Below, piece by piece: positions 1-64,000 of a stretch of DNA of 64,000 nucleotides; position 1 is the first letter of the stretch, and the number at the start of each line of letters is the position of its first letter. Source of the DNA: an uncultured Planctomycetales bacterium (GTDB taxonomy: Bacteria > Omnitrophota > Gorgyraeia > Zapsychrales > JAHFFX01); contig CAZTCI010000001.1 in assembly GCA_964612665.1 (NCBI GenBank), positions 712,624 through 776,623 on the forward strand. Direction: 5' to 3'. The notes under the pieces are model-generated. The model had not been told where the DNA came from and searched no databases. It was given only the letters and a program-made list of their open reading frames with translations. The translations under genes and the position numbers were made by a program.

Positions 1-3000
1 TTTCCGCTTATAATATTCGCGTAGGCATTTGACTCTCCGGAGGCGGTTTTAATATTCGCAAGATCAGAAATTGTACCGCTTTTAATAACATTGTCCTTGG
101 CATCACGTATAGTAAGGTATTTCAGAGAGTCGTCTTTTCCATTAATCTCAAATGTATTAACAATCTTTTCACCCGAGGGCGCGAGATCGGTTCTGTTGAC
201 ATATAGTGGGAAGCTTGTTGATGCCTGATGATAGGTCTGATCGCCAAGATTAATGACAAGCGTTTGTCCATCGGATGATTTAACAACAGCCACTTGACCT
301 TTATCAGCTTCTGCGGTCATTGTTACTTGTGGATTTTGTAAACCTAAATTCTTTGCAAACGATTCAATGGTCTGTGGCGCGCCGTTCTCTTTATTTAAAA
401 GAACAATGGAGCCTTCTTTTAATTCCGCATCCTGTTTAAGTTCTCCGTTGATAACTGTACCGGGAATATACATGATCGCCGCGACTTTTTGTTGCGGCCC
501 CATATCAGCAGCCAATTCAGAGGGGTGGATAGGCTGGCCATTTTCGCCGATTAAAACTTTTTCAGCTTTGTCAATGTGTGTTTGATCAGGGTAGAAATGA
601 AGGACTTTAGGATTATCAACATCCGCCAATAAAACACCATTTTCACTGACGGGGCGATCTGGCAACATGGCAGATGCATGATTTCTATCGAGAAGCGGAG
701 CCAACTGTCCATTTTCATCTTTACCAATGGTGGCATGAACAATCATATCTTCAGGACTAATAACAGTGTCGCCCATCATGATGGTTGTTCCAGGCTTGAG
801 CTGCAGTCCCTTTAAATAAAATGAATCTCCATTTTGAGCAAAAACATCAATGGAACGATTGCTGCCATCTCTTTGATAACTTTTAACAACAACTCCTTCA
901 AGTTGGCGTCCATCGTCGGCGATGGCCATACTGGATCCTACAACTTTTCCATCATTACCAACATCATAAATCTTAGTGATCTGAACCGTCTGGACAGCTT
1001 CAGGTTGAGGTGATGGGTTCATACCGGTTAAGTCTTCTGACGTACTCGCCGTCTCGATGTTGACTGGTTTAGGCGCACCAATAAATTCTAAAGTTCTTAA
1101 AATCGGAACTCTTCCACCAGCTTGTTCAAAATGGGCACCAGGGCTTACCGCGGTCGAGTTTAAAATATTATTAGCATCCGTCACTGCAAAAGCAATGCGC
1201 TGCGCTCCGCCATTTACCGAAATTAAGGAATTGTTCGCTGAATCTACATTTTCAACAAACGTAAAATTATTTGGCTTTCCTGGAATGGGAACTTTCCCGC
1301 CAGCTTCGTTTTTATTTTCCTCTTTATTACTCGACATAAAATCTGGATTATAGACTGATCCTTTCGTACCATAGTATGCGTATTGCGGTAATAAATCTGC
1401 TTTAGTCCTGGCTGCGCTACTATACACATTATCAATTCCCGCAATCTGTAGAATGGCTGGGTGATTGCTAGCATCAAAGGTCTTTAAAATCCCTTTGGCT
1501 GTCGATTGTGCAGCGTCGGGAATAAGCGTGCTGGTTCCGTCTGTATTTCGAACAGAAAATTCTTTTCCTCCTTCTGTAACCGAAATGTTTCCCTTCACCT
1601 CTTTGCCTTGCCAATTAACTGAGGCTGTGCCTTCCCTCTTCCCCGTAAAATACGACCCCCAATTCCCATACAATCCCAATCCCCCGCCGGCGGTGACGAA
1701 AACAATGCCACCATTTTGATCAACAAAGACGTTACGATCTTTTGCAACAAGGGATAAAGTCGTTTTTCCGTCCGCGCTAAGAATGGCGTTAGAAGTACTA
1801 ATAGGCAGAGTTTTACCTTCATTAAGGTCGCCGGACTTAACAAATAAAACCGTTCCTGGGGTGCTCAGCGGCAATGGGAGTGTGCCTTGCAATGAGGGGT
1901 GGAACAAAATATTAAGATTAGGCGAAAGTGGCGCCCCGAATTGATTGATTAATTTTGTTGCAGCCGCACCATCCGACGGATTTGCCATCAATAAATCGAT
2001 GTTTCCTTTTCCTTTAAGTAAGATCGCATGTGTACCGCCTTCTACTGGGACCGCCCCACCACCGGACGATTCGCTGCCTTCTTGTGTCTCATCGATTTTA
2101 TGCTGACCTTTCAGAGTAATACCACTCGGCATATACAAGGACCCTTGGCCCAATAAGGTCAATTCTCCTTCTTTGCCAATTTTGACGCCAGTAAATTTTC
2201 CTTGTTCTTTTTGATTAAACCCTCGGGCAAACCCAAACCACCCGTTTATATCTAATCCTGAAAATTCTTCGGGTCCGACGGCTAATGGATTGTTTAAACT
2301 AATCACACCATTGTTTAAGACAACGCGTTTTGCATCAGAACTGGCAGCGCCGGCACCTGCTAAAATTTTATTCCCATCCCAAATGCCCGGCCCGGTGATC
2401 TTATACCCAATGATTCTTGAAATATCGGTTGCGAATTTACCATTTTTATTAAGATGTGCTCCATACCGATACGTTCCAATTTGTGAAAATGATGTCCATG
2501 GGATTGGATTTTCTTTAGATAGAACGGTCCCTGCCTTAAACGTAAAAACATTTGTTCCTCCAAAGGTCTCTCCTGGACTTAATACCGACAAGGAATGCCG
2601 TAAAAGTTGCACATCATGACCTGCGAATCCTTCACCAATGGTGATCTTTGCTCCATCTTCAATATTTCCGAAAAGATTAAGCAATGCACCGGCGAGAAAG
2701 GCGTATCTAAAATCTCCCTGAGCGATAAATCCAACATCCCAAATATTCCCTTTCTGGGATTTAATCGGTTGTAATTCAACATTTGACCCTGTGGCATCAA
2801 TTCCAACTTCCTGTGTCTGTGATTGTTTTTCTCCCTCACCGTAGAGGCCGCCTTCTTTTTTGTTGACGGTCTCTTGTTTTAAATTTTCTTCCAGGGTTAA
2901 GTGCCTGGTTGTGACATCGGCATCCGAAGAATAACCAGCAGCTTCACCTCGACGGGTCACACCTTCAAGACTGCTGGTACTGTTATTCGCCAGACTCAAT

Positions 3001-6000
3001 TCAGTTGGTTTTTCACCTTCAGCTAATTTTTCTAAATAAGGCTGCGCTGTAATCCGATCAATGTTACGATCAACGATTTCAGAACCATGGCCAAATAAAA
3101 TAGGAATACCTTTTTCACCGCTTGTTCCGCCAAAAATTTCGGCTTTGACTTTTTGTACAGGGACTGAATCTCCTTGTTCAAGTCCTATATGTGTCAACAC
3201 TGAGTTAGCTAACTCTTCGGGCGTTGATGATTCGATTGTCCCTTGAGCATTGTGAAAAATATCGTCGCCTTTTTCTGAAGCAACAAATTCACCTTTGCCG
3301 TTGTAATGTCCTGCAACATATGTATGGCCTGTCCAGCGTAAAACCGTTTTGTCCTGCGAATAATTCATAGCCATGGCCACTTTGGTCAAGGCAGCTTTAG
3401 TCTTATCTTCGATGACTTGGCCGTCCTTTTTAACTAACGTTTCCTTATTACCGCTGGTGTATATAACATTCACATTAGAAAAATAAATTCCGGGATCTAT
3501 ATCGGTTTTAAGAATATCTTTTCCTTCTTCCGATTTATCTTTTCTTAAGGTTATATATTTAATTCCCTTTTCACTTTTCAATTCCTCTTTTCGACCATAG
3601 AGTGGTTCTTTTAATGGGTTATAACCCCAATGTTGGTCGTCGATATATAGCTTACTACCATTCCCAAAAATAACTTCGCCGCCGGGAAGCTCCATAAAAT
3701 CCTCAGGCTTAGCCAAATTGATACTAAACAATTCAGGGGCGAGACTTCCAATCCCGGGAGCAAAATATCCAAACATTACCTCCATGGCCACATCTGGAAT
3801 TTTTCCTCCTTGTGAACCACCCATTGAACGAGCAAAGAAAAGAGAATTAGCTTCAGGGTTCTTATCTTCAGAGTCATAAACTAAAACAGGATTAAATGTA
3901 TAGCCCTCCAACTTGCCTCTATCATCGACCTTCAGTTCTAAAGTCGAACTCTTTTTTCCTCCAGAAGTTTCAGCTTCACCCGCTTTGGCATAACCTCCTA
4001 GCACTTTTTGATCATTAATAAATAAAGCTGAAAACATCTTGCCGGTAATATTGCTCTGTTTATTAATTTGTTCTGGACCCACTGTAGTCCCCAACCATTG
4101 GGTCGCAAGCCCTTCACCTGGAAAATTATTAGTTAGATTGAGAGTATTAAAAACATTTTCAGCTTCATCAGAATTTTTATCCGACTGTTCGAGCGCAACT
4201 TTCGTCGCATTTTTCGACTGAAGCGGTAGCCATGTTTCTTTGTTCCAGACTACATTGGTATTTCCATTTGGTTGGGGCATATAATAGAAAAATGTGCTGT
4301 CGAGAATGTTTTCTTTTTTACCATCTTCCTTTGTGACAGCAAGACCGCGATTCGATGTATTTTCCTGAAAATAAATTTTTCCATTAGAGTCGCCTTCTTG
4401 AGCTAGAAAAGATACGGTGGTATTAATGCCATCCCCTTGCGCAAAAAGTTTCGCCACGCCACTCGAAGTCAACGCCAGTCCAGCGGCTGCTGGAGACATC
4501 GCGGCATTGACAACTTTGGCTTCTTGAGGATTTTCTTCGCCGGGATTAATTTGACCAAAAATATTACGCAATGCCTTAACCTGCGCCAACGCTCCGGCCT
4601 GAGCAAAATAATTACCCGTCGCTATTAAACCGATTGTCTGCCCGCCGGGAAGAGAATAGCGGTCCACTGAAAAATCAAACTGCGGGCCTAAGTTATCGTT
4701 ATTAAATCCTATGGTTCTGTTGAAATGAATGTCGTGTGCCAGTTCCTCTGTTTTGTAAACCAATTTTTCAAAAGGTACCATTTCTGTTCCCGAAAGCATC
4801 CAATCATCCTTCACTTGAACATTAGCTGCTTCCTTCTCAGCGTCGGCGCGTGCAAGGCCCGCTTTATCCATTAAAAATTTAACTTTCGTTTCTTCTAAAG
4901 GCTCATTCGTACTTTGATTTAGAACCATTGTTACATATTGCGGGGTCGTCTGTCTCGCCTCGCCGATCATGCGCGTTAAATTTTGCACGCCTCCATTTTG
5001 CTGGCCGTTAATGTCAAAAACTTGTTGGGACAATAAAGATCGAGTGGACGAACCTTTGTAAGCAACAGTTAAAGCGTTCGTTGTTTGAGATTGACCTAGA
5101 AGCGCACCTAAAAATGGGCTGCCTAAAACGGGCAGGGCTTGAGTGTTCGCGGCTTTAAACCAAAAATTAAATTCTCCGCCGTTATTAATAATTGAACGGA
5201 TCAAATCGGGGCTGACTGTTCCTGTCAAAACAGGTGAGCTTCCCATAATCGACTGGACGGTTGGTATGATTCCTCCGTTATCTTTAAAAGGTTGTCCATC
5301 CGGACTAACAAGCACCGTTGGCAAGTTAACAAGGGCAGGACCAGAGGCAGAAATGCTCTGCAACTTATTAATCAATTTATCTAATTCTTTAGAAGATATT
5401 TTCTCGAGATCTTCAGGAGTGGCGTTATATTTTTGTTGCAATCGATTTAAGACAGCCTGTTTATCTGATCCTGATCCTGGTCGCAATTGAATTAACAGAC
5501 CCGCCAATTCTTTTGCCTGTGCCGGGCTCAAATAAACTTGCACACCGACCTTAGCTAAATCCATCCCCAACTTGGCAAAATCACCAGCATTGCCTGCTTT
5601 CCCATTAAATAAACTTAAATTCCAAACCTCGTTCCCATTTTTATCCTCGGCGACGTTCCCTAAAACATTTTTAGTCCCCAGCAAATATCTCAAACCAACT
5701 AAATTAACCGCCGTCATTTTACTTCCATCAGGACCGACGTTGGTCGCCCATGCCACGCGCCACTTTTTTCCGTCGTAACTAGGAATCCAACCGAGCCGGC
5801 GCGCGGTCATTCCCCATCGAGTTACGTCTATGAGCGGGGTCAAACCATATTCCAAAGCGGTCCTAACATTGGTGACATTGCCTGCGGGCAAACTGACATC
5901 TGTCAGATATTTCATCGGACCAGTACCGGGATTGATGACTGTAAAAAGTTGTTGAAGATATTCTTCTTGCAGTTTCTTTTTGGTGACAGGGGTGTCTGGT

Positions 6001-9000
6001 TGAAAGTTAGGAAGATCATAGGCGGATTTAATACGGACATACGGCATGTTGGGCCGACGATTGGATTCTTTAACGCTCTTCCAAATTTGATTTGCATTAT
6101 CGACAAACTGCAGATCAAATTGGCTCATGTGAACGAGCTGATCGACATAGCCAAGATAATTAACCAGTCCAGGAGTGTAGCCAGTCAAATTATATTCGGA
6201 TGTGTACTCGCCTTTTTCATCGGGGATAAATTTAGATCCGGTAAACCAGCCGCCGAGGGAATTCTGGGTAAAATTCATCCCGACAAAATTGCCGCCTAAA
6301 ATCTGAAATTGATTGACGGGCGCATAGAGAATCGTTTCTAAATTAGAGGCAGTGAAATCGCCTCCGTTAGTAAAGATCACATTATTATTGATGGGCGCTC
6401 GAAAATAATTAGAGTTACTTTCATCGACTGTCTTCCATTCAATCTTACTCACATCGACTGCCTCAGTATTGCCGGGCATATTAGCTTCGTCTCCCGTTGC
6501 CGTTGATGCGCCAACCGCGGCACCGCCTACAAACAAACCTGAAACCAGAAAAGCCAGTGCGCGGAATTCAGTCGGAGAAAGTTTAGAATGATACGGACTC
6601 ATGTGCGTGTCTTTCTTGTCAACGAGTTGCTTTTCAAGAAGACTCATAAAACCATAAATGGTTGCATTAACTGCGCCGGCCTTGAGCGCTTCCCAAACTT
6701 TATCACCCAGTTGAGCCGAGGGAATACCTCCGCTCCACACACCGTAAGCAAAGGCGCCGGTGGTGGAGCCGGCTTGCTGTAAAATCTGCGCCGCAGCACT
6801 GTCTGCTTTCAAACCGAAAGCACCGACGGCCGCGGCGGTAACAATAGCTCCGATACTCTGACTGGCTAAAAGTGGCAACTGAGTTTGAATAACAAGATAT
6901 AAAGCATCTGAAACAGATTCCGGAGCAAAATTTGGATTGCTATTATAGTTTTCCACAACAGATTGATGATAAGCGGCTGCTTTGATCGCTTGTTGTTCTT
7001 GCGGACTAAGAACTTTTCCATTGCTTTGGGCTTGAAGAGCATCTTGAGCATCTTGGTTGGCTTTATTGGCGAGCTCATGATTCTCCATGCCAAACTCCGC
7101 CCCGAATTTAGTGCCAGCATAATTATCTAAAAATGCAACTCCCCAAGTAAGGGCAACGTTGCTTGCAAAACTACTTAAGCCAGGAACCAAAAACTGTTTG
7201 AGAGATTTTGCGACTTCGCTGTTTTTATCGCCAAATATTTCATCGACGAGATTAAACACTCCAAACTCGACCAAACCTTTAACCTCACCAAGAACAAAAC
7301 CTTTAGCAAATTCTTTTCCAAAACCTGTTAAGACTTGACCAAGGGTCAAAGCAGGAAAAGATTTAGGCACGGCATAAGTTAAAACGCCATAACCATTCGG
7401 GATATTAGGGGGGGCTGTTTTCCGAACAAATGCTCCTCCTTCGGCAGTTAGCTTTTTTGCAGTAGCTTCACTCGTTTCAGATGCTACTTGGAACTGTTGA
7501 TCTTGCGTTGCGTCTTTAGCTAAATCCTTACTTAATGCTTGTTCCGATTGGTTACTTTGCTCTCCAGGATTCAAAGGCCCACCGCCAGGTTTGATCGTGT
7601 TCGCTGCTGCCGTCGTAGGAACATCCACCGGAGTCCAGGAACCGCCCCACAATTTAACTAATTTATCCATGGCCCAATTCAAAACTCTTACTAAAGGCGC
7701 ATAAACATACGCCGTCAATAAATTTTTAACCATCGTCCAGGCTGTTGCCAAACTCTTTCCAATTGACTGCAACATGCCGCTAAGAGTGACATTACCAACG
7801 CCAATGTTTCCTAGCGAAGTGATGCTGGTTTTGAGCATATCAGTTAACCAGTCCCCGAGTATACGGCGTGACAGGCTTTCCAAACCTGCTAAAAATCCTT
7901 GACTCGAGGCGGCTGCAGAGCTCAAGTTAACAGAATCAAGACTAGCGGCCCAATTCATTCCTGCCGACAACGCCGCACTCAACCCAACATTCAACAAAAA
8001 CCCAGTCGTCCCGTTACAAGCGCCTTTCATCTGGCAAATCGTGGTCAAAGTTTCCGCAAGCGCGGAGGCGCTCATCGCAATCACCCATGCCGCTTGAAAA
8101 GTTAAATTTGACCCAAAACCCATCATGCCAGCCACGTTTCCACCCACAGCCAGCATCGCCGTCTGCATCGCCACATTAATCGCAATGTCGCCCAAACTCA
8201 TTAAGCCCGGCAAATCTTTATAATGGCTGTGCCAAATAGATCCCCAAACAAAAGTCTGCATGGTCTCATCAACCGGCTCGTAAGCAATATTTTGTTTGTC
8301 CAAATCTTCCGCCAAAACAAAACCGGTTGATTGCTTAACAAAATCATCACGGCTCAGCATCATCGCATCGCCGGTGTCTGAAAAATAGACGTTCTTGTCA
8401 TCAATCTTGGTGATCATGACAAAATGCTCATTGCTGAAGTTAGCAATAAACGGAGGCTTAAGCGTTAGGATGTCTTGAGGATTTAGTTTCGCGGCCTGAG
8501 CTTTTAGGCCGTAGGCTTGCGCAACTTTGTTGATTGCAAAAAGAGAGGTTTTAAGTTTGGGTTGACCGGCTTCGATAACGTTGTTCGCAAAGTCAGCACT
8601 GAGTGTTAAAACAGAAATCTGTTCCAACGGTAAATTAATTTGATGCACATAAAGCCAATCGCGTAACGCATAGACACCGCAGTTTAATGGGTGAATATTA
8701 GGATCACGCAACCAATTGTCAATCCGTTGTATAGAATCGGAATTAAAAGATTTGGCTAACGTCAGATTGAGAGTGTACTTACTATTTTCGGATGCGCCTG
8801 TAATTGAATCAGGAATTCTTAACGCGACTTGCGTATTTTCTTGCTTGGGAAGCTGTTTTAAAAGATGTGTGAGCTCAATGGCAACTTTGGCTGTTGCAAC
8901 TGCTTGAGCTGAAAGCCCGCCATCTTCCGGGTCAACCGTGGTTTGAATATTGCGGGCGCTATTTGGATATAAAACATCAGGCCGATAGCTAAAAGACATT

Positions 9001-9236
9001 GCGGCTTCTTGCGGAATAAACGTAATCAAAACAATGGCGGCAACAACGCGAACCCAGAGTTTGATTCGGCTTATAAACGGTTTTCGGGAAAACGCAGAAT
9101 TGGCAGGATCTAATTGGGTGTCGGAAGAAAAAAAAGGACTATCTTGATTAATAATATTATTATTTATATTAGTAATCAAAGTTTCACTGTTTTCCTGAAC
9201 TTCAGAAGGTTTTTGAATGTCCATTCTGTTATTCAT
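1..9236 (-). CDS. giant (>3078 aa, 3' end beyond window) membrane-anchored surface protein: N-terminal TM helix + papain-like C39-like peptidase domain, Ala/Gly-rich hydrophobic region, then long G/N/S/T-rich beta-type region
   Basis: ATG at 9236 (seen as cat on the plus strand). Translating the minus strand gives MNNRMDIQKPSEV...RIKLWVRVVAAIVLITFIPQ (TM helix). It continues ...DNWLRDPNIHPLNCGVYALRDWL...NFSNEHFVMITKIDDKNVYFSDTGD. The Cys-Gly, His and Asp (16 residues after the His) have the same spacing as in the bacteriocin-processing C39 domains. No minus-strand stop in this frame through 9.2 kb: all minus-strand ORFs listed in the track for 1-9236 are in a different frame, and the track has no long ORF here because the reading frame never closes inside the window. 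Confidence 0.6.
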   Translation of the reverse strand, partial: MNNRMDIQKPSEVQENSETLITNINNNIINQDSPFFSSDTQLDPANSAFSRKPFISRIKLWVRVVAAIVLITFIPQEAAMSFSYRPDVLYPNSARNIQTTVDPEDGGLSAQAVATAKVAIELTHLLKQLPKQENTQVALRIPDSITGASENSKYTLNLTLAKSFNSDSIQRIDNWLRDPNIHPLNCGVYALRDWLYVHQINLPLEQISVLTLSADFANNVIEAGQPKLKTSLFAINKVAQAYGLKAQAAKLNPQDILTLKPPFIANFSNEHFVMITKIDDKNVYFSDTGDAMMLSRDDFVKQSTGFVLAEDLDKQNIAYEPVDETMQTFVWGSIWHSHYKDLPGLMSLGDIAINVAMQTAMLAVGGNVAGMMGFGSNLTFQAAWVIAMSASALAETLTTICQMKGACNGTTGFLLNVGLSAALSAGMNWAASLDSVNLSSAAASSQGFLAGLESLSRRILGDWLTDMLKTSITSLGNIGVGNVTLSGMLQSIGKSLATAWTMVKNLLTAYVYAPLVRVLNWAMDKLVKLWGGSWTPVDVPTTAAANTIKPGGGPLNPGEQSNQSEQALSKDLAKDATQDQQFQVASETSEATAKKLTAEGGAFVRKTAPPNIPNGYGVLTYAVPKSFPALTLGQVLTGFGKEFAKGFVLGEVKGLVEFGVFNLVDEIFGDKNSEVAKSLKQFLVPGLSSFASNVALTWGVAFLDNYAGTKFGAEFGMENHELANKANQDAQDALQAQSNGKVLSPQEQQAIKAAAYHQSVVENYNSNPNFAPESVSDALYLVIQTQLPLLASQSIGAIVTAAAVGAFGLKADSAAAQILQQAGSTTGAFAYGVWSGGIPSAQLGDKVWEALKAGAVNATIYGFMSLLEKQLVDKKDTHMSPYHSKLSPTEFRALAFLVSGLFVGGAAVGASTATGDEANMPGNTEAVDVSKIEWKTVDESNSNYFRAPINNNVIFTNGGDFTASNLETILYAPVNQFQILGGNFVGMNFTQNSLGGWFTGSKFIPDEKGEYTSEYNLTGYTPGLVNYLGYVDQLVHMSQFDLQFVDNANQIWKSVKESNRRPNMPYVRIKSAYDLPNFQPDTPVTKKKLQEEYLQQLFTVINPGTGPMKYLTDVSLPAGNVTNVRTALEYGLTPLIDVTRWGMTARRLGWIPSYDGKKWRVAWATNVGPDGSKMTAVNLVGLRYLLGTKNVLGNVAEDKNGNEVWNLSLFNGKAGNAGDFAKLGMDLAKVGVQVYLSPAQAKELAGLLIQLRPGSGSDKQAVLNRLQQKYNATPEDLEKISSKELDKLINKLQSISASGPALVNLPTVLVSPDGQPFKDNGGIIPTVQSIMGSSPVLTGTVSPDLIRSIINNGGEFNFWFKAANTQALPVLGSPFLGALLGQSQTTNALTVAYKGSSTRSLLSQQVFDINGQQNGGVQNLTRMIGEARQTTPQYVTMVLNQSTNEPLEETKVKFLMDKAGLARADAEKEAANVQVKDDWMLSGTEMVPFEKLVYKTEELAHDIHFNRTIGFNNDNLGPQFDFSVDRYSLPGGQTIGLIATGNYFAQAGALAQVKALRNIFGQINPGEENPQEAKVVNAAMSPAAAGLALTSSGVAKLFAQGDGINTTVSFLAQEGDSNGKIYFQENTSNRGLAVTKEDGKKENILDSTFFYYMPQPNGNTNVVWNKETWLPLQSKNATKVALEQSDKNSDEAENVFNTLNLTNNFPGEGLATQWLGTTVGPEQINKQSNITGKMFSALFINDQKVLGGYAKAGEAETSGGKKSSTLELKVDDRGKLEGYTFNPVLVYDSEDKNPEANSLFFARSMGGSQGGKIPDVAMEVMFGYFAPGIGSLAPELFSINLAKPEDFMELPGGEVIFGNGSKLYIDDQHWGYNPLKEPLYGRKEELKSEKGIKYITLRKDKSEEGKDILKTDIDPGIYFSNVNVIYTSGNKETLVKKDGQVIEDKTKAALTKVAMAMNYSQDKTVLRWTGHTYVAGHYNGKGEFVASEKGDDIFHNAQGTIESSTPEELANSVLTHIGLEQGDSVPVQKVKAEIFGGTSGEKGIPILFGHGSEIVDRNIDRITAQPYLEKLAEGEKPTELSLANNSTSSLEGVTRRGEAAGYSSDADVTTRHLTLEENLKQETVNKKEGGLYGEGEKQSQTQEVGIDATGSNVELQPIKSQKGNIWDVGFIAQGDFRYAFLAGALLNLFGNIEDGAKITIGEGFAGHDVQLLRHSLSVLSPGETFGGTNVFTFKAGTVLSKENPIPWTSFSQIGTYRYGAHLNKNGKFATDISRIIGYKITGPGIWDGNKILAGAGAASSDAKRVVLNNGVISLNNPLAVGPEEFSGLDINGWFGFARGFNQKEQGKFTGVKIGKEGELTLLGQGSLYMPSGITLKGQHKIDETQEGSESSGGGAVPVEGGTHAILLKGKGNIDLLMANPSDGAAATKLINQFGAPLSPNLNILFHPSLQGTLPLPLSTPGTVLFVKSGDLNEGKTLPISTSNAILSADGKTTLSLVAKDRNVFVDQNGGIVFVTAGGGLGLYGNWGSYFTGKREGTASVNWQGKEVKGNISVTEGGKEFSVRNTDGTSTLIPDAAQSTAKGILKTFDASNHPAILQIAGIDNVYSSAARTKADLLPQYAYYGTKGSVYNPDFMSSNKEENKNEAGGKVPIPGKPNNFTFVENVDSANNSLISVNGGAQRIAFAVTDANNILNSTAVSPGAHFEQAGGRVPILRTLEFIGAPKPVNIETASTSEDLTGMNPSPQPEAVQTVQITKIYDVGNDGKVVGSSMAIADDGRQLEGVVVKSYQRDGSNRSIDVFAQNGDSFYLKGLQLKPGTTIMMGDTVISPEDMIVHATIGKDENGQLAPLLDRNHASAMLPDRPVSENGVLLADVDNPKVLHFYPDQTHIDKAEKVLIGENGQPIHPSELAADMGPQQKVAAIMYIPGTVINGELKQDAELKEGSIVLLNKENGAPQTIESFAKNLGLQNPQVTMTAEADKGQVAVVKSSDGQTLVINLGDQTYHQASTSFPLYVNRTDLAPSGEKIVNTFEINGKDDSLKYLTIRDAKDNVIKSGTISDLANIKTASGESNAYANIISG

Positions 9237-9344
9237 GAACCCAAAATTGCACTAGCCAAATTACAAAATTACGGGCGCAAAAAAGCAGATTTTGGGGAAT
9301 TCTGGAACTGAGCCAAAGGTTAAAGAATTTTTTTTAGGTAATAA

Positions 9345-9368
9345 AAAACCCCTTGAAAAAGGGGGATA
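9345..9368 (-). terminator. rho-independent terminator (CCCCTT-gaaaa-AAGGGG then T-run on the minus strand) between tadC and the giant gene
   Basis: aaaaaaccccttgaaaaagggggataaa on the plus strand; the reverse complement gives the stem followed by TTTTTTATTACC. Confidence 0.5.
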
Positions 9369-9921
9369 AATGTTCAAAGCTAGAGGCTCTTTCCAGCCGA
9401 ATCATCAAACGATCTTCACGTCGAAGAATCCCAAAGGATTTCTTCAAAATTGCTAGGATGAATGTAATTTTTTGGTTATTTGGGCGCACGTTTGACCGTT
9501 TATTCGGTTGTACTTTAACTTTGCATTAAAGTATAACATATAGTAGGCCTCCACTTCTTATTAGTCAAGTTTTTTTACGAATTTATCTTATTTATTTCTA
9601 GCAACTTATGCTTCTAATAAATTTCTTTTAAAAATCTTTTTGATAATTTTAGGGTTCACTCAGATCGCTCACATTCTCTTGAGTATTTGGGAAAGGTCAT
9701 TGATTTTTTCAAAATGTTAATTGTCATTCTCGACGAGAATTACAAAAATATTATGAAAATGCGTTAGACGGATAATTAACTTTTGTGGGAGCAGAATGGG
9801 TAACGAATGATAAAAAAATTGACAAAAAAGCAAGCGTTTCCTAAGTGGCCGGCATTTTAGGAGGCCACTTAACTTAAGATTAGAACAGAATGGACAATTT
9901 GCCTAGAGTGGACAATATACC

Positions 9922-10806
9922 CTATTGTTTAGTCAGCTGGGCGAGAGGATTATTTTCAACGAAATCGAGGAATATTGGGCCCGCCACCAAGATACCTACA
10001 ACTGGGAAGATAAAAAACAAAAGTGGGACAAGCATTTTAAGAGGCGCTTTCATGGCCAACTGTTCCCCACGGCGAAAACGGGCTAGCCGCATGTCTTCCG
10101 ATAAAATATTTAAAGCTTCAGCGACCGAGGTTCCCATCTTGTCCGCCTGGATTAACGTTCTGGCCAGCGTTGAAAGATCCGGGAGGTCATACTTTACCGC
10201 CAAATCTTTAATGGCATCACGCCGCGCTTTACCGAGATTAATTTCTTGCATGACAGTATTAAACTCGCGAATAATAACAGATGGCGGCGATTTTTCAACA
10301 ACCCATTTCATTGCCAACATAAAGTCCAGCCCGGCATTAACACAAAGGCGGAGCAAATCAATCGCATCAGGCAATTCTTTTATAATGGCGCTTTTAATCT
10401 TTTTAATTTTACCTTTGAGCCAAAACTCCGGAGCCATATATGCGATTCCGAAACAGCAGGCCAGCCAAATAATAAACATCTGCGGACTTACCATATTAAA
10501 GGTCAGAATAATAAAAAAAACAAAAACCAATTCCTTGACCAAAAAATATTCTTCAGGCGTCATGTTGACATGAGCGATTTCCAAATCTTTCAGCATTCTG
10601 ACCCGAACCGGCCCCATTGTAAAAGGCTTATTAATAAGGGCGAGCTTTCTAATAAAAGAAAGAATCGATCTTTTTCTTTTTAAAGCCCCGACCTCAAAGC
10701 CCGTAAACCCCTGCAACCGCGGCCGGCTTTCCCACTCTATCGGCGAGACGCCCAGTATAAAACTAAACACCGAGATAAATACCATCATAGAAAAAACTGT
10801 AATCAT
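9922..10806 (-). CDS. tadC: Flp pilus assembly inner-membrane platform protein, TadC/TadB family (T2SS F domain)
   Basis: 294 aa, multiple TM segments; GspF/TadB-C-like cytoplasmic domain (…AIIKELPDAIDLLRLCVNAGLDF…); adjacent to second T2SSF paralog. Confidence 0.75.
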   Translation of the reverse strand: MITVFSMMVFISVFSFILGVSPIEWESRPRLQGFTGFEVGALKRKRSILSFIRKLALINKPFTMGPVRVRMLKDLEIAHVNMTPEEYFLVKELVFVFFIILTFNMVSPQMFIIWLACCFGIAYMAPEFWLKGKIKKIKSAIIKELPDAIDLLRLCVNAGLDFMLAMKWVVEKSPPSVIIREFNTVMQEINLGKARRDAIKDLAVKYDLPDLSTLARTLIQADKMGTSVAEALNILSEDMRLARFRRGEQLAMKAPLKMLVPLLFFIFPVVGILVAGPIFLDFVENNPLAQLTKQ

Positions 10807-10818
10807 ATTTTCCTCACT

Positions 10819-11682
10819 TTAAAAATTCTTAAAGGTGCTGATCTTCCAAATAAAAAAAGCACCGATGATTTCTGAAAAAAAGGAATAAATCAACATCGCC
10901 CGGCCCAAAGACGACTTCATCATATGGATTAAAAAATCCGGTTTTGTCGACTGAACAATAATAAGAAATCCTATCGGCAAACAGGACATGACAATGCCTT
11001 GAATTTTTCCCTGCAATGTCAATGTATCGATATTTTGCTGGATTTTTTTATTTTCGCGAATGGTGTTTACGATGCGCGTAAAAATTGCCGGCAGATTGCC
11101 TCCCGTTTCGCGCGCCAAAAGAATCGCCGTAATGGTTTGCTGAAGTGCCGGCGAAGGCATTCTTTTATATAAATGATTGAATGCCTCGTCGAGAGCCACT
11201 CCCATTTTATTTTCACTTAAAACCATGCCGAATTCCTGATCAATCGGCTCCGGCATTTCCTCGACGACCGCTTCCATCGCTTGAACCAAACTCAATCCAC
11301 CTCGAAACGAACTCGACATAATCATGAGTGCGTCGACCAGTTGATTGGCAAATTTTTCTTTTCGTTTGCTGATCAGCATTTTGGCATAAAAACCGGGCAA
11401 TATAAAACCAATCATAAAAAGAGCAATGACACCTATGAGCCGGATAGCCGGTGGAAAAACTATAAAACCGATAATGGCCCCAATGACAGGCGCCAACAAT
11501 GAAGCGCCCGTCATTTTTTTGGAATCGGGTTTCATTAACATCCGTTCCATCTTAGTCGCAAATGTAGGGGCTGCGCGCCTTTCACCAATCACAACAGCAC
11601 GATTCGCAAAAAGGGGCATGGCCGTATAGCCCAAAATAAATACTGAAAGGAATATAAAAAAGAGGAGTATTGGAATGGCCAT
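10819..11682 (-). CDS. tadB: Flp pilus assembly inner-membrane platform protein, TadB/TadC family (T2SS F domain)
   Basis: 287 aa; TM helices plus T2SSF-like domain (…FANQLVDALMIMSSSFRGGLSLVQAME…). Confidence 0.75.
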   Translation of the reverse strand: MAIPILLFFIFLSVFILGYTAMPLFANRAVVIGERRAAPTFATKMERMLMKPDSKKMTGASLLAPVIGAIIGFIVFPPAIRLIGVIALFMIGFILPGFYAKMLISKRKEKFANQLVDALMIMSSSFRGGLSLVQAMEAVVEEMPEPIDQEFGMVLSENKMGVALDEAFNHLYKRMPSPALQQTITAILLARETGGNLPAIFTRIVNTIRENKKIQQNIDTLTLQGKIQGIVMSCLPIGFLIIVQSTKPDFLIHMMKSSLGRAMLIYSFFSEIIGAFFIWKISTFKNF

Positions 11683-11727
11683 AAATTTTTCTCTCGTCTT
11701 ACTTCGTTAATTGCTCACTAAACACGC

Positions 11728-12048
11728 TCAATTATCGCACTCACTCCGACGACAACCGCTAATGCTGCTTTTGATACAACCTACATTCGATAATGAAATA
11801 CAATTAAAGTTGTCTGCGCACTTTGAATCGTACCAGACGTTAAAAAATTGCGGATCGAATTTACATTCGATTGTTTGTTTAGGATCATATTGCCGGCCCG
11901 AACCAAAAGCATCACCCACAGACCGCCAGTGTCCGGCGATTCCCCGGAAAATATATTTCTGAAAAAAAATCAAAGCGCCAATGACAAAAAGAAGCATTAC
12001 TATGTACTCCATGGTAGAAACGGCTTTGTTGTTGGAATATTTTTTCAT
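11728..12048 (-). CDS. Flp-type pilin-like protein with Cys-rich C-terminal extension
   Basis: KAVSTMEYIVMLLFVIGALIF matches the class III/Flp leader (A/G-XXXX-EY then hydrophobic helix). It shares the RGIxGxWRS..D..G.QYDP motif with the other pilin paralogs; C-terminus has 8 Cys. Confidence 0.6.
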   Translation of the reverse strand: MKKYSNNKAVSTMEYIVMLLFVIGALIFFQKYIFRGIAGHWRSVGDAFGSGRQYDPKQTIECKFDPQFFNVWYDSKCADNFNCISLSNVGCIKSSISGCRRSECDN

Positions 12049-12084
12049 ATAAAGTGCGTTCTAAAACTAACTAAAATTTAATTG

Positions 12085-12347
12085 CAAATCTCAAATGTCA
12101 AAATCCAAATCAATTCCAAATTTTTTAATCCCAAACTGCTCTGACTTCTTTGTATTTCGGATAATACTACTTAAAATCAACAACAACTCTGTACTTTCAA
12201 TGATTAACCAAACCAACTCATTCTTATGTAATTCTTCCTTTCGGCAAAATTAAAGGCCCTATCATAGATGTTGAATTTTCTATTGCTTGACATTGGAAAT
12301 TTAATGATTTATTTGTCATTTGACATTTGGTTTTTGTCATTAATTAA
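12085..12347. repeat. intergenic repeat element copy 1 (26-mer caaatctcaaatgtcaaaatccaaat ... 27-mer tgacatttggtttttgtcattaattaa, with ~180-bp insert between); putative promoter/operator
   Basis: Exact 26-mer at 12085-12110 and 27-mer at 12321-12347 are both repeated at 17655-17680 and 17710-17736. TGACA-N10-TGTCA inverted half-sites. Lies just upstream of the pilin gene 11728..12048. Confidence 0.7.
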
Positions 12348-14797
12348 AACGGCGCATAATCACAGCTCACAAATTTTAAACTAAACCCGCGCTGAGTCCG
12401 GTCAGGACCTGAACCACCTGAACCATTGTGAAAGAAATATTCCGCGCACGTACGGCTCATAACCCCGTGCTCAAGGATGGCATTAACATAATCCCAACAC
12501 GCCGGGGAATCAGTGCGGCGGTTAATCATAAAAGCCTCAGGTGCTTCTTTACTGATGACATCTTTACATACAACATCCAGAGTATTTGGGCTAGGAATAG
12601 ATGATGTAACGGACGGATGTCTAAATTTATACCGCCACACATCCAGCCCCGTCGGTAATTTAATGGTTGTGTCTTTATCTTCGTCCCAGCGGATGACTTG
12701 GGATTTAACAGTTGCGCCAAGGAAACACTTCCGGGCGTTCGAATAATCGTCGGAAGAATCACAACCCCCATAAAGATGAAAGGCATCGCCGAGAGAATAA
12801 CAGCGCATCAAACCCCACATCGTCGTATACGTTTTTATCTTGGCGAGTTTTGGTTCTTTTATTGTTAAGCTCGCGTTATCCGCTTGGTAACAACGGCCGT
12901 TACACCGTCCAGGAATACGTCCGTCAACCCGCACGATATGCCATTTGGCCGAAGATTTAGAAGGATTGGTCGCCGGCGTTTTCCAGGCATAAATGGCTTC
13001 ATTAGGTAAAGGAACCAAGGCCAAATCTTCAATGCGCAGACGTTCTTTACGCAACGCCTCGCCCGCGTTAATGATGTCCGTAAAATGCGACATCGCGCTC
13101 GTGAAGAAATCTCTTAGATATTTAACTTCATTCTCGCGGGCCGCGAGAAAATTCCGTCGGCGTTGAAGTTTTGCCTGCTGATTGACACTTTCATTACCGC
13201 TTTGTACAAGTTTAGGCTGCCAGAATGCGGCGTAATTATTGCCGTCTCCCGCCGCGACGCTTGATGTTCCTCCGACGACAGGATCGGTAAAAGTATTTAA
13301 GCAGCTTCCCTTAGCTAACTTCCAGGATGCCACCGCCGCATTATAAAGAGGATTCCCTGGTCCCCATGTGCCGCACACGCCGGCATTGATGGTATAGGCC
13401 GCGGAACATGTGGCTGTTAGTCCTGAAAGATTAAGAACATTAAGATCGCAGACAATCGATTCGGTTGGCGTAAAAGTTGTTGGTCCTCCGACGGGCGGCA
13501 AGGTTCCCTGACCGATGACCGTTCCAGAAGAGTTATAACATTTATAATCCAAAGAGTTGTCCGCATCTCCAGTACTGTTCCATGAAAAGGAAGTTGGCGA
13601 ATTCGCTGGTCCTTGGCCTGGAACAAACGTTGCCGTACACGACGGACACGGACCGCAATCCCCCGGACAGTTTTTACATGTTTCCGTAAATTGCGACCAT
13701 CCTGTCTTTTCGCAGACACCGTTACCGCAAACAGGGCACGCTCCGCAATCTTGGGCACAGGTTGAACAGTCTTCATTGGCGTCGCATGTACCGTTGCCGC
13801 AGTAAGGACATCCTGCCGGATCAGCCACGCATTGTGTCATTACGTCACAAGCGTTTGGACAGCTTCTTGTTTGCAACCGTGTTCCCAGCGGACAGCCGCC
13901 TGTGCTACAAACAGGATCGCTCACCCACGACGAGCAAATACAACAATCTGGATTATCGAGAAGGCATTGTGTTGTTGCCGAACAATTATAGGTGCAGCTT
14001 CTCGTCTGGTACATATAGTTCCCAAGACAGCCCCCAGCACCGCAGCCGGCATTAGCGAAAGCGGTGCAGGAATCACCCAAACACTGCAATTGCGTCTGGC
14101 AGTTGGCAGGAATACAAGTCCGCGTCTGGCTCATTTGATCAGCAGGACAACCATTGCCGCAGCCACTATTAGCAAAATTACTACAATCGCAGGGAGGATT
14201 AATATTGGCGTAAATTCCGGTATACACATTATTGTAATTAGGACCATTATTAGTGAGCGTTAATCCGATTAATACCGTTATGCCTCCAGTCCCTCCCATG
14301 GACCATCCGTTAATTAGGGGAGCGCACTCAATTATCCATCCGCTTGTTAAACAGCCGGTATCAGTTTTTGATTGTACCCCCGTCGCTATCTGCCCGGCAG
14401 GACACGTAAGGTTGATATAACTAGAACCGGTGGGGCTCATACAGCGATTACAATTCGGTTGATTACCATTAGGAACAGCCACAAACTGGCTACCGCCACC
14501 ACACGTACCTGAGCTGGCGCCTATTCCGACGATACCATTAAAAGCGGTAACAATAGGTGTGCACGGGGCAACTATGTTGTCTGCTCTATTATCGCTACTA
14601 AAGGAGGTTATGGCTTGGTTCACTGGACACGACGAGGAAGAGTCAGCAAAAGCTTTCGAGACAGAAAGCATTAAACAAAGGGAGAAAATACTTCCAACAC
14701 TAAATAAAATCTTCGCCGAGAAAGACCGCATCAGCCCAAATTGTTTATTTCTTTTGAAATGAAACATATGTCCTTTATAAATTTTGATAAGCTTCAC
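12344..14797 (-). CDS. secreted cysteine-rich protein (817 aa) with tandem ~40-aa Cys modules; putative pilus-associated adhesin/tip protein
   Basis: N-terminal signal peptide (…SLCLMLSVSKAFA). Three tandem modules GCGxGxC…QTRxC…NC…TQC, then CGNGxC-type repeats. No recognisable enzyme motifs. Confidence 0.55.
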   Translation of the reverse strand: MKLIKIYKGHMFHFKRNKQFGLMRSFSAKILFSVGSIFSLCLMLSVSKAFADSSSSCPVNQAITSFSSDNRADNIVAPCTPIVTAFNGIVGIGASSGTCGGGSQFVAVPNGNQPNCNRCMSPTGSSYINLTCPAGQIATGVQSKTDTGCLTSGWIIECAPLINGWSMGGTGGITVLIGLTLTNNGPNYNNVYTGIYANINPPCDCSNFANSGCGNGCPADQMSQTRTCIPANCQTQLQCLGDSCTAFANAGCGAGGCLGNYMYQTRSCTYNCSATTQCLLDNPDCCICSSWVSDPVCSTGGCPLGTRLQTRSCPNACDVMTQCVADPAGCPYCGNGTCDANEDCSTCAQDCGACPVCGNGVCEKTGWSQFTETCKNCPGDCGPCPSCTATFVPGQGPANSPTSFSWNSTGDADNSLDYKCYNSSGTVIGQGTLPPVGGPTTFTPTESIVCDLNVLNLSGLTATCSAAYTINAGVCGTWGPGNPLYNAAVASWKLAKGSCLNTFTDPVVGGTSSVAAGDGNNYAAFWQPKLVQSGNESVNQQAKLQRRRNFLAARENEVKYLRDFFTSAMSHFTDIINAGEALRKERLRIEDLALVPLPNEAIYAWKTPATNPSKSSAKWHIVRVDGRIPGRCNGRCYQADNASLTIKEPKLAKIKTYTTMWGLMRCYSLGDAFHLYGGCDSSDDYSNARKCFLGATVKSQVIRWDEDKDTTIKLPTGLDVWRYKFRHPSVTSSIPSPNTLDVVCKDVISKEAPEAFMINRRTDSPACWDYVNAILEHGVMSRTCAEYFFHNGSGGSGPDRTQRGFSLKFVSCDYAPF

Positions 14798-14825
14798 GTC
14801 TTCAATTTTCTCGAAACGCTAACCC

Positions 14826-17657
14826 TCAAAACGTCTGCACAATATTGACCTGACAACTTGAACCGCCCAATCCATTTGACACGATAATCGTTTTAATTCC
14901 AGGAGTGGAATACGTCGTCGTAAAAGTAGCCGTCCCGGTCCCGCTTACCGGAGAAGCACCTCCGGCTGCATACCATTTATTAAAGGCCGGACCAAGACCT
15001 CCAGCCGCGGATACAGTCACGGTCACTGGACCGTTAAAAGCAAATGCTTGTGTCGCGGGCGAACACACAACGCCAGAACCACCCGGATTAATAACGCCCT
15101 GCGTCGGATAACATCCAACAAGTGGTCCACTTGGTCCCTGCCATGGCGTCGGACAGGTCGGTAAACTCGAACACTTTGTACAATCTCTTAAGCAAGCATC
15201 AAATGCACCAACATCCGGATCCCGGGGCACAACGAAATAATTTGTATCAAAAGGTGAAACCGGATCATTGATTAAAAGCGAGCGTGGCAGATCCGCACAG
15301 TTGCTCTCCCTGCATTTATCTGTAGCCGTACCAATTTGTCCGACGTCGGCAGATGCCGTACCGCATATGCCAAATTTAGGAAGGTTGGTTATGTTGTAAT
15401 CTAAACAGGCAAGAATATTATCTAAAGTTCCCGTGCCCATGACTGCTGATTCCGGTGCTTTCATACCCGCACACATTCCCGGCGGAGTTCCAACGTTTCG
15501 GGTCGGCCAGGTTGTTTGAATGCCGACTGTATTATTAGGAATGCACAACGCTTGATTACAATCCGTTCCTTTAAAAGTAAGGGTCAACCAATAATTCAAT
15601 TTGTCGATCCAGGCTTGATGCTGATCGCGCCAAACAAGCATCTGGCCATTTTGATCGTTATAGAATTGATCAACGTTGCCTTGGGCAACGAGAAACTGCG
15701 CCGCGGTCGGATACCATTCTCTAAATGTGGTACGCAGCGTCATCATGTCCATATTGATTAACTGCGTGGCAAATTTTATAAAATCTTCTACCCCGTAAAC
15801 AAAATCATCAAACGGATCGTCCGGCCACATAGACGGCGGACCCGCTCCCAGCTGGCCGCACATACAGGGCCCTCGTGTTCCGTCGGGAAACGTGCAAGTT
15901 GTTCCGTATTTGGCGCAGGTCGCGGCGTAAGGCCACACGGTCGAACAATAGCGGTCAGCGCCTCGTTTCCATTTTCCGTTAGTAAACGGCGCCACATAAT
16001 CCTGGCCGCAGGTTGTTGCATATTGCATGGGCGCAACGAGAAGATCTTTTGTCGGGTCAGGTAAATTATAAAGAGATTTGACCATGTCTGGCCGCAGAAT
16101 TTTCTTGGAAGTGTCAACGGGGTTGGTGTTATCAAAGATACAGGGGCCTCCATTATATAATCCCGGCGCTGTAGGAAGCGTAAACTGAGGCGCAATTTCA
16201 ACCGCCAATGAACCTGGTAAAGTTAATATCGGATTAATGTTTCCGCATCGAGGATGGGACGGGTCGCAGATATTACATTCATACCGCCGATTTTTATCCG
16301 TCGAATCGAGCAAGAGACCACCTAAGTCCATTCCCCAATCCAATAGTTTATAAAAAATCGGATAAACATACTTCACCTCGCCGGGGGCAGCGAGATCACG
16401 CGTATCATCAAAACGAAACAGCGGTTGCTCCGGATCACTGCTTTGCGCCGCCGAATACATCTTAGAAGGCACATACATATTACGCGCAGGCTGCATTCGG
16501 AAATATTGATTCTCGTCGTCCTTGCCAAAAAGTTCAAGATATGAAAATCTGTTGTTAGAACTGTCTTCAAAAACAGAATTATAAACGTAAGGATAAGAAG
16601 AGCCATAGGGGGACGTCGCCGCACAATGGGCGGCGCCTGAATAGCCGCAGCGGACGGTAGGGTCTGGATCGTCGCAGCATTCTGGCACTGTAGAAAACGC
16701 AAGGCAGGAGCTCGAACTGGCGCAGCCCGTCGTCGGGTCAGGATCATCACAACACGCCGGGCGGCGCGGATCGATTTGGTTTTTATCAACACAACAGGGA
16801 TTACATTCCGCCGGCGGATCATTACTGCAACAAACATGCGCCGGATTTAAACTACAATCAACCGGGTCCCAAAGAAAATTAAGATAACCTTTAAGTGCAT
16901 CAATAAATGCTTGGATCGCGGCCTCGTCGGGTAATGACTGCTGCATCGATTCAAGCCGCTTAGTATAATAAAATCCAAACCGGCTGACCTGGTCGCCGCC
17001 GTTAACTTTGGTTCCAGAAGCAGTAACATAAGCACCATCTAAATCCATGTCGTGAAGATCGTCAATTTGTCCGGGATCTGTGACAACATTTTGTAAAGCG
17101 GCTAAGATTCCCCGCTCCAAAAATCCATCGGTTTTGGGCATGTTTGCGAACATTTTATTCCAAATTGAAGTTAAGCCTGGCTGGACAACTGTTATTTGCA
17201 AAGCCAATGCGGCTGTGGCGACGGCAAGAGCAAGAACGGCGAGCGTTTGAGACATTATAGCAATTAATTCATATTGCTGAAGAACCACAATAACAGCTAT
17301 TGCAACTACAATAATTAATATTTGCAAGACTCCGGTAAACCCACAGATCGTCAAATCACTTCCCGCGCCTTTTTCTCCGCCGAGCTGAGTTTGATAAAGT
17401 TGTTCCGTGTAACTGGCATAACTGGATGCCATCAATGCGGCGCTGGCGTTAGAAGCGACGGCTGTCAGAGTTTTTAATTCAGCGGATTTTCCAAAATTGA
17501 GAGATATCGCAAAAAAGATAATGCTGATGGCGGAGAGAAGAATCAAAATGAGGGCGACTTGGCCGTTGTTCTGCGAAGTCGAACGCGTGGATTTTCGAGA
17601 ATGAATTAATTTTTTAAGGAACCTAAGCACTCTAGATCCTCGAGAGGTTAATGACAA
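14826..17657 (-). CDS. membrane-anchored cysteine-rich protein (943 aa) with pseudopilin-like N-terminal hydrophobic segment and CCDDPDPT repeats
   Basis: Track ORF starts at a TTG inside the repeat element, so the true start is probably downstream. N-term …NNGQVALILILLSAISIIFFAISL, a second TM, then Cys-rich ectodomain. 28 bp upstream of the 817-aa gene, so probably co-transcribed. Confidence 0.5.
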   Translation of the reverse strand: MSLTSRGSRVLRFLKKLIHSRKSTRSTSQNNGQVALILILLSAISIIFFAISLNFGKSAELKTLTAVASNASAALMASSYASYTEQLYQTQLGGEKGAGSDLTICGFTGVLQILIIVVAIAVIVVLQQYELIAIMSQTLAVLALAVATAALALQITVVQPGLTSIWNKMFANMPKTDGFLERGILAALQNVVTDPGQIDDLHDMDLDGAYVTASGTKVNGGDQVSRFGFYYTKRLESMQQSLPDEAAIQAFIDALKGYLNFLWDPVDCSLNPAHVCCSNDPPAECNPCCVDKNQIDPRRPACCDDPDPTTGCASSSSCLAFSTVPECCDDPDPTVRCGYSGAAHCAATSPYGSSYPYVYNSVFEDSSNNRFSYLELFGKDDENQYFRMQPARNMYVPSKMYSAAQSSDPEQPLFRFDDTRDLAAPGEVKYVYPIFYKLLDWGMDLGGLLLDSTDKNRRYECNICDPSHPRCGNINPILTLPGSLAVEIAPQFTLPTAPGLYNGGPCIFDNTNPVDTSKKILRPDMVKSLYNLPDPTKDLLVAPMQYATTCGQDYVAPFTNGKWKRGADRYCSTVWPYAATCAKYGTTCTFPDGTRGPCMCGQLGAGPPSMWPDDPFDDFVYGVEDFIKFATQLINMDMMTLRTTFREWYPTAAQFLVAQGNVDQFYNDQNGQMLVWRDQHQAWIDKLNYWLTLTFKGTDCNQALCIPNNTVGIQTTWPTRNVGTPPGMCAGMKAPESAVMGTGTLDNILACLDYNITNLPKFGICGTASADVGQIGTATDKCRESNCADLPRSLLINDPVSPFDTNYFVVPRDPDVGAFDACLRDCTKCSSLPTCPTPWQGPSGPLVGCYPTQGVINPGGSGVVCSPATQAFAFNGPVTVTVSAAGGLGPAFNKWYAAGGASPVSGTGTATFTTTYSTPGIKTIIVSNGLGGSSCQVNIVQTF

Positions 17658-17736
17658 ATCTCAAATGTCAAAATCCAAATGAATTTCAAATGTTTTAATT
17701 TCCAAACCTTGACATTTGGTTTTTGTCATTAATTAA
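17652..17736. repeat. intergenic repeat element copy 2 (compact form, same 26-mer and 27-mer as copy 1)
   Basis: 17655-17680 and 17710-17736 identical to copy 1 motifs; immediately upstream of/overlapping annotated start of the 943-aa gene. Confidence 0.7.
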
Positions 17737-17848
17737 CGCTGTGTGCAAGTTTCTCTTTATCCGTTTGGGGATTTCAGCCTAAATTAGCCAAGTCGCGAGA
17801 AAATGAAGCTAATTCCCTATGTAGAAAAAAACTTGCACATCGCGTTAA

Positions 17849-18118
17849 TTACCAATTATTAAACACCAAATTCATCTTTGTGCCCCGATAAAAATCGCCG
17901 TCTAACTGATTGATCGGGCTGTTTGTATCTAAGCCTTGCCAGCTCTCCGAAACAGGCTTAATCAAAGACTTCTCATGCGCATCCCGACGGTAAACAAGGT
18001 CCAGCGCTGACCATCGAAAAGCCTTAAGGCAGGCATAGCCGAGCAATAAAGCAATGATGATGCAAAATGTAAATTCGAGAGTCACCTGCGCTTTTTCTTT
18101 GAACATCTTGTTGTCCAT
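17849..18118 (-). CDS. TadE-like pseudopilin (about 90 aa)
   Basis: Internal Met gives MDNKMFKEKAQVTLEFTFCIIIALLLGYA (A/QVTLEF + hydrophobic helix). Track ORF 17849..18235 has an implausible upstream extension overlapping the next gene. Confidence 0.5.
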   Translation of the reverse strand: MDNKMFKEKAQVTLEFTFCIIIALLLGYACLKAFRWSALDLVYRRDAHEKSLIKPVSESWQGLDTNSPINQLDGDFYRGTKMNLVFNNW

Positions 18119-18149
18119 TCTTCGGTTAAGGTGAAGAGGCCCGTTTCGG

Positions 18150-18662
18150 TTAACGGTAACGGTTATCGGTTTTTTCAAAATTACTCCATGCCTCAGCCAA
18201 TTTATAAATCTGGCGACCAGATTTATCGTAAGCATCTATCAATTCATCGCAAAGTTTTATATCTACATTCTGTGGATAAATATCTCTACTTTGACTCAAA
18301 CTTACAATCATTTCATTAGATTCAGCCATTGCATCATCGAGATATTTTTGAAAGCCAGCTTTTTGATGCCGCTTTGCATATCCTTCAGCTATTAACCGCG
18401 GAATTGCTTTGGAAGCTCGGCGGAGCTGATCTATTATTGGCCTTTTCCTTTCCAAAGAAAGGTTGTTCTTTTCGTCATCGAAGAGAAAAGGCCTAATATT
18501 GAGTTTTGTTGCATCCTTTGGATTTACAAAACTCAATAAATCATCTTCTTCGCATTTTGGCAGACAGGGAAGAATCTTTTGCATAACAGTGGTCATTGAT
18601 TTATAACTATCTTGATAAACTGTTAAATCTCTAAAGCTGGTAATTCGCTTCTTTTCTTCCAT
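18150..18662 (-). CDS. four-helix-bundle protein (23S rRNA intervening-sequence protein / bAvd-like family)
   Basis: SFRDLTVYQDSYK … DQLRRASKAIPRLIAEGYAKRHQKAGFQKYLDDAMAESNEMIVSL matches the conserved QLrRAavSIpaNIAEGygR…F…A.GS..E core of this family. Confidence 0.65.
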   Translation of the reverse strand: MEEKKRITSFRDLTVYQDSYKSMTTVMQKILPCLPKCEEDDLLSFVNPKDATKLNIRPFLFDDEKNNLSLERKRPIIDQLRRASKAIPRLIAEGYAKRHQKAGFQKYLDDAMAESNEMIVSLSQSRDIYPQNVDIKLCDELIDAYDKSGRQIYKLAEAWSNFEKTDNRYR

Positions 18663-18733
18663 AAGTTGTCTCTCACGTTGCCTTAACCAAAAACCGAAAC
18701 CGGCTTCCTAACCTTAACCTAAAAATTCACAAA

Positions 18734-20119
18734 TCAATATCCCCGCGGGCCGAGATCTTGGACCCATTTACGCCCGCGGCCTTCCCAAACCCGGCTTCGA
18801 ACATACAAGGTTAAAGAGCCTTCGTCAAAACAAGTTTTATAAACATTGGCCGCTGAAAAACAATTGGCCGTGGGATCACTCCCCAGTCCCGGGGGCACAC
18901 ACACCTCCACGTCGGGATTCCACTGAGTATTAGGCTGATGAACCGGCGCGTCCCAAACCGCGCCACTCCCAGTGCCGCAAACAAATCCGGTATTTCTACT
19001 TAACTGAACAACCCGTTGAACGATGTCTGTAATATTTCTTCTTTGCGTACTTTTAACATTTTGAGTGGCACTAATAATTTTTCCTTCTTCAATTTGAAGG
19101 TACGTTCCATCTCTAGTGTAAGTCCATCCTTGAGTGCCTTCACTTGAAAAACCAGGCGCGGCGCCGGGACTTTTACGGTTATGGGTCATATCCAAATCGC
19201 CTTCTTGAAAATCCAAAACACGCAATAATTTAATAGGAACATTGCCTGAACCTGATTTGTTTTTGCTGTTGGGCGTATATCTTTTGCCCTTTATATCAAC
19301 CATTTCCAAAATTTGTTCTTCCTTTAAATCGTTGTCAACGTCAAGCGAGGCATTCTGGCCTGTCTGCAAATTAATTGAGCTCGTCGTGGCTTTCACCATC
19401 TGCCATTGCCACGTAAAAAGAGGACGGTCGGCGGGTGAAACAATCGTCGTGCCGTCGCGGTAAAGGTCAAAGCAAGTCAGACACGTGTTCCACTTACAAC
19501 GATCGCAGGCATTGGGATCCCAGGCGGTATTCACCTTTAAATTCGGACTAATAGAATACAGGGCCATACAGCCATTCCCTTTCCCATTGCAATCGGGAAT
19601 CCAATTGGGGTCTGTGTCATTTTGTATGTTGTATTCTTTAAAAGCTGCTGTTGTAAATTGAAAATGTAAGCCGTTAATAAAAAAATCGGTGCGGGGAAGA
19701 CTATCGTATTCACCATAGTCAATGGGCATGAAAAGATTTTTAGAAAATGTGGCTGAAGCTCCGACGATAAACGGCGAACGCGATTGGACACCGAATTTAC
19801 TCTCTTCAGCGCTTAAACGGTCTTCAACGATGAGGACACTGGCAATATTGCGCGAGGCGTTGCCGGGTTTTTTAGACATGCGGTTTTTTCCGGTTTCGGC
19901 GGCCCGCAGAGACGTGGCCATAGCCATACGCATCGCTTTCAATGATTCACTTTGCGAAGTTCCAGCACTTAATGCATAACGAATCATCATGCCTAACATA
20001 AAAATCAAAACAGCTCCAAAAACGGCGAGTTCAGTTGACGTTTGAGCTTTTGAGTAAATGCTCTTGAACAACTTAATATCCCCCAATAATTGTATCTCCC
20101 GTCTTCGTTTCGAGGGCAT
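18734..20119 (-). CDS. large TadE/TadG-like pseudopilin-family protein (about 445-461 aa), Cys-containing ectodomain
   Basis: N-term …LFKSIYSKAQTSTELAVFGAVLIFMLGMMI resembles the pilin leaders. Track start overlaps upstream pilin gene by 47 nt, so the real start may be an internal non-ATG codon. Confidence 0.5.
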   Translation of the reverse strand: MPSKRRREIQLLGDIKLFKSIYSKAQTSTELAVFGAVLIFMLGMMIRYALSAGTSQSESLKAMRMAMATSLRAAETGKNRMSKKPGNASRNIASVLIVEDRLSAEESKFGVQSRSPFIVGASATFSKNLFMPIDYGEYDSLPRTDFFINGLHFQFTTAAFKEYNIQNDTDPNWIPDCNGKGNGCMALYSISPNLKVNTAWDPNACDRCKWNTCLTCFDLYRDGTTIVSPADRPLFTWQWQMVKATTSSINLQTGQNASLDVDNDLKEEQILEMVDIKGKRYTPNSKNKSGSGNVPIKLLRVLDFQEGDLDMTHNRKSPGAAPGFSSEGTQGWTYTRDGTYLQIEEGKIISATQNVKSTQRRNITDIVQRVVQLSRNTGFVCGTGSGAVWDAPVHQPNTQWNPDVEVCVPPGLGSDPTANCFSAANVYKTCFDEGSLTLYVRSRVWEGRGRKWVQDLGPRGY

Positions 20120-20387
20120 CAGATCTGTCGACGCGGTTGGTCCAGACTCCGTTCAGCGTCGTGTCATTAACCGCAACAATTTGCATTTCTTCATTGGCAA
20201 CACGGCTATAGTTAATAATGGTATTTGAAACGCGCGGATCGTATTGGTCTCCTAAATCATCAACTGTACTTCGCCACCGTCCGGAGATGCCTCGTTTCAT
20301 ATAATTGCTCATCGCAATAAAAGCACCAATGATGACCATTATCAAAACCGTGTATTCAATCGTCGATTGTCCTTTGCGTTTAAACAT
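20073..20387 (-). CDS. Flp-type pilin paralog G (104 aa)
   Basis: MFKRKGQSTIEYTVLIMVIIGAF… (G/QSTI-EY); KRGISGRWRSTVDDLGDQYDP family motif. Confidence 0.7.
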   Translation of the reverse strand: MFKRKGQSTIEYTVLIMVIIGAFIAMSNYMKRGISGRWRSTVDDLGDQYDPRVSNTIINYSRVANEEMQIVAVNDTTLNGVWTNRVDRSDALETKTGDTIIGGY

Positions 20388-20423
20388 TGAATCCTCTTTT
20401 ATTTGAAAAGAATAAAAACAAAT

Positions 20424-20837
20424 TTAATTATCCGCATTAATGGTGTTTGAAAAACCTAAATTTGAAACTGAATTGGATATAACATCGCCGGAATCATTGT
20501 AAATAAAATCAATGGCGCCGGAATTTTCTTTCCGGCTTTTATTTGTATTAGACCTCGTCGCTGAATAGGCCTGCATCAAATAGCCGCCGTAAGGCACGAT
20601 CCGCTGGTCAGATTCATTTTGTATGCCAACCTGATCAGCCGTGACCTTAATAACACTTTGAATACCGCGCTTACAAGCGTTAAACATCGCAAACAAAACC
20701 ATGGTCACAATTCCAATTAAAAGCATGTACTCCATCATGCTCTGAGCGGTTTTATTTTTTAAGAAATATAGACGGGTGGACTCGGAAGAAGCCGCCGTTT
20801 CCGTCAATAAGAATTTTTTTTTATCGACAAATTTCAT
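20424..20837 (-). CDS. Flp-type pilin paralog F (start uncertain, up to 137 aa)
   Basis: …KNKTAQSMMEYMLLIGIVTMVLFAMF (A/QSMM-EY); CKRGIQS… motif; start codon overlaps stop of paralog E (TAATG). Confidence 0.55.
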   Translation of the reverse strand: MKFVDKKKFLLTETAASSESTRLYFLKNKTAQSMMEYMLLIGIVTMVLFAMFNACKRGIQSVIKVTADQVGIQNESDQRIVPYGGYLMQAYSATRSNTNKSRKENSGAIDFIYNDSGDVISNSVSNLGFSNTINADN

Positions 20838-21226
20838 TAATTACCGCCCGTCAAATTGAAGTCTCTCGGCGGCAATTGATTACTATCAGTGGTGACTCTA
20901 ACTTGGTCCGTAAATTTGTCGCCGAAGATACCTGTTGTGCCGCCACCTTGGAGCGTTTGAACGGAATTCATTAAACTATCGACATTGCTTTGTGTCTGCA
21001 CGTAGTAAGGTTCATACTCCTGTAAAATTACATTACCAAGTGTGGCCGTATTGCTTGTGGCAATGCTGTGAATCATATAATTCCGGGCATCCCAAATCCG
21101 TCCCTGCAAAGATCTTTTTACATAAACCGACATCGCCGAAATAACTGCAATCACTAAGAAAAAAGTGATCACATATTCTGAGGTTGCCTGTCCCAATTTA
21201 TGCAAAACAATTTTAGAGTGAAACAT
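20837..21226 (-). CDS. Flp-type pilin paralog E (129 aa)
   Basis: …HKLGQATSEYVITFFLVIAVISAM… ; KRSLQGRIWDA…EYEPYY motif. Confidence 0.65.
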   Translation of the reverse strand: MFHSKIVLHKLGQATSEYVITFFLVIAVISAMSVYVKRSLQGRIWDARNYMIHSIATSNTATLGNVILQEYEPYYVQTQSNVDSLMNSVQTLQGGGTTGIFGDKFTDQVRVTTDSNQLPPRDFNLTGGN

Positions 21227-21400
21227 GTCTTGTTGCTATCATTTTTGTAATTATATTTGTAATAAAAACGGCTATGATTCTGGTTTTGCTGAACGTTAAA
21301 AAGTGCTGTCCCAAAAAACATGGCTTACCCCTCGTCGGGTGACGATTGAGTAAGCCATGTTTTTTGATCTATAGAACAACCCAACTCTATTACCGACGAG

Positions 21401-21724
21401 TTATTTACCCCAGAATGTCTGGTCTACGTTGATAATAGTTGAATCTTGGTTAATTAAGGTTGTTTCATTGGTGGCCATTTCTGAGCGGCTGATACCTTTG
21501 TCAAAAGTTTCAAAGGTTCTACCCTTTGTCATTGTCGACTTGTTCGCCTTGGTGTTCCCTGGGTCAAATTGATCACCGATATCATCGGTAGCACTCTTTA
21601 ACCGGCCTTGAACACCGCGCTTAATGTAAACTTGAATGGACAAAAGAGCACCAATAATAATGATAATCAAAACAGCATACTCCAAGGTGCTTTGTCCTTT
21701 CATTTTTCTTAGCAATTTAAACAT
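21401..21724 (-). CDS. Flp-type pilin paralog D (107 aa)
   Basis: MFKLLRKMKGQSTLEYAVLIIIIIGALL; KRGVQGRLKSATDDIGDQFDP; AAGGAGG RBS upstream. Confidence 0.7.
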   Translation of the reverse strand: MFKLLRKMKGQSTLEYAVLIIIIIGALLSIQVYIKRGVQGRLKSATDDIGDQFDPGNTKANKSTMTKGRTFETFDKGISRSEMATNETTLINQDSTIINVDQTFWGK

Positions 21725-21782
21725 TGATTAGTCCTCCTTAAAATTAGACATAAAGTTGCTTGCTTAACAAATGAAGCGGGTA

Positions 21783-22139
21783 TTAATGGCCAAGAACTTC
21801 GCCAAAATTCCCGTAATTAGACTGTTGGAAACCACCTAGGTCTCTATTGCGTGTACTATTTTCCAACTGACTGACTACACCCTTGTCTAACTGTTGGGTC
21901 TGATTCATGTCTCTGGAAATAGCGTAATTACTTTGTAGATAATACGGTTCGTATTGATCCGTAGCGCCCAAGCTGGATGTTTGGCTGGTTAAAAATTTAC
22001 CAGCATCGCGGATTCTACCTTGAAGACTTCGTTGCGCATATGTCTGCATGGCAATGATAGCCGCGACAACCAAAGCGATCAAAAGTGCATATTCTGCAGT
22101 GTTCTGACCTTTCTTATTTCTATTTATTCTTTTAAACAT
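21783..22139 (-). CDS. Flp-type pilin paralog C (118 aa)
   Basis: MFKRINRNKKGQNTAEYALLIALVVAAIIAM; QRSLQGRIRDA…DQYEPYY; GGAGG RBS. Confidence 0.7.
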   Translation of the reverse strand: MFKRINRNKKGQNTAEYALLIALVVAAIIAMQTYAQRSLQGRIRDAGKFLTSQTSSLGATDQYEPYYLQSNYAISRDMNQTQQLDKGVVSQLENSTRNRDLGGFQQSNYGNFGEVLGH

Positions 22140-22192
22140 TTATTTTTCCTCCTCGATGTGAATAAAACAAACCTGATTTCCCATGATTTAAG

Positions 22193-22390
22193 TTATGGTG
22201 ATAATGGCCGAGAACCAGAAAGTCTTATTGACATGTTGTTCATGCCATTTGTACCTTGAGTCAAGGTAGCGTTAAGGCTAGTCTGGAAAATCCCAGTTTT
22301 ACTGGCCAAAAAGCCAAGTAAAACGACTACAACGGCCGTCACCAAGAGAATGTACTCCAGCGTTGATTGACCTCTTTTGTTTTTCAACAT
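22193..22390 (-). CDS. Flp-type pilin paralog B (65 aa, classic Flp length)
   Basis: MLKNKRGQSTLEYILLVTAVVVVLLGFL; AAGGAGG RBS 8 nt upstream. Confidence 0.7.
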   Translation of the reverse strand: MLKNKRGQSTLEYILLVTAVVVVLLGFLASKTGIFQTSLNATLTQGTNGMNNMSIRLSGSRPLSP

Positions 22391-22419
22391 TTATATTCCT
22401 CCTTGAACAAATAATGACG

Positions 22420-22584
22420 TTAATTATTGGCGAACTCCTCTTCAACCACCTTTTCGGTTGCCTGCACGGAACGGAACACGTAGGTGCTCATTGCGACCAT
22501 TGCAGCTGAGACTAAAGCGACAACGACGGCATATTCAATTAGGCTTTGTCCTTTTTTGCTTCGTAGTGTTCTTAAATGCCGCAT
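22420..22584 (-). CDS. Flp-type pilin paralog A (54 aa, classic Flp length)
   Basis: internal Met gives MRHLRTLRSKKGQSLIEYAVVVALVSAAMVAM…; track extension to 22686 runs through a terminator hairpin and is rejected. Confidence 0.65.
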   Translation of the reverse strand: MRHLRTLRSKKGQSLIEYAVVVALVSAAMVAMSTYVFRSVQATEKVVEEEFANN

Positions 22585-22672
22585 TGTGTTTTTCCCACGT
22601 GTTAAAAGGTGATCGTTGCCATCCTCTTGTGCAACCACAAGCAGGAGCTCCACGACCAGGCTGTATAAAAAA

Positions 22673-22698
22673 ACCCTTGAACACAATTGTGTTCAAGG
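22673..22698 (-). terminator. perfect 26-bp palindrome CCCTTGAACACAATTGTGTTCAAGGG followed by T7 on minus strand (intrinsic terminator, possibly also operator)
   Basis: stem 11 bp/loop 4; minus strand continues TTTTTTTATACAG; a related hairpin cccttgaacgctgtcaaggg lies at ~22839-22860. Confidence 0.6.
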
Positions 22699-22907
22699 GT
22701 AGAGAACATAGATAAAGTAGATATAAAATATCTACAGTATTTGATACATATTTTTTTGATATTTGGGCGCATGTTTTTGTGTCTTTGATCAGACGATGAA
22801 AAACATATAATGTAAGACGGTACAAATATACCATGTGCCCTTGAACGCTGTCAAGGGAAAGAGTTTAAAAAATTCGACATATTAACAAATTAAAACACCC
22901 TTTCACA

Positions 22908-24572
22908 CTAAATTAGGACATCCATAGCAAAAAAAGACCCAGACGGGTCTTGAATATTCATATTTTTAAGCATTTTGATCGCAAATTCAAGCTCTTTACG
23001 ATATTGATAATCAGTGGGAACTTGTAATTTCACAATAATCTTTTGACCTATTTTTTGGAAACGGCCCGCCAATTTGTAAAAACGTTCACACATTTGATTA
23101 AAATCAAGTTCTTTGCAATTTTGGCTAAAAAAGTGACATTTGGCATACTCATTTAAAGCTAAGCTTATAACAAACGCATTTTCCAAGAGAGTGGGCACTT
23201 GCATGGGGTCGGATGCTACCATTTTTTCGTAAAAATCGAATGGAATTATTGAATTTTTTATTTCTTTATTGTCCAAACTGTCATTTTTATTTAAAAGTAA
23301 TGAAAAATTCACATCTTCTTTATAATCAAAGTTAAGATTATTAGTAAAAATCAAGCTACTGACCGCGTTAACCTTATTTTCTTCGCTTAAAATAATCAAT
23401 TTTAGAGGAATTTCCTTTGTCACACCCAAAGTTTCACCTTGAACTTCATGCTCACCGACATAAAAAGTTTTGTCTAAATCCTTGCAATAAAATTTTTTTA
23501 ACTTTATGTCTTGCAGAATATTAGAAACGCTACTTATTCTTTCAGGTCTTGTCACAAATAAAAATTGTCGTTTCTTTTTGGGGATTACATTAAATTGGGC
23601 CAATTCGTTGTCATTTTGATCCAAAATTTCTAGTTTGGACATTTCATTAGAAATTCCTTCTAAAGATTCCACTAATTTAAGCTCATTAGGTATATTTTCA
23701 GCCAATCCTTTGTCATATATGGTAATGTAATCCAAATTTGTAATAAAACGTCGTGTTACTTGTTTAATAAATCTTCCTAAAGAAAGGCCTGCGCCTCTTT
23801 CGCCAGATTGAAAAACCACCTGTTCTCTAGCGTCTAAGAAAACCTCTGTTTTGTCTTTTAAAGTTATCTTAAGCGAATTTGCTTCAGCAAAAATTTGTGG
23901 AATCTCATTGCCAACAACAAGAGACAATGTTCTCAAATCAGAAATGCTGTCTAGCAATTTTAAGAGCCTATCAAAACGAATCTTCTCTATCCCACTAAGT
24001 AAAGCCAACCCTGTTCCTTTATACGAATTGAAATCCTCAGGTTTGTTAATACCAAAAGACGGTGCCCATAACAAAACTTCACCAAGTTGGTTCACCTCGT
24101 CGGGATTAAAAATGTTTCCTTCCAAAAATTTTTCTAGAAATCTTCCCATTAAAAATCGTTCACCCAAATCCCATTCGGCAGCCTTTAAAAAAAACAGCCC
24201 TAATCTATCATGCATGGATTCGATTTTTTCTGCTTTTAAATCTTTTTTAGAAGATGTCCAAACGAGAGGGGATTCTTTTTTAGGCGCAAGGAGCAGGTTA
24301 GGTATGGTGAAAAGCTGTTGCTTTTTCTCGACGGGAATTTGAAATTTTTTGACTTTTTTATCTGTAAGGACGGCTGTGCGCCCAACTGGATTGCTCAACT
24401 GAGCGTCTTTGATGATTTGGTTTATGGCGGATTTTGAAACATTGATTTGAAATTTTTCTTCAACAATAGCAACTAAACGCCGGCAGCTTAATTGAGCGTC
24501 AGATTTTTTCTGATCAATAATAAAATCAATGACTTCTTTTCTTAATTTATAAACAACGCCCATGGAAACCAT
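22908..24572 (-). CDS. AT-rich hypothetical protein (554 aa) with N-terminal helix-turn-helix; ORFan-like
   Basis: Strongly K/N/I-rich and much lower GC than its neighbours. N-term LRKEVIDFIIDQKKSDAQLSCRRLVAIVEEKFQINVSKSAINQIIKD resembles resolvase/transposase-type HTH. No catalytic motifs recognised. Confidence 0.5.
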   Translation of the reverse strand: MVSMGVVYKLRKEVIDFIIDQKKSDAQLSCRRLVAIVEEKFQINVSKSAINQIIKDAQLSNPVGRTAVLTDKKVKKFQIPVEKKQQLFTIPNLLLAPKKESPLVWTSSKKDLKAEKIESMHDRLGLFFLKAAEWDLGERFLMGRFLEKFLEGNIFNPDEVNQLGEVLLWAPSFGINKPEDFNSYKGTGLALLSGIEKIRFDRLLKLLDSISDLRTLSLVVGNEIPQIFAEANSLKITLKDKTEVFLDAREQVVFQSGERGAGLSLGRFIKQVTRRFITNLDYITIYDKGLAENIPNELKLVESLEGISNEMSKLEILDQNDNELAQFNVIPKKKRQFLFVTRPERISSVSNILQDIKLKKFYCKDLDKTFYVGEHEVQGETLGVTKEIPLKLIILSEENKVNAVSSLIFTNNLNFDYKEDVNFSLLLNKNDSLDNKEIKNSIIPFDFYEKMVASDPMQVPTLLENAFVISLALNEYAKCHFFSQNCKELDFNQMCERFYKLAGRFQKIGQKIIVKLQVPTDYQYRKELEFAIKMLKNMNIQDPSGSFFAMDVLI

Positions 24573-24794
24573 TTAGCAATTTCAAATTTTTATAGGGATT
24601 TTCAGTATAAGCATGGGGACTTTTTCAGTCAAGAATTTGTTCTTTCTTCTTAAAAACAATTTTCTGCCCGAAGAAAAAATGCGCATAAAATCTTGCAATC
24701 ATAAAGCATTCATTGTTAAATGGTAATCGTAATGTATTTTTAAATTGATACTGAAGCCATAAATAAAATTCAGCCTAATAAAAGGTTAAATTAA

Positions 24795-25064
24795 ATGTCC
24801 AAATGTCCTTATTGTTTTGAAGAACTCCCAGGCAATTTTCTGGAAAAATTTTCAAAAAAAAATTCCCCAGAAGCGCCGCAATGTCCACATTGTTCACAAT
24901 TTATTATTGATCCACTGGTTAACGTTGATTATCCCGGCGTGGATAAAAAGAAGTGCCTTTACTGCGGAATGTTGATTTTAACAGAAGCACGTTTTTGTCG
25001 TTTCTGTCAGAAATGGCTTGATGAATTGGATGCGGCGGCGGATGATGCAGAAAATTTGGAATAA
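24795..25064 (+). CDS. double zinc-ribbon protein (89 aa)
   Basis: CPYC…CPHC and CLYC…CRFC pairs; acidic C-terminus. Confidence 0.5.
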   Translation: MSKCPYCFEELPGNFLEKFSKKNSPEAPQCPHCSQFIIDPLVNVDYPGVDKKKCLYCGMLILTEARFCRFCQKWLDELDAAADDAENLE

Positions 25065-25075
25065 AAAGTAGCGGG

Positions 25076-25426
25076 TTAAGCAGCTAGAATTTGAATAGAA
25101 TCGCCTAATTCAGTTTTGGATTTTGAAATAGTTTTAACAGGAAGTTCAATCGCGCGGTTGGCTTTTAAAAAAATAGGGCTGAGCCGAAATGGTTGTATCT
25201 CCTCGAGTAATCCCACCACTTTTCCAGAGTTATCGATAAAAATAACATCAATAGCAAATCGCATAAACAACATGTGAATTGACTGACAATGAGTAATGAT
25301 CAGCCCTTCTCCGTCGACGATAGATTGTCGGTTTAATAAACCAACCATACGGGTTCTGAAAGTATCCGCGAGGACTGCGCGGTCAGCAATAATTATTTTG
25401 CGGGTGGAATTAAATACGGTAAGCAA
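25076..25426 (-). CDS. DUF192 (COG1430) domain protein
   Basis: …ADTFRTRMVGLLNR…GEGLIITHCQSIHMLFMRFAIDVIFIDNSGKVVGL…AIELPVK matches DUF192 core. Confidence 0.6.
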   Translation of the reverse strand: MLTVFNSTRKIIIADRAVLADTFRTRMVGLLNRQSIVDGEGLIITHCQSIHMLFMRFAIDVIFIDNSGKVVGLLEEIQPFRLSPIFLKANRAIELPVKTISKSKTELGDSIQILAA

Positions 25427-25434
25427 GAGAGTAT

Positions 25435-27603
25435 TTATGGTGTAAAAATGTTTTTATCCAAAGCGATGCCTTTAGAAGAAAAATCTTCGTAACATTTGGG
25501 AACATAACCTGTGGTTTTATAGTCACCTAGAATTTTCCCGTCGCTGTCTGTTCCTAGACGTTCAAAAATAAAAATGTCGCGTAAATCCAACTGGTGTGTC
25601 TTCTGATCAACGCCGGCCACTTCGGTTATGCCGGTTATTTTTCTTGAACCATCTGAAAAACGGTTGACTTGAACGATGATGTCGATGGCTGAGCCGATCA
25701 TTTCATACATGGCGCTTAAGGGAAGTTCAACGCCCGTTAAAAGCATCATGGCCGTTAAACGAACCAAAACATCGCGTGTGGTATTGGCGTGGATTGTCGT
25801 CAAGGAACCATCGTGACCTGTGTTCATAGCCTGCAACATATCTAATACTTCTGCGCCGCGGCACTCACCAATGACAATCCTATCAGGACGCATACGAAGC
25901 GTATTCACAAACAAATCACGAATAGAAACAGCGCCTTTTCCTTCAATGTTCGCCGGGCGTGCTTCCAACCGGCCCCAATGACTGTACGGTTTAAGCCGCA
26001 ATTCGGCGGCGTCTTCTATGGTGATAATGCGTTCTCCGTCGGGAACAAAAAGGGAAATAATGTTAAGCAATGTTGTTTTACCGGCGCCTGTACCGCCGGA
26101 AACAATAATGTTACTTCTTCCCAAAACTGCGGCATGAAGAAAATCAGCCATCGGCTGAGACAAACTCTTAAAGCGATGGATCAAATCGTCAATCGTATAA
26201 CGTTCTTGGCTGAATTTACGGATCGTGACCATTGGTCCATTTAAAGATAACGGACGAATAATAGCATTAATACGAGACCCGTCGGGCAAACGCGCATCAA
26301 CCATCGGTGTCGACTCATCAATACGCCGGCCCAAGGGCGCAACAATACGGTCAATAACCGAACGAACCTGTTGTTCGGAAATAAACCGCCGATTGGTTAA
26401 AATTAATTTCCCATGTTTTTCAATGTAGATCTCATCCTTCTTATTAACCATGATATCGGTGACGTCTGAATCTGCCAAAAACTCTTCGATAGGACCAAGC
26501 CCTAGCGTTTCGTTTACAATTTCTTTAACCAGCCGGGTTCGCTCTTCATGGGAAGAAATGATAGCGCCCGCTTCCTCGGCGAGAATATTGCTGACAATTT
26601 TTTCAGTTGTCTCACGGATTTTCTGAAACTGCTGCGGGTTCGCCAAGGCTTCCGGAGTCAGGTCTTTTAAATCCATCTTGCCTAACAACTTTTCATGGGT
26701 CTTCTTTTTAAGCCGAACGACTTCGTCTTCTTCGTTAACATTGTAAATTTTATCTTTCCCTTTTTCCTGTACGCCTTGAGCAATGCCAAATTTTTCCCAA
26801 AACTCACCCGGCTTACCTAAATCTTCTGTTGTTCTTAATTTAGCTATGTCGGTCGCCTGCACAAAAAGTCCAGGCGCATTTAAATCGTTGACCATCTTAT
26901 TAAAAGCCGCCGCGACTTTGCTGCGCGGACTATCAACGACACAGGGAACGCCGCGGTTTAAAGCCATTCCAACCGCTTTTCCGTCGGAAGGAATTTGGGC
27001 AAAAATTTCGCAAGCCAAGGCCGCCTTAACTTCCTGCCAGGCAACCCCGCCATAACTTTCAGCACGGTTTAAAATTAACCTGACCATTTTGAGAGGGAAA
27101 TGCAGGCTCTGTAAAACTTCTAAGGCCGTTCGGATTTGATAAACAGCCAGAATATCTGGTGTCGCAATAAGAAAAATTAGATTGGAATAATCTAAAATGG
27201 TGATCAGCGTCTCGCTAAAGGCCTTACCGCCGTCGATAATAATGTAATCGTAAAGCTGGCCAACTTTTTTAAGAAAGGGTTTAATATTGTCAGGTGTAAT
27301 GTGACCAACTTGGCGGACGTGCGTGACGGCGGGGAGAAAATCAAATCCAGCAGAATGCGCCACAACATATCTTTTAATAATCGTGGGGTCGTTGTCTTTT
27401 TCTATTTCAGCCAAAAGATCAACGATAGCTAGACGGGGGGACAAATTGAGCATCCGGGCCATATCCTGAGCGGCCTGGAAGTCCATGTCCAAAAGCAAAA
27501 CCTTGTGGCCGCTCAACGCCAATGCCGTCGAGAGATTGACACACACAAAAGTTTTGCCAACCCCACCTTTATTACTAAAAACTGCTACGCTTTTTGCAGG
27601 CAT
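25435..27603 (-). CDS. tadZ-tadA: fused TadZ/CpaE-like ParA-family ATPase (N-term, about 260 aa) + TadA/CpaF secretion ATPase (C-term); 722 aa
   Basis: N-term deviant Walker A VFSNKGGVGKT (MinD/ParA/CpaE). C-term SGGTGAGKTTLLN…ITIEDAAEL…TGHDGSLTTIHANT (VirB11/CpaF family). One uninterrupted ORF. Confidence 0.8.
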   Translation of the reverse strand: MPAKSVAVFSNKGGVGKTFVCVNLSTALALSGHKVLLLDMDFQAAQDMARMLNLSPRLAIVDLLAEIEKDNDPTIIKRYVVAHSAGFDFLPAVTHVRQVGHITPDNIKPFLKKVGQLYDYIIIDGGKAFSETLITILDYSNLIFLIATPDILAVYQIRTALEVLQSLHFPLKMVRLILNRAESYGGVAWQEVKAALACEIFAQIPSDGKAVGMALNRGVPCVVDSPRSKVAAAFNKMVNDLNAPGLFVQATDIAKLRTTEDLGKPGEFWEKFGIAQGVQEKGKDKIYNVNEEDEVVRLKKKTHEKLLGKMDLKDLTPEALANPQQFQKIRETTEKIVSNILAEEAGAIISSHEERTRLVKEIVNETLGLGPIEEFLADSDVTDIMVNKKDEIYIEKHGKLILTNRRFISEQQVRSVIDRIVAPLGRRIDESTPMVDARLPDGSRINAIIRPLSLNGPMVTIRKFSQERYTIDDLIHRFKSLSQPMADFLHAAVLGRSNIIVSGGTGAGKTTLLNIISLFVPDGERIITIEDAAELRLKPYSHWGRLEARPANIEGKGAVSIRDLFVNTLRMRPDRIVIGECRGAEVLDMLQAMNTGHDGSLTTIHANTTRDVLVRLTAMMLLTGVELPLSAMYEMIGSAIDIIVQVNRFSDGSRKITGITEVAGVDQKTHQLDLRDIFIFERLGTDSDGKILGDYKTTGYVPKCYEDFSSKGIALDKNIFTP

Positions 27604-27607
27604 TTTT

Positions 27608-29827
27608 TTATTTTTGCAAACTAAAAACGATTGGTATTGTTAAATCCAATTCTTGGAGGTTAGTATCCGCAGGAAACGCGGTGTAAGGGGCCAGGCTTTT
27701 GGCGGTTGTAAGAGCAGCTTCATCGAAGATGTCGTGGCCAGAGGACTCTTTTACAGCAGCATAAGCTAAAGTCCCATCGCTTAAAATATGCAGCATCAAT
27801 TTTACGGTGCCTTCCCAATTGTATTGCCTTGCCTCGTCGGGATAATTGATGGCACTAGCGATTTTTTGTTGGACGGCGGCAGCGTAATTTTGACTTGATG
27901 AACTCTTAGCAGCCGCCGGTTTTGAAACTTTCTGACTATAAACAATAGGAACGTTCAACACCAAATCATCTAAATTTAATTTCAAAGGAAACGCGTCATA
28001 AGGTGAAAGAACTTGTGCCGTATGAAGCGCATCTTTATCAAAAATATTGTATCCTGAGGATTCTTTAATTTGTGAATCAGCTAATGAACCATTTTTTAAA
28101 AGATGTAAGCTCAATGTAACCGTTCCCTCCCAGCCTTTTTCTTTAGCTTCCGGCGGGTAGGTGATAGCCTTAGAAATTTTTTCTTGGATTGTTTTTGAAT
28201 AAGCGTCGATCAGGTCCTTTTGTTCAGCATTATTTCCGGATGCCCCTGCTTGTTCTCCTGAAGATTGATCTGTCGCTTCGGCGGTGGCATCTTGAAGCGG
28301 TATGGCATCAGCATTTTCAGACATTGAGCTTTGTGTTGGCATTCTCGACGGAGGGACTGATGTTTCAGATGTCATTGATGAATCTGATGACGACACTGAA
28401 GCGGCGTCGGATGTGGAAGATTCCGTTGTCTTAGCAGCAGGCGGAGGAACCTCTTTCGTTTTTTGCCGAAGAATCGTAGGCGTTACGGAAATAATTAACT
28501 CAGTGTCTTGATTGTTAGACGAAGGCGTTTTACGGGATCGGAAAACCGCACCCACAATAGGAATATCGCCCAGGAAAGGAACCTTGCGGACTGTTTCTCC
28601 CTCAACATGCTTAATCAAGCCAGCCAGAATAATCGTCTGCTGGTCGTCTAAAAGCAGCTGCGTTTGTGCCGTGCGGGTAGCAAAGGCAGGAACTTGCCCG
28701 ACGGAATGCGTTGGATCAACTTCGCTGACCTCGGTATTCATGACGACATTGACTTTATCCTGTTGGATTGTGGGGGTGATCGTTAGACTGATACCAAAAT
28801 CTTTAAACTCAACATTAGTCTGCACATTACCACCAACGGTCGTAGATGTCGTACTGATTGGAACCTGTCCTCCGACGAGAAAACTGGCCTCCTTACCGCT
28901 TTTGACGACCAATTTAGGTTTTGAAAGGACCCGGCCTTTTCCTTCTTCGACGACTGCATTAATAACGGCAGAAACAGATGTTGTTCGTCTAAGTTTGGCT
29001 ACTTTAAAAATGCTGTCTGCAAAAGGAATAGAACTTTGTGCTGTGCTGTCGACAAGCCCTTTTCCAGGCAACCCCTCGGTAATATTAATTTGATCAACCC
29101 AGTCTAAGCCGATGCTTTTGGATGCGGTGGCATTTAACTCGGCGAGCTGAACATCAACCTGAACCAAGTCGTTGCTGATATCTTCACGCAAAAGATTAAT
29201 CACATTGGTCATGTAAGGATGAATAATAGCGTCGGCCTCGGCTTTCTTTTGTTCACTTAAATTACCCGAAGCCACGACCTTACCTTCGTAAAGGTTCACT
29301 TCAAGATTAACTCCGTCGATCTTGGCGACTTTGAAAAGTTCTTCCAGCCGGGTTTTTAAAATATTTAAATCCTCGGCGTAAACACGGATCATTATTGTCC
29401 GCTTGCCATATTGGTCCCACACAAATAAAGCTGATTGTCCTGGTTTCTTGGCCAGCAAGAGGATTTCATCATTGGTGACATTCGCGATGTCCGCAATGTC
29501 AGGATCACTTACAGAAACACGCACTAATGAATAGGCTTTAATCGGAGTGAGTTCTCCTTTAAGCATGTGAACTTCGTCTTGATGTAGGATGTCAGGAGGA
29601 AGGTCTTTGGAGTCTTGCTTAGCATCTTGTTTCGTATCTTGGCTGGCGGTCTTGTCCTCGCCAAAAATTTCTTTCGGAGCAATCCATAGAGTTTCCATTA
29701 AAATGAAACCCATCAAAACAACCCACGCACAGCTCTTATTGATTTTTTTATCAAAAGCTCGGTGATTTAGGCTAGATCTCTTTTCCTCGACGGAATAAAA
29801 ATCTATAAGCTGTTTTTTATTTTTCAT
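27608..29827 (-). CDS. cpaC: Flp pilus secretin CpaC/RcpA-like with two C-terminal TonB C-terminal (TonB_C) domains; 739 aa
   Basis: Secretin core …VRKVPFLGDIPIVGAVFRS…ELIISVTPTIL. Two repeats at the C-terminus, YPPEAKEKGWEGTVTLSLHLLKNGSL…ESSGYNIFDKDAL and YPDEARQYNWEGTVKLMLHILSDGTL…ESSGHDIFDEAAL, each fit the TonB_C signature. Confidence 0.75.
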   Translation of the reverse strand: MKNKKQLIDFYSVEEKRSSLNHRAFDKKINKSCAWVVLMGFILMETLWIAPKEIFGEDKTASQDTKQDAKQDSKDLPPDILHQDEVHMLKGELTPIKAYSLVRVSVSDPDIADIANVTNDEILLLAKKPGQSALFVWDQYGKRTIMIRVYAEDLNILKTRLEELFKVAKIDGVNLEVNLYEGKVVASGNLSEQKKAEADAIIHPYMTNVINLLREDISNDLVQVDVQLAELNATASKSIGLDWVDQINITEGLPGKGLVDSTAQSSIPFADSIFKVAKLRRTTSVSAVINAVVEEGKGRVLSKPKLVVKSGKEASFLVGGQVPISTTSTTVGGNVQTNVEFKDFGISLTITPTIQQDKVNVVMNTEVSEVDPTHSVGQVPAFATRTAQTQLLLDDQQTIILAGLIKHVEGETVRKVPFLGDIPIVGAVFRSRKTPSSNNQDTELIISVTPTILRQKTKEVPPPAAKTTESSTSDAASVSSSDSSMTSETSVPPSRMPTQSSMSENADAIPLQDATAEATDQSSGEQAGASGNNAEQKDLIDAYSKTIQEKISKAITYPPEAKEKGWEGTVTLSLHLLKNGSLADSQIKESSGYNIFDKDALHTAQVLSPYDAFPLKLNLDDLVLNVPIVYSQKVSKPAAAKSSSSQNYAAAVQQKIASAINYPDEARQYNWEGTVKLMLHILSDGTLAYAAVKESSGHDIFDEAALTTAKSLAPYTAFPADTNLQELDLTIPIVFSLQK

Positions 29828-29852
29828 CTACGTTAGGCTCCTAAAAATGAGA

Positions 29853-30650
29853 TTATAATTCCCGGCCCCCGCGAAATATTTGAATAACCGGCTTAGCTTC
29901 TTCAGCGGCTGGTTCGAATGAACTGGTTTTCGCCTTTGTCCCGCCAAGTTCAGTACCTTGTCTTTCCAAAACATAGTCCGCGAGCGTTTGCCAATTATAA
30001 GGAGGTACCATAAATGATTCTGTTTCGGAAGGAGAACGTAACGCCAACTGGAGCTTACCATTTTGCTGAACAAAACTCAGCAGCCCTGCTTCTTCTGGAT
30101 CCAGCGCAAAAGTCACAGTCAAATCCTTGGTCTGCTGCTGGGCTTCATAAACACCAGGAGAATTCACATTCGTCCCGACAGCTAAGACTTGAACGTTTTG
30201 AAAAATCATGGCTGTAATTGTTTGGGCTGGTTGATATCCGACTTGCTGAGAACCGGGAGGTGTCATCTGCGCGAGAATGTCGACGAAATCGCCGGGATTG
30301 ATTAAACCACCGACGGCGGCGAGAGAATCAATTCGAACAGTGACGGCTCTCTTGCCCGCAGGTGTTTTGACAGCTAATGATGATTGGGGAATAATGGCAG
30401 CCGGCCCTTTTTCGGCGGCGGCTTTTTGCGCGGCAGCAATTGCCTGTTGGCGCACAGTGCCTAATTCTGTTTTTAATGCGGTGATTTCTTCTTTGAGGGG
30501 TTCAACATTTTTTTGAATTTCTTGAGAGGCAACTTCTTCTTTTTTAGTGATTTCACTTTGAATATAATTTCCGGCTCCGATGGCGGCGATTAATCCTATG
30601 GTCAACGCGATCACAATGATAACAATCGTTCTTCGCTGTTCATTGGTCAT
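29853..30650 (-). CDS. cpaB: Flp pilus assembly protein CpaB/RcpC (SAF domain)
   Basis: N-terminal TM, coiled region, …AVTVRIDSLAAVGGLINPGDFVDILA… typical of CpaB. Confidence 0.7.
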   Translation of the reverse strand: MTNEQRRTIVIIVIALTIGLIAAIGAGNYIQSEITKKEEVASQEIQKNVEPLKEEITALKTELGTVRQQAIAAAQKAAAEKGPAAIIPQSSLAVKTPAGKRAVTVRIDSLAAVGGLINPGDFVDILAQMTPPGSQQVGYQPAQTITAMIFQNVQVLAVGTNVNSPGVYEAQQQTKDLTVTFALDPEEAGLLSFVQQNGKLQLALRSPSETESFMVPPYNWQTLADYVLERQGTELGGTKAKTSSFEPAAEEAKPVIQIFRGGREL

Positions 30651-31633
30651 AACTTGACTCCTTCTAAAAGGGATTCATTACGTGTGACTGGTTTCTTTTG
30701 TTCCAGTTCTTTAAGATAACTTTCAACGGTTTGCTGCTGTTTAATTTGGAGCAATCCGTTTTTAATATCGTTTTTCACGTCGAGGAAACCTAATTGTTTC
30801 CCGCCCTTTTTCTCCTCAAGTTTTACAATCGAGTACCCTTCCGATCCTTTAAAAACCGCGCTGACATCACCGACTTCCAAATTCAAAACCGCCGCGGCCG
30901 TGGCTTGATCTAAATCAGCTCCCTTAATTAAACCTAAATCTCCGCCTTTAGCCGCTGTTTTTCCTTTGGAACGTGCTTGGGCAGTTTGCGCAAAGTCTGC
31001 GCCTTTTAAAACATCAACCAGAATATCTTTCGCCTCGGGTTGAGTAGGAACAACGATCGCGCGCAAATGATATTCGGCCGGCTCAACAAACATATTTTTG
31101 TTTTGGTTAAAATAATCTTGGACTTCGTTGTCCGTGACGGTGACACTTGTGATCAAATTATTAACATTTTCTCGGACAAGAAGCGTCCGACGGAATTCGC
31201 TAACCGCATCTTGGATTTCTTTTTTATTTCCCAAACCTTTTTCTTCAGCATCCATGACCATCAACTGCTGCCTGACCAATTCATCTAATACGAGCTTCTT
31301 GGATTCGGGTTTCTTTATGTCAAAATCAGGCACGACGTCTTTTAAATTCTTAAGCCGGTCTTTAAATTCATCGACTGTGATTGACCAGCTGCCGACACTT
31401 GCCAGGACATCGGCTTGCGTGTTTAAAGCCGCAGCTGCGCTGGCTTGGTCTTTAATTTTTTCCGTCGAGGTTTTAACCGGCGGTGGTTGAACTGCTTTGT
31501 CTTCGCTTGTGCTGGCTGTTGTTTTTTTGTTTTTGTTAAAAATTGATTCGATCGTTGAAGAAATTTGATCACAGCCAGCAATAGTTAAACAAAATAAGGC
31601 GGCCGCGACAATAAAAATTCTATCTTTTTTCAT
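30647..31633 (-). CDS. lipoprotein peptidyl-prolyl isomerase (SurA/PrsA-like, parvulin-type)
   Basis: lipobox LTIAGC; SurA-N-like region and rotamase segment …GGDLGLIKGADLD…GYSIVKLEE. Confidence 0.6.
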   Translation of the reverse strand: MKKDRIFIVAAALFCLTIAGCDQISSTIESIFNKNKKTTASTSEDKAVQPPPVKTSTEKIKDQASAAAALNTQADVLASVGSWSITVDEFKDRLKNLKDVVPDFDIKKPESKKLVLDELVRQQLMVMDAEEKGLGNKKEIQDAVSEFRRTLLVRENVNNLITSVTVTDNEVQDYFNQNKNMFVEPAEYHLRAIVVPTQPEAKDILVDVLKGADFAQTAQARSKGKTAAKGGDLGLIKGADLDQATAAAVLNLEVGDVSAVFKGSEGYSIVKLEEKKGGKQLGFLDVKNDIKNGLLQIKQQQTVESYLKELEQKKPVTRNESLLEGVKL

Positions 31634-31724
31634 TCAAAGAAACCTTAATAAATAAATTTAGAGTAAGTATAACCTAGCTTTTTGGGAAAAACAAAGATGT
31701 TTTAAAAAATTCTTGAGGCTTAAA

Positions 31725-32771
31725 TTAACAGGGTGGCCCGCCGCCTCCTGCTCCCTTAGGACATCCATGGCAGTCAAAATTTTTATTTCTAAAACCCTGA
31801 TTAAATCGTTGATCGCAATTAAAATTAGTAGCTGGATTATTCCAATCCGTTGACCAGACAGGACAGCTTTTTCCCCTAATAATACAATTTGCCGGTCCTA
31901 GACCTCCAGCAGGAGGAACGTTGGAACACTTTACAGTACCTATTACCGTGTCACTCGAACTTGGAAAACAAGAAGTCCCTTCCTGAAAATATATTTCCCC
32001 CGTAGCTGTATTGTTGGCAACGCAACCCCAATTGCTTCCGCCCGACATATTAACATCACAACCCGCAATAAATGGGCATTCTGGAGGACATCGAAGGGCT
32101 GGATTTACATCGGTGCCTTGGCAATCCCCGTTAACATTTGTAAGTGGTATATTACATTCCGGCGGCTGGCATCTTTGCAATTGAGGATCAAAGGGGTAAG
32201 CTCCGTCGCACACCGCTTCGCATTTGGCACCTGTACAATTAGCGACGGGGATCCACGGCGTTGGCGAGGGAACATTCTGGTCTGAGCCAGTGCAAATCGT
32301 TGCATGGTCAGGAATTGAACCGGTGCATCCAGCCGGACAGATAGGATCAGGAACACAATTTTTGGGCTGAAGATTATTGCCGCATTGAATTAGTGTGCTT
32401 TGTCCCGTCGGACAGCCGCCGCTCGCTCCGCACAATTTCGTACAGCAGGTATCATCAACAATACAACTGGTTTCCTGAGGTTCACAATCAAGAGGCGTGC
32501 AATTTTTTTGATACAGCTTTTCCGTCGGTTTACACGATCCCAATCCGCAGCCAATCGGTTCTTTCGGGCATTTACATGTGGGCGCCGGAAAATCAAAGCC
32601 TCCTTTTATCATTGGGTCGGTGTAAGAATCGTCGGCAACATCTTCCCACATTTTAAGATGGGCATTGACCGAGCGAATAACATACGGCCCCATGACAACA
32701 ATCCCAACCATGACCAAAACCATAACCGTAAGATATTCAAGCGTTGATTGGGCTTCTTTGGATAGGCGCAT
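31725..32771 (-). CDS. large Flp-motif pilin-like cysteine-rich protein (348 aa)
   Basis: MRLSKEAQSTLEYLTVMVLVMVGIVVMG (A/QSTL-EY + helix); rest has >40 Cys in CxxC/CPxxC patterns. Confidence 0.6.
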   Translation of the reverse strand: MRLSKEAQSTLEYLTVMVLVMVGIVVMGPYVIRSVNAHLKMWEDVADDSYTDPMIKGGFDFPAPTCKCPKEPIGCGLGSCKPTEKLYQKNCTPLDCEPQETSCIVDDTCCTKLCGASGGCPTGQSTLIQCGNNLQPKNCVPDPICPAGCTGSIPDHATICTGSDQNVPSPTPWIPVANCTGAKCEAVCDGAYPFDPQLQRCQPPECNIPLTNVNGDCQGTDVNPALRCPPECPFIAGCDVNMSGGSNWGCVANNTATGEIYFQEGTSCFPSSSDTVIGTVKCSNVPPAGGLGPANCIIRGKSCPVWSTDWNNPATNFNCDQRFNQGFRNKNFDCHGCPKGAGGGGPPC

Positions 32772-32942
32772 AAAATTTAGTCCATTTCGACAAATTAATA
32801 TTTATCGAAGACCTTAAGGACTATTAGCGGGTTTTTCTCGTCAGTAGACAATTTTTTGGAGAATACATTTAAAGTATATTATAAAGAAAACCGGGATGCA
32901 ATGTGCTTATCAGGTTTTTTTAATTTTTTTCTAAAAAAATTT

Positions 32943-33923
32943 TCAATTAAAAATTTTTTTAACTGTATCCCTTTCTTCCTCTAATTCTTTTAAAGTTATG
33001 TTAATTTTTTCTTTAGTAAACTCATTCACAGAAATTCCTTGAACAATTTCCCAGCCTTTTCCGTTTGAACGGACAGGAAAGCTAAACATTAAACCCTCTG
33101 GAATGCCGTAACTTCCATCAGAAGCTACTGCGACGGAGAAAAATTCGCCGGGCTTGGTTGCGCTCCGCAAGTTTTTAACCGTATCAATAACGGCATTTGC
33201 CGCCGATGCAGCGGAAGAGGCGCCGCGGGCCTTAATAATCTCAGCTCCCCGTTTTTGAACCGCTTCAATAAAAGTTGTTTTAAGCCAAGTCTCATCGGGA
33301 ATTACTTGTGTGACTAATTTTCCATTGATTGTCGCGTTATAAAAATCCGGATACTGTGTGGCTGAATGATTTCCCCAAATTGCTACATTTTTAATATCGG
33401 TCACGCCAACGCCTGCTTTCATTGCAAGCTGGGCTACGGCGCGGTTTTGATCAAGCATGGTCATGGCAAAAAAATTCTTCGGCGAAATATTTTTAACCGC
33501 CATCTTGGCAATATAGGCATTAGTATTGCAAGGATTTCCGACGACAAGAATGCGACAATCCTTTTTGGCATGAGCATCCAAATTTTTTCCCTGTTCAATA
33601 AAAATGTTTCCGTTAATCTTAAGCAGATCTCCTCGCTCCATCCCTGCCTTGCGCGGCACACTGCCGACTAAAAGAGCCCAATCAATATCTTTAAAAGCAA
33701 CGTCTTGTTTTGAACTTGTTGTGATAGATTTGAGCAATGGAAATGCGCAGTCCTGAAGTTCCATAACAACACCATTAAGCGCTGGCAAGGCTGCTTCGAG
33801 TTCTAAAAGATTTAATTCGATTTCCGTGTCCCGGCCGAACATTTCTCCGGCGGCAATTCTAAAAAGCAAAGCATAACCGATCTGACCGGCCGCACCCGTC
33901 ACTGCAACCCTAATTCGTCCCAT
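32943..33923 (-). CDS. mdh: malate dehydrogenase (NAD-dependent, LDH/MDH family)
   Basis: [17 protein letters not shown]… Rossmann motif, 326 aa, MDH-like throughout. Confidence 0.85.
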
Positions 33924-33937
33924 AAGAATAGCTCCTT

Positions 33938-34267
33938 TTAATCAACCAACATGGCTTTAAGAATTTCTTTCATGCTACGTATTGTTTCTTTATCTAACTT
34001 TCCCATCTTTTTTACTAAGCGCCTTTTATCAATGGTGCGAATTTGATCTAAAACAATCCAACCATCTCTTTCCTGAAATTTAACTGAAACTCTCGTGGGA
34101 TAATGATGAGAACGTGATGTGAGGGGAGCAATAATAACGGTGCTTACATTTTGATTTATTTCGTCGGGAGAAATAACAACACAAGGGCGTGTTTTTTTAA
34201 TTTCGCTGCCAAGCGCAGGGTCCAGCGTAACCCAAAAAACATCATACTGCTTTACTACCATTCCCAT
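33938..34267 (-). CDS. mazF: type II toxin MazF/PemK-family endoribonuclease
   Basis: 109 aa; …[31 protein letters not shown]… PemK/MazF signature; 4-nt region overlap with upstream antitoxin. Confidence 0.8.
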
Positions 34268-34503
34268 TCCTTCATCGGCAAATCTATTTTATCGTTAATA
34301 AGTAATGTATCTTCACCCCGAGCATGCATATCTTTAAAAGCTTTATCCCAGCCTTCTCTCGTATTTTTTTGAACGGGTTTCAAAATAATTTGTTCACCTT
34401 CAACGCGTAAATCTAAAGTTTTTCTAATACGGCATTGGTTTAAAATCGCCTTGGGAATTCTTATACCTTTTGAATTGCCGATTGGAACCAGATTAATTTT
34501 CAT
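34255..34503 (-). CDS. mazE: type II antitoxin MazE (AbrB/SpoVT swapped-hairpin)
   Basis: 82 aa; …LVPIGNSKGIRIPKAILNQ… AbrB/MazE fold motif. Confidence 0.75.
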   Translation of the reverse strand: MKINLVPIGNSKGIRIPKAILNQCRIRKTLDLRVEGEQIILKPVQKNTREGWDKAFKDMHARGEDTLLINDKIDLPMKEWEW

Positions 34504-34551
34504 GTGTTTATCACCTCGTGATGTAACTATAATGTAATTATATTAGCCCTG

Positions 34552-35352
34552 TCAACGCATTTTCCCGAAATAACGAATAGACGGTAAAATCGCTTGCGTT
34601 CTTTTTATTCGAGATTGATTTAGGTGACCATAAATAATCTCTTCTTTGTTTCCCGAAGCTTTCGCCAAAATTTCTCCCCACGGCCCGACGATCAAACTAT
34701 GCCCAAAGGCTTGAACGCCCCGCTCATCGCTTCCACACTGATTCGGCGCTAAAACATAACACCGGTTTTCAATCGCTCTGGCTCTCACCAAAACTTCCCA
34801 ATGCGCTTGGCCTGTTGTCCTGGTAAAACACGACGGGATAGCGATAATATCTGCATGCCTTTTGAAATAAGCGCGATATAATTCCGGAAATCGCAGATCA
34901 TAACAAATAGATAATGCTGTTTTAAATTCGCCCACAGTGGCTAAGGCTAATTTTTTGCCAGCTAAAAGTGTCTGCGATTCGTTAATGGTCTGCCGGCCGA
35001 TTACGGCTTGAAATAAATTTATTTTACGGTATCGCGCAATTATTTCTCCGACGGGATTAATCAGTGTGGTGGTGTTAAAAACTTTTGAAGCGCCAGGATT
35101 TTTTTCATAAATTGAACCGGCGAGAATAAAAACTTTTTTTTCTTTAGCTAATTTCATTAAAGGTAGGAGCGATTCGCCCGGGATGGTTTCGGCGATTGTC
35201 GTTTTGGGCGCCGATCCACGGTAATGGAAGATCTCGGGTAATAAAATAAATTCGGCTTTTCGGGAAGCGGCTTGACGCGCAAAGCCTTCGGCCTTTTGAA
35301 GATTACGCTTCTTATCCGCTGTAGCGTTCATCTGAATTAATGCGACTTTCAT
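34552..35352 (-). CDS. carbon-nitrogen hydrolase family protein (nitrilase/omega-amidase-like)
   Basis: MKVALIQMN… E-K-C triad-type layout, 266 aa. Confidence 0.75.
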   Translation of the reverse strand: MKVALIQMNATADKKRNLQKAEGFARQAASRKAEFILLPEIFHYRGSAPKTTIAETIPGESLLPLMKLAKEKKVFILAGSIYEKNPGASKVFNTTTLINPVGEIIARYRKINLFQAVIGRQTINESQTLLAGKKLALATVGEFKTALSICYDLRFPELYRAYFKRHADIIAIPSCFTRTTGQAHWEVLVRARAIENRCYVLAPNQCGSDERGVQAFGHSLIVGPWGEILAKASGNKEEIIYGHLNQSRIKRTQAILPSIRYFGKMR

Positions 35353-35432
35353 GAAATAGATTTCCTAAAAAACAAAAGAGCCAACCGCCGCATTCGACGA
35401 CGGTTGACTCTTTTAATTATGTGAATTGTTGT

Positions 35433-36071
35433 TTACTTTTTCTTAAGCGCTTCACCATATTCTTTATGACATTTCGTATAAAAATCCTGTTTACGCAAAG
35501 CGCTACGCCACTTCGCGACATTTTTATATTTGCTTAAATCAATATTGGCCGCTTCCGCCGGGTCTAAGAGCGCTAAAAGATTAATGTCCGCCAAGGTCAT
35601 TTCATCCCCGGCTAAATATTTTTGTTTAGAAAGCTGTTCATCAACAACGGGTAAAAATCTTTCCAGAAAAGAGATCCCTTCCTTAAGAGAATTCTCATCG
35701 ACTGGAACACCGCGCATCGGGGCAAACAAACGATTATAAACAACTTTGCTCAACGCCAGCCCGACGTGCATGCTGCCAAAATCAAGCCATTGCTCGACGA
35801 TCGCACGCGCTTTGCTGTCTTTGGGATATAAAGGCGATTTATTTTTGTCAGCTAAATAACGAATGATCGCGTTACTTTCAAATAAATTAAAACCATCATC
35901 ATCAATCGCCGGAATTTTATTCGCCGGATGAACTTTTTTATATTCCGGCTTCATGTGTTCACCTTCCCGCAAGTTGACTTTTACGTATTCATATTTCAAC
36001 CCCAACGAATTCGCCACAAACCGAACTTTGTTCGCCGGCGAAGATAGATCGCTTCCGTAGATTTTAAGCAT
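35433..36071 (-). CDS. glutathione S-transferase
   Basis: MLKIYGSDLSSPANKVRFVA…NAIIRYLADK thioredoxin-like N-domain. Confidence 0.75.
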   Translation of the reverse strand: MLKIYGSDLSSPANKVRFVANSLGLKYEYVKVNLREGEHMKPEYKKVHPANKIPAIDDDGFNLFESNAIIRYLADKNKSPLYPKDSKARAIVEQWLDFGSMHVGLALSKVVYNRLFAPMRGVPVDENSLKEGISFLERFLPVVDEQLSKQKYLAGDEMTLADINLLALLDPAEAANIDLSKYKNVAKWRSALRKQDFYTKCHKEYGEALKKK

Positions 36072-36250
36072 GTTGCCTCCTGATAATTTACGTTATGAAA
36101 TTTCTTTAGATCGTGTTCTGTGGTTTTTTAACTCGGCAATTTCTTACGCTCAAATACTTTCGTGTTTGAGCTTCGTAGGAATTCTGCTTCGCCTAGAGCA
36201 GAACCTGTTCCTGCAAAGCCCCCCCACGAAAGTATGGGGGCGAAGCAGAA

Positions 36251-36324
36251 CGACCCCAGCGGGATTTGAACCCGCGCTGCGAGCTTGAAAAGCTCGTGTC
36301 CTGACCAGGCTAGACGATGGGGTC
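36251..36324 (-). tRNA. tRNA-Glu (anticodon TTC)
   Basis: The reverse complement folds as a cloverleaf: GACCCCA acceptor, CGAGC-TTTTCAA-GCTCG anticodon arm, GCGGGTTCAAATCCCGC T-arm. Confidence 0.85.
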
Positions 36325-36532
36325 AAAATTTATTTCATAAATTTTGATTCTGAGGCTTGCTTCTAAAGCCGAAGAATCTGCGGAATTTTTTGCGAATAGG
36401 TTGCCTATTATAGGCAAAGCTCTTCGGCGGTCAAGTAAAAATTCCCGCCTTCGTTTTAATTTTACTCACACCGGCCTTTTTGAAACCCGTCTACAACTAT
36501 TTTCCAAAAAGCTAATTTCCGTCGAGATTTAA

Positions 36533-38986
36533 TTATTCTTCATCCTTTGCCATAACGTGCGCGACCGAACTTACCTGATCATTCTGATTAATTGAAATCA
36601 ACCGCACACCCTGCGTACTCCGCGCGGTTTCGCGAATGTCTTTAACTGCGCAACGCACCATCATTCCTTGTTTCGTAACCGCCATAATCTCATCGCCATC
36701 CGTTACCGCCAAAACACCGACGACATGCCCATTCTTTTCGGTTACTTTAACGTTAATGATCCCCTTTCCGCCTCTCGATTGAATGCGATATTCATCAAAG
36801 CTCGAACGCTTGGCAAAACCAGCGGAAGTCACTGTTAACAATGTGCTGCCAGTTTTTTGAATGTCCGAAGGAAAAACCTGCAAACTTACAACAACATCGC
36901 CTTTTTCCAGATTAATTCCTCGGACGCCACCCGCAGCGCGACCCATATCGCGAACATCCTTCTCAGAAAATCGAAGCGATTGACCTTCTTTTGTCGCCAA
37001 TAAAATTTCATGTTTGCCAGCGCTGATCGCTGTGCCAATCAATTGGTCGCCTTTATCCAGCGTAATGCCGACGATGCCGCCCTTGCGCGGATTGCTGAAT
37101 GCTGACAGTTTTGTCTTCTTAATCGTTCCTTGCGCCGTCGCCATAACGACAAATTGATCTTCTGGAAATTCTTTAACAGCGACAATCGAACTAATCTGCT
37201 CATCGTTCGCAAACGATAAAAGATTGACGATCGCTTTTCCCTTGGCGCTGCGCGAGGCTATTGGAATTTCATAAACCTTAAGCCAGCGCACCATGCCTTT
37301 ATTCGAAAAAATCAGCAAATAATCTTTGGTGTTAGCGATAAAGAGGTGTTTCACAAAATCCTCTTCCTTTGTTTCCATCGCCGTGACACCCTTACCTCCT
37401 CGACGCTGTTTACGGTAAGTATCAACGGAGAGGCGCTTTATATAACCGTCGTTGCTGATTGTGATCGCCATTTCTTCCTCAGCGATCAAATCCTCAACTT
37501 CAATCTCTTCGGCTTTACCGGCGATTTCTGTGCGGCGCTCGTCACTATATTTTGTTTTAAGTTCGGCGAGTTCATCTTTAATAATTTGGTCAATCTTTTT
37601 TTCCGACGCTAAAATCGCCCTGAACATCTCAATATTCTTTAAAAGCTCTTTGTATTCGGCTTCAATCTTGTCGCGTTCCAACGCGGTTAAACGCTGTAGT
37701 TGCATTTCGAGAATCGCTTGCGCTTGGATTTCGGTTAATTCAAATTTTTTCATTAAATTAACCTTGGCTTCCGGTGTGGATTTAGAACTGCGGATTGTTT
37801 TGATGATTGCATCGATGGCATCAATGGCAATGCGCAAACCTTCCAAAATATGCGCACGTTTAAGCGCTTTGTCCAAATCAAACTGTGTCCGTCGACGAAT
37901 GACAACGCGGCGGTGTTCGACATAATAAACCATTAACTGTTTTAGATTCAACTCCTGTGGCCTATTATTAACAAGCGCCAAATTAATAATGCCAAAAGTC
38001 GTTTCCATCTGCGTGTGTTTATAGAGAGAATTTAAAATAATCTGCGGTTCGACATCGCGGCGCAGTTCAATGACAACACGAATGCCATCCTTATCTGATT
38101 CATCACGGATATCAGTAATGCCGTCGATTGATTTGGCTTGAACTAACCCGGCGATAGTCTCAATAAGATTGGCTTTATTAACTTGATAAGGCAGTTCAGT
38201 GATAACAATGGAATCTTTGTTGCCCTTTTGTCGTTCAATAGAAGCTTTTGCGCGTAAAATAATTTTTCCTCGGCCTTTTGTATAAGCTTCAACAATACCT
38301 TCGCGACCGCAAATGATTCCTCCTGTTGGAAAATCAGGACCTTTGACGATTTTATTTAGCTCTTTAATGGTCACCTCAGGATTATCAATAACTTGGATAA
38401 TGCCTTCAGAAATTTCTCCCAAATTGTGCGGCGCCATGTTGGTTGCCATGCCGACCGCAATACCACTCGAACCATTAACTAACAGATTCGGAATGGCTGC
38501 GGGCAAAATGCGCGGCTCAACTAAGGACGCGTCAAAGTTCGGCGCAAAATCGACCGTTTCCTTTTCAATGTCAGCCAATATTTCTTCAGCAATGGGTGCC
38601 ATGCGTGCTTCGGTATAACGCATCGCCGCGGCCGCATCTCCGTCGACAGAACCGAAATTTCCTTGCCCATCGATTAAAGGATATCGCAATGAAAAATCCT
38701 GAACCATACGCACCATCGTGTCATATACCGCCATGTCCCCGTGAGGATGATACTTACCCAACACTTCCCCAACGATACGTGCGCTTTTTTTATAAGCTTT
38801 ATTATGTTCAAGATTCAATTCTTTCATAGCATAGAGAATGCGGCGATGAACCGGCTTTAGCCCGTCACGCACATCGGGCAAAGCACGCCCTACAATGACG
38901 CTCATCGAATAAGAAAGATAAGAATTTTTCATCTCTTCTTCGAGATAAACTGGAACAATTTTTTCTTTTACTGTTAAATCTTTCAT
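36533..38986 (-). CDS. gyrA: DNA gyrase subunit A
   Basis: 817 aa; active-site region …AMRYTEARM…; C-terminal beta-pinwheel repeats. Confidence 0.95.
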
Positions 38987-39018
38987 CTAGATTTACCTTT
39001 CTACTGAAGGATGTCTAA

Positions 39019-41846
<2,828 letters not shown>

Positions 41847-43039
41847 GGTTTGTCGGATGCGACCAATTCTAAATTAATAACATCTTCGTTAATATTTTTC
41901 AAAACATCCATTAAGAAATGCGGATTAAATCCAACAATAAGCTCGGAACCACCATATTGAACTAGAATTTCTTCGCGCGATTCGCCAACATCTGGCGTTG
42001 TTTTGGATACAATTAATTTATCAGTAAAAACTTCAAATTTAATGGCTTGAAAATCTGGAGTTGCCAAAAGATTCGCCCGTCGGATTGCGGCCAATAATTC
42101 TTGAGTCTTAACTTTTATTTTAGGATTCGATTCTTTAGGAATAACTTGGTTATAATTTGGAAACTCCCCTTCAATAATCCGTGTTGCAATTAAAACTCCA
42201 TCAATATCAAATAAAACCTGATTTGTTCCAGTTAAAAACGATACCTGACCATTATCTTTTAAATTACGGCTAACTTCCAAAATCGCTTTATGAGGAATAA
42301 TAAATGAGATGTCTTTTTTTATGGAATTTAAAATTTTTTTATCAATTTTAGCTAATCGTTTTCCATCTGTGGCAACGAGTTTAATATTATCGTTTGAAAT
42401 TTCAAATAATATTCCATTTAAAACATACCGAGTTTCTTCATGGGAAACGGCAAACGATGTCAATCTTAACATTTCCTTCAAAACAGCTTGATCAATTTGA
42501 ATAATTTCTTTGTCTTTGAATTCTGGAAATTTTGGAAATTCTTCTCTGGGCAACCCAGTTAATTTAAAACGGCAATTATCTCCTTCAATATCAACCTGAT
42601 TATTTTTCTTGGTTGTAATAGTAACATCTCCAGCTGGCAATTCACGAACAATATCACTAAAACGCTTTGCTGGAATAGTTATTCCACCTTCTTCAAGAAT
42701 ATTCACAGGAATTTCACAAGATATGCCAATATCTAAATCAGTAGTGTTAATTTTAACCATGTTTGATTTTGTCTCAAGTAACATATTAGATAATATAGGT
42801 AATGTTGCCTTAGATGAGACAATATTTTGAACGGTTTGAATGCCAGTTAAAAGATTTTCCTTAGAAATTTTAAATTTCATTTACCAACATCCTTCCTGTT
42901 ATTTACTTTTATTATTATTTAAATATTTTAAAAAATAGTCTTAGTCGTAATAAGGGGTGTTGATAATGTGTATATGTTTAAATCTTTTTTATTGATAGTA
43001 TTTTACAACATTTTTTAGTGTGGACAATTCTTGAATTTC

Positions 43040-44386
43040 TTAGGGATTAGTATTAATTTTTGTGGTTAATTTTTCGATTGTATTTTTAAGTTCACTATTA
43101 TTTAATATCTCCCGCTCTATTTTTTTACAGGCATGTAATACTGTTGTATGATCTTTACCACCAAAAGAATTTCCAATTTCCGGTAAAGATAAATTGGTTA
43201 GTTGTCTAGAAAGATACATCGCAATCTGTCTTGGTAAAACTATATTTTTGTTGCGACGCTTCATTTTTAAATCAGCAATAGGAACTCTAAAAAATTCCGC
43301 TACTCGGCTTTGAATGAGATTAACTCCTATTGTTTGATAAGAAGGCTGAGTAACATCTTTCAAAATATTTTTAGCCATATTAAGTGAAATTGCCTTCTCT
43401 TCTAATAAAGAATAAGCTACAACTCTTATTAGAGCTCCCTCTAATTCTCTTATATTGGATGTTATCTGCTGAGCAATAAACATAATAATATCATCTGGAA
43501 CTTGAACAGGTTCGTTTTCAATTTTTTTTCTTAAGATGGCAACGCGGGTTTCAAAATCCGGAGGTTGGATATCTGTGATTAGGCCCCAAGCAAATCGAGA
43601 AATTAATCTTTCTTCTAAATTTGAAATTTCTTTAGGAGGACGGTCTGATGCAATAATGATTTGTTTGCGTCCGTCGTGAAGCGCATTAAAGGTGTGAAAA
43701 AACTCTTCTTGAGTGGACTCTTTTCCAGCTATGAAATGAATGTCGTCGATTAGCAATACGTCTATATTTCTATATTTTTGACGGAATTGTGATGTTGATT
43801 TATTTCTTATTGCGTCAATTAATTCGTTTGTGAAGCGTTCGGATGAAATATAACAATATTTTGTAGTAGGAAAATTAGTATGAACTTTATTTGTTATTGC
43901 TTGCATCAAATGAGTTTTGCCCAATCCGACGCCGCCATAAATAAATAAAGGGTTATATGCTTTAGCAGGCGACTCCGCAACTGCTGAACAAGCTGCGTAA
44001 GCAAAGCGATTAGAAGACCCCATAACAAAATTGTCAAAAGTAAATCGAGGGTTTAGGCCTATTCGTTGTTTATCGACTTCTTGAAAATTTTTTTCAAATT
44101 CTGATAATTTTTTTTGCGTTTTTTGTTTTAAAAGGTAGGGATTAACTTCAAATTCTAACTGAATCGGATAAGAACAAACTGTTTGTAGGGATTCATTGAT
44201 TAAATTTAAATAATGTTCGACAATCCAATTTTTAAAAAATTCATCCGGTGTTTCAATAATTAATGTCGACACATTTTTTTCTTTAATATTTAATGAGGAA
44301 AACCAAGTATCATAGGTTGGTTCTCCTACATTGCTTTTAATAGTAGACTGAACTTTCTCCCAAATGACAATAAGGCTCATGAGCAC
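43040..44386 (-). CDS. dnaA: chromosomal replication initiator DnaA
   Basis: Walker A GGVGLGKTHLMQAI, domain IV …VLPRQIAMYLSRQLT…. Confidence 0.95.
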   Translation of the reverse strand: MLMSLIVIWEKVQSTIKSNVGEPTYDTWFSSLNIKEKNVSTLIIETPDEFFKNWIVEHYLNLINESLQTVCSYPIQLEFEVNPYLLKQKTQKKLSEFEKNFQEVDKQRIGLNPRFTFDNFVMGSSNRFAYAACSAVAESPAKAYNPLFIYGGVGLGKTHLMQAITNKVHTNFPTTKYCYISSERFTNELIDAIRNKSTSQFRQKYRNIDVLLIDDIHFIAGKESTQEEFFHTFNALHDGRKQIIIASDRPPKEISNLEERLISRFAWGLITDIQPPDFETRVAILRKKIENEPVQVPDDIIMFIAQQITSNIRELEGALIRVVAYSLLEEKAISLNMAKNILKDVTQPSYQTIGVNLIQSRVAEFFRVPIADLKMKRRNKNIVLPRQIAMYLSRQLTNLSLPEIGNSFGGKDHTTVLHACKKIEREILNNSELKNTIEKLTTKINTNP

Positions 44387-44677
44387 CCATTTGTTAATAT
44401 ATCAATATTATATAAGTTATTCAATTTCAATATATTGTAAAAAACCACTTTATTAGTTAACAAGTTATCCACAACCTGTGTAATATAAATTGAGTTATGG
44501 AAAAATTTGGATAAAAAGTGAGCACTATTATAACAAAGAAATTTTTGATTTCAATTTATTTAAAAAAATTAAAATTGATATTTAGATATTCCACAAGTAA
44601 TTGAAAAACAACTTTTTTTATCTTAACTAAAATGGAAATATCTTGACTACGAAAAAACCTATGTTATAATCGTCCCC
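44387..44677. promoter_or_regulatory. oriC region (AT-rich, DnaA boxes) plus rpmH sigma70 promoter
   Basis: perfect TTATCCACA at 44465-44473, TATTCCACA at ~44588; TTGACT(44643)-16 nt-TGnTATAAT(44665) upstream of rpmH; second DnaA-box cluster (TGTGGACAA) in dnaA-dnaN spacer 42881-43039. Confidence 0.7.
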
Positions 44678-44815
44678 ATGAAAAAACATTTAAAAACTCC
44701 GTCGAATCTTAAAGGTAAAAGAAATCATGGGTTTAGGCGAAGAATGCGCACTTCTAATGGACGTGCTGTCTTAAGAAATCGCCGCGCTAAGGGGCGGAGA
44801 AAGCTTAGTACATAA
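44678..44815 (+). CDS. rpmH: 50S ribosomal protein L34
   Basis: [45 protein letters not shown]. Confidence 0.9.
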
Positions 44816-44834
44816 ATAGACCTTTCTTGCCGCT

Positions 44835-45041
44835 ATGGTGAGAGTTGTATTAGTTTTAATAAAATTTTATCAAAAATTAAGCCGGCTTTTCCCTCAAACC
44901 TGTCGATTTTATCCCTCTTGTTCGCATTATGCCATGACGGCAATCCAAAAATATGGTTTGTATAAAGGCGCCCAAATAACAATTCTGCGCATGTTGAAAT
45001 GCTCTCCGCTCTCAAAAGGTGGCTACGATCCAGTAAGGTGA
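44835..45041 (+). CDS. yidD: membrane protein insertion efficiency factor YidD
   Basis: …FYPSCSHYAMTAIQKYG… conserved YidD motif. Confidence 0.85.
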   Translation: MVRVVLVLIKFYQKLSRLFPQTCRFYPSCSHYAMTAIQKYGLYKGAQITILRMLKCSPLSKGGYDPVR

Positions 45042-45047
45042 AAAATT

Positions 45048-46700
45048 ATGGAACAAAGAACTTTTGTAGCCATTCTTTTATCTCTAATATTCTTAATTAG
45101 TTATACTTATTTTTTCTCTCCCAAAAAATTTCAAGCTACGCAACAAAACAATTCCCAAATATCTCAGAATAATAAAGTAACAGAAATTGAGACATCGAAA
45201 ATTACCATGACCCCTCCTGTTTTTCAGAAAGAATCAAAATCTCAAAAAGAAGTTATCCAAACGCTGGAAACCCCCATTTTTTTAGTAGAATTTTCTAATC
45301 TTGGGGGAAATTTAAAAAAGATAATCTTTAAACAATATAATTACTCCTTCCCTCTCACAAATATTATAAGTTTAAAAGCTTATGAGGATAAAATATTTAC
45401 TTTAGAAAAGATAGATGATGATCAAATTGTTTATTCCTTAATAACTGAAAATGGGACCGAAGTTACCAAGCGTTATAAATTAGATAAATATCTAATTAAT
45501 TCTGAGATACTCTATGTTTCTAATGACAAAATGTCCAAAGAGAATTTAGAAATTGGGGATTATAAAATCGATTTTTCGAAATTGGACAAAGAAAGATTTT
45601 TAAAGAAGGAAATAAAGCCCAGCGATTCTTTATTAGAATATTCCTTGGCCGGATCCCAGGGAGTTTATAGAAAGACAAGCGCATATGTGTTTACTCAGAA
45701 TGAAAGAAAAGAGCTTAATGAAAATGTGGATTGGATAGGATTTCGTGATCGTTATTTTTGTACGATAATTAAACCCTCTTTTGAGATTAAAAAAACTTTA
45801 TTAACCCCACTTGGGGAACATGACTTTGAGATTGTTTCAACACCGAAGGAAGATTTAAATAACGAAAAAGGAGTAACTGCACTATCCTTTTTAATTTTTT
45901 TTGGCCCGCAAGATTTGAATTTACTTAAAGAATATAAAAAGGGGTTTGAGGATATTATGATTTTTAAAGCAGGGGGAATTGGAGATTTTATGTCTTTTGG
46001 GTTGACAGACTTTTTTGCGAAATTAATCTTGAAATGGCTTAACCTTGCACATAGAATAATACCTAATTGGGGTGTTTGCATTATCCTTTTGGGGCTTTTT
46101 GTATATTCAGTTACATATCCATTAACTTTGCGGAGCATGAATTCAATGAGAAAACTGCAAACGCTCCAGCCTGAAATTAATAAACTCAAAGAACAAAATA
46201 AAAACAATCCTCAGAAACTAAACAGAGAGATCATGGAATTTTATAAAAAGAATAATATAAATCCATTTTCTGGATGCTTTCCTGTTTTATTGCAAATGCC
46301 CGCGTTTGTCTCCTTATATCAGGTTCTTTGGCGATCTTTCTCTTTTAAAGGAGGTCACTTTCTTTGGATTAAAGATTTATCCGAACCCGACCGCCTTTTA
46401 TTATTTCCTTTTCAAATTCCTTTTGTAGGAAATGAATTAAATTTATTGCCGATTCTTGTTGCGATTTTAATGTTTTTTCAACAGCAAATCACTTTAAGAA
46501 ACGCACCAAATGCAGACCCAGCACAATATCAGCAACAAAAAATAATGGCCAATTTAATGCCTATTATGATCGCCGTTTTCTGTTATAGAGTGGCCAGCGG
46601 GCTAGCTTTATATTTTACCACCTTTTATTTATTATCAACCATTACACAATTTAGAAAAATGCATTTTTCTGAGCCCCCTGGTACAGCAGCTCTAGGATAA
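45048..46700 (+). CDS. yidC: membrane protein insertase YidC
   Basis: 550 aa; large periplasmic domain then 5 TM conserved core. Confidence 0.9.
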   Translation: MEQRTFVAILLSLIFLISYTYFFSPKKFQATQQNNSQISQNNKVTEIETSKITMTPPVFQKESKSQKEVIQTLETPIFLVEFSNLGGNLKKIIFKQYNYSFPLTNIISLKAYEDKIFTLEKIDDDQIVYSLITENGTEVTKRYKLDKYLINSEILYVSNDKMSKENLEIGDYKIDFSKLDKERFLKKEIKPSDSLLEYSLAGSQGVYRKTSAYVFTQNERKELNENVDWIGFRDRYFCTIIKPSFEIKKTLLTPLGEHDFEIVSTPKEDLNNEKGVTALSFLIFFGPQDLNLLKEYKKGFEDIMIFKAGGIGDFMSFGLTDFFAKLILKWLNLAHRIIPNWGVCIILLGLFVYSVTYPLTLRSMNSMRKLQTLQPEINKLKEQNKNNPQKLNREIMEFYKKNNINPFSGCFPVLLQMPAFVSLYQVLWRSFSFKGGHFLWIKDLSEPDRLLLFPFQIPFVGNELNLLPILVAILMFFQQQITLRNAPNADPAQYQQQKIMANLMPIMIAVFCYRVASGLALYFTTFYLLSTITQFRKMHFSEPPGTAALG

Positions 46701-46704
46701 AAAA

Positions 46705-46911
46705 ATGGCTAAAATTGCTAAAGATGATCAGAGTTTTGAATTTGAGGGAACCAGCGTAGAAGAAGCCATCAAAAAGGCTTTAAAAGTTTTAAGTGTTCCA
46801 CGTGAAGCAATTAAAGTAAAAATAGTCTGTGAAGAGCAAAAAGGGTTATTTGGAATGGAGGGCGCGAAATTAGCCAAAATAAAAGTTTTTCTAAAAAATA
46901 GTTCCACGTGA
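46705..46911 (+). CDS. Jag/KhpB N-terminal-domain-only protein (68 aa)
   Basis: …FEFEGTSVEEAIKKALKVLSVPREAIKVKIV… Jag_N motif; KH and R3H domains absent. Confidence 0.5.
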   Translation: MAKIAKDDQSFEFEGTSVEEAIKKALKVLSVPREAIKVKIVCEEQKGLFGMEGAKLAKIKVFLKNSST

Positions 46912-46915
46912 AACG

Positions 46916-47728
46916 ATGCATATGGGAAAAATTATTTCTATATCTAATCAAAAAGGCGGTACCGGAAAAACAACCACGGCTGTAAATTTATCTGCTGCTT
47001 TAGCGCTTGCAGGTAAAAGAATTCTTCTTGTTGATATGGATCCACAAGGAAATGCAACAAGCGGCGTGGGGATAAACAAAAATGTTTTAGAAAACTCTAT
47101 ATATGATGTTTTATTGGGAAAAGTACTTATCCAAGATTGTATTGTTTCAACACATATCGATGGATTAAGTAATGTGCCTTGTAATATTAATTTGACGGGG
47201 GCAGAAATAGAGCTTGTTGGAGCGTTATCGAGGGAAACCAGACTTAAAAAGGCATTATTGTTAATAAAGGATGAGTATGATTTTATCTTTATTGATTCAC
47301 CTCCATCATTAGGACTATTGACGTTAAATTCTTTTGTTGCTAGCAATACAATTTTAATTCCGATTCAATGTGAATTTTATGCTTTAGAAGGCGTTTCTCA
47401 GCTTTTAAATACAATAAATTTAATAAGAGAGGGACTAAACTCAGAATTAGAAATTGAAGGGGTTTTGTTAACCATGGCAGATTTTAGAACAAATCTTACC
47501 AATGAAGTGATTTCTGAGATCAAAAATTATTTTAAGAATAAAGTTTACAGCACAATTATCCCACGCAATATAAAATTAAGCGAAGCTCCAAGCTTTGGAA
47601 AACCCATTATGCTATATGACAAAACTTCAATAGGTTCCAAAAAATATGAAGAATTTGCCAATGAATTTTTGGGTGAAATGTCCAATGAATATAAAGCATT
47701 GCAGAAAAAAGTCTTAGATATAAATTAG
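46916..47728 (+). CDS. parA: chromosome partitioning ATPase ParA/Soj
   Basis: ISISNQKGGTGKTTTAVNLSAALA deviant Walker A. Confidence 0.9.
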   Translation: MHMGKIISISNQKGGTGKTTTAVNLSAALALAGKRILLVDMDPQGNATSGVGINKNVLENSIYDVLLGKVLIQDCIVSTHIDGLSNVPCNINLTGAEIELVGALSRETRLKKALLLIKDEYDFIFIDSPPSLGLLTLNSFVASNTILIPIQCEFYALEGVSQLLNTINLIREGLNSELEIEGVLLTMADFRTNLTNEVISEIKNYFKNKVYSTIIPRNIKLSEAPSFGKPIMLYDKTSIGSKKYEEFANEFLGEMSNEYKALQKKVLDIN

Positions 47729-47750
47729 ATAAATTTGTGGAGGAAATTTT

Positions 47751-48593
47751 ATGGAAGGACGAGCACTAGGAAAGGGTTTGTCCGCGCTAATCCCCGAAAA
47801 AAGCGCAAAAGAGGAAGATGTTTTGCATATTAAGGTATCAGAGATTCGAAATAACTCTCTTCAGCCACGTATTAATTATGATGAGGAAAAAATAGCGGAA
47901 TTGATACAATCCATCAAAGAAAAAGGTGTTCTACAGCCGATTCTTGTTAGACAAAAAGATCAAGGTTACGAAATTATCGCTGGAGAACGGCGACTTAGGG
48001 CCGCTCGTGCCTTAAAGCTCGAAAAAGTTCCTGTTATTATTAAGAATGTAAATGACCAAGAAGCATTGGTTTTGGCTCTTGTTGAAAATATTCAGAGAGA
48101 AGAGCTTAATCCAATTGAAGAAGCTCAGGCCTTTAGTCGTTTAATTAATGAATTTAGTTTTACTCAAGACAGTGTAGCTCAATCAGTTGGCAAAGACCGC
48201 TCAACGATAAGTAATCTTGTCCGCTTATTAAAACTTCCTGAAGATATTCAAAAAAGTGTCTTTGACGGAAAATTATCAATGGGACATGCTAGAGCGCTTT
48301 TAGGAACGGAGGATGCGCTTTTACAAAAAAAAATATTTCAACAAATAATTTCTAAACAGCTTTCCGTTCGTGAAGCAGAAAACCTTATAAGGTTTTCTGG
48401 TAAAACAGCGAGTGGGGCAAAAAAGAAAACCTCGTTGACTAAAGACAGTTATTTAATTGTTATTGAGGAAGAATTTCAGCGGGCCTTAGGAACAAAAGTT
48501 AGAATCTTGGCTCAAAAGAAACGCGGCAAAATTGCGATCGAATATTATTCAGCCGAAGATCTTGATCGGATTAAAAGAATTATTACAAAATGA
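47751..48593 (+). CDS. parB: chromosome partitioning protein ParB/Spo0J
   Basis: …GERRLRAARA… ParB box, HTH. Confidence 0.9.
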   Translation: MEGRALGKGLSALIPEKSAKEEDVLHIKVSEIRNNSLQPRINYDEEKIAELIQSIKEKGVLQPILVRQKDQGYEIIAGERRLRAARALKLEKVPVIIKNVNDQEALVLALVENIQREELNPIEEAQAFSRLINEFSFTQDSVAQSVGKDRSTISNLVRLLKLPEDIQKSVFDGKLSMGHARALLGTEDALLQKKIFQQIISKQLSVREAENLIRFSGKTASGAKKKTSLTKDSYLIVIEEEFQRALGTKVRILAQKKRGKIAIEYYSAEDLDRIKRIITK

Positions 48594-49093
48594 AACAAGC
48601 CGTTTTAATTTTTATAAAGCCTGATGGGCTTACTAAGTCTCTAAGTGGCTATATTTTAACCCGTTTAGCTGTAGCTAAACTTGATATGATTGCATGCCGC
48701 ATGGTGCGCCTTTCTCGAGCAATGGCTGAAGAACATTACAAACATTTAAAAAACAAGCCCTTTTTTGAAGAAGTTATTCAATATAGTTTAGGTGCGTTTC
48801 ATTCATATAATTATGTAATGGCGTTTGTTTTATATGGAGAAGATGCAATTAAAAAATGCCGCACGATAGCCGGAGCGACTAATCCTGAAGACGCTGATCC
48901 AATCAGTATTCGCGGATCATGCGGCCGCATAACGACTAAAGGTGTCTTTGAGAATGTTCTTCATGTTTCTTCCGATGGCAAAGAAGCTCGACGAGAAATT
49001 CAGTTGTGGTTTGAACCAGATGACCTTATGGTAGATGTTTTTCCAACCCAAAAAAAAATATTTAATAATTGTACAAAAAGGATTTGGGCATGA
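48590..49093 (+). CDS. ndk: nucleoside diphosphate kinase
   Basis: IKPDG…EHYKHLKNKPFF…GATNP…SIRG…NVLHVSSD active-site His. Confidence 0.8.
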   Translation: MKQAVLIFIKPDGLTKSLSGYILTRLAVAKLDMIACRMVRLSRAMAEEHYKHLKNKPFFEEVIQYSLGAFHSYNYVMAFVLYGEDAIKKCRTIAGATNPEDADPISIRGSCGRITTKGVFENVLHVSSDGKEARREIQLWFEPDDLMVDVFPTQKKIFNNCTKRIWA

Positions 49094-49911
49094 TTAAAGG
49101 TATGACGGGGTTTGGATGCGCTGCTTTTTCTAGCGGAAAAATTAAAGGGGTATTGGAAATTAAAAGTTTGAATCACCGGTATCTGGACATTAATTTTTAT
49201 CTGCCAATTGGGTTTGCATCAATTGAAAACCGTATTCGTGAGATTCTTCAAAAAACAATGGAACGAGGGCGGGTTTCAATTTCAATAAAGATTACAAACA
49301 AGCCAGCAGAAATTGTTGATTTTAATCGAGAGGCGGTAAAAAAATATTTGCATTATGCCCAGATTCTTAAAAAAGAGTTTGGTTTTCATGGTGAATTAGG
49401 CTTGTCTGATCTAATTAAGTTGCCGGGCGTTGTCGATGTTAAAGAAAGCCTTGTAAGTGGTGAAGAAATGTGGGGTGGGATTGAAGTTGCTTTAAAAAAG
49501 GCGCTCGCAGATCTTAATGTGATGAGAAAAAGAGAGGGGCAAAGTTTAGTTAAAGATATTTCAGCCAAGTTAAAAGAGATGAAGCTTTTACTGAAAAACA
49601 TCCATCAGCGCGGCGCAGCCATCCTTAAAGAGAAAAGAAAATTATTAAATGATGAAGAGTTCGGCTCTTTTCAAAAAGGGAATGATGTGAATGAAGAATT
49701 GGCGCGGCTAAGGCATTACATTGAAGAATTTGGCGCACTCGTTAAGAATGACGTCGCTTTAGGTAAAAAACTTGATTTTATCGCCCAGGAAATGCTTCGC
49801 GAAACAAACACGATTGGTTCAAAGCTGCAGGATAAAACAGTCAGCAATGCGGTTATTAGTTTAAAAAGTAAAATCGAAAAAATCCGAGAGCAATCGCAGA
49901 ATATTGAATAA
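49090..49911 (+). CDS. yicC: YicC/YloC family stress-induced protein
   Basis: MIKGMTGFG… conserved N-terminus; track ORF begins 21 nt earlier. Confidence 0.75.
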   Translation: MIKGMTGFGCAAFSSGKIKGVLEIKSLNHRYLDINFYLPIGFASIENRIREILQKTMERGRVSISIKITNKPAEIVDFNREAVKKYLHYAQILKKEFGFHGELGLSDLIKLPGVVDVKESLVSGEEMWGGIEVALKKALADLNVMRKREGQSLVKDISAKLKEMKLLLKNIHQRGAAILKEKRKLLNDEEFGSFQKGNDVNEELARLRHYIEEFGALVKNDVALGKKLDFIAQEMLRETNTIGSKLQDKTVSNAVISLKSKIEKIREQSQNIE

Positions 49912-49917
49912 AGCAGC

Positions 49918-50490
49918 GTGATGAAGAACGGAAAAATCATTATTATCTCTGGCCCGTCGGGCTCAGGAAAAACCACCCTGCATAAAAAGCTGTTATTAAG
50001 TCCGTTATTAAAGTCAAAACTCGTTAAATCCATTTCAGCCACAACGCGGCCAAAGCGAGTCGGTGAAAAAGAAGGCCGTGATTATTTATTTGTCTCAACT
50101 GAAGATTTTATTAATAAAATCGAACGCGGCGAACTTCTAGAATGGCAAAAGGTCTTTGAAAATTATTATGGAACGCCTAGAGCTAATGTTGAAAAACTGC
50201 TTAAAGCGGGGAAAAATGTTTTATTATGTATCGATGTAAAGGGGGCAGCTGTTGTCAGCCAGCAATTTCCTCAATCGCTTCGAATTTTTATCAAGACACC
50301 ATCTTTGTCCGTTTTAAAGGCGCGTTTAATGGCGCGTGGCTCCGAAAGCAATGCTTCCTTGAAACTTCGCCTTGAGACTGCGCGTGAAGAATTAAAGGAA
50401 GCCAAAAAATATAATTATGTCCTTGTAAATGACCAGCTCGACAAGGCCGACGAAGATTTAGAAGCGATTCTTGTTAAAGAGCTAGAGTAG
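49918..50490 (+). CDS. gmk: guanylate kinase
   Basis: IIISGPSGSGKTTL P-loop, 190 aa. Confidence 0.9.
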   Translation: MMKNGKIIIISGPSGSGKTTLHKKLLLSPLLKSKLVKSISATTRPKRVGEKEGRDYLFVSTEDFINKIERGELLEWQKVFENYYGTPRANVEKLLKAGKNVLLCIDVKGAAVVSQQFPQSLRIFIKTPSLSVLKARLMARGSESNASLKLRLETAREELKEAKKYNYVLVNDQLDKADEDLEAILVKELE

Positions 50491-50618
50491 GTCTGAACAA
50501 ATTGTTAATCTCTAATTTAATGAAATTGACAATAAATATAACATATGTTATATACTTAACCTCATTTCTTAAATATATCAAAATATTGACGTCGGAATTT
50601 TAATTAAGGGAGAAAAAA

Positions 50619-50903
50619 ATGGGATATCAACCGCTAGAAAGGCTTTTGCCTCAGGCGAATTTTAGTGTCTATAAGTTAGTTAAAATGGCGTCCAAGCGCG
50701 CAATGGCTTTGGCCGACGGCAAACCGAAATTAGTTGAGGTTCCTACCACAACCAAAACAGCAACGATTGCATTAGATGAAATTGCCGCCAGGAAAGTGAT
50801 TTTAAAAGAAGTCGTTGATAAAAATCCTCCCTCAAAGAAGAAATCTGCCCAATCTGAAAATTTAGAAAACAATGAAACAGTCGAGCCGGAACAAAACGCC
50901 TAA
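50619..50903 (+). CDS. rpoZ: DNA-directed RNA polymerase subunit omega
   Basis: …SVYKLVKMASKRAMAL… RpoZ core. Confidence 0.8.
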   Translation: MGYQPLERLLPQANFSVYKLVKMASKRAMALADGKPKLVEVPTTTKTATIALDEIAARKVILKEVVDKNPPSKKKSAQSENLENNETVEPEQNA

Positions 50904-51432
50904 TTCAAAGAAAATTCTTTTAGGCGTCACTGGCAGTATCTCTGCTTATAAATCTGCCGATATTATTCGACGTCTCCAGGAGTCAGGTTTTATGGTTTCT
51001 GTTATTATGACGTCGGAAGCTGAGAAATTTATTTCATCTTTAACATTAAGTAGTTTGTGCTGTGAAAAAGTTTACCGTGATATGTTTGCCGAGGACAATG
51101 CTTGGATGGCGCATATCACTTTGGCAAAAGAAGCGGATCTTTTTTTAATTGCTCCGGCGACGGCCAATGTCATCGCTAAATTGGCGCATGGTATTGCGGA
51201 TGATCTTTTAACGACGACTTTTTTGGCCACGCGCGCCAAATTATTTGTGGCGCCGGCGATGAATGATCAAATGTGGCAGCATAAGATTGTTCAAGAAAAT
51301 ATCAAGAAATTAAAATCGATCGGCGCAAATTTTATTAATCCCATCGAGGGTTCCTTGGCTTGCGGAACTTTCGGTGAGGGGCATTTGGCTGATGTTGATC
51401 AAATTGTTAAAGTAGTCGAAAAGGCTGTTTGA
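50872..51432 (+). CDS. coaC: phosphopantothenoylcysteine decarboxylase flavoprotein (CoaC domain only)
   Basis: KILLGVTGSISAYKSADIIRRL flavoprotein motif; 186 aa, no CoaB domain; start may be downstream of track start. Confidence 0.7.
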   Translation: MKQSSRNKTPNSKKILLGVTGSISAYKSADIIRRLQESGFMVSVIMTSEAEKFISSLTLSSLCCEKVYRDMFAEDNAWMAHITLAKEADLFLIAPATANVIAKLAHGIADDLLTTTFLATRAKLFVAPAMNDQMWQHKIVQENIKKLKSIGANFINPIEGSLACGTFGEGHLADVDQIVKVVEKAV

Positions 51433-51436
51433 ATTT

Positions 51437-51508
51437 GGCGGCATAGCCAAGTGGTAAGGCAGCAGTCTGCAAAACTGCTATTCATCGGTTCGATTCCGAT
51501 TGCCGCCT
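51437..51508 (+). tRNA. tRNA-Cys (GCA)
   Basis: GGCGGCA acceptor, GCAGT-CTGCAAA-ACTGC anticodon arm, GGTTCGATTCC T-loop. Confidence 0.85.
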
Positions 51509-51575
51509 TTAAAAATTCGTGGAGCTTTAAAAGGCGCACGTCCGGCGAGGTTGAATTTATAGCAAAATTATCGAC

Positions 51576-51659
51576 GGGCGGGTGGTGGAATTGGTATACA
51601 CGCAGGACTTAAAATCCTGTGGCCGTAAGGTCGTGAGGGTTCAAGTCCCTCCCCGCCCA
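51576..51659 (+). tRNA. tRNA-Leu (TAA), long variable arm
   Basis: CAGGA-CTTAAAA-TCCTG anticodon arm, extra arm, GAGGGTTCAAGTCCCTC T-arm. Confidence 0.8.
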
Positions 51660-51700
51660 CGTAAAAACTTGACTTCGTCAAGTTTACGTGGTTTTTATTT
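51660..51700 (+). terminator. long hairpin + T-run downstream of tRNA-Leu
   Basis: cacgtaaaaacttgac ttc gtcaagtttacgtg gtttttattt. Confidence 0.5.
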
Positions 51701-51785
51701 ATCAAATTTGTAAGTCAAAGTTTTTACGTGAGGAACGTGAGCCCGAAGGGCTTTTACGTTCCCATTTCGTTGATAAGTTTAATCT

Positions 51786-51857
51786 GGACCCGTAGCTCAG
51801 TTGGTTAGCAGCGTTTCTTTCGACGTTTTCTAAAAGGTTTAAAGGAAGTCGGGATCC
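51786..51857 (+). pseudogene. decayed tRNA-Val-like duplicate (intact acceptor/D-arm, degenerate anticodon and T arms)
   Basis: GGACCCGTAGCTCAGTTGGTTAG… aligns with 5' half of downstream tRNA-Val; no GGTTCGAGTCC T-arm. Confidence 0.5.
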
Positions 51858-51898
51858 CAATACCTTAATAAGTTTTTCTCAGAGCATTTTTAGAATAT

Positions 51899-51972
51899 GG
51901 ACTCATAGCTCAGTTGGTTAGAGCGTTTCCTTGACATGGAAAAGGTCGGAGGTTCGAGTCCTCCTGAGTCCA
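51899..51972 (+). tRNA. tRNA-Val (GAC)
   Basis: GGACTCA acceptor, TTTCC-TTGACAT-GGAAA anticodon arm, GGAGGTTCGAGTCCTCC T-arm. Confidence 0.85.
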
Positions 51973-52113
51973 TTTTAATTTTACAGAAACATAGGGACTT
52001 GACATTATGAACAAGTTTTCCCGTCTCCAAATTTTTTAGGTCGGCGGGAGCCCGCTTACATTAATTTTTTAAAGAAAAAAGCGGGAGAGTCTTGTCGGGT
52101 CCATTTATTTTTT

Positions 52114-53844
52114 ATGGAATACAAAACAGAATTAGATAAGTTACGACACAGCTGTTCGCACGTCATGGCAGAAGCCGTTAAAGAGTTGTGGCCCGAGACG
52201 AAAGTTACAATTGGACCAGCAATCGATAACGGTTTTTATTATGATTTTGATAAGAAAGAGCCTTTTACCGACGAGGATTTAGCCAAAATCGAAAAGGCCA
52301 TGCGCCGCATTATTGAACGTAAACCTAAGTTCGCTCAATCCTTCATGCCCCGCCAGGAAGCGATCGATTTGTTTTCAAGCATGAAAGAGAATTATAAAGT
52401 CGAACTCATCCAAGGAATTCCCGACGAAAAAGTTTCCATTTTTAAAACCGGCGAAGAGTGGTTTGATCTTTGTAAGGGGCCGCATGTTAATGATGCCGGT
52501 CAGATCAAGGCTTTTAAATTGCTTTCTGTCGCTGGCGCCTACTGGCGGGGCGATGAAAAGAATCCGATGTTACAGCGGATTTATGGGACAGCTTTTTTTA
52601 GCCAAAAAGAATTGGATGATTACCTCAAATTATTAGAAGAAGCGAAAAATCGCGATCACCGCAAGCTTGGAACCCAACTCGATTTATTTAACATTTACAA
52701 CGATACCGCCGGCGCCGGCCTTATTTTTTACCATCCTAATGGCGCTATGTTGCGTAAAGTCATTGAAGATTATGTCCGCGCCCAGCATTTAAAACGCGGA
52801 TATGATTTTGTTATGACGCCGCATATGTTAAAAGGAAAATTGTGGGAAATCTCCGGCCACGCCGAGAACTATCGTGACAACATGTATTACTTTAAGGTTG
52901 ATGAAGAAGATTTCGTTGTTAAGCCGATGAATTGCCCGTGTCATATTTTGATTTATAAAGCCAAACTTCATTCCTATCGTGAATTACCGATTAGATTTTT
53001 TGAGTTGGGAACCGTGTACCGTCAGGAGAAGGCCGGCGTTTTACATGGTCTTTTGCGTGTTCGAGGATTTACGCAAGATGATGCGCATATATTTTGCCGT
53101 CGAGATCAAATTAAAATCGAAGTCAAAAACGTGATTGATTTCGTTTTTGAAATGATGAACGACTTCGGTTTTAACAATCTGCATTTGGAATTAAGCACTC
53201 AGCCCGAAAAACACATCGGTTCTCAAGAATCTTGGGACACGGCGACGAAAGCCTTGGAAGAATCTTTGAAAGAAAAGGATTTAAATTATCAAGTGAACGC
53301 CGGCGACGGAGCATTTTATGGTCCGAAGATTGATATCAAGCTTCACGACGCATTAGGCCGGCAATGGCAATGCGGGACGATTCAATGTGATTTCTTTTTG
53401 CCCGAGCGGTTTGACCTATCGTATACGAATGATGCTGGTCAGTCCGAGCGTCCAATCATGCTGCACCGGGCAATATTAGGAAGTTTGGAGCGTTTTATTG
53501 GGATGTTGATTGAGCATTACGCAGGAGCATTTCCTTTATGGCTGTCGCCAATTCAAATTTTAGTGATTCCAATTAAGCCAGAACACCAATTGTTCGGCAA
53601 TCAAGTAAAAGAAAATTTACAAAAGCAGGGTTTGCGCGTTATACTTGATGACAGAAATGAGAGCTTAAATAGGCGTATCCGCGAAGGAATGCTTAAAAAA
53701 ATTCCCTACCTCCTTATTCTCGGTGATAAAGAAATGAATGAAAAGACCGTCGCTGTTCGTAAAAGAACGGCGGGTGATTTGGGAAGTTTGAGCCTGGAAG
53801 CTTTTTCCAAACAAATTCAAGAAGAAATTAGTTCAAAAAAATAA
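52114..53844 (+). CDS. thrS: threonine--tRNA ligase
   Basis: 576 aa; class II motifs, …CSHVMAEAV… editing-site Zn ligands. Confidence 0.9.
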   Translation: MEYKTELDKLRHSCSHVMAEAVKELWPETKVTIGPAIDNGFYYDFDKKEPFTDEDLAKIEKAMRRIIERKPKFAQSFMPRQEAIDLFSSMKENYKVELIQGIPDEKVSIFKTGEEWFDLCKGPHVNDAGQIKAFKLLSVAGAYWRGDEKNPMLQRIYGTAFFSQKELDDYLKLLEEAKNRDHRKLGTQLDLFNIYNDTAGAGLIFYHPNGAMLRKVIEDYVRAQHLKRGYDFVMTPHMLKGKLWEISGHAENYRDNMYYFKVDEEDFVVKPMNCPCHILIYKAKLHSYRELPIRFFELGTVYRQEKAGVLHGLLRVRGFTQDDAHIFCRRDQIKIEVKNVIDFVFEMMNDFGFNNLHLELSTQPEKHIGSQESWDTATKALEESLKEKDLNYQVNAGDGAFYGPKIDIKLHDALGRQWQCGTIQCDFFLPERFDLSYTNDAGQSERPIMLHRAILGSLERFIGMLIEHYAGAFPLWLSPIQILVIPIKPEHQLFGNQVKENLQKQGLRVILDDRNESLNRRIREGMLKKIPYLLILGDKEMNEKTVAVRKRTAGDLGSLSLEAFSKQIQEEISSKK

Positions 53845-53880
53845 TGCCGCACAACGGCAATAGAAATTGAAGAAAGGTGG

Positions 53881-54477
53881 GTGGTTCCTATTCAAAAGAA
53901 TATCCGTATCAATTCCAAAATAAGATCAAACGAAGTTCGGGTCATCGGACCTAATGCTGAACAGCTGGGGGTTGTGTTGTTGCGTCGGGCGCTTGAGTTG
54001 GCCGCCGAACATAATTTGGATTTGGTTGAAGTGGCTCCGACGGCAAAACCGCCGGTTTGCCGGATAATGGACTTTAGTAAATATAAATATGATCAAGAAA
54101 AGAAAGAGCGGCGCGTTAAGCGGAACCAAAAAATTTCACACTTAAAACAAATCCGTGTGAAACCGCATATTGATAATCATGATTATCAAGTGAAACTGCG
54201 CCAAGCAATCGCCTTTTTGGCGAAAAAAGACAAAGTGAAAATAAATCTTTTTTTTCGCGGCCGGGAAATGGCGTTTAAAGATCTAAGCCGGCAAGTGATT
54301 GAAAGATTTATCGCTGACATGGCGCCGCACGCTATGGTTGAAAAACCACCCATTATGGAAGGACGGGTTATGTCAGTTGTGTTTGCTCCTAAGACGGATA
54401 AAACACAAGTCTCCAACAGTACCGAAAGGAAGGAAAAAGACAATGCCGAAATTGAAAACGAACAAGTCGGCGGCTAA
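53881..54477 (+). CDS. infC: translation initiation factor IF-3 (likely initiates at ATT ~53890)
   Basis: …[21 protein letters not shown]… IF3 N-domain; GGTGG RBS 9 nt before ATT. Confidence 0.85.
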
Positions 54478-54640
54478 GCGCTTTAAGATAACCAAAAAGG
54501 GAAAACTTAAAAAGCGTAACGCTGGTCGAGGCCATATCCTTGGAAAAAAATCACGCAAAAGAAAACGCCAGCTGAGACGTGCCGGATTTGTTTCCAACGC
54601 GGATGAGCAGCGCATAAGGAGGTTGTTACCCTATGGTTAG
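54443..54640 (+). CDS. rpmI: 50S ribosomal protein L35
   Basis: [36 protein letters not shown]…; the track ORF's upstream extension is rejected; overlaps the infC tail. Confidence 0.85.
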
Positions 54641-55010
54641 AATTAAGCATGCGGTTAAAACGCATAAACGAAAAAAGCGTGTTTTAAAAGACGCGAAAGG
54701 CCAATTCGGCCAGAGAAGCCGTCGGTATCAACAAGCCCGTCGGTCGTTGATGAAATCGATGTCTTATTCGTACCGTGACCGACGCGTCAAGAAACGTGAA
54801 ATCAAAAACCTTTGGATTGTCCGGATTAACGCCGCTTGCCGGGAATCAGGGCTCGCTTACAGCCGGTTTATTAAAGGTTTAATTTTGGCTAACGTCACTG
54901 TAAATCGTAAACAACTGGCGGATTTGGCGGTCAATTCACCAGAGGTGTTTGACCGGCTGGTTAGTTTAGCGAAAGAAAAAGTTGGTGCCGTCGGTAACGG
55001 CAAGAAATAA
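54633..55010 (+). CDS. rplT: 50S ribosomal protein L20
   Basis: [23 protein letters not shown]…. Confidence 0.9.
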
Positions 55011-55015
55011 AAACG

Positions 55016-55052
55016 CCGTGGGCCTTGCCGGACCGGAAAGCGCACCGGCAAG
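55016..55052 (+). terminator. GC-rich hairpin after rplT
   Basis: cgtgggccttgccgg…ccggcaaggcccacg. Confidence 0.5.
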
Positions 55053-55171
55053 GCCCACGCGTCCATTCCTCTCTCATGAACACCTCTTCACTTCAAAAAA
55101 TTTATTTTCTTTCCACTAAAAAGTTTTTCCAATCATCATTTCATTTTTATAATTTTTTAGGATTTTAATCT

Positions 55172-56206
55172 ATGTGGGATTTTGAAACCATTCAAAAAAC
55201 CGCCCGTCAGGATATTGAAACAGTCTCTGACAAAAACGCGTTGGAAGAATTTCGTCTAAAGTATTTAGGAAAGAAAGGCCTCGTCGCGCAAATTTTTGCC
55301 AGCTTATCCGACGTCGAACCTTCTTTAAAACCAGCCATTGGTAAAGGCGCTAATGATTTAAGAATGTTAGCGACCCAATTGATTGAAGAAAAACAAAAGA
55401 CGGTTCAATCCGTTGGCAGCACTCAGGCCAAACCCGCACTCGACATAACGCTTCCTGGAATCGTTCCCGAAATCGGCCATCAACATATCTTGAACCAAAC
55501 AATCGATGATATCTGTACAATCTTTGAACGCTTGGGATTCATGGTTCAAGATGGACCTGAGATTGAAACCGAATTTAATAACTTCACCGCACTTAATATT
55601 CCCGTCGACCATCCTTCACGCGATGCGTTTGATACATTTTATCTGGAAGCGCCCGATCCGCAAAACAAAGGCCGCAATCTATTGTTGCGCAGTCACACCT
55701 CGCCGGGCCAAATTCGAATCATGCAACAATTTAAACCGCCCTTGGCCGTCGTTATTCCTGGAAAAGTTTACCGCCCGGATGCCGTTGACGCGAGCCATTC
55801 ATTTATGTTTCATCAGATCGAAGGACTTTTAGTCGACGATGATGTGAAATTTTCAGATCTCAAAGGTCTTTTAACCGCCTTTTGCCAAAGATTTTTTTTA
55901 AAAGATATTAAAATGCGTTTTCGTCCGCATTTCTTTCCTTTCACAGAACCGTCGGCGGAAGTGGACATTTCTTGTTATCTTTGCGGCGGCAAAGGATGTT
56001 CTGTCTGCGGCCGTAAAGGCTGGCTTGAAATCATGGGCTGCGGCATGGTGCATCCCAATGTCTTTCAAGCCGCCGGTTATCCCAAAAATCGTTACACTGG
56101 TTTGGCGTTTGGTATGGGCGTTGAACGTATTGCGATGTTGAAGTACGGCATTAATGATATTCGGATATTTTTTGAAAACGACATTCGATTTCTAAAACAA
56201 TTTTAA
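55172..56206 (+). CDS. pheS: phenylalanine--tRNA ligase alpha subunit
   Basis: class II motifs 2/3 (…FHQIEG…; …GLAFGMGVERIAM…). Confidence 0.9.
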   Translation: MWDFETIQKTARQDIETVSDKNALEEFRLKYLGKKGLVAQIFASLSDVEPSLKPAIGKGANDLRMLATQLIEEKQKTVQSVGSTQAKPALDITLPGIVPEIGHQHILNQTIDDICTIFERLGFMVQDGPEIETEFNNFTALNIPVDHPSRDAFDTFYLEAPDPQNKGRNLLLRSHTSPGQIRIMQQFKPPLAVVIPGKVYRPDAVDASHSFMFHQIEGLLVDDDVKFSDLKGLLTAFCQRFFLKDIKMRFRPHFFPFTEPSAEVDISCYLCGGKGCSVCGRKGWLEIMGCGMVHPNVFQAAGYPKNRYTGLAFGMGVERIAMLKYGINDIRIFFENDIRFLKQF

Positions 56207-56207
56207 A

Positions 56208-58232
56208 ATGAAAATCAGTTTAAATTGGTTAAAAGAATACATCGCGCTTTCCGGATCGCCGGAAAAGTTGGCCGAGCGGTTGACGATGGCCGGACAGGAA
56301 GTTGAAAAAATCCATTCACAAAACGGTGATACGGTTTTTGAATTGGAAGTCACACCGAACCGTCCGGACTGCTTAAATTATTTAGGCATTGGGCGGGAAT
56401 TCTCCGCGATCTTTGATAAACCGCTTAAGGCCCTCAAAATTAAGAATTTAAAAATGCCGACGACGAAGTGCGCGATCACGATTGAGGATAAAAGCGCATG
56501 TCCTCATTATGCAGGAACTATTGTGCAAAATATTTCTGTCAAAGAATCACCGGATTGGCTTAAACGTCATTTAACGTCCGCCGGCATGCGAAGCATTAAT
56601 AATGTCGTCGATATAACTAATTTTTGCTTAATGGAATCAGGTCAACCGCTGCATGCGTTTGATTACAATAAACTTGAAGGCGGAAAAATTATTGTGCGTT
56701 GGGCGAAGCCGGGTGAAACGATTGTTACCCTAGATGGTGTTGAGCGGAGATTAGATTCTTCTATATTGGTGATTGCCGATGAGAAGCGGCCGGTTGCTAT
56801 CGCCGGAATTATGGGCGGGCAAGGCACGGAAGTTTCAGCGCAAACAAAAAATATTCTGCTTGAGAGCGCTTATTTCGATCCTACCATTATCCGTTGGGCT
56901 TCACGTAAACTTGCGTTATCGACAGATTCTTCATACCGTTTTGAACGTGGGGTTGATAAACCTAGCGTTAGTTTAGGCGCCCAGCGTGCTTTAAATTTTA
57001 TTTTGGATCTCGCCGGAGGAACGCTGCAAGCTTATACAAATTTAGGAACGCTTAAAAAAGTTTCGGATAAAAAGCCCATTACCGTTTCTTTAAGTGAAGT
57101 GAATAACCGTTTAGGTGCATCATTTACATCTAAAAAAAGTCACGCAATTTTAAGCCGGCTAGGCTGTACGGTTAAAACAGTTTCCAAAGATATCTTAAAA
57201 GTCACGCCGCCGAGTTTTCGTAACGATCTAAAGACACCCGTTGATTTCATCGAAGAGCTGGCCCGCATCACGGGATACGACGCGATGCCGTCGAGTTTGA
57301 TGTCGGTTAAAGCGGTGCACGCTCAAGCGGACAAAAAATTAAATTTAAAAAAGAAATTAAGAAATCTACTTTTAGCTCAGGGATTTAATGAAGTCATTTC
57401 TTATACGATGACGGATCAAAAGTCGTTGGCCAAAACAAATCTTGACGTACACGATAACTTAAAAGTTAAGAATCCATTATCGCAAGATCAGGAAATCATG
57501 CGTCCGCATATTTGGCCGTCCATTTTGAAAATAATCAGCACCAATATCAATCACGGGCAAAGAGATTTTAAACTTTTTGAAATTGGAAAAGAATATTTTG
57601 AAAGTGGCGAACGGACCGTTGTCGCGTTAGCCTTAAGCGGCCATTACGTCCATGATTGGCAGCAAGGAAAGCGCGAATTTAATTTTTACGATATGAAAGG
57701 TGCGGTCGAAAGCATTTTGAATTTTACCTTATTCGCTCGCGCTGATTTTAATCAGACAGAAAATCAGGTGTTAAAGAAAAACGAATCGGCAAAGGCCGTT
57801 GTTAATGGAAGGAGCATTGCAATTTTAGGTCAAGTATCCGACGATGTTCTAAATCGTTGGGATATCAAGTATAAAAATATTTATTTGGCCTGGATTGATT
57901 TTGAAGAATTGGCTGAGCATTATGAAAATGTGAAACGATTTTATCCGACCCCTGAATATCCTGCCATCACCCGCGACATCAGCATTGCGATTAAACAAGA
58001 TCTTGATTTCTCAAAAGTCCGCGCGCTTGTTATGCGTCAATCCGGTGAATTCTTAACTGACGTCAAATTTTTAGAAGAATATACTGGTGAAAAGATTCAA
58101 GCTGGTTACCGCGGCATTGTATTTTCTTTAACTTTCCAATCATCTGAGCGTACGCTGCGCGAAGATGAGATCAATGGCATTCACGACCGGATCTGCAAAG
58201 CACTGGTTGAGTTAGGCGCCATTCGCCGTTAG
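56208..58232 (+). CDS. pheT: phenylalanine--tRNA ligase beta subunit (short form, 674 aa)
   Basis: B3/B4, B5 and C-terminal FDX-ACB-like regions. Confidence 0.85.
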   Translation: MKISLNWLKEYIALSGSPEKLAERLTMAGQEVEKIHSQNGDTVFELEVTPNRPDCLNYLGIGREFSAIFDKPLKALKIKNLKMPTTKCAITIEDKSACPHYAGTIVQNISVKESPDWLKRHLTSAGMRSINNVVDITNFCLMESGQPLHAFDYNKLEGGKIIVRWAKPGETIVTLDGVERRLDSSILVIADEKRPVAIAGIMGGQGTEVSAQTKNILLESAYFDPTIIRWASRKLALSTDSSYRFERGVDKPSVSLGAQRALNFILDLAGGTLQAYTNLGTLKKVSDKKPITVSLSEVNNRLGASFTSKKSHAILSRLGCTVKTVSKDILKVTPPSFRNDLKTPVDFIEELARITGYDAMPSSLMSVKAVHAQADKKLNLKKKLRNLLLAQGFNEVISYTMTDQKSLAKTNLDVHDNLKVKNPLSQDQEIMRPHIWPSILKIISTNINHGQRDFKLFEIGKEYFESGERTVVALALSGHYVHDWQQGKREFNFYDMKGAVESILNFTLFARADFNQTENQVLKKNESAKAVVNGRSIAILGQVSDDVLNRWDIKYKNIYLAWIDFEELAEHYENVKRFYPTPEYPAITRDISIAIKQDLDFSKVRALVMRQSGEFLTDVKFLEEYTGEKIQAGYRGIVFSLTFQSSERTLREDEINGIHDRICKALVELGAIRR

Positions 58233-58596
58233 TAAATTCAGATTTCTAAACTCGACTTGGAATCTTAACTTAGAATTTCGAGCGCCTTCGTTTTAAACAA
58301 TTCGACAGCGTCGGGAATTTTATCAAATCAACAATTGATACGACTTCAGATGTGTGTTAGAATTCCATCTGGATTTAAAAACGATATCCCTGCTCTGTGC
58401 GTTAGGGACCAAATGTGTTGAACCATTACACGATTAATGGGGACAAGATTGCTTCTTCTTACCCGAGGGTAAACAAGAGCCGTTCCCACTTGGTGAAAAG
58501 CTGGTTCACCTCACAACACATCCCGACGGCAAAAGCGGGGATAATTTTTTCGTTTGTCGCCTTCCAAAAGTTTTCAGAATTTTTTAGGATTCTGCC

Positions 58597-59946
58597 ATGA
58601 AAGCTAAGCCCACCATTAATAAAGAACAATCCAATCTTTTTTCTTTAGCGGAAAATCAGACAGAAATTTTGAAAAATGCGCCTTTAAGCGCGCGTATGCG
58701 TCCGCAAACTTTAGAAGAATACGTCGGGCAGAACCATATTCTCGGCGAAGGAAAATTATTATCGCGTGCCATTAAAGCAGACCGTTTAAGTTCGCTGATT
58801 CTTTACGGTCCACCCGGCTCGGGCAAGACGACGCTGGCCAGATGCATCGGAAATTACACGCAGGCTTATTTTGAATCGATCAATGCGGTCACATCGAATG
58901 TCGAAGAACTGCGCAAAATCATCGCCGCAAGCAAAAACCGCCAGCTCAGCTCTCAAAAGAAGACGATCCTTTTTATCGACGAGATTCACCGTTTTAATAA
59001 AGCTCAACAAGATGTGTTGATGCCGGATCTTGAAGAAGGCGCACTTGTTTTAATTGGTGCTACTGTTTTTAATCCTTTCTTTTCATTGATCGGGCCGCTT
59101 TTATCACGGTCGCTGATTTTTGAACTTCATCCGCTTTCGGAAGACGAGATTTTCTTAATTTTACAAAGAGCTCTTGGTGATAAAGAAAAAGGCTTAGGAC
59201 ATTTGAAAATCAAAATGGCGCCTGAGGCGCTTAAGTTTTTGGCGAATATCTGCGACGGCGACGCGCGTAAAGCGTTAAATGCCCTGGAACTCGGAACGCT
59301 AACGACGCCGCCAGAAGAAGATGGTGTTAAAAATTTTACATTGGAAGTCGCGCAGGAATCGATTCAGCGTAAACATGTTAATTACGACCGCGACGGTGAT
59401 CAGCATTATGATACTGCGTCCGCTTTTATTAAATCGATGCGCGGTTCAAATCCCGACGCGGCCATTTATTGGATGGCTAAAATGCTTTATGCCGGCGAAG
59501 ATCCTCGCTTCATTGCGCGGCGGATGTGCATTTGCGCGGCGGAAGATGTTGGCAATGCGGATCCGCAGGCTTTGGTCATTGCCAATGCCGCGTTACAGAT
59601 TGCGGAATTTGTTGGTTTGCCGGAGGCGCGCATTCCTTTAGCGCAAGCCGCCATTTATATCGCCTGCGCGCCAAAATCCAACGCCAGTTATTTAGCCATT
59701 GATCAGGCTTTAAGTGATGTTAAAAATCAAAAAACCCAAGAAGTCCCTAAAAACCTTAAAGACGCTTCATATCCAGGCGCGAAAAAATTGGACCACGGAC
59801 AAGAATATAAGTACGCCCACGATTACAAAGACCATTTTGTAAATCAAGAATATATGTCACACGCTAAAATTTACTATAATCCTACGGACTTAGGCTTTGA
59901 AAAGGAAATTAAAGAACGGGTTAAGAAATGGCGAAAAGCTGAATAG
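58597..59946 (+). CDS. rarA: replication-associated recombination protein A (AAA ATPase RarA/MgsA)
   Basis: LILYGPPGSGKTTLA…, MgsA helical and C-terminal domains. Confidence 0.85.
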   Translation: MKAKPTINKEQSNLFSLAENQTEILKNAPLSARMRPQTLEEYVGQNHILGEGKLLSRAIKADRLSSLILYGPPGSGKTTLARCIGNYTQAYFESINAVTSNVEELRKIIAASKNRQLSSQKKTILFIDEIHRFNKAQQDVLMPDLEEGALVLIGATVFNPFFSLIGPLLSRSLIFELHPLSEDEIFLILQRALGDKEKGLGHLKIKMAPEALKFLANICDGDARKALNALELGTLTTPPEEDGVKNFTLEVAQESIQRKHVNYDRDGDQHYDTASAFIKSMRGSNPDAAIYWMAKMLYAGEDPRFIARRMCICAAEDVGNADPQALVIANAALQIAEFVGLPEARIPLAQAAIYIACAPKSNASYLAIDQALSDVKNQKTQEVPKNLKDASYPGAKKLDHGQEYKYAHDYKDHFVNQEYMSHAKIYYNPTDLGFEKEIKERVKKWRKAE

Positions 59947-60049
59947 TGAAGAGACAGCCAATATAGAAGAATAGGATTGTATCTTGAAATGAAAGATGGT
60001 ATTATATCGCTCACAAAATTAGGAAAATCTGTATTTTATATACAAAAAA

Positions 60050-60607
60050 GTGTTAAATGATTCGAAAAAAGTGTTAAGAAATCAGTTTTTAAACCTGTTG
60101 CGCAGTCAAAAAGAGGAAGATAGGTTTAAAAAGAGTAAGATCATTGGAGATAAGTTTTTTTCAGCTCGGGAAGTCAATGAAGCCCAAACAATCCTTTTTT
60201 ATGCTTCATTTGATGGGGAAGTTGAGACATTTGAAATGATCAAACAAGCCAAAGCTGCAGGGAAAACAGTAGTATTACCAATCATTATAAAAGACCAAAA
60301 ACGTATCATTCCAACCGTTGTTCACAATTTAAATGAAGACCTTCATGACGGGCCATACGGAATTAAACAGCCCAAAGAGACTAACAGTGCAATTACCGTC
60401 GAGAAAATCGATGTGGTGGTTGTGCCTGGGATTGCTTTTGATTCCGCCAATTATCGTTTGGGCCGTGGACACGGTTATTATGACCGTTTTTTAAGCAGTA
60501 TTCCTTCCCGCATTCCAACCTTTGGCTTGGCTTTTGATTTTCAAGTTGTCGATCGTCTCCCTTTCGATTCTCACGACATTCAAGTTTCCCGAGTTATTGT
60601 TAATTAA
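60050..60607 (+). CDS. 5-formyltetrahydrofolate cyclo-ligase
   Basis: …VVVPGIAFDSANYRLGRGHGYYDRFL signature. Confidence 0.8.
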   Translation: MLNDSKKVLRNQFLNLLRSQKEEDRFKKSKIIGDKFFSAREVNEAQTILFYASFDGEVETFEMIKQAKAAGKTVVLPIIIKDQKRIIPTVVHNLNEDLHDGPYGIKQPKETNSAITVEKIDVVVVPGIAFDSANYRLGRGHGYYDRFLSSIPSRIPTFGLAFDFQVVDRLPFDSHDIQVSRVIVN

Positions 60608-60761
60608 CCGAGTTTTCCATAAAATTTTTTGGAATCTCAATTGATTTATCTCCGACGTGATGCGTTAACGCATCAAATCAACGGTGGCGGACAAATAGGG
60701 ACTTTATTGCTCACTTAAGAAAATCCAAGCCACTTTATTTATAAAAAAGAGGTGATTACTG

Positions 60762-62339
60762 ATGAACCAAGAACTCAGCATTTTGATGAAAAGCATTCTT
60801 TACTTTGTTGTGGTTGTGGGATCATTTCTTACAGGTTACGGCCTGCGATGGTTTTTCGCCGGCAAGCGGATCCGTTCAGCTGAAGAAAAAGCCAAGGCCT
60901 TGACCGAGTCTGCTGAGAGAGAGGCGGAAAACCGTAAAAAAGAAGCAGAAATCATGGCCAAGGATTTAATGATTAAACTGCGCCAAGATTTTGAAAAAGA
61001 AACAAAAGATAGACGTGAAGAAGTTTTAACCGCCGAAAAACGCATTCAGCAAAAAGAAGAAAACATAGAGAAGCGCGTGGAGCTTTTAGAAAAGAAAGAA
61101 AAAGACATTAATGGACGCATCAACGCTTTGCATAACGATGAAATCGGCATGAAGCAGAAAAAGGATGCATTGGAGCAACTTTTGCAGGAAGAAAAGAAGC
61201 GTTTGCAGACGATTGCCAATTTGACCGAGGAGGAAGCGAAAAAACTTCTCTTATCAAGATTAGATGAAGAAATTGTTCAAGAAAAAGCCATGCGTTTGCG
61301 AAAACTTGAAGAAGACGTTAAAGAAGGTTCCGAAAAAAAAGCCCGCCAAATTATCAGCACCGCCATCCAGCGATGTGCCTCTGATCATACCGCCGAAACA
61401 ACTGTTAGTGTTGTCGCACTTCCCAGTGATGAAATGAAAGGCCGTATCATTGGCCGCGAAGGGCGGAATATTCGGGCGCTTGAAACTGCGACGGGCGTTG
61501 ACATTATTATTGATGACACGCCGGAAGCGGTCACGATTTCAGGGTTTGATATGATTCGCCGTGAAGTTGCCCGCATCGCGCTTGAAAATCTGGTCGCCGA
61601 CGGACGCATTCATCCCGGGCGGATTGAAGAAGTTGTAGAAAAAGCTAAAAAGGAAATGGAAGAAAAAATTAAGGAAGAAGGCGAACGAGCGGCGTTTGAT
61701 TTAGGGATTCATGGAATGCATCCAGAACTTTTAAAGCTCGTCGGAAAATTAAAATACCGAACAAGCTTTGGACAAAATGCTCTGCAGCATACGAAAGAAG
61801 TAGCGTTTTTAATCGGCGTCATGGCCTCGCAGTTAGGTCTGGATCCGAAAGTCGCCATGCGCGCCGGAATTCTTCATGACATTGGTAAAGTGGTCGGGCA
61901 GGATGTAGAAGAAGGAACACATGCAATCGTCGGGGCAAATTTAGCCCGTAAGTATGGCGAATCTGAGGAAGTCGCGAAAGCGGTTGAATCGCATCATGAA
62001 GAAGTTGAAATGAGTACGCTTTATGGTGTTTTGGTTTGCGCGGCGGACGCGATTAGTGCCGCCCGTCCTGGGGCGCGGGCTGAGACGCTTGAAACTTATG
62101 TTAAGCGTTTAGAAAATCTAGAAGCGATAGCCAATGCTTTTAAAGGTGTTGAAAAGGCATTTGCCTTACAAGCCGGCCGTGAAGTCCGTATTATTGTTGA
62201 TCCAGCCAAGGTCAACGACGATGAAGCGATTGTGATGGCGCGCGATATTCGGAAGAAAGTTGAAGAGGAAATGGAATATCCGGGCCACATTAAAGTCATT
62301 GTAATCCGTGAAACGCGGGCCGTGGAATACGCTAAGTAG
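60762..62339 (+). CDS. rny: ribonuclease Y
   Basis: N-terminal TM, coiled coil, KH ([15 protein letters not shown]), HD (HDIGK). Confidence 0.9.
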
Positions 62340-62358
62340 GTCTTAAAGGGATAAATGG

Positions 62359-62428
62359 CGTTCGTTTTTCGTCGTTCGTGGAATTCGTTCTTTAAAAAAA
62401 CGAATTCCACGAACGAACGAAAGCACGA
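62359..62428 (+). other. long (~16+ bp perfect, ~35 bp extended) hairpin between rny and ymdB
   Basis: tcgttcgtggaattcgtt - ctttaaaaaaa - aacgaattccacgaacga, with flanking complementary cgttcgtttttcgtcg / cgacgaaaaa. Confidence 0.55.
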
Positions 62429-62446
62429 ACGACGAAAAAGGTTCGA

Positions 62447-63232
62447 ATGAAAATCCTTTGCATCGGTGATATCGTCGGCCGTCCTGGCCGCGAAGCGGTT
62501 GAAAAGCTTTTACCATCTTTGCGCAAAGAATTTGCTTTAGATGTCGTGATTGCCAACGCCGAAAATTCAGCAGGCGGCTCCGGCGTGACAGCGCGCACCG
62601 CCTATGAACTTTTTAATTTAGGCTGTGATATCTTAACGACTGGAGATCACGTTTGGGACAAGAGCGATGTCCGAGAACTCTTGGAACAAACGCCAAATAT
62701 CGTCCGGCCTGCGAATTTTCCTGAAGGCGCTCCCGGCGCCGGCTTTTATATCTGTACAACACAAAAAGGAAAGAAAATTGGCGTAATTAATCTTTTGGGC
62801 CGTACCTTTATGCGTTATAATGTGACTTGTCCTTTCCGGGGATTGACGTCGCTTGCGGAAAAAATTCGTCAACAGACGCCTGTGATCGTCGTGGACATGC
62901 ATGCCGAGACAACCAGCGAGAAAGTGGCGATTGGATTTTATGCGGATGGTAAAGTCTCCGCGGTCGTCGGAACACACACACACATTCAAACCGCAGATGA
63001 AAGAATTCTTCCTAACGGCACCGGATACATTACTGATTTAGGTATGACCGGACCTTATGATTCAGTTATCGGCCAGAATAAAGAAAAAATTATTGAACGT
63101 TTTTTAACGTCATTGCCCGTCAAATTCGAAGTGGCCGCCGAAAATATACAACTGCATGGAGTCGTCTTAACAATTGATGAAACGACTGGAAAAACTAAAG
63201 AGATTATAAGAGTACAAAGGAGGATTCCATGA
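62447..63232 (+). CDS. ymdB: YmdB-family metallophosphoesterase (2',3'-cyclic-nucleotide phosphodiesterase)
   Basis: MKILCIGDIVGRPGR… TIGR00282 pattern; conserved rny-ymdB pair. Confidence 0.85.
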   Translation: MKILCIGDIVGRPGREAVEKLLPSLRKEFALDVVIANAENSAGGSGVTARTAYELFNLGCDILTTGDHVWDKSDVRELLEQTPNIVRPANFPEGAPGAGFYICTTQKGKKIGVINLLGRTFMRYNVTCPFRGLTSLAEKIRQQTPVIVVDMHAETTSEKVAIGFYADGKVSAVVGTHTHIQTADERILPNGTGYITDLGMTGPYDSVIGQNKEKIIERFLTSLPVKFEVAAENIQLHGVVLTIDETTGKTKEIIRVQRRIP

Positions 63233-63624
63233 CAAGTTGGGATGGATTAAATCGAAGAAAATTTCCACGGGCATCGTATCCGTGTTTAATAACCATCCGT
63301 CACGAACTGGGTGAAAAAGAATCCCTGTTAACCCATACCGAAAATGTAGGCATCGGCGGTGTTTGTGTTATTCTTAATAAAAGTTTGAAGCTTTTCACTC
63401 CAGTCGATCTGCAAATTGATCTTTTAGACGGAGCTGAACATGTCATGTGCCAGGGAAAAATTGTCTGGTCCATCCGCCGGAAAGTTGATGAAAAAAAGAA
63501 GCCGCTCTTTTATGATATGGGAATTGAATTTGCCGGCATGAATGAAAAAGACAAAAATCATTTGGAAACTGTTTTGCGCCGTTTATTAAAAACTAACCAA
63601 ACAACCATCCCCTCCCCCATCTAA
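63229..63624 (+). CDS. PilZ-domain (c-di-GMP-binding) protein
   Basis: RRKFPR … D/ENVGIGGV PilZ motifs (RxxxR and D/NxSxxG). Confidence 0.65.
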   Translation: MTSWDGLNRRKFPRASYPCLITIRHELGEKESLLTHTENVGIGGVCVILNKSLKLFTPVDLQIDLLDGAEHVMCQGKIVWSIRRKVDEKKKPLFYDMGIEFAGMNEKDKNHLETVLRRLLKTNQTTIPSPI

Positions 63625-63639
63625 ATTTATTCATCTTAA

Positions 63640-64000
<361 letters not shown>

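Follow-up and report, generated by a model that had tools for sequence, protein, structure and literature searches.

A conserved large cysteine-rich gene of Omnitrophota Tad-like loci is probably split into two open reading frames in one genome

Introduction

Omnitrophota are ultra-small, uncultured bacteria that are thought to be predators or parasites, and their genomes offer one main clue to their attachment to hosts, a conserved Tad-like cluster adjoining giant genes. This type of locus has been described upstream of the giant genes of Omnitrophota (bioRxiv 10.1101/2023.11.21.568195), and Omnitrophota Tad clusters have been connected with predation or parasitism (Seymour et al. 2023, PMC10066038).

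Tad tips are formed by large proteins of the KilN/TadG type, whose variable distal domains are rich in disulfides (Herrou et al. 2025, PMC12075869). The KilN-type tip has a pilin-like fold with a single alpha1N helix and a prepilin peptidase site and forms a heterotrimer with KilL/KilM, and the KilN distal domain consists of two long helices and a beta scaffold with many disulfides and no PDB relative (PMC12075869). Here we describe two adjacent cysteine-rich open reading frames in a 64,000-nucleotide stretch of DNA from one Omnitrophota genome (the window), which are probably the two parts of one conserved gene.

Organization of the Tad locus

A preliminary description of the window reported two adjacent cysteine-rich ORFs of 943 and 817 amino acids, which are present at 14826-17657(-) and 12344-14797(-) (ORF1 and ORF2 respectively) and lie within a Tad/Flp-type locus. 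Calling them giant was an overstatement, as the proteins are merely large; the real giant gene is downstream of both (window 3-9236 and beyond). The window codes for a Rotamase_2 PPIase, RcpC, a secretin, a GspE/TadA-type ATPase, small genes with class III or Flp-type signal peptides, two GspF/TadB-C genes and the giant ORF, the same gene set as in the published Omnitrophota cluster (bioRxiv 10.1101/2023.11.21.568195; PMC10066038). Homologues of the large gene co-occur with Tad genes in other genomes too, and the order is kept in related loci: pilin-like genes, a gene for ~450-570 aa, a small gene, the large gene, a small pilin-like gene, tadB, tadC and often a giant gene. The window's large gene, as two ORFs, occupies the same position. 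Upstream is a small pilin-like gene (17849..18106, minus strand; 85 aa as called, motif KAQVTLEF) with orthologues in 40 loci, and downstream is a second one (11728..12048, minus strand; a 106-aa ORF called as 89 aa, N-terminal ...AVSTMEYIVML), whose orthologue directly follows the large gene in 45 loci. Next are the tadB- and tadC-like platform genes (9922..11682, minus strand) with T2SSF domains, whose orthologues in related loci are 57-70% identical.

All nine neighbouring pilin-like genes contain the Flp/TadE/TadF motif (G/A, then xxxxE and Y/F; e.g. KGQSTIEY), which is absent from the 943-aa protein. The 348-aa cysteine-rich protein, also described as pilin-like, does have a Flp/TadE-type prepilin motif (AQSTLEY). 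We also note that a lineage-specific four-helix-bundle gene is inserted nearby in the window locus.

A conserved family of large cysteine-rich proteins

Neither protein has a curated match in Pfam, NCBIfam or PDB sequences, in agreement with the preliminary description. By sequence homology, both belong to a conserved family of large cysteine-rich proteins of Omnitrophota Tad loci (P0042-P0192), which itself has no curated name and no match in Pfam, NCBIfam or PDB sequences. It comprises 805 cluster representatives (377 at E <= 1e-30); the genome scan for relatives used a 5-sequence alignment, and homologue searches by alignment gave fewer matches than those by single sequence. The gene has no curated family and no solved structural relative, and is among the most conserved and largest components of the Omnitrophota cluster. 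It is not singled out in the searched passages of bioRxiv 10.1101/2023.11.21.568195 or PMC10066038, where the word 'cysteine' was not found and the split is not reported.

The single-chain relatives are 950-1700 aa long and have a common order. A basic cytoplasmic tail leads into a TadG-like first helix and a hydrophobic hairpin; next come a ~650-aa body with ~29 conserved cysteines, a hypervariable linker, and a C-terminal domain (two long helices and a beta scaffold; 7 conserved cysteines). The N-terminal ~800-aa part is recognizable by a GQ and hydrophobic helix, the transmembrane hairpin and a body with HPCC..ECNPCC..RPxCC..SPYG, to all of which ORF1 conforms; the C-terminal domain (~300 aa) is present in ORF2. 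The body is highly conserved in sequence across the family. The linker varies from ~0 to 792 aa (median 148; 151 representatives) and is often cysteine-rich. An AF2 model of the homologue P0045 (pLDDT 83, pTM 0.80) has helices at 17-81, 758-810 and 815-828 and strands at 836-1034, and finds no relative among solved (PDB) structures.

In all 40 other loci retrieved with both parts (36 distinct contigs; L003, L008, L017 and L018 repeat L002, L007 and L005), these are in one ORF, and 147 of 151 representatives examined have them in one chain, the four N-only cases appearing to be cut off. The single polypeptide is absent in the present genome, unlike in its relatives, the closest of which is 47% identical to its protein; no closer one was found. 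The preliminary description treated the ORFs as two separate novel proteins, and each does have its own start, targeting signal and stop, and lacks a match to a curated family, as expected if two independent disulfide-rich adhesins or tip proteins merely happened to be side by side in a Tad locus. However, in these loci and representatives the two are homologous to different halves of the same single chain, and only an insert of ~550 aa is unique to the window, with no homologue in the other loci. We consider independent proteins to be highly improbable; these are the N- and C-terminal halves of one gene, which essentially all relatives have as a single ORF.

The predicted membrane-anchored half

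ORF1 (14826..17657, minus strand) corresponds to the N-terminal ~80% of the conserved protein and is 934 aa in public gene calls, with a GTG start at 17630. It has 39 cysteines (4.1%). Residues 8-850 align with P0042 residues 6-788 (47% identity, E = 0) and are 25-47% identical to the N-terminal parts of all 8 homologues; the same alignment is found in related loci. Residues 1-56 (...NNGQVALILILLSAISIIFFAISLNFG; 17490..17657, minus strand) form a basic cytoplasmic tail (8 K/R, 0 D/E) and the first hydrophobic helix. G18 and Q19 are near-invariant across the family (each in at least 90%), and the resemblance to TadG here (GQVAxILIL...A..LN.G) is by eye only. The first helix lacks a Glu at +5 (G, then QVALIL), and there is no obvious prepilin site.

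A hydrophobic hairpin follows at residues 103-160 (17178..17351, minus strand), with two transmembrane-scale segments (Kyte-Doolittle peaks at 108-126 and 140-158). The hydrophobic block is found in every row of the family alignment, and its counterparts in the P0045 model (helices 93-112 and 123-143) have low pLDDT. These two segments were not mentioned in the preliminary description, which called the N-terminal anchor pseudopilin-like; the basic tail and hydrophobic helix are there, but the term is only partly apt because the Glu5 motif is missing and a transmembrane hairpin follows.

The predicted periplasmic body (residues 161-830; 15168..17177, minus strand) bears the family's conserved cysteines, with nearly all of the ~29 conserved cysteine columns of the N-part kept in ORF1, and its counterpart in the P0045 model has pLDDT ~90. 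The CCDDPDPT repeats noted earlier do occur in two copies (residues 302-309 and 327-334), but they represent only a small lineage-specific duplication (residues 302-337; 16647..16754, minus strand) within the RPxCC...C portion of the family-wide motif HPCC..PxECNPCC..RPxCC, and the second copy is present only in the window sequence (family alignment columns 401-470). The C-terminal tail (residues 831-943; 14829..15167, minus strand) is window-specific, beta-rich and Ig-like by composition; it has no homologue in 45 other loci or 151 family representatives and no Pfam match.

The predicted exported half and its cysteine modules

ORF2 (12344..14797, minus strand; P0001, 100% identity) has 58 cysteines (7.1%) and a probable ATG start at 14767 that would give a protein of 807 aa. 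The signal peptide reported earlier is recognized by inspection and hydropathy, and reads as one of the Sec type (residues 11-51; 14645..14767, minus strand). It reads MFHFKRNKQFGLMRSFSAKILFSVGSIFSLCLMLSVSKAFA, then D, with a basic n-region, an h-region of ~17 residues and an AxA site with cleavage predicted after AFA; there is one hydrophobic segment, at 28-46. It is followed by a window-specific N-domain (residues 52-202; 14192..14644, minus strand) with 10 cysteines, two CPxxQ(I/A)xT motifs and no homologue in related loci. Its only Pfam match, Dermatopontin, is sub-threshold (E = 0.036, 14.7 bits against a cut-off of 28.3), and a Dermatopontin-like identity was rejected and kept as a lead.

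Three tandem modules with six cysteines each occupy residues 203-330 (13808..14191, minus strand), with the consensus CxCSNFANxGCGxGGCxxxxMxQTRxCxxxCxxxTQC. The copies (203-243, 244-285 and 286-330; ~42 aa) share 40-53% identity and 12 invariant positions, and are followed by two CGNGxC(x)nC..C..DCGxCP repeats (residues 331-387; 13637..13807, minus strand), so that the arrangement outlined in the preliminary description, with modules of ~40 aa, is accurate. The claim of novelty is not supported, even though the modules have no match in Pfam, NCBIfam or PDB sequences. Three copies of the same module (~44 aa; CxCSNFANxxCGxGxCxxxYMYQTRTCxPxGC...C), each at E = 1e-8 to 1e-9 and with 49-51% identity to window module 2, are present in P0041, a surface protein of the PGF-pre-PGF (TIGR04213) kind found in a JGI metagenome. 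We take P0041 to be archaeal-type from the known distribution of the PGF-pre-PGF family. It differs from ORF2 in that its modules are parted by Thr-rich linkers, within a Laminin_G_3 / PGF-pre-PGF protein that has a C-terminal membrane anchor and no Tad context.

Two other relationships of the modules were rejected. One is to the Thrombospondin type 1 repeat (PF00090), which is similar in its W..CS..GC..G...QTRxC pattern; the isolated segment has no Pfam TSP_1 match at E <= 10 and the module profile matches no PDB sequence at E <= 10. The second is to the 348-aa cysteine-rich pilin, which has a similar cysteine pattern but a BLAST E-value of only 0.92 and no match to the module HMM. Metagenome scans with the 817-aa protein and with the module alignment yielded no confirmed relatives. 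The CGNGxC repeats are of a widespread type, 44-54% identical by BLAST to arrays in P0008/P0010 (Sorangium SdrD-B-like), P0018, P0024 and P0026. They resemble the CG(N/D)GxC...DCGxC repeats of Myxococcota and other secreted proteins, in a style akin to DUF4215 and the Myxococcus cysteine-rich repeat, whose models (PF13948 / TIGR02232) gave no match in the Pfam/NCBIfam searches. Unlike the Myxococcota-type arrays, there are only two copies in the 817-aa protein, and the three modules preceding them have a different cysteine spacing.

A beta-rich segment specific to the window (residues 388-490; 13328..13636, minus strand; strands predicted at low confidence) has no Pfam match and no significant similarity to the beta-rich tail of ORF1, and homology of the two was rejected. 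It leads to the conserved C-terminal domain (residues 491-817; 12347..13327, minus strand), which is predicted from the P0045 model to be a long helical hairpin followed by a beta scaffold. Residues 460-817 align with P0042 residues 884-1245 (43% identity, E = 3e-87), and the domain matches the C-termini of all 8 homologues (E = 3e-87 to 4e-14) as well as the single ORFs of related loci. The family marks NQ..K...R.DFL, IYGWQD and WHIVKVE.R.PGRC are present, and all 7 of the conserved cysteines are kept. Modelled alone by AF2 with 9 sequences, the 817-aa protein gave a poor result (pLDDT 41.5).

Probable fission of the gene

The two ORFs are in different reading frames and are separated by a 58-nt spacer (14768..14825, minus strand) from the ORF1 TGA to the ORF2 ATG, with an AGGA 3 nt upstream of the ATG. 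A frameshift or readthrough that joins them was rejected on account of the different frame, a stop directly upstream of the ORF2 frame, and the internal signal peptide.

As the source is metagenome-derived, and 18461, beside a probable repeat, is where both of the short-read contigs stop, a foreign fragment could in principle have been mis-joined into the gene by assembly or binning. However, there is no base difference over 6.7-16 kb around the junction between three assemblies, which come from at least two runs; those from Logan for SRR12313478 and SRR12313479 match the window across the junction at 100% identity. Moreover, sequence homologous to the family lies on either side of the insert, correctly ordered and oriented, the frames are open throughout, and GC3 is uniform. 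The chance of such an artefact is minute.

We interpret the pair as arising by fission of a single conserved gene in the Tad-like ('T2SS-like') cluster of Omnitrophota, a reading that we regard as very probable and which includes the putative reassembly of the halves discussed below. That this is a split conserved gene is evident from the homology of the halves, the fixed synteny, the kept cysteines, the export signal of ORF2 and the three agreeing assemblies. As judged from the alignments, the variable linker has been both expanded and broken in the present genome, and the second half appears to have gained its own export signal and extra cysteine modules. The window-specific insert, so delimited, consists of the beta-rich tail of ORF1, the new Sec signal peptide, the ~150-aa domain, the three modules, the two CGNGxC repeats and the beta-rich segment. 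With a linker that varies so widely in length across the family and is often cysteine-rich, the break is at a site of insertion tolerance. The GC3 of the insert is no different from that of the genome, so a foreign origin by composition was rejected and the event is not recent.

The gene could instead have been disrupted, leaving one or both halves as non-functional remnants heading for loss. The split is essentially unique within the family, and the region has been rearranged, because the four-helix-bundle gene has been inserted nearby. Against this, both ORFs are long and intact with only the short spacer between them, the downstream half has the well-formed signal peptide that an exported fragment needs, and the conserved cysteines are retained in both halves. 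The halves are about equally diverged from P0042 (47% and 43%), and decay is not visible although the event is not recent by GC3. Disruption towards loss is thus rather improbable.

The halves would be exported separately, ORF1 retaining the membrane anchor and body, and ORF2 carrying its putative Sec signal peptide, ~440 aa of lineage-specific cysteine modules and the conserved C-terminal domain. This domain may dock onto the ORF1 body as it would within the single chain, for which the P0045 model (pLDDT and pTM as above) implies a defined arrangement of N-part and C-domain, with pTM the one source for the predicted contact between them. This would place the variable module array on the Tad apparatus, on a face that is periplasmic or exposed at the surface. 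Most likely, re-joining of the halves would take place in the periplasm and give an accessory of the machine similar to TadG/KilN, most plausibly a target-binding element of the pilus or secretion machine adjoining the giant gene.

A bolder proposal is that fission gave a predatory or parasitic nanobacterium an exchangeable targeting subunit for its Tad apparatus, secreted on its own, that the six-Cys modules of this subunit were captured from, or mimic, surface proteins of hosts or prey and fix which cells are attacked, and that the linker of this new-fold family is the prey-specificity determinant of Omnitrophota; we consider this unlikely. The combination of a fixed body with a hypervariable middle offers a handle for target-recognition experiments, as the middle is now a separately exported carrier of modules in one lineage and a surface protein of archaeal type has the same module. 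Annotators should regard these two 'hypothetical proteins' as a single split orthologue.

Comparison with TadG and KilN

The preliminary description proposed that these are disulfide-rich tip or adhesin components. Both are predicted to be exported or membrane-anchored and disulfide-rich, and an adhesin or tip reading is reasonable by analogy with TadG/KilN (PMC12075869), but the 943-aa protein lacks Glu5 and has three hydrophobic segments, which argues against its extraction into the pilus fibre and so against a tip location. The same split gene may belong to a family of inner-membrane-anchored structural or assembly components, such as a periplasmic scaffold. We view this as a real possibility, if at somewhat below even chances. 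It would account for the three transmembrane-scale segments and basic cytoplasmic tail, for the lack of the Glu5 prepilin motif found in every one of the nine pilin-like neighbours, and for a body that is highly conserved, unlike typical adhesins. However, the hypervariable, often cysteine-rich linker and the module array look like a surface-exposed specificity region, the verbal description of the KilN distal domain fits the family C-domain (PMC12075869), and the transmembrane hairpin has low model confidence.

There are several differences from TadG and KilN. The 943-aa protein lacks Glu5 and has two extra transmembrane segments and a much larger conserved cysteine-rich body, the large gene is before tadB/tadC rather than after them, and in the present genome there are two polypeptides. 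The Pfam Tad/TadE models PF13400/PF07811 have no match at E <= 1 in the window protein or the 8 homologues, and the von Willebrand A domain that is common in TadG is absent, there being no Pfam domain in any of these proteins. As with TadG/KilN, a large protein is encoded among TadE/F-like minor pilin genes of a Tad locus, with a long N-terminal hydrophobic helix (17-81 in the P0045 model) and many predicted disulfides. The C-domain, modelled as two helices and a set of strands (758-810, 815-828 and 836-1034) with no PDB relative, may be like the distal domain of KilN, going by verbal description only (PMC12075869), and there is a variable region of the kind thought to set target specificity. 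The Tad system of the window, of a predator- or parasite-associated kind, also has a TadZ-TadA fusion, as does that of Bdellovibrio (bioRxiv 10.64898/2026.07.08.737194).

Two cysteine-rich ORFs correspond to a single gene elsewhere

Two adjacent minus-strand genes encode cysteine-rich proteins of 943 aa (ORF1, 14826–17657; 39 cysteines) and 817 aa (ORF2, 12344–14797; 58 cysteines). The preliminary description of them is accurate in its ORFs, signal peptide, modules, CGNGxC repeats and CCDDPDPT motif (two copies in the 943-aa protein); the term 'giant' is overstated for either product. Read from the ATG at 14767, the ORF2 product has a typical Sec signal peptide with a basic n-region, one hydrophobic segment and AFA|D, and it contains three tandem modules (residues 203–330; pairwise identity 40–53%, 12 invariant positions) followed by two CGNGxC...DCGxC repeats (residues 331–387). 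The 943-aa protein begins with a basic tail (eight K/R, no D/E) and a hydrophobic helix. The proposed description as a pseudopilin-like anchor fits only in part: the Glu5 prepilin motif is absent and there are two further transmembrane-scale segments beyond the first helix that the initial reading missed.

These had been taken for two separate novel proteins, and yet in BLAST comparisons each matches one half of the same single-chain homologues. A protein search with the 943-aa protein finds eight homologues of 948–1546 aa, the closest of which is only 47% identical; among 5.8 billion proteins the 817-aa protein has a full-length match only to itself, and its remaining matches are short, local, and at the Cys repeats. 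By local BLAST, residues 8–850 of the 943-aa protein correspond to the N-terminal ~800 residues of the eight homologues (47% identity to the family member P0042), and residues 460–817 of the 817-aa protein to their C-terminal 300–360 residues (for P0042, residues 884–1245: 43% identity, E = 3e-87). Both parts are in a single ORF in all 40 of the other fetched loci that hold both (36 distinct contigs; L003, L008, L017 and L018 repeat L002, L007 and L005), and the flanking genes are orthologous, with their order kept. An exhaustive profile search gives 805 cluster representatives of the family (377 at E <= 1e-30), and the N- and C-terminal parts occur together in 147 of the 151 examined, the four with only the N-terminal part ending mid-domain and looking truncated. 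Because the halves match single-chain relatives, are one ORF elsewhere, and lie in conserved synteny, we infer that ORF1 and ORF2 arose by fission of one orthologous gene, fission being the more parsimonious direction than fusion. The pair shares three of the four defining features of the family, and differs only in not being one polypeptide.

The break point and its insert

In the family alignment, homology ends near residue 830 of the 943-aa protein and begins again near residue 491 of the 817-aa one. The corresponding interval in other members is a hypervariable linker of 0–792 aa (median 148) that is sometimes extremely Cys-rich (e.g. P0130 and P0153). In the window it is occupied successively by a 113-aa beta-rich tail ending at the ORF1 stop codon, a 58-nt spacer in which AGGA precedes the ATG, the ORF2 signal peptide, a domain of ~150 aa that contains cysteines, the three modules, the two CGNGxC repeats, and a ~100-aa beta-rich segment. 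This material has no homologue in any of the 40 loci.

It is unlikely that the split is an assembly artefact, as Logan assemblies of two separate runs, SRR12313478 and SRR12313479, match the window without a difference, junction included, for 16.1 kb and 6.7 kb, and the NCBI genome encodes the same 807-aa product. Pseudogenisation, with the split gene now decaying, is likewise unlikely: every conserved cysteine is retained in both halves, the two have diverged from P0042 about equally, and no decay is visible in either. Moreover, ORF2 has gained an export signal of its own, and its product requires one to enter the compartment in which it lies as part of the single chain. The GC3 of the insert resembles that of the remaining genome, which also argues against both explanations, and the split is therefore not a fresh foreign insertion.

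The novelty claimed for the inserted repeats holds in part. The CGNGxC repeats share 44–54% identity with arrays in secreted proteins, those of Sorangium among them, and are an ordinary, widespread repeat type. The three modules match nothing among curated families (Pfam, NCBIfam and PDB sequences), but with an HMM derived from them three copies are detected (E = 1e-8 to 1e-9 each) in P0041, an archaeal-type Laminin_G_3 / PGF-pre-PGF (TIGR04213) surface protein from JGI metagenome 3300075153, where they span residues 450–663 with Thr-rich linkers between copies (e.g. CTCSNFANVACGAGNCSASYMYQTRTCYPAGC...). PGF-pre-PGF proteins belong to archaea with the PGF-CTERM/archaeosortase system. Two metagenome scans, one with the 817-aa protein and one with the module alignment, added no confirmed relatives. 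The recurrence of three copies in P0041 marks the six-Cys module as a real and mobile domain, rare in the data searched.

Genomic setting and organization of the Tad-like locus

The window covers a chromosomal origin region: the minus strand has dnaA, dnaN, gyrB and gyrA, the plus strand yidC, parA and parB. The likely replication origin is at 42000–46000, in the AT-rich (GC 0.31) dnaA–yidC interval where the cumulative GC skew turns.

The Tad-like locus lies on the minus strand from ~32.8 kb down to 9.9 kb, and all of the genes described below are in this orientation. The first (31725–32771) encodes a 348-aa pilin-like protein with 34 cysteines and the Flp/TadE-type prepilin motif EAQSTLEY. 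In its first Cys module (CKCPKEPIGCGLGSC...QKNCTPLDC) the cysteines are arranged as in the modules of the 817-aa protein; the similarity is not significant (E = 0.92) and the module HMM misses this protein. Next are genes for a Rotamase_2 PPIase, RcpC, a secretin fused to TonB_C with two C-terminal TonB_C domains (27608–29827), and an ATPase that is a TadZ(ParA-like)-TadA fusion (25435–27603). Both fusions recur in related Omnitrophota loci, and a TadZA fusion has been reported for Bdellovibrio (bioRxiv 10.64898/2026.07.08.737194). A 116-aa gene follows, to whose orthologues in related loci the precomputed annotation assigns DUF192, and then a 554-aa gene (22908–24572) of markedly low GC (0.34; GC3 0.30), which has no Pfam match and is conserved in 36 related loci at 25–28% identity. 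Five small genes with Flp/TadE-type motifs (e.g. KGQSTIEY) come after it; a 461-aa pilin-like gene, an inserted four-helix-bundle gene and a small pilin-like gene are upstream of ORF1, and another small pilin-like gene, tadB and tadC are downstream of ORF2. The prepilin motif G/A-Q-x-T-x-E-Y/F starts at least nine genes of the locus, including those for the 461-aa and 106-aa proteins (motif-bearing genes at 11728–12048, 17849–18106, 18734–20119 and 20073–22139), an unusually large pilin-like set for a single Tad locus. Within the window, no gene for a prepilin peptidase was noticed.

The four-helix-bundle gene (18150–18662) belongs to the 23S rRNA intervening-sequence protein family (TIGR02436); of 45 related loci, L012 alone has an equivalent. 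Position 18461, within this gene, is where both short-read contigs break off, pointing to a repeated element. Directly downstream of tadC is a giant ORF (3–9236) that runs off the window start with no stop, giving at least 3078 aa; on a public Logan contig it is 3894 aa long. Its product has only three cysteines; it carries an N-terminal transmembrane segment and, at residues 222–308, a Peptidase_C39 domain. A C39 protein or giant gene also follows tadC in related loci (e.g. L004). Scanning one genome per species recovered 39 related loci, nearly all from MAGs with the label Candidatus Omnitrophota and some from MAGs with the label Planctomycetales. The window thus very probably belongs to an Omnitrophota genome, though its nearest relative shares only 47% identity in the split gene. 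The passages searched in two published accounts describe a secretion/pilus locus type conserved upstream of Omnitrophota giant genes (bioRxiv 10.1101/2023.11.21.568195; PMC10066038), and the window locus is of this type.

Predicted fold, possible function and comparison with known systems

Searches with the window proteins, their segments, the eight homologues and a 63-sequence profile gave no Pfam, NCBIfam or PDB sequence match, in agreement with the earlier view that neither protein is assignable to a known family. About 36 Cys columns are conserved, and a G-Q ahead of the first helix is nearly invariant. An AF2 model of P0045, a compact single-chain member (63 sequences; pLDDT 83, pTM 0.80), shows a first helix of 65 residues, then a hydrophobic hairpin of low confidence; the large body that follows is well predicted and irregular, its helices scattered, and a pair of long helices leads on to a beta scaffold. 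Foldseek of this model against the PDB gave nothing below E = 0.3, and the body therefore lacks a solved structural relative. The model's high pTM speaks for the N-terminal part and C-terminal domain being fixed relative to each other.

In the proposed scheme the 943-aa protein would have its anchor in the inner membrane and its Cys-rich body on the non-cytoplasmic side, and the 817-aa protein, exported by Sec, would dock onto this body through its C-terminal domain as in the single-chain relatives. This would present the lineage-specific module array at the position of the hypervariable linker. By analogy with the TadG/KilN tips of predatory Tad pili, whose distal domains are variable and disulfide-rich (PMC12075869), a target-binding element is most likely to be sought in this array. 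A serious alternative, if somewhat short of probable, is that the split-gene product is an inner-membrane-anchored component of the machine and not a true tip; the transmembrane hairpin of the 943-aa protein and its lack of the Glu5 prepilin motif favor this.

Published accounts of the locus, in the passages searched, mention neither the large Cys-rich gene and its hypervariable linker nor the missing structural relatives, the fission and the module shared with P0041. The ORF pair is not demonstrably TadG, as it does not match the TadG Pfam model and the vWA domain is absent. A possible likeness to KilN would lie in the variable, disulfide-rich region. Compared to its own single-chain relatives, which hold both parts in one polypeptide, the window pair has them split in two.

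Follow-up and report, generated by a model that had tools for sequence, protein, structure and literature searches.

A 23S-rRNA-IVS-family gene within a Tad/Flp-type pilus operon is probably the cargo of an IVS-type selfish cassette

Background

What is a gene of the four-helix-bundle family known from 23S rRNA intervening sequences (IVSs) doing between two genes of a pilus operon? The question is raised by a minus-strand open reading frame (ORF) in a 64-kb stretch of DNA (hereafter the window, at its full length), a chromosomal region close to the replication origin (dnaA, dnaN, gyrB, gyrA, yidC, parAB). The initial annotation described the ORF as an IVS/Avd-related gene that had turned up unexpectedly in a surface-appendage operon, and proposed that it might mark a remnant or partial diversity-generating retroelement (DGR) aimed at the neighbouring surface proteins or, alternatively, have an unrelated nucleic-acid-binding role. 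The Pfam family in question, PF05635, is among the commonest "hypothetical" annotations in bacterial genomes. To our knowledge, more than 30 years have passed without an explanation of how rRNA intervening sequences arose and spread.

An intact PF05635 gene in a pilus locus

The gene lies inside a minus-strand Tad/Flp-type pilus locus that encodes a CpaF-like ATPase, a secretin, RcpC, two TadB/C-like proteins and Flp-like pilins (20073-22686), in keeping with its description as an unexpected guest in a surface-appendage operon. The features discussed below are, in the direction of the minus strand:

18734-20119, minus strand: upstream host gene of the Tad-like locus, 461 amino acids
18681-18732, minus strand: 5' arm of inverted repeat I1, beginning 2 nt past the stop codon of the upstream gene
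18150-18662, minus strand: four-helix-bundle gene, 170 amino acids, PF05635/TIGR02436, 'LIAEGYAKRHQKxGFQKY' subfamily
18435-18536, minus strand: in-frame insertion of 102 nt (34 amino acids, residues 43-76) in the loop joining helices 1 and 2, with two local hairpins
18111-18162, minus strand: 3' arm of inverted repeat I1, covering the last codons and stop codon of the ORF and ending at the downstream start codon
17849-18116, minus strand: downstream host gene, TadE-like pseudopilin of about 88 amino acids beginning MDNKMFKEKAQVTLEFTF, with its start at the outer end of the 3' arm

The ORF is intact, begins with ATG and contains the QLRRASKAIPRLIAEGYAKR...FQKYLDDAMAESNEM core that had been recognized in it at the outset. 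An identical protein is recorded from an NCBI contig of 779 kb, and a 6.5-kb Logan contig repeats the window sequence. Against PF05635 (23S_rRNA_IVP), the product scores 43.6 bits where the gathering cut-off is 33.8; against TIGR02436 ('four helix bundle protein'), it scores 37.3 bits where the cut-off is 24. Homologues that have no insert reach 59.5 bits across the whole domain. These scores confirm the original family assignment: the ORF is a real member of PF05635/TIGR02436, the four-helix-bundle family of 23S rRNA IVSs. The top 120 database homologues are 129-155 amino acids long, mostly about 131-135, and those that are named come mainly from Omnitrophota; with the 34-residue insertion set aside, the window protein is 66-74% identical to 12 aligned homologues (131-155 amino acids).

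The AF2 monomer model (pLDDT 75) is a helical bundle with four long helices and one short one (residues 14-33, 38-45, 76-96, 103-128 and 135-169), and has the up-and-down four-helix-bundle fold. Its top fold match in the PDB is 2RLD (BT_0352, "S23 ribosomal protein family"; probability 1.0, TM 0.81), and a profile of the subfamily matches 2GSC (XCC0516; E = 1.5e-5); bAvd was not recovered in this profile search of solved structures. BT_0352 (by fold) and XCC0516 (by profile), both four-helix bundles, are thus the closest solved relatives, from which the window protein differs by the 34-residue disordered insert between helices 1 and 2 and by replacement of two positions of the conserved motif. 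This helix-2 motif of the family, GxxRxxxSxxxNxxE (PMC3936711), reads QLRRASKAIPRLIAEG in the window protein, where R and E-G are retained and the S and N positions are occupied by A and L, replacements that are common to its whole subfamily (KAIPRLIAEG). In itself, the protein is an unremarkable representative of a known and very large family.

The placement of the gene between pseudopilin genes holds for the downstream neighbour, which is TadE-like, but not for the upstream 461-amino-acid protein, which has no Pfam hit and whose database relatives, where their source is named, are Omnitrophota proteins. Orthologues of the TadE-like protein (78-97 amino acids) start at the same motif MDNKMFKEKAQVTLEFTF and place its start at about 18116; consequently, the ORF start given as 18235 is spurious, and so is the overlap with the four-helix-bundle gene that it seems to create.

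Several other features of the locus were noted in passing. At the N-terminus of the CpaF-like secretion ATPase is a ParA/MinD-like domain, in a TadZ-like fusion, and the secretin has C-terminal TonB_C matches in two stretches (the genes at 25435-27603 and 27608-29827 encode the ATPase and the secretin). Two large Cys-rich proteins (817 amino acids, 12344-14797; 943 amino acids, 14826-17657) and a protein of 554 amino acids (22908-24572) have no Pfam hit, and related Omnitrophota operons contain ORFs of similar size at the positions of these three genes. Elsewhere, the window holds an ORF of more than 3083 amino acids (3-9251, minus strand) that runs off the window start, a 6S RNA gene (58384-58545), four tRNA genes (Glu, Cys, Leu and Val; 36250-36325 and 51437-51973) and, by self-comparison, other palindromes of 24-75 nt (62359-62431, 21312-21366, 22673-22700, 32932-32961 and 48376-48399).

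A 102-nt insertion in the window copy

The 102-nt insertion is missing from all 12 aligned homologues, and its residues are disordered in the AF2 model (pLDDT below 50). It holds the internal inverted repeats I3 and I8 and has short inverted ends (TTATTGAG / CCAATAA). The one frame in which the insertion is open is the frame in use, and an open frame is seen in just 6% of shuffles, so that the ORF seems to have been maintained through it. The possibility that the insertion is itself a MITE was rejected, as neither the window nor loci L001-L080 contain a further copy, no phage match was found, and a metagenome-wide scan with its first hairpin returned only 21 unrelated hairpins. From the sequences compared, the insertion appears to be lineage-specific and unique to the window copy.

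Inverted-repeat arms around the gene

The ORF is bracketed by inverted repeat I1, the 52-nt arms of which are 75% complementary and 518 nt apart. The 5' arm consists of GGTTAAGG/GGTTAGG repeats surrounding a core, GCCGGTTTCG (18695-18704), and the 3' arm has its core, CGAAACGGGC, at 18139-18148. Together, arms and ORF form a cassette of about 620 nt (18111-18732) that fills the spacer between two co-directional pilus-operon genes. When the RNA of 18095-18745 (651 nt) is folded computationally, the arms form the closing stem in the MFE structure (-190 kcal/mol; z = -10.4) and in the centroid structure alike. The window copy is imperfect and may be decaying: its arms are not fully complementary, their core contains a G.G clash, and its ORF carries the 102-nt insert.

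Matches to the arm core within the window do not exceed chance (6 against 5.95 expected, two of the six being the arms themselves), and nothing above chance was found that would serve as a promoter or terminator of the cassette's own. Neither a target-site duplication nor a defined insertion boundary was found, and a target-site duplication is not definable here because the empty sites (described below) are too diverged.

The next spacer of the operon, between the TadE-like gene and the gene for the 943-amino-acid protein (17650-17851), contains two hairpins that have no ORF: HP-A, with arms at 17730-17759 and 17822-17851 (z = -5.3), and HP-B, with arms at 17650-17671 and 17709-17730 (z = -4.0). 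The arms of HP-B are found again at 12078-12347, where they enclose about 220 nt of loop.

Conservation of the arms among relatives

Relatives of the gene were sought in one genome per species, yielding 342, of which the best 80 were analysed in detail. These best 80 are 49-58% identical at the amino acid level and are labelled as belonging to more than 12 phyla (Omnitrophota, Desulfobacterota, Planctomycetota, Elusimicrobia, several CPR groups, Cloacimonadota, Bacteroidota, Chloroflexota and others), the labels being those of MAG bins, in which binning errors are possible. An inverted repeat with a score of at least 25 flanks 57% of the best-80 genes, compared with 4% of 235 other genes from the same loci (Mann-Whitney p = 1e-19). 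The arms share a consensus, 5' GGTAACGAA-GCCCGTATCG and 3' CGAAACGGGC-ATCGTAACC, amid GGTWASG-like repeats; most 5' cores lie about 25-40 nt ahead of the ATG and most 3' cores 0-17 nt past the stop codon. Other PF05635 subfamilies are likewise flanked by repeats, of different sequence.

The arms of the relatives form a helix of about 25 bp with compensatory changes and three positions that are nearly always mismatched. Among 42 arm pairs, 78% of cells are paired, compared with 26-43% in slid registers; pairing is inflated in the core columns because the pairs were picked partly by similarity to the 12-nt core. Changes on both sides of the stem (e.g. CCC/GGG, CCG/CGG, CTC/GAG) occur in 20 of 27 pairs, compared with 9-12 when the arms are slid, and none of 500 shuffles reached the observed stem values. 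Three columns of the stem are unpaired in 25-33 of the 42 copies by way of A.A, T.T, A.C or G.A, and the columns beside them are mostly paired in about 89-100% of copies. The extent of pairing, the two-sided changes and the three constantly unpaired columns indicate that the stem is under selection with fixed mismatch positions. G.U combinations number 24 and A.C combinations 15; the stem statistics are compatible with an RNA stem, a single-stranded-DNA hairpin or co-evolving terminal repeats of DNA, and cannot separate these.

Where the flanking genes are co-oriented, the four-helix-bundle gene shares their direction (sense) in 60 cases and opposes it (antisense) in 3, with gaps to the flanking genes that are typically 40-150 nt. 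The neighbouring genes belong to 183 unrelated clusters, among them histidine kinases, HD-GYP proteins, NuoF-like proteins, glycosyltransferases and ABC transporters; neither a recurring transposase nor a recurring partner gene was seen near the relatives, and a second PF05635 gene is present in 12 loci. Two of the relatives (L004 and L044) are in different contexts of the same MAG and are 92% identical at the nucleotide level. None of the best 80 is located in an rRNA gene, all having protein-coding ORFs close by, and an Rfam scan of eight related loci with large non-coding gaps detected no rRNA. An rRNA location was rejected for the window element as well: the window contains no rRNA, and two protein-coding genes flank the element.

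In some genomes (L048, L009, L038 and L058), two cassettes of the same subfamily lie within 1-2 kb of each other with one host gene between them; those of L048 (1544-1963 and 2938-3357) are 86% identical at the nucleotide level and have the same arms.

These data bear directly on the possibility that the element is a DNA transposon of the MITE type, its arms being terminal inverted repeats that a transposase supplied in trans binds as double-stranded DNA and its gene a mere passenger. The conserved sequence of the terminal inverted repeats, the existence of an ORF-less derivative (see below), the many genomic contexts and the two nearly identical copies in one MAG would all be explained in this way. 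MITEs and REP-like palindromes likewise have terminal inverted repeats, an intergenic location, ORF-less hairpin derivatives and several copies per genome; the window element differs from them in a conserved ORF that does not encode a known transposase, fixed mismatches in the stem and a strong sense bias. We consider a MITE unlikely. Three positions that are kept unpaired by differing base combinations, next to neighbours that are almost always paired, suggest selection on a folded single strand and not on two duplex sites. The 60:3 bias is unexpected for cut-and-paste insertion unless it is imposed by selection, the ORF has been kept at 49-58% identity together with the arms, unlike a passenger gene, and neither a target-site duplication nor a transposase recurring nearby was found. 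Between a simple DNA transposon and an intermediate folded from a single strand, the fixed mismatches and the orientation bias favour the latter, without proving it.

An integron attC cassette was also considered and rejected, as the inverted repeat spans the ORF rather than following it, no integrase is found among the neighbours, which are housekeeping operon genes, and the order GGTTAAGG...CCTTAACC is the reverse of RYYYAAC...GTTRRRY.

The same junction in orthologous operons

The junction between the two host genes is empty in five orthologous operons: in three of them (L114, L115 and L116) the large gene overlaps the TadE-like gene, and in the other two (L087 and L088) the two genes are 44 and 33 nt apart, respectively. 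In L085, the junction contains a hairpin (z = -7.4) that has no ORF and the arms of which align with those of the window element, its 3' arm being homologous to the 3' arm of the window cassette. The junction of L082 is occupied by a PF05635 gene that is frameshifted, belongs to another subfamily and has GGAGAGAG-type arms, and that of L090 by a member of a third PF05635 subfamily with yet other arms. In sum, the junction is empty in five operons, occupied by an ORF-less hairpin in one and filled in three (the window, L082 and L090). The next spacer of the operon varies likewise, containing a PF05635 gene in L082 (4904-5254), an ORF-less hairpin with GCTCGT-type arms in L085 (about 6775-6880), or nothing.

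Such polymorphism is difficult to reconcile with the element being a domesticated regulator of the pilus operon, the protein of which would bind nucleic acid and so control how the Tad-like transcript is expressed or processed, and the stem of which would be a host element for RNA processing or stability. A regulator might be expected from the reading frame that stayed open through the 102-nt insertion, from the placement of the element exactly between a host stop codon and a host start codon, and from the strong hairpins in other spacers of the operon. This explanation is nonetheless improbable: the junction is empty in five orthologous operons, with the host genes overlapping in three; two orthologous operons have other PF05635 subfamilies with unrelated arms; and the same subfamily occurs in 183 unrelated gene neighbourhoods.

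No evidence for a diversity-generating retroelement

The proposal that the gene marks a remnant or partial DGR would require it to be an orphan Avd, with its reverse transcriptase (RT) encoded elsewhere, serving to diversify one of the adjacent Cys-rich or pilin proteins. Among Pfam families, PF05635 is the commonest neighbour of DGR reverse transcriptases, and distant homology of the PF05635 and bAvd families has been proposed in the CDD and in the literature (PMC10053308); moreover, DGR parts are able to act in trans on distant targets (PMC5758913), and the contig, of which the DGR scan covered 64 kb, is at least 779 kb long. Avd genes normally adjoin the TR and RT (PMC5758913), however, and the absence of a reverse transcriptase from the window, already remarked upon in the initial annotation, was verified by a Pfam scan (no RVT_1/RT domain among 29 ORFs) and by a motif screen of all six frames. 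The same signature is absent within 6 kb on either side of the best 80 relatives (837 kb including the window), in a screen that detected the positive control, Brt of phage BPP-1. Self-BLAST of the window revealed no TR/VR-like pair with adenine-specific differences, the only 60-nt repeats in the self-comparison being devoid of adenine-specific mismatches.

The protein itself resembles bAvd of the BPP-1 DGR (Bordetella phage; PDB 4DWL) in being a small four-helix bundle, and differs from it in most other respects. Whereas bAvd matches PF22296 ('bAvd-like') at 123 bits, the window protein matches only PF05635; hhalign of the two gives a probability of 0.3%, and the nearest structures, 2GSC and 2RLD, are of the S23p/IVS type. 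The subfamily is less basic than the Avds (calculated pI 6.6-8.95, compared with 9.5±0.7; PMC5758913), and there is neither an adjacent TR or RT nor any link to phages. A phage origin was rejected in its own right, since the 2.9 million viral contigs of IMG/VR contain no relative and there is no PHROG hit. As far as could be tested, the proposal of a DGR directed at the neighbouring surface proteins is contradicted by these results, and we regard it as very improbable.

An unlikely alternative: a defence or toxin module

PF05635 has been grouped with HEPN-like helical bundles. A single-gene defence or toxin module, comprising a HEPN-like four-helix nuclease or a phage-sensing factor, might also draw support from the 23S_rRNA_IVP genes that have been reported inside cas loci (PMC3936711). 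We give this explanation hardly any credence: no significant PADLOC hit and no recurring partner gene were found, and the genes in cas loci fit a pattern of operon hitch-hiking too.

A probable IVS-type cassette outside rRNA

The gene is most plausibly the cargo of an IVS-type selfish cassette that sits between two co-transcribed genes of the pilus operon, outside rRNA; we hold this to be probable. Read in this way, the gene is neither part of a DGR nor specifically involved in the pilus. Known rRNA IVSs comprise an S23p ORF and complementary borders with heptamer repeats, RNase III being the enzyme that excises them (PMC4990558). The window element is built like the 23S rRNA IVSs of Coxiella burnetii, Leptospira, Xanthomonas and Brucella (PMC4990558) in that it has an S23p/PF05635 ORF, located in the loop of a stem formed by complementary flanks, with short tandem repeats beside the ORF; in both, the orientation is sense to the host transcript, the occurrence is sporadic, and ORF-less versions exist at the same site. 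The two differ in host site, which is helix 25 or 45 of 23S rRNA for the IVSs and the spacer of an mRNA operon for the window element, and in the recurrence of the arm sequence of the window element in relatives labelled as many phyla. As the best 80 relatives all lie outside rRNA genes, it is family and architecture that connect the element with true rRNA IVSs.

The cassette would be read through from the host operon, having no promoter of its own. In the transcript, its arms would pair, so that the ORF is looped out and the upstream stop codon is brought close to the downstream start codon, which would make the insertion tolerable. By analogy with rRNA IVSs, for which excision by RNase III has been demonstrated, the stem of the window element would probably be cut by the same enzyme. 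Homology with XCC0516 and Avd suggests that the protein is a pentameric nucleic-acid-binding four-helix bundle, which may act on the element's own stem.

A precedent may be the 23S_rRNA_IVP genes previously seen between cmr3 and cmr2 (PMC3936711), which resemble the window gene in being PF05635 genes wedged into an unrelated co-directional operon. That study read the association with cas genes as functional and did not describe flanking inverted repeats, whereas the flanking repeats and the site polymorphism of the window gene point to hitch-hiking. Genes of the same family are scattered in the rRNA insertions of CPR bacteria (10.1101/2024.02.27.582315). A literature search of limited coverage found no description of a flanking stem outside rRNA, of the mismatch pattern or of the site polymorphism.

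A bolder generalization, which we put forward as speculative and rather doubtful, is that PF05635 cassettes are widespread autonomous mobile elements that invade transcribed spacers of rRNA and of operons alike by way of a folded single-strand (RNA or single-stranded DNA) hairpin. The pentamer would recognize the mismatched stem, rRNA IVSs would be a special case of such elements, and the ORF-less hairpins would be their non-autonomous derivatives.

Conclusions

If PF05635 genes keep the build of an IVS outside rRNA, with a stem that is conserved among relatives labelled as many phyla, constant mismatches, a sense orientation and a junction that may be filled, empty or occupied by a hairpin alone, they constitute a defined, testable element. 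A PF05635 gene found on its own should be taken neither as evidence for a DGR nor as a working part of the operon around it, whether a pilus operon as here or a cas operon as elsewhere.

Follow-up and report, generated by a model that had tools for sequence, protein, structure and literature searches.

The window that we analysed, a stretch of DNA of 64 kb from an Omnitrophota genome, carries seven consecutive open reading frames (22584..20073), referred to below as P1 to P7, which sit in a complete Tad locus comprising RcpC/CpaB, a secretin, a TadZ–TadA fusion, TadB and TadC. All the genes and signals for which coordinates are given here lie on the minus strand. The upstream half of the locus (22908..31633), syntenic across 80 loci, contains a PPIase (30647–31633), RcpC/CpaB (29853–30650), a secretin with TonB_C domains and a pilus N-terminal domain (27608–29827), a TadZ–TadA fusion devoid of an N-terminal receiver domain (25435–27603), a DUF192 gene and U554, a protein of unknown family with a weak N-terminal helix-turn-helix. 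The platform proteins TadB (10819–11682; T2SSF, E = 1e-17) and TadC (9922–10806; T2SSF, E = 1.5e-13) are encoded at the other end. After the Tad locus comes a giant ORF, at least 3083 aa long, whose product contains a C39 peptidase domain. Note that neither the Tad locus of ~23 kb nor the rest of the 64 kb encodes a prepilin peptidase, so that the cleavage of P1–P7 is assumed.

The seven proteins share one N-terminal plan: a basic leader, the sequence [G/A]↓Q-x-x-x-E-Y (the arrow marks the cleavage site) and a hydrophobic helix. A preliminary description of this DNA had reported seven consecutive prepilin-type genes with a G/A-XXXX-EY context, and translation bore this out: all seven ORFs were found where it had placed them, and in each the motif is present, with a hydrophobic stretch after it. 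A regular-expression scan of the six-frame translation of the window retrieved 11 prepilin N-termini, all on the minus strand and in the one Tad locus; the same scan gave no match in the reversed window sequence and a mean of 0.02 matches in 50 triplet shuffles of the window. These prepilin motifs are genuine and occur far more often than chance would give. The cleavage-site pattern [KR][KR][G/A]↓Q...E[Y/F/L] is kept in all ten orthologous groups, Gln at position +1 being invariant.

Two of the seven proteins are of Flp length and five, of 104–137 aa, have C-terminal extensions, as previously described. P1 (22420–22584; 54 aa, 42 aa in the mature form; KKG↓QSLIEY) has the classical Flp size, and P2 (22193–22390; 65 aa; KRG↓QSTLEY) is a short Flp-like protein. 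The extended proteins are P3 (21783–22139; 118 aa; KKG↓QNTAEY), P4 (21401–21724; 107 aa; MKG↓QSTLEY), P5 (20837–21226; 129 aa; KLG↓QATSEY), P6 (20424–20837; 137 aa; KTA↓QSMMEY, with an A↓Q cleavage site) and P7 (20073–20387; 104 aa; RKG↓QSTIEY). The Cys-containing tails attributed to members of the array are not found there, the seven proteins having 0–1 Cys each; Cys-rich tails occur only in Q106 and C348, the two further paralogues that had been noted outside the array, both of which are real. Q106 (11728–12048), immediately upstream of TadB, is a P7-like prepilin with a 6-Cys tail; C348 (31725–32771) fuses a prepilin-like N-terminus (EA↓QSTLEY) to a Cys-rich domain in which we counted 34 Cys rather than more than 40. 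C348, absent from related loci in the synteny comparison of 80 loci, is specific to this lineage. Two other prepilin-like genes had been overlooked, namely X461 (18734–20119; 461 aa, 10 Cys; KA↓QTSTEL; no Pfam match), a candidate large minor pilin, and X128 (17849–18106; 85 aa from an internal ATG; KA↓QVTLEF; no match to Pfam TadE), a small candidate TadE/F-like pseudopilin. Finally, the region 12344..17657 encodes C943 (14826–17657; 39 Cys) and C817 (12344–14797; 58 Cys), which are large, rich in Cys, of unknown family and both conserved in the locus.

The motif KRGxQGR...DDxGDQ(Y/F)DP, thought at first to characterize most paralogues, is present in its full form only in P4 (KRGVQGRLKSATDDIGDQFDP type) and P7 (KRGISGRWRSTVDDLGDQYDP). 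Q106 has a variant; P3 and P5 carry QRSLQGR...(Q/E)YEPYY instead (QYEPYY in P3, EYEPYY in P5); the P4-type motif of P6 is degenerate, P1 retains only FRSVQA, and P2 is without it. None of P1–P7 passes the Pfam Flp_Fap threshold (32.2 bits), the best score being that of P1 (26.4 bits); only P2 passes that of Class_IIIsignal (25.6 versus 23.7 bits). An NCBIfam search of the proteins returned nothing pilin-related, and sequence and fold searches of the PDB nothing significant. The motif, which had been singled out as unfamiliar from canonical Flp pilins, could be traced to no curated family (Pfam, NCBIfam); with the prepilin context present, this finding leaves the initial view of an unusual pilin array standing.

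AlphaFold2 models of P3 and P4 suggest a long helix followed by a β-hairpin, unlike the all-helical canonical Flp. In P4 (pLDDT 77.6), the helix spans residues 13–49 and the hairpin residues 58–97; in P3 (pLDDT 69.5, only 50–66 in the hairpin), they span residues 9–58 and 74–99, respectively, and both monomer models have a low pTM (0.32–0.35). In the models, the motif occupies the C-terminal half of this N-terminal helix together with the hinge to the hairpin; it does not lie just after the helix, as first described. The conserved stretch [K/Q]R[G/S]xQ[G/A]R...D-x-G-x-Q-[Y/F]-x-P (or QYEPYY) is likely to be the subunit–subunit interface. Column identity along mature P4 runs 0.84, 0.49 and 0.63, the first value being that of the near-invariant helix and the second that of the variable hairpin; the C-terminal IINVxQEFWG is conserved.

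The order P1-P2-P3-P4-(P5)-P6-P7-X461-X128...Q106 is fixed across 80 Omnitrophota loci, in which the ~23-kb Tad locus is syntenic: P1-P2-P3-P4 are contiguous in 59 of the 80, P2-P3-P4 in 69 and P6-P7-X461 in 48, and X128 directly follows X461 in related genomes. Q106 was found in 31 loci by regular-expression classification. Each position forms an orthologous group with its own signature, the most conserved being P1, with orthologues in 69 loci and a mean pairwise identity of 0.62; first in the array and of classical Flp size, P1 could equally be the sole major pilin. We recovered 744 homologues of P3 and at least 1439 of P4, and a P4-type profile matched 5185 cluster representatives. Profile–profile comparisons (hhalign) point to two subfamilies, P3/P5 (98.5%, E = 2e-15 with the N-terminal helix removed) and P4/P6/P7/Q106 (P4–P7, 99%, E = 9e-18; P4–P6, 95.5%; P7–Q106, 97.4%), whose kinship extends beyond the hydrophobic helix. 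The term tandem paralogues initially applied to the array understates the situation: P1–P7 are seven old, distinct and ordered orthologous groups rather than recent duplicates. The P2-P3-P4 triplet has also been duplicated en bloc, and some of the copies are old, at 43–52% identity.

The best promoter-like site of the region (TTGACA-18-TATATT, TG-extended, 11 of 12 consensus matches; 22825..22854) lies upstream of the pilin array and overlaps the inverted repeat CCCTTGAcagcgtTCAAGGG; in related loci, the 8-mers CCTTGACA/GGTTGACA recur 5' of the gene for the first pilin. The leader of ~230 nt that precedes P1 contains a palindromic hairpin of 12 bp with a T-run behind it (22673..22700; ΔG −19.6 kcal/mol, z −5.2), a possible attenuator or operator. 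In 40 of 75 related upstream regions the leader also has a hairpin, although its sequence differs. Directly after P4 lies a strong intrinsic-terminator-like hairpin with a U-run (21311..21367; ΔG −35.9 kcal/mol, z −8.75). A hairpin with a T-run is found at this junction in 40 of 80 related loci and at any other pilin-to-pilin junction in 9 at most, bearing in mind that this gap exceeds the others in length, which makes a chance hairpin likelier there. Ribosome-binding sites of the GGAGG type, ascribed earlier to most of the genes, precede only P2, P3 and P4 in the window; P7 has AGAGGA, and P1 and P5 have no Shine-Dalgarno sequence. Among orthologues, a Shine-Dalgarno match of at least 5 nt is found for 60% (P1), 89% (P2), 96% (P3) and 98% (P4), then 19% (P5), 28% (P6), 48% (P7) and 12% (X461). 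The TAATG overlap reported near 20837 does exist, the start of P6 overlapping the stop of P5, and the 3' end of P7 overlaps the start of X461 by 47 nt.

We propose, with a probability of about 0.6, that P1–P7 together make up the prepilins of a Tad (type IVc) pilus of Omnitrophota, with a fibre/adapter module (P1–P4) and a minor-pilin/tip module (P5–P7), a split that we infer from ribosome-binding-site strength, the terminator and gene order only. Each prepilin would be inserted in the inner membrane and cut after [K/R][K/R][G/A] by a prepilin peptidase presumably encoded elsewhere in the genome, leaving an N-terminal Gln and Glu5, and the TadZA ATPase and TadB/TadC platform would polymerise the pilins through the RcpC/secretin channel. 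The seven would be non-equivalent subunits with a division of labour. P1–P4 would be a single unit, well expressed from a promoter of its own and closed by the terminator after P4, that supplies the fibre; the shaft would be made by P4, possibly with P3 and the short P2, the conserved P4 helix forming the core and the variable β-hairpin the surface, and the short P1 would serve as an adapter or alternative core subunit. P5–P7, old P3/P4 paralogues presumably translated weakly and coupled translationally to the downstream X461, would form a low-abundance priming/tip complex carrying the Cys-rich C943, C817 and Q106 for contact with host or prey cells. Conserved across tiny, possibly predatory Omnitrophota, this seven-pilin cassette encodes predicted pilus subunits that belong to no annotated family, and it probably builds the fibre and tip of a host-attachment pilus; the pilus would be of the kind seen in the predators Bdellovibrio and Myxococcus (PMC12075869; PMC5430801; bioRxiv 10.64898/2026.07.08.737194).

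P1 alone might form the fibre, as do the Flp/Fap pilins (PF04964) of Caulobacter (PilA) or Aggregatibacter (Flp1); P2–P7 would then all be minor pilins, priming its assembly or decorating its tip. P1–P7 resemble Flp/Fap pilins in their basic leader, G/XXXXEY context, hydrophobic helix and location in a tad locus, and P1 and P2 have the classical mature size of 40–60 aa. In favour of a fibre of P1, this protein is the best Flp_Fap match, the first gene after the promoter and the most conserved, and solved Tad pilins lack a globular β domain (PMC11067988), whereas five proteins here are ~100–130 aa long with a modelled β-hairpin. The array also departs from Flp/Fap systems in the sub-threshold Pfam scores, the invariant Gln at +1 and the number of genes (seven to eleven versus one to three). 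Against a fibre of P1, its ribosome-binding site is the weakest of the first four, P1 comes after the P2-P3-P4 copies in two loci (L006 and L043), and the conserved core and variable surface of P4 are typical of an abundant exposed subunit. The Kil pilus of Myxococcus xanthus, associated with cell–cell attack, also argues against a fibre of P1: its major pilin is the 97-aa KilP, the short Flp proteins KilK and KilO (~59 aa) are adapters, and KilL/M/N form a disulfide-rich TadE/F/G tip (PMC12075869). We therefore consider this possibility unlikely. Kil resembles the pilus proposed here in being a Tad pilus of many different pilins, with a tip of small and large disulfide-rich prepilin-like proteins, and Omnitrophota RcpA groups with myxobacterial homologues (PMC10066038). 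However, an all-helical fold is predicted for KilP, whose gene lies outside the kil clusters, whereas the Omnitrophota genes form one operon-like array. No similarity to TadE, TadF or TadG was detected in the sequences of X461, X128 and C943.

That the genes encode interchangeable major pilins, each gene or P2-P3-P4 set making its own filament according to condition or host and thereby providing antigenic or host-range variation, seems improbable. Some genomes do have two P2-P3-P4 sets (L006, L043, L061 and L074), a divergent lineage (L084) has 12 pilin genes with near-identical tandem copies, and the P4 hairpin is variable; but 1:1 orthology of the seven positions across 80 genomes, each with its conserved signature, partial translational coupling of co-oriented genes and systematic differences in ribosome-binding-site strength are not the pattern of redundant cassettes. 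Nor can the flp genes of Bdellovibrio replace each other (PMC5430801), flp1, flp2 and flp4 being non-redundant (bioRxiv 10.64898/2026.07.08.737194; PMC5430801). The Tad system of Bdellovibrio bacteriovorus shares with that described here a TadZ–TadA fusion without an N-terminal receiver domain, several non-equivalent flp genes and the absence of TadV from the tad locus, Flp1 being processed by PilD (bioRxiv 10.64898/2026.07.08.737194; PMC5430801), and Omnitrophota TadB and TadC group with Bdellovibrionales (PMC10066038). Its four flp genes, which in 2017 were called the largest known complement (PMC5430801), are dispersed, whereas here seven are contiguous; the locus adds four more prepilin-like genes, and a sister lineage has up to twelve.

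A short periplasmic pseudopilus that, as in type II secretion, expels the Cys-rich proteins encoded nearby or the giant protein next to the locus, with no external pilus, is very improbable: the locus does encode large secreted-looking Cys-rich proteins and is followed by the giant ORF, type II systems have one major and four minor pseudopilins, and giant genes of Omnitrophota often have genes for secretion or pili on either side (bioRxiv 10.64898/2026.06.07.730766), but the machinery is of the Tad type (RcpC, TadZ, TadB/C and a secretin bearing a pilus N-terminal domain), the Tad systems investigated to date produce external pili that retract (PMC12075869; PMC11067988), and the C39 peptidase domain suggests a different export route for the giant protein.

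Archaeal pilins with class III signal peptides (PF04021) share with the proposed Tad prepilins the [K/R]G↓Q context with Gln at +1, and P2 passes the Pfam threshold of that family; however, the other six proteins fall below it, and the host is a bacterium, as its replication genes and its outer-membrane secretin show. Note that JGI labels some homologues 'UPF0333 family'.

The minus strand of the window carries seven consecutive prepilin genes, readily seen in the ORF listing of the 19–24 kb region: P1 (22420–22584, 54 aa), P2 (22193–22390, 65 aa), P3 (21783–22139, 118 aa), P4 (21401–21724, 107 aa), P5 (20837–21226, 129 aa), P6 (20424–20837, 137 aa) and P7 (20073–20387, 104 aa). As the preliminary description had it, all seven products start with a short basic leader, continue with [G/A]-Q-x-x-x-E-Y and then enter a hydrophobic, charge-free segment of about 20 residues; the predicted cleavage sites (↓) read KKG↓QSLIEY in P1, KRG↓QSTLEY in P2, KKG↓QNTAEY in P3, MKG↓QSTLEY in P4, KLG↓QATSEY in P5, KTA↓QSMMEY in P6, where residue −1 is Ala rather than the Gly of the G/XXXXEY signature, and RKG↓QSTIEY in P7. 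Cleavage would leave mature chains of 42 aa (P1), 57 aa (P2) and 97–117 aa (P3–P7). As described, P5 stops and P6 starts within a shared TAATG. A six-frame scan of the 64-kb window with a regular expression for this N-terminus retrieved 11 genes, all on the minus strand and in one locus. Chance ORFs are ruled out by the shuffle control, the expected number of matches being close to zero (0 in the reversed sequence and, over 50 triplet shuffles, 0.02 on average). Besides P1–P7, the scan recovered the two further paralogues already proposed, which are real, namely the P7-like Q106 (11728–12048) and C348 (31725–32771), and two prepilin-like genes that had been overlooked, X461 (18734–20119) and X128 (17849–18106). 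Over all ten groups of orthologues, the cleavage context is [K/R][K/R][G/A]↓Q-x-x-x-E-[Y/F/L], with a nearly invariant Gln at +1; the mature pilins possibly carry an N-terminal pyroglutamate. This Gln recalls the class III signal peptides of archaea, whereas the organism studied here is bacterial.

No curated Pfam or NCBIfam model covers these proteins, in agreement with the earlier remark that their motif, KRGxQGRxRS…DDxGDQ(Y/F)DP, is not one recognised from canonical Flp pilins. The Flp_Fap threshold (PF04964, 32.2 bits) is reached by none of the seven: P1 scores 26.4, P2 18.0, P3 17.1 and P6 13.4 bits, and P4, P5 and P7 gave zero Flp_Fap matches in the Pfam scan. The Class_IIIsignal model (PF04021, threshold 23.7 bits) is passed by P2 only (25.6 bits), with P3 (17.5), P7 (15.9) and P6 (11.0) remaining below it. 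P2 aside, Pfam and NCBIfam searches of the seven pilins and all accessory proteins, run with E limits up to 1–5, returned only sub-threshold N-terminal matches; nothing pilin-related came from NCBIfam, and TadE (PF07811) matched neither P1–P7 (E limit 1) nor X461 and X128 (E limit 5). PDB sequences, queried with P1 or the P4 profile, yielded a chance avidin match, a weak match to the N-terminal part of Geobacter PilA-N and nothing else. Since none of the proteins reaches the Flp_Fap threshold, and since the five long ones are also not "short, all-helical", we place P1–P7 outside PF04964, as a variant of Tad pilins.

The family is extensive: P4 has at least 1439 close homologues and P3 at least 744. 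Of 1.84 billion cluster representatives searched with the P4 profile, 5185 match at E <= 1e-3, and 1786 still do so at E <= 1e-10; many of the best 150 of these 5185 representatives contain YxKRGxQG[KR]... and D-x-IG-[DE]-Q-[FY]-x-P. Existing labels are mostly "hypothetical", with some homologues called "Flp pilus assembly pilin Flp", "UPF0333 family" or "RodZ". Annotation pipelines thus far lack this pilin family, which comprises over 5000 sequence clusters. In the literature searched, we found no description of the cassette or of the motif. The named P4 homologues belong to the Omnitrophota, as does the single named entry among ten divergent cluster representatives, and contigs of runs SRR12313477–79 encode a protein that matches P4 at 100% identity. 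Homologues retrieved with a divergent member as query were all metagenome proteins without a name. A few genome titles point elsewhere (Planctomycetales, Elusimicrobia, Phycisphaerae, Saccharibacteria); the genomes in question share the whole Omnitrophota-type locus, and their titles are probably naming or binning artefacts.

The array sits in a complete Tad locus, as judged from Pfam (T2SSE with a ParA fusion, two T2SSF, Secretin, RcpC): TadA, TadB, TadC, RcpA and RcpC stand alongside the pilins, in an arrangement that is syntenic in 80 related loci. In the direction of transcription, the genes encode a PPIase, RcpC/CpaB, the secretin, a fusion of ParA-like TadZ with TadA, a DUF192 protein, the 554-aa protein U554, the seven pilins, X461, a 23S rRNA intervening-sequence protein (IVP), X128, the large Cys-rich proteins C943 and C817, Q106, TadB and TadC. 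The TadZ–TadA fusion is 722 aa long, with a ParA/MinD domain at residues 4–241 and T2SSE at residues 368–644. An A24 peptidase was not recognised in the window, either by Pfam on the large ORFs up to 46.7 kb or by eye from 46.8 kb onward. In both respects, the locus resembles that of Bdellovibrio, in which a TadZ–TadA fusion is likewise found, tad loci lack TadV and Flp1 is processed by PilD (bioRxiv 10.64898/2026.07.08.737194); the combination of a TadZ–TadA fusion with the absence of TadV marks the predator-type systems (Kil, Bdellovibrio), and the Omnitrophota locus displays it. The secretin (27608–29827, minus strand) ends in two C-terminal TonB_C domains (E 5e-33), a fusion shared by a divergent relative of the locus, L084.

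Several neighbours of the pilin genes lack a family match. U554 (22908–24572, minus strand), which belongs to no known family, lies directly upstream of the pilin promoter and is kept there in 69/80 loci; its best match is a weak N-terminal homeodomain-like helix-turn-helix (E 0.069), and it possibly regulates the array. C817 and C943 (12344–17657, minus strand) contain 58 and 39 Cys, respectively. C348 (minus strand), a prepilin N-terminus attached to a Cys-rich domain, has 34 Cys, fewer than the "more than 40" first counted, and is absent from the related loci. The Cys-containing tails formerly ascribed to some of the seven pilins are not borne out either, P1–P7 carrying only 0–1 Cys each. 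The IVP gene (PF05635; 18150–18662, minus strand) separates X461 from X128, has a counterpart in 0/80 related loci, where X461 and X128 are spaced by about 9 nt, and appears to have been inserted into the operon recently.

Scanning one genome per species yielded 186 related loci, 80 of which were kept, almost all of them from Omnitrophota MAGs, and every prepilin-like ORF of these 80 loci was classified against the eleven of the window. The order P1-P2-P3-P4-(P5)-P6-P7-X461-X128...Q106 recurs. P1-P2-P3-P4 are contiguous in at least 59/80 loci, P2-P3-P4 in at least 69/80 and P6-P7-X461 in at least 48/80, these counts being lower bounds because many contigs are incomplete. When all the locus proteins were compared by tblastn, the locus, about 23 kb long, proved syntenic throughout; the only exceptions are the IVP gene and C348, which are restricted to this genome or lineage. 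Each position of the array corresponds to a separate orthologous group with its own consensus: Q-n-l-i-EYA...AMSTYVFRSVQA for P1, ...MQTYAQRaLQaRirdA...QYEPYY for P3, ...IQvYIKRGxQGRLksaaDDIGDQfspGNTN...qEyWG for P4 and ...Y.KRG.QGRWK.avDd.GdQYDPr for P7. This orthology of array positions rules out a recent tandem duplication as the origin of the array. In the sampled Omnitrophota genomes, the filament genes make up a fixed and conserved cassette with seven to eleven members. In a distant lineage (L084, 7918–12274), twelve prepilin genes, four of them short and eight mid-size, come after the same machinery genes; near-identical tandem copies are among the twelve, and all have an A↓Q cleavage site.

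Older duplications are nevertheless perceptible. Profile–profile comparison, run after removal of the first 24 mature residues, relates P3 to P5 (98.5%, E 2e-15), P4 to P7 (99%, E 9e-18), P7 to Q106 (97%, E 1.5e-11) and P4 to P6 (95.5%, E 1.6e-8); by the same comparison, P2 and X128 display no similarity past the hydrophobic helix. In 16 loci, an additional short P2-like gene follows P4, which makes the array resemble a pair of old paralogous modules, P2-P3-P4 and (P2')-P5-P6-P7. In several genomes, the P2-P3-P4 triplet has been duplicated as a unit, some of the duplicates being old (43–52% identity), which suggests that P2, P3 and P4 co-evolve.

Canonical Tad pilins are short and all-helical, without a beta domain (PMC11067988). 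By a mature length of about 40–60 aa, only P1 and P2 fit this description, P3–P7 being too long. The AlphaFold2 model of P4 (mean pLDDT 77.6) consists of a helix (residues 13–49) and a long β-hairpin (residues 58–97, pLDDT about 72–90, with the hairpin blocks at 84–90); that of P3, of lower confidence, has a helix at residues 9–58 and a hairpin at residues 74–99. In P4, column identity is 0.84 in the helix, which is almost invariant, 0.49 in the variable hairpin and 0.63 in the conserved C-terminal segment IINVxQEFWG. Judging from these two models, five of the seven pilins are predicted to have a helix–hairpin build unlike that of canonical Flp.

The best promoter-like site of the region (TTGACA-18-TGgTATATT, 11/12 matches) lies upstream of P1, and 8-mers containing TTGACA recur upstream of P1 in the related loci. 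Directly 3' of P4 comes a highly stable hairpin with a U-run (dG −35.9 kcal/mol, z −8.75); a hairpin with a T-run occurs after P4 in 40/80 loci versus at most 9 at any other pilin–pilin junction, with the caveat that the post-P4 gap is also the longest. The GGAGG-type ribosome-binding sites previously attributed to most of the genes are found in front of P2, P3 and P4 and are missing from the other genes of the seven. Likewise, a Shine-Dalgarno match of at least 5 nt precedes 89% of the P2, 96% of the P3 and 98% of the P4 orthologues, versus 60% for P1, 19% for P5, 28% for P6, 48% for P7 and 12% for X461. The reading frames of P5 and P6 overlap, as do those of P7 and X461, and X461 abuts X128 in the related loci. 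Features of transcription, translation and duplication set P1–P4 apart from P5–P7. Note that the palindrome CCCTTGA...TCAAGGG occurs twice upstream of P1 (minus strand), once at 22830–22860, overlapping the −35 box of the pilin promoter, and once at 22673–22700, where it forms a 12-bp hairpin followed by a T-run within the leader of about 230 nt; the two copies may act as operator or attenuator. Leader hairpins of different sequence are present in the related loci too. An Rfam scan of 17.0–25.5 kb detected no riboswitch in the leader; its lone match, inside the IVP gene, was weak, below threshold and dismissed.

In the mechanism that we propose, P1–P4 would provide the abundant fibre and adapter subunits, P4 being the most likely shaft subunit, possibly with P3 and P2, and P5–P7 would form with X461 and X128 a low-copy priming or tip complex displaying the Cys-rich C943 and C817, together with Q106, to the host cell. 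The weak ribosome-binding sites and overlapping genes of P5–P7, X461 and X128 would fit a TadE/TadF-like arrangement, in which low-abundance proteins with a prepilin-like N-terminus and a β-rich region are encoded downstream in the tad operon, and position, prepilin-like N-terminus and Cys content make X461, X128 and C943 candidates for a heterotrimeric TadE/F/G-like tip with a large modular pilin. A further reading, to which we give a probability of 0.15, is that the shaft would be a heteropolymer of the co-evolving short P2 and hairpin-bearing P3 and P4, with the paralogous low-copy P5–P7 at the tip. One possibility within this heteropolymer reading is that each strand of a three-start helix consists of one subunit type and that the β-hairpins make up an outer sheath; if true, no solved type IV filament would share the architecture of such a shaft.

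The Omnitrophota are a widespread group of bacteria, for the most part ultra-small and presumed to be predators or parasites. The Tad pilus, known in this phylum at the level of TadB/C and RcpA and tied to a predatory or parasitic lifestyle, is their main candidate organ of host attachment (PMC10066038). Earlier publications listed the machinery genes without the subunits; the cassette adds these and thereby gives proteomics, labelling and structural studies specific proteins to aim at. The Kil pilus of Myxococcus combines a 97-aa major pilin with Flp adapters of about 59 aa and disulfide-rich TadE/F/G-like tips (PMC12075869), and the four non-interchangeable flp genes of Bdellovibrio were in 2017 called the largest complement known (PMC5430801), compared with seven contiguous pilin genes and four further prepilin-like genes here. 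The idea of many pilins and a specialised tip, drawn from Myxococcus and Bdellovibrio, would thereby reach putative predators of a third phylum, unrelated to those two. The initial observation is confirmed and its interpretation both supported and extended.

Right after TadC, a giant ORF (3–9251, minus strand) encodes 3083 aa or more and extends past the window edge; its sole Pfam match is a Peptidase_C39 domain (residues 227–313), and a homologous N-terminus is found after TadC in six related loci (L012, L034, L037, L041, L061 and L083). A MazF/PemK-type toxin gene (33938–34267, minus strand; E 1e-32) is located between malate/lactate dehydrogenase and nitrilase-family genes. The Tad locus is near the replication origin, given the proximity of dnaA, dnaN, gyrB and gyrA and of a switch in GC skew at about 43–45 kb: the region 36533–46700 contains the minus-strand genes gyrA, gyrB, dciA, dnaN and dnaA and the plus-strand gene yidC, and its GC content drops to 0.31, with a sign change of the GC skew at about 42–46 kb.

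Follow-up and report, generated by a model that had tools for sequence, protein, structure and literature searches.

A helix-turn-helix gene fixed in the Omnitrophota Tad pilus locus: likely transposase ancestry and a candidate role in pilin regulation

Introduction

In the window studied here an AT-rich gene separates the machinery genes of a Tad locus from its pilin genes. This gene is a native, vertically kept part of the Omnitrophota-type Tad/Flp pilus locus, in which its slot is flanked by the machinery block and the pilin promoter. Its 554-aa product has an N-terminal helix-turn-helix (HTH), and the features described below strongly suggest that it descends from an IS4/Tn5-type DDE transposase. 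We lean towards the combined reading that this native transposase descendant now serves as a sequence-specific DNA-binding regulator of the pilins, the regulatory part being inferred.

Omnitrophota are uncultured and mostly ultra-small bacteria. The case made from their genomes for a life as predators or parasites rests mainly on their Tad pili, for which a role in attaching to prey or hosts has been proposed (PMC10066038). By the window we mean the whole stretch of DNA that was analysed, 64,000 nucleotides (64 kb) long; contigs identical to its own occur in the source samples SRR12313477-79.

Results

The gene, its family and its neighbours

Features in and around the gene are collected in Table 1. 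Since all homologues begin with MGVVYKL, translation probably starts at the ATG at 24563, for a product of 551 aa. Upstream, DUF192 closes the machinery block PpiC-CpaB-secretin-CpaE/F-DUF192; downstream, the first Flp-type prepilin gene heads an array of seven pilin-like genes.

Table 1. Features of the HTH gene and its surroundings in the window
Feature	Position	Strand	Details and basis
554-aa HTH protein gene	22908..24572	-	ORF call; family; synteny; AF2 model
Three-helix HTH, Tc3/IS630 type, codons 12-56	24405..24539	-	HMM, structure match
Basic motif VGR(R/P)...KKF.IP..KK, codons 64-84	24321..24383	-	Alignments A1, A2; pLDDT profile
Body, codons 119-553	22914..24218	-	AF2 model, fold/HMM comparison; no Pfam family
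Candidate sigma-70-like promoter of HTH gene	24604..24632	-	TTGACT-17-TATACT, 10/12; consensus scan only
Divergent 89-aa double zinc-ribbon gene	24795..25064	+	Four CxxC; acidic C-terminal tail
DUF192 gene, conserved upstream neighbour	25076..25426	-	Pfam DUF192 E 8.6e-18; synteny
Pilin-operon promoter	22825..22854	-	CCCTTGACA -35, 18-nt spacer with TG, TATATT -10; 11/12; scan
Hairpin 2, imperfect palindrome	22838..22858		CCCTTGACAGCGTTCAAGGG on minus strand; -35 hexamer and spacer
Hairpin 1	22666..22700	-	Perfect 28-nt palindrome 22673-22700, 12-bp stem, 4-nt loop, then T7
Structured leader, about 234 nt, promoter to first Flp pilin ATG	22585..22818	-	RNA fold z = -4.6
First Flp-type prepilin, 54 aa	22420..22584	-	...KKG/QSLIEY...; Pfam Flp_Fap E 1.4e-5; ORFs

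The original prediction had called the gene an ORFan. A word-index search indeed finds only 6 homologues, and with a 44-sequence profile it returns the same 5 proteins with no addition; an exhaustive profile search, however, exposes a family of 833 representatives (50 %-identity clusters) at E <= 1e-3, 553 of them at <= 1e-30, nearly all full length, so the label does not apply. The reading frame is intact and full length across the family, which spans 179 species-level genomes; most of the 80 loci listed carry an Omnitrophota label.

The position of the gene is constant. DUF192 precedes it in 67 of the 71 testable loci and the Flp pilin array follows it in 63 of 65, at a protein identity of 22-31 %; the identical slot holds three homologues whose identity is 26-28 %. 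Copies were seen almost only in Tad context, with two Tad-context loci in 2 MAGs. Among 80 metagenome loci picked via CpaE/F alone, the gene is found in the 3 that rank first by CpaE/F identity (49-57 %); in none of these does TadB/TadC directly follow the ATPase. No match to the family was found in the remaining 77 of these loci, and most of the 27 mapped among them show the conventional CpaF-TadB-TadC order. The presence/absence polymorphism that had been put forward as a check is thus not seen: the gene is in the slot of nearly all related loci and is present in all 3 Omnitrophota-type loci reached independently through CpaE/F.

The divergent gene with a 2x(CxxC…CxxC) pattern that was predicted next to the HTH gene is there. 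Its motifs fall at C4/C7, C30/C33, C54/C57 and C68/C71, and the Pfam double zinc-ribbon model DZR (PF12773) scores E 7.6e-6 and 26.4 bits, below its cutoff of 27.3 bits. A homologous divergent DZR gene accompanies 25 of 71 related loci, and the homologue in locus L005 keeps all four CxxC motifs.

Pilin promoter and leader

Transcription of the pilin genes would begin at a strong promoter and run through a long, structured leader that contains a terminator-like hairpin; in some lineages a c-di-GMP riboswitch lies in this leader. The promoter, of the form TTGACA-N-TGnTATA(C/T)T, is conserved in 36 of 42 related loci, mostly 12-120 nt past the stop codon of the HTH gene. Leaders of the relatives are long (160-750 nt), and 18 of 37 contain a hairpin followed by a T run, mostly 100-210 nt past the -10 element, where 1.1 would be expected. 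In the window this element is hairpin 1, which lies inside the leader and has 6 GC pairs in its stem; by sequence it is a predicted intrinsic terminator.

Two related hairpins between the gene and the pilin array, as originally described, are present and share the 9-mer CCCTTGAAC, whose three exact copies in the 64 kb all lie in these two hairpins (0.43 expected). The 9-mer was not seen to be a general feature, a point against the regulatory reading. It was also considered as a dispersed binding motif and rejected, with 16 one-mismatch matches against 12.8 expected, which apart from the three exact copies show no clustering. Hairpin 2 overlaps the pilin-operon promoter. Inverted repeats over the -35 element are not enriched across 37 promoters (arms >= 5 in 12 of 37, against 10.7 +/- 2.6 in shuffles), so the palindrome was dropped as a conserved operator and hairpin 2 is idiosyncratic. 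Both hairpins are on the pilin side of the gene and nothing comparable is found on its other side, which disposes of the description of the gene as bounded by palindromes; the hairpins are the promoter and the terminator-like element of the pilin leader, not the borders of an island.

Rfam gives nothing for the window leader at E <= 1 apart from a sub-threshold PyrR hit (24.6 bits against 54) that we take as chance, and, as to c-di-GMP-I (RF01051), no model of the GEMM clan matches at E <= 10 in 22300-25100. A c-di-GMP-I riboswitch is recognized in the leader of the relative L062 (43.6 bits, gathering score 35); scores for L077 and L049 are below that threshold. Two further candidates were rejected: a 56-aa small ORF in the window leader (22602-22772), which lacks the SD found in related 'type B' leaders, and a 7-bp hairpin with T run at 22934-22951, which falls within the last part of the coding sequence (conserved D.xG codons) and was taken as a coding by-product.

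The HTH and the regulatory reading

The N-terminal HTH, predicted as resolvase/transposase-like, is present and is Tc3/IS630-like. It has a three-helix DNA-binding fold whose nearest structural matches are DNA-bound transposase or transcription-factor domains. HTH_32 matches 35 of 44 family members and HTH_Tnp_Tc3_2 matches 31 of 44 (E <= 1; best member E 2e-7); the window protein itself stays below the cutoff, at 14.1 bits against a gathering score of 33.7, and the family consensus reaches 23.7 bits. NCBIfam matches among the 44 members are to IS630 (30/44), IS481 (11/44), IS4_1 (2/44) and IS701_3 (1/44). No other segment of the protein is as conserved as the HTH region, with its invariant K9, K22, R31, S46-K47-S48 and G64-R65, and its recognition-helix region has invariant basic and polar residues (SKSS.N..LK, GR). 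The basic motif that follows opens a poorly predicted linker, with pLDDT < 50 at residues 63-74 and 89-114.

The conservation of the HTH above all other segments, together with a conserved promoter directly downstream in 36 of 42 loci, leads us to infer a regulatory role; the 'locus-specific regulator' of the original prediction is still the best functional reading. The HTH protein would be a sequence-specific DNA-binding regulator controlling transcription from the strong pilin-operon promoter that begins shortly past its own stop. The dead transposase body could serve as a module for dimerisation, for DNA synapsis or for binding a signal or partner, and a candidate for its partner or modulator is the divergent double zinc-ribbon protein, whose gene accompanies about one locus in three. 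Further downstream, the terminator-like hairpin in the long leader may gate pilin output once more, a leader position taken in some relatives by the c-di-GMP-I riboswitch.

Less probable, though to be taken seriously, is a non-regulatory function: the HTH protein would be a cytoplasmic Tad accessory (scaffold, chaperone or localisation factor contacting CpaE/F or the platform) that uses its HTH for protein contacts or nucleoid anchoring. The gene sits within the structural cluster, on the same strand and directly after CpaE/F-DUF192, a location that is compatible with a role in pilus assembly and that we count against the regulator; the body of the protein, large and conserved as it is, shows no signature of an enzyme or of ligand binding, and no operator-like motif conserved across pilin promoters was found among 37 promoters. 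Against an accessory stand the HTH itself, which is the best conserved segment and whose nearest structures are bound to DNA, and the absence of a transmembrane segment and signal peptide.

The body and its transposase ancestry

The body, of about 430 aa, is predicted to begin with a helical domain and to end with an alpha/beta domain, with a beta-alpha core between them that looks RNase-H-like; landmarks of the core are D247, position 287, a beta-rich insertion (323-410) and T410-N411. The family has been named only 'helix-turn-helix domain-containing protein'. The AF2 model used here, built from the 44-sequence alignment, has pLDDT 84.8 and pTM 0.76 (an earlier 6-sequence model had pLDDT 64.5). 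None of the DDE families of Pfam is matched by the 44 members or by their consensus, and sequence searches of the PDB with profiles A1 and A2 gave no match. Compared by fold, the body comes closest to Tn5 transposase in both methods used, but weakly. The body-only consensus matches the IS4 transposase model NF033592 (E 4.4e-4; 19.5 bits against a cutoff of 115) across a TN...Y..RW motif, and hhalign pairs this motif with Tn5 LLLTS...YTHRWRI in an alignment that is not significant.

Across 138 members T410 is kept in 109, N411 in 134, Y/F426 in 134, R429 in 98 (R/K in 112) and W430 in 113; the window protein itself lacks the Y..RWP motif (L426, K429, N430, D431). By secondary-structure order and motif, D247 and positions 287 and 433 would correspond to D97/D188/E326 of Tn5. 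Position 247 is D in 129 of the 138, position 287 is mostly S/T/A/N (also G; D in the window protein) and position 433, the E of the IS4 signature, is mostly L/F. On this mapping two of the three catalytic positions are replaced in most members, and with the second Asp and the Glu gone transposition would be impossible.

Descent from an IS4/Tn5-type transposase is strongly suggested by the Tc3/IS630-like HTH, the basic linker, the predicted RNase-H-like order of strands and helices, the predicted beta insertion and the '(L/I)LTN ... Y-x2-R-W' signature taken together. The term 'degenerate mobile-element protein' was right as to ancestry (transposase HTH, IS4/Tn5-like body, broken triad) and wrong as to status: the gene is fixed and domesticated, not a decaying IS. 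It is improbable that the body is instead a new fold joined to a common HTH, its likeness in TN...Y..RW being convergence or chance. Three independent methods point to the IS4/Tn5 group over unrelated folds, individual members match the IS4_1 and IS701_3 models, and the order of strands and helices would place D247 and position 287 at D97/D188 of Tn5.

We regard as very unlikely a recombinase that still works, at least in part, and brings about phase or antigenic variation by rearranging the seven pilin genes of the array or their promoter. Such an activity would fit transposase ancestry, a place beside seven divergent pilin-like genes in tandem, the inverted orientation of the HTH gene relative to the rest of the locus in L056, the retention of D247 and the D at 287 of the window protein; it is contradicted by L/F at the Glu site and the loss of the second Asp in most members, by a constant promoter orientation (36/42) and gene order (63/65), and by the absence of inverted repeats around the promoter or the pilin genes.

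Low GC and native origin

The low GC of the gene, on which its reading as foreign DNA was founded together with its K/N/I content, is real. GC is 0.338, 9 points below the surroundings (~0.43), and GC3 is 0.305, against GC 0.39-0.47 and GC3 0.35-0.45 for the adjacent Tad genes. The K+N+I fraction of 0.245 is at the upper end but not above that of two pilin-like genes (0.25 and 0.23), so the gene being richer in K/N/I than everything around it holds only in part. The dip nevertheless has parallels close by and in the family: the native core genes dnaA, dnaN, yidC and parA of the same 64-kb window have GC 0.31-0.33, and the orthologues show the same offset, with GC below that of CpaEF in 39 of 39 loci and GC3 below that of CpaEF and secretin in 36 of 37 (mean -8.7 points; window -11.8). 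Low GC is a trait of the gene family, not a sign of foreign origin.

No flanking inverted or direct repeats and no target-site duplication (TSD) were found around 22690-24800, where only AT-rich matches at chance level occur; the gene has no integrase or tRNA flank, the nearest tRNA being at 36251. Horizontal insertion is rejected on the conserved position of the gene across relatives. A recent AT-rich island or decaying IS between the Tad machinery and the pilin array, for which the GC contrast, the transposase-like HTH, the 6 word-index homologues and the two adjoining hairpins might speak, is scarcely credible and counts as already refuted by the synteny (67/71 and 63/65 at 22-31 % identity), besides which the orthologues share the low GC3, dnaA and dnaN are as AT-rich, TSD and inverted repeats are absent, both hairpins are one-sided, the family has 833 representatives, and across it the frame is intact and full length.

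Discussion

The protein resembles IS4/Tn5 (IS50) DDE transposases (NF033592; PDB 1MUH, 3ECP) in its N-terminal DNA-binding region and, as far as prediction goes, in the core behind that region, which would be RNase-H-like and carry a beta-rich insertion; the '(L)LTN/S' strand with 'Y-x2-R-W' some 15 residues further on is a probable further likeness. It differs in the replaced second Asp and Glu, in a fixed position without terminal inverted repeats or target duplications, in scores far under the family cutoffs, and in an HTH that is of Tc3/IS630 type where Tn5 has its own N-terminal domain. That HTH superposes on the DNA-binding domain of Tc1/mariner-IS630 elements (PDB 1U78; 0.9 A over 45 residues) and is likewise followed by a basic linker, but it is a single unit, not a bipartite paired-like domain, and the body is not a Tc1/mariner DD(E/D) core.

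To our knowledge, transposase domestication is documented mainly in eukaryotes. Domesticated transposases that act as DNA-binding or chromatin factors include eukaryotic ALP1/ALP2, CSB-PGBD3 and Kat1 (PMC7282668, PMC3459987, PMC4763223). As in these, catalytic residues have been lost and a DNA-binding domain kept, at a fixed position and under long-term purifying selection; in contrast, the present case is bacterial, lies within a pilus operon and has only a candidate partner and target. In our literature searches no counterpart came up that was both a bacterial DDE transposase and part of a pilus locus.

PprAB regulates Flp/Tad pili in Pseudomonas aeruginosa. In Pectobacterium flp/tad is under two-component control (PMC3767616). 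The HTH protein as proposed here would resemble such locus-linked regulators in being dedicated, encoded beside the tad genes and acting on the flp promoter; those are response regulators with a receiver, whereas the HTH protein lacks receiver, sensor and sigma-54 modules and shows no sequence relationship to them. The leader has its own parallels among type IV pilin genes under riboswitch or attenuator control, such as pilA1 of Clostridioides difficile with c-di-GMP-II upstream (reviewed in PMC6916266): the order of strong promoter, long leader, terminator and pilin gene is the same, and related Omnitrophota loci have a GEMM-I aptamer (RF01051) at this place, while the window leader has the terminator-like hairpin and no Rfam aptamer detected.

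More tentatively, and as a possibility rather than an expectation, an IS4/Tn5-like transposase may have been domesticated early in Omnitrophota into a dedicated DNA-binding regulator of the Tad pilus, working with a zinc-ribbon partner and a modular leader attenuator that would be a c-di-GMP riboswitch in some lineages and a terminator in this genome.

For the scanning of genomes the case is a caution that local AT-richness and few word-index homologues do not amount to foreign DNA. The Omnitrophota-type Tad locus has a fixed place for a large unannotated family, which numbers at least 833 clusters at 50 % identity, and the position of this family right before the pilin promoter makes it a concrete candidate regulator of Omnitrophota Tad pili. 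It is also a likely bacterial example of transposase domestication and, if the regulatory reading is true, would be a rare bacterial DDE transposase turned into the fixed transcription factor of a cell-surface machine.

THE SLOT OF THE 554-AA GENE

The Tad/Flp pilus locus fills the minus strand of the window from 9.9 to 32.8 kb (see table), and between its zinc-ribbon gene and its pilin array lies the AT-rich gene for a 554-aa protein that the original prediction took for an ORFan. A word-index search found only six homologues, two of which (26–28% identity) occupy the same slot in a syntenic Tad locus. An exhaustive profile search seeded with these six sequences recovered 833 cluster representatives at E <= 1e-3, 553 of them at <= 1e-30 and nearly all full length (550–650 aa), so the gene is no ORFan. 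With one genome scanned per species, the family turned up in 179 genomes. Of the 80 loci listed from that scan, the majority are labelled Omnitrophota or Omnitrophica, and about one-third ‘uncultured Planctomycetales’, with the same Tad locus; protein identity among species-level relatives is 22–31%.

When the window's Tad proteins were mapped onto 82 fetched loci, a same-strand DUF192 gene lay directly upstream of the family gene in 67 of the 71 testable loci, and Flp-like pilins directly downstream in 63 of 65. The divergent zinc-ribbon gene has a homologue in 25 of the 71; the divergent slot of one relative, L004, encodes an unrelated protein of 340 aa whose N-terminus has a hydrophobic segment resembling a signal peptide. 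Two loci show variant layouts: in L056 (10001-11671) the family gene points the opposite way to the remainder of the Tad locus but stays between DUF192 and the pilins, and in L084 (4453-10001) it lies ∼5.5 kb from DUF192.

CpaE/F served as the only query for an independent sample of 80 metagenome loci. In the three most similar in CpaE/F (49–57% identity), the family gene lies downstream of CpaE/F; DUF192 was detected in two of these, each time between the two genes. No family match was found in the other 77 loci, and most of the 27 mapped among these have the conventional CpaF-TadB-TadC order. We regard the 554-aa gene, with high confidence, as a native conserved component of the Tad locus.

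Features of the window, of the 554-aa protein (AF2 model) and of leaders in related loci
Feature	Position	Strand	Remarks
PpiC-type rotamase	30647-31633	-	First in Tad gene order
CpaB/RcpC	29853-30650	-	Tad locus
Secretin (CpaC/RcpA)	27608-29827	-	Two C-terminal TonB_C-like repeats (TonB_C domains) after a Ser/Thr-rich linker; same fusion in relatives
CpaE-CpaF fusion ATPase	25435-27603	-	Tad locus
DUF192 gene	25076-25426	-	Follows CpaE-CpaF
89-aa zinc-ribbon gene	24795-25064	+	Divergent; four CxxC pairs; near-threshold DZR match
554-aa gene	22908-24572	-	Between zinc-ribbon gene and pilin array
Hairpin 2	22838-22858		Over pilin promoter -35
Hairpin 1	22666-22700	-	In pilin leader
Seven Flp-like pilin genes	22584 down to 20073	-	Downstream of 554-aa gene
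461-aa minor-pilin-like protein gene		-	After the seven pilins
23S-rRNA-IVP/bAvd-like gene	18150-18662	-	Four-helix bundle; between 461-aa minor-pilin-like gene and 943-aa protein
Proteins of 817 and 943 aa	12344-17657	-	Without Pfam match; kept between pilin array and TadB/TadC in most related loci
TadB and TadC	9922-11682	-	End of Tad locus
ORF of at least 3083 aa	3-9251	-	Open at window's left end; adjoins TadB/TadC
tRNA	36251-36324	-
dnaN	41792-42880	-	Origin region
dnaA	43040-44386	-	Origin region
dnaA-yidC gap			660 nt; probable oriC site
yidC	45048-46700	+	Origin region
parA	46916-47728		Origin region
parB	47751-48593		Origin region
Three-tRNA cluster	51437-51972	+
6S RNA	58384-58545	+	60.2 bits
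Three-helix HTH	Residues 12-56
Linker	pLDDT < 50 at 63-74 and 89-114		Poorly predicted
Helical domain	Residues 119-230
Beta-alpha core	Residues 233-317
Beta-rich region	Residues 323-410
C-terminal part			Helical and alpha/beta
L062 aptamer	2444-2580		43.6 bits (gathering score 35, exceeded); then terminator hairpin
L077 aptamer	3009-3135		33.6 bits (below gathering score 35); then terminator hairpin
L049 aptamer	5567-5652		28.8 bits (below gathering score 35); then terminator hairpin

Elsewhere in the locus, a bAvd-like gene is also present in L004, where the match is faint; no reverse transcriptase was seen nearby. The only Pfam match of the large ORF is Peptidase_C39 (aa 227-313); giant ORFs beside pilus or secretion genes have been reported in Omnitrophota (bioRxiv 10.64898/2026.06.07.730766).

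BASE COMPOSITION

The features noticed originally are present, namely the low-GC gene, the four-CxxC zinc-ribbon gene and the two related hairpins, except that both palindromes lie on the same side of the gene. The 554-aa gene has a GC of 0.338 and a GC3 of 0.305, against 0.39–0.47 and 0.35–0.45 for its Tad neighbours. The same offset recurs in orthologues. Compared with CpaE/F, the family gene is lower in GC in 39 of 39 related loci (mean -5.3 points); compared with the locus as a whole, in 33 of 39 (Wilcoxon p = 1.6e-7). In GC3 it falls short of the CpaE/F–secretin mean in 36 of 37 (mean offset -8.7 points, range -18.7 to +4.3; window -11.8). The window's other AT-rich stretch (41.5–49 kb, GC 0.31–0.33) is the replication-origin region, whose genes at 41792-48593 have a GC3 of 0.21–0.28 and lie at the cumulative GC-skew minimum, so undeniably native genes match or exceed the AT-richness of the supposed island. 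We infer that AT-richness belongs to this fast-evolving family as a trait and does not point to foreign origin. With the slot kept across loci, and no inverted or direct repeats found flanking the gene, the original reading as horizontal transfer, or as a decaying IS, is rejected as very improbable.

PROTEIN ARCHITECTURE AND ANCESTRY

All homologues share the start MGVVYKL, which makes the ATG at 24563 the probable true start of the 554-aa gene. An AF2 model computed from 44 members of the family has good confidence (pLDDT 84.8, pTM 0.76); its linker opens with a conserved basic motif, VGR(R/P)...KKF.IP..KK. The HTH is the most conserved segment of the protein, with matches to HTH_32 in 35 of the 44 members (best 2e-7) and to HTH_Tnp_Tc3_2 in 31; among transposase models, IS630 is matched by 30 and IS481 by 11.

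Three independent lines of evidence from the family converge on, and point to, one transposase group. The NCBIfam models for IS4 and IS701 are matched by two members (best 0.002) and one member, respectively; a body-only consensus matches IS4 transposase NF033592 (E 4.4e-4) over ‘..aiLTN....sAeeIi.eYl.RWPn’; and hhalign, below significance, aligns the same stretch with ‘LLLTS..IDIYTHRWRI’, bearer of the YREK signature, in a Tn5 sequence checked against PDB. Secondary-structure order and motif suggest that D247 and positions 287 and 433 are equivalent to the Tn5 triad (D97/D188/E326). Among 138 full-length members the first Asp, D247, is retained in 129, whereas position 287, after strand beta-4, is S/T/A/N in most and the Glu position, 433, is L/F in most. 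The window copy is a divergent member that has also lost Y..RWP.

The description that fits the 554-aa protein best is that of a domesticated IS4/Tn5-like transposase, catalytically dead and bearing a Tc3/IS630-type HTH; its descent from a transposase is probable. The family resembles IS4 transposases in fold order and signature but scores under the cutoff, and an intact catalytic triad, mobility and terminal repeats are all missing; filing it as an IS4 transposase would be wrong. That the body fold has some other source, a question of ancestry only, is improbable. A recombinase still acting on the adjacent pilin array would suit the transposase likeness, and with the triad broken is highly unlikely.

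PILIN PROMOTER AND LEADER

The two palindromes once thought to bound an island lie on one side of the 554-aa gene. They share the 9-mer CCCTTGAAC, whose three copies in 64 kb (0.43 expected) all fall within them. Hairpin 2 coincides in part with a minus-strand promoter of the extended -10 type, close to consensus (CCCTTGACA, an 18-nt spacer with TG, and TATATT; 11 of 12 positions). Of 42 related loci, 36 carry the same promoter (TTGACA-N14-16-TGnTATA(C/T)T), mostly 12–120 nt past the stop of the HTH gene, and a leader of 160–750 nt then runs up to the first pilin gene. Across loci, the -35 shows no excess of overlapping inverted repeats, so the palindromic look of hairpin 2 is peculiar to the window genome. 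Hairpin 1, with a 12-bp stem, a 4-nt loop and then T7, lies 125–152 nt into the leader, with 82 nt left to the pilin ATG, and resembles an intrinsic terminator. A hairpin with a T run occurs in 18 of 37 leaders, usually 100–210 nt after the -10, against 1.1 in shuffled sequences. The window leader folds with z = -4.6 and has no Rfam family match.

The leaders of relatives are modular and form three groups. In the first, from related Omnitrophota Tad loci, a c-di-GMP-I-clan aptamer follows the conserved promoter and precedes both the terminator and the first Flp pilin gene; five further leaders (L036, L041, L042, L052, L059) align to c-di-GMP-I aptamers and are not called as such. The second (L005, L010, L011, L012, L019, L020, L043, L047, L082) has a hairpin with covarying stems and the loop AGCCACGGGA, conserved as (A)AGCCACGG(G)A, with an ATG 5–8 nt on and a terminator ∼60–100 nt on. 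This hairpin may be the SD and start of a small leader ORF running into the terminator, or may be an RNA motif related to the GEMM-I P2 region; at the aligned place the window reads AAAGACACAAAAAC. The third (L004, L006, L007, L008, L009, L021, L023, L028, L029, L034, L043, L063) has other conserved modules in common: a hairpin ACACCG-NAA-GGTGTTTT(T)A, a motif AATAGA(A)GCCC...GGG, and GGGCAAGGATTGTCTGTTGAACACTCAAGG directly ahead of the pilin start, which the window's GGCAACGATCACCTTTTAACACGTGGG (about 22590-22620, -) resembles. From promoter, terminator-like hairpin and modular leaders, it is probable that transcription reaches the pilin genes by way of a regulated leader; both palindromes would then be parts of this leader system, not an island border.

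A further terminator-like hairpin with a T run (AAGACCCGTCTGGGTCTT TTTTT; 22934-22951, -) falls inside the coding sequence of the 554-aa gene, in its final 15 codons, where it covers a conserved D.xG motif; it is probably a by-product of coding sequence.

PROPOSED ROLE

The family thus combines a conserved position, a conserved HTH, a broken triad and a conserved strong promoter immediately downstream. The 554-aa protein would bind DNA, either in or close to the pilin promoter or leader or in its own divergent intergenic region, and this binding would set pilin-operon transcription; the dead transposase body may provide dimerisation or synapsis, or bind a partner or signal, and the zinc-ribbon protein is a possible partner. 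We lean towards this statement as a whole, that of a conserved transposase-derived locus component that binds DNA and sets pilin-operon transcription. The narrower claim that the protein is a transcriptional regulator of the pilin operon is tentative. A non-regulatory accessory of pilus assembly would also sit among Tad genes; with the HTH the most conserved segment of the protein, we consider it unlikely. The original alternative of locus-specific regulator or degenerate mobile-element protein was thus partly right: transposase derivation is probable, and regulation stays at that tentative level.

Earlier work has described Tad loci in Omnitrophota and connected them with predation or parasitism (PMC10066038); neither that paper nor the others found mention the 554-aa gene. 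Known tad-linked regulators are response regulators (PMC3767616), and the domesticated transposases in our literature search results are eukaryotic. The 554-aa protein is a variant of two known kinds, the domesticated transposase and the locus-specific HTH regulator. It offers a conserved, unannotated and testable candidate regulator, of unusual evolutionary origin, for a pilus central to ideas about the Omnitrophota lifestyle.
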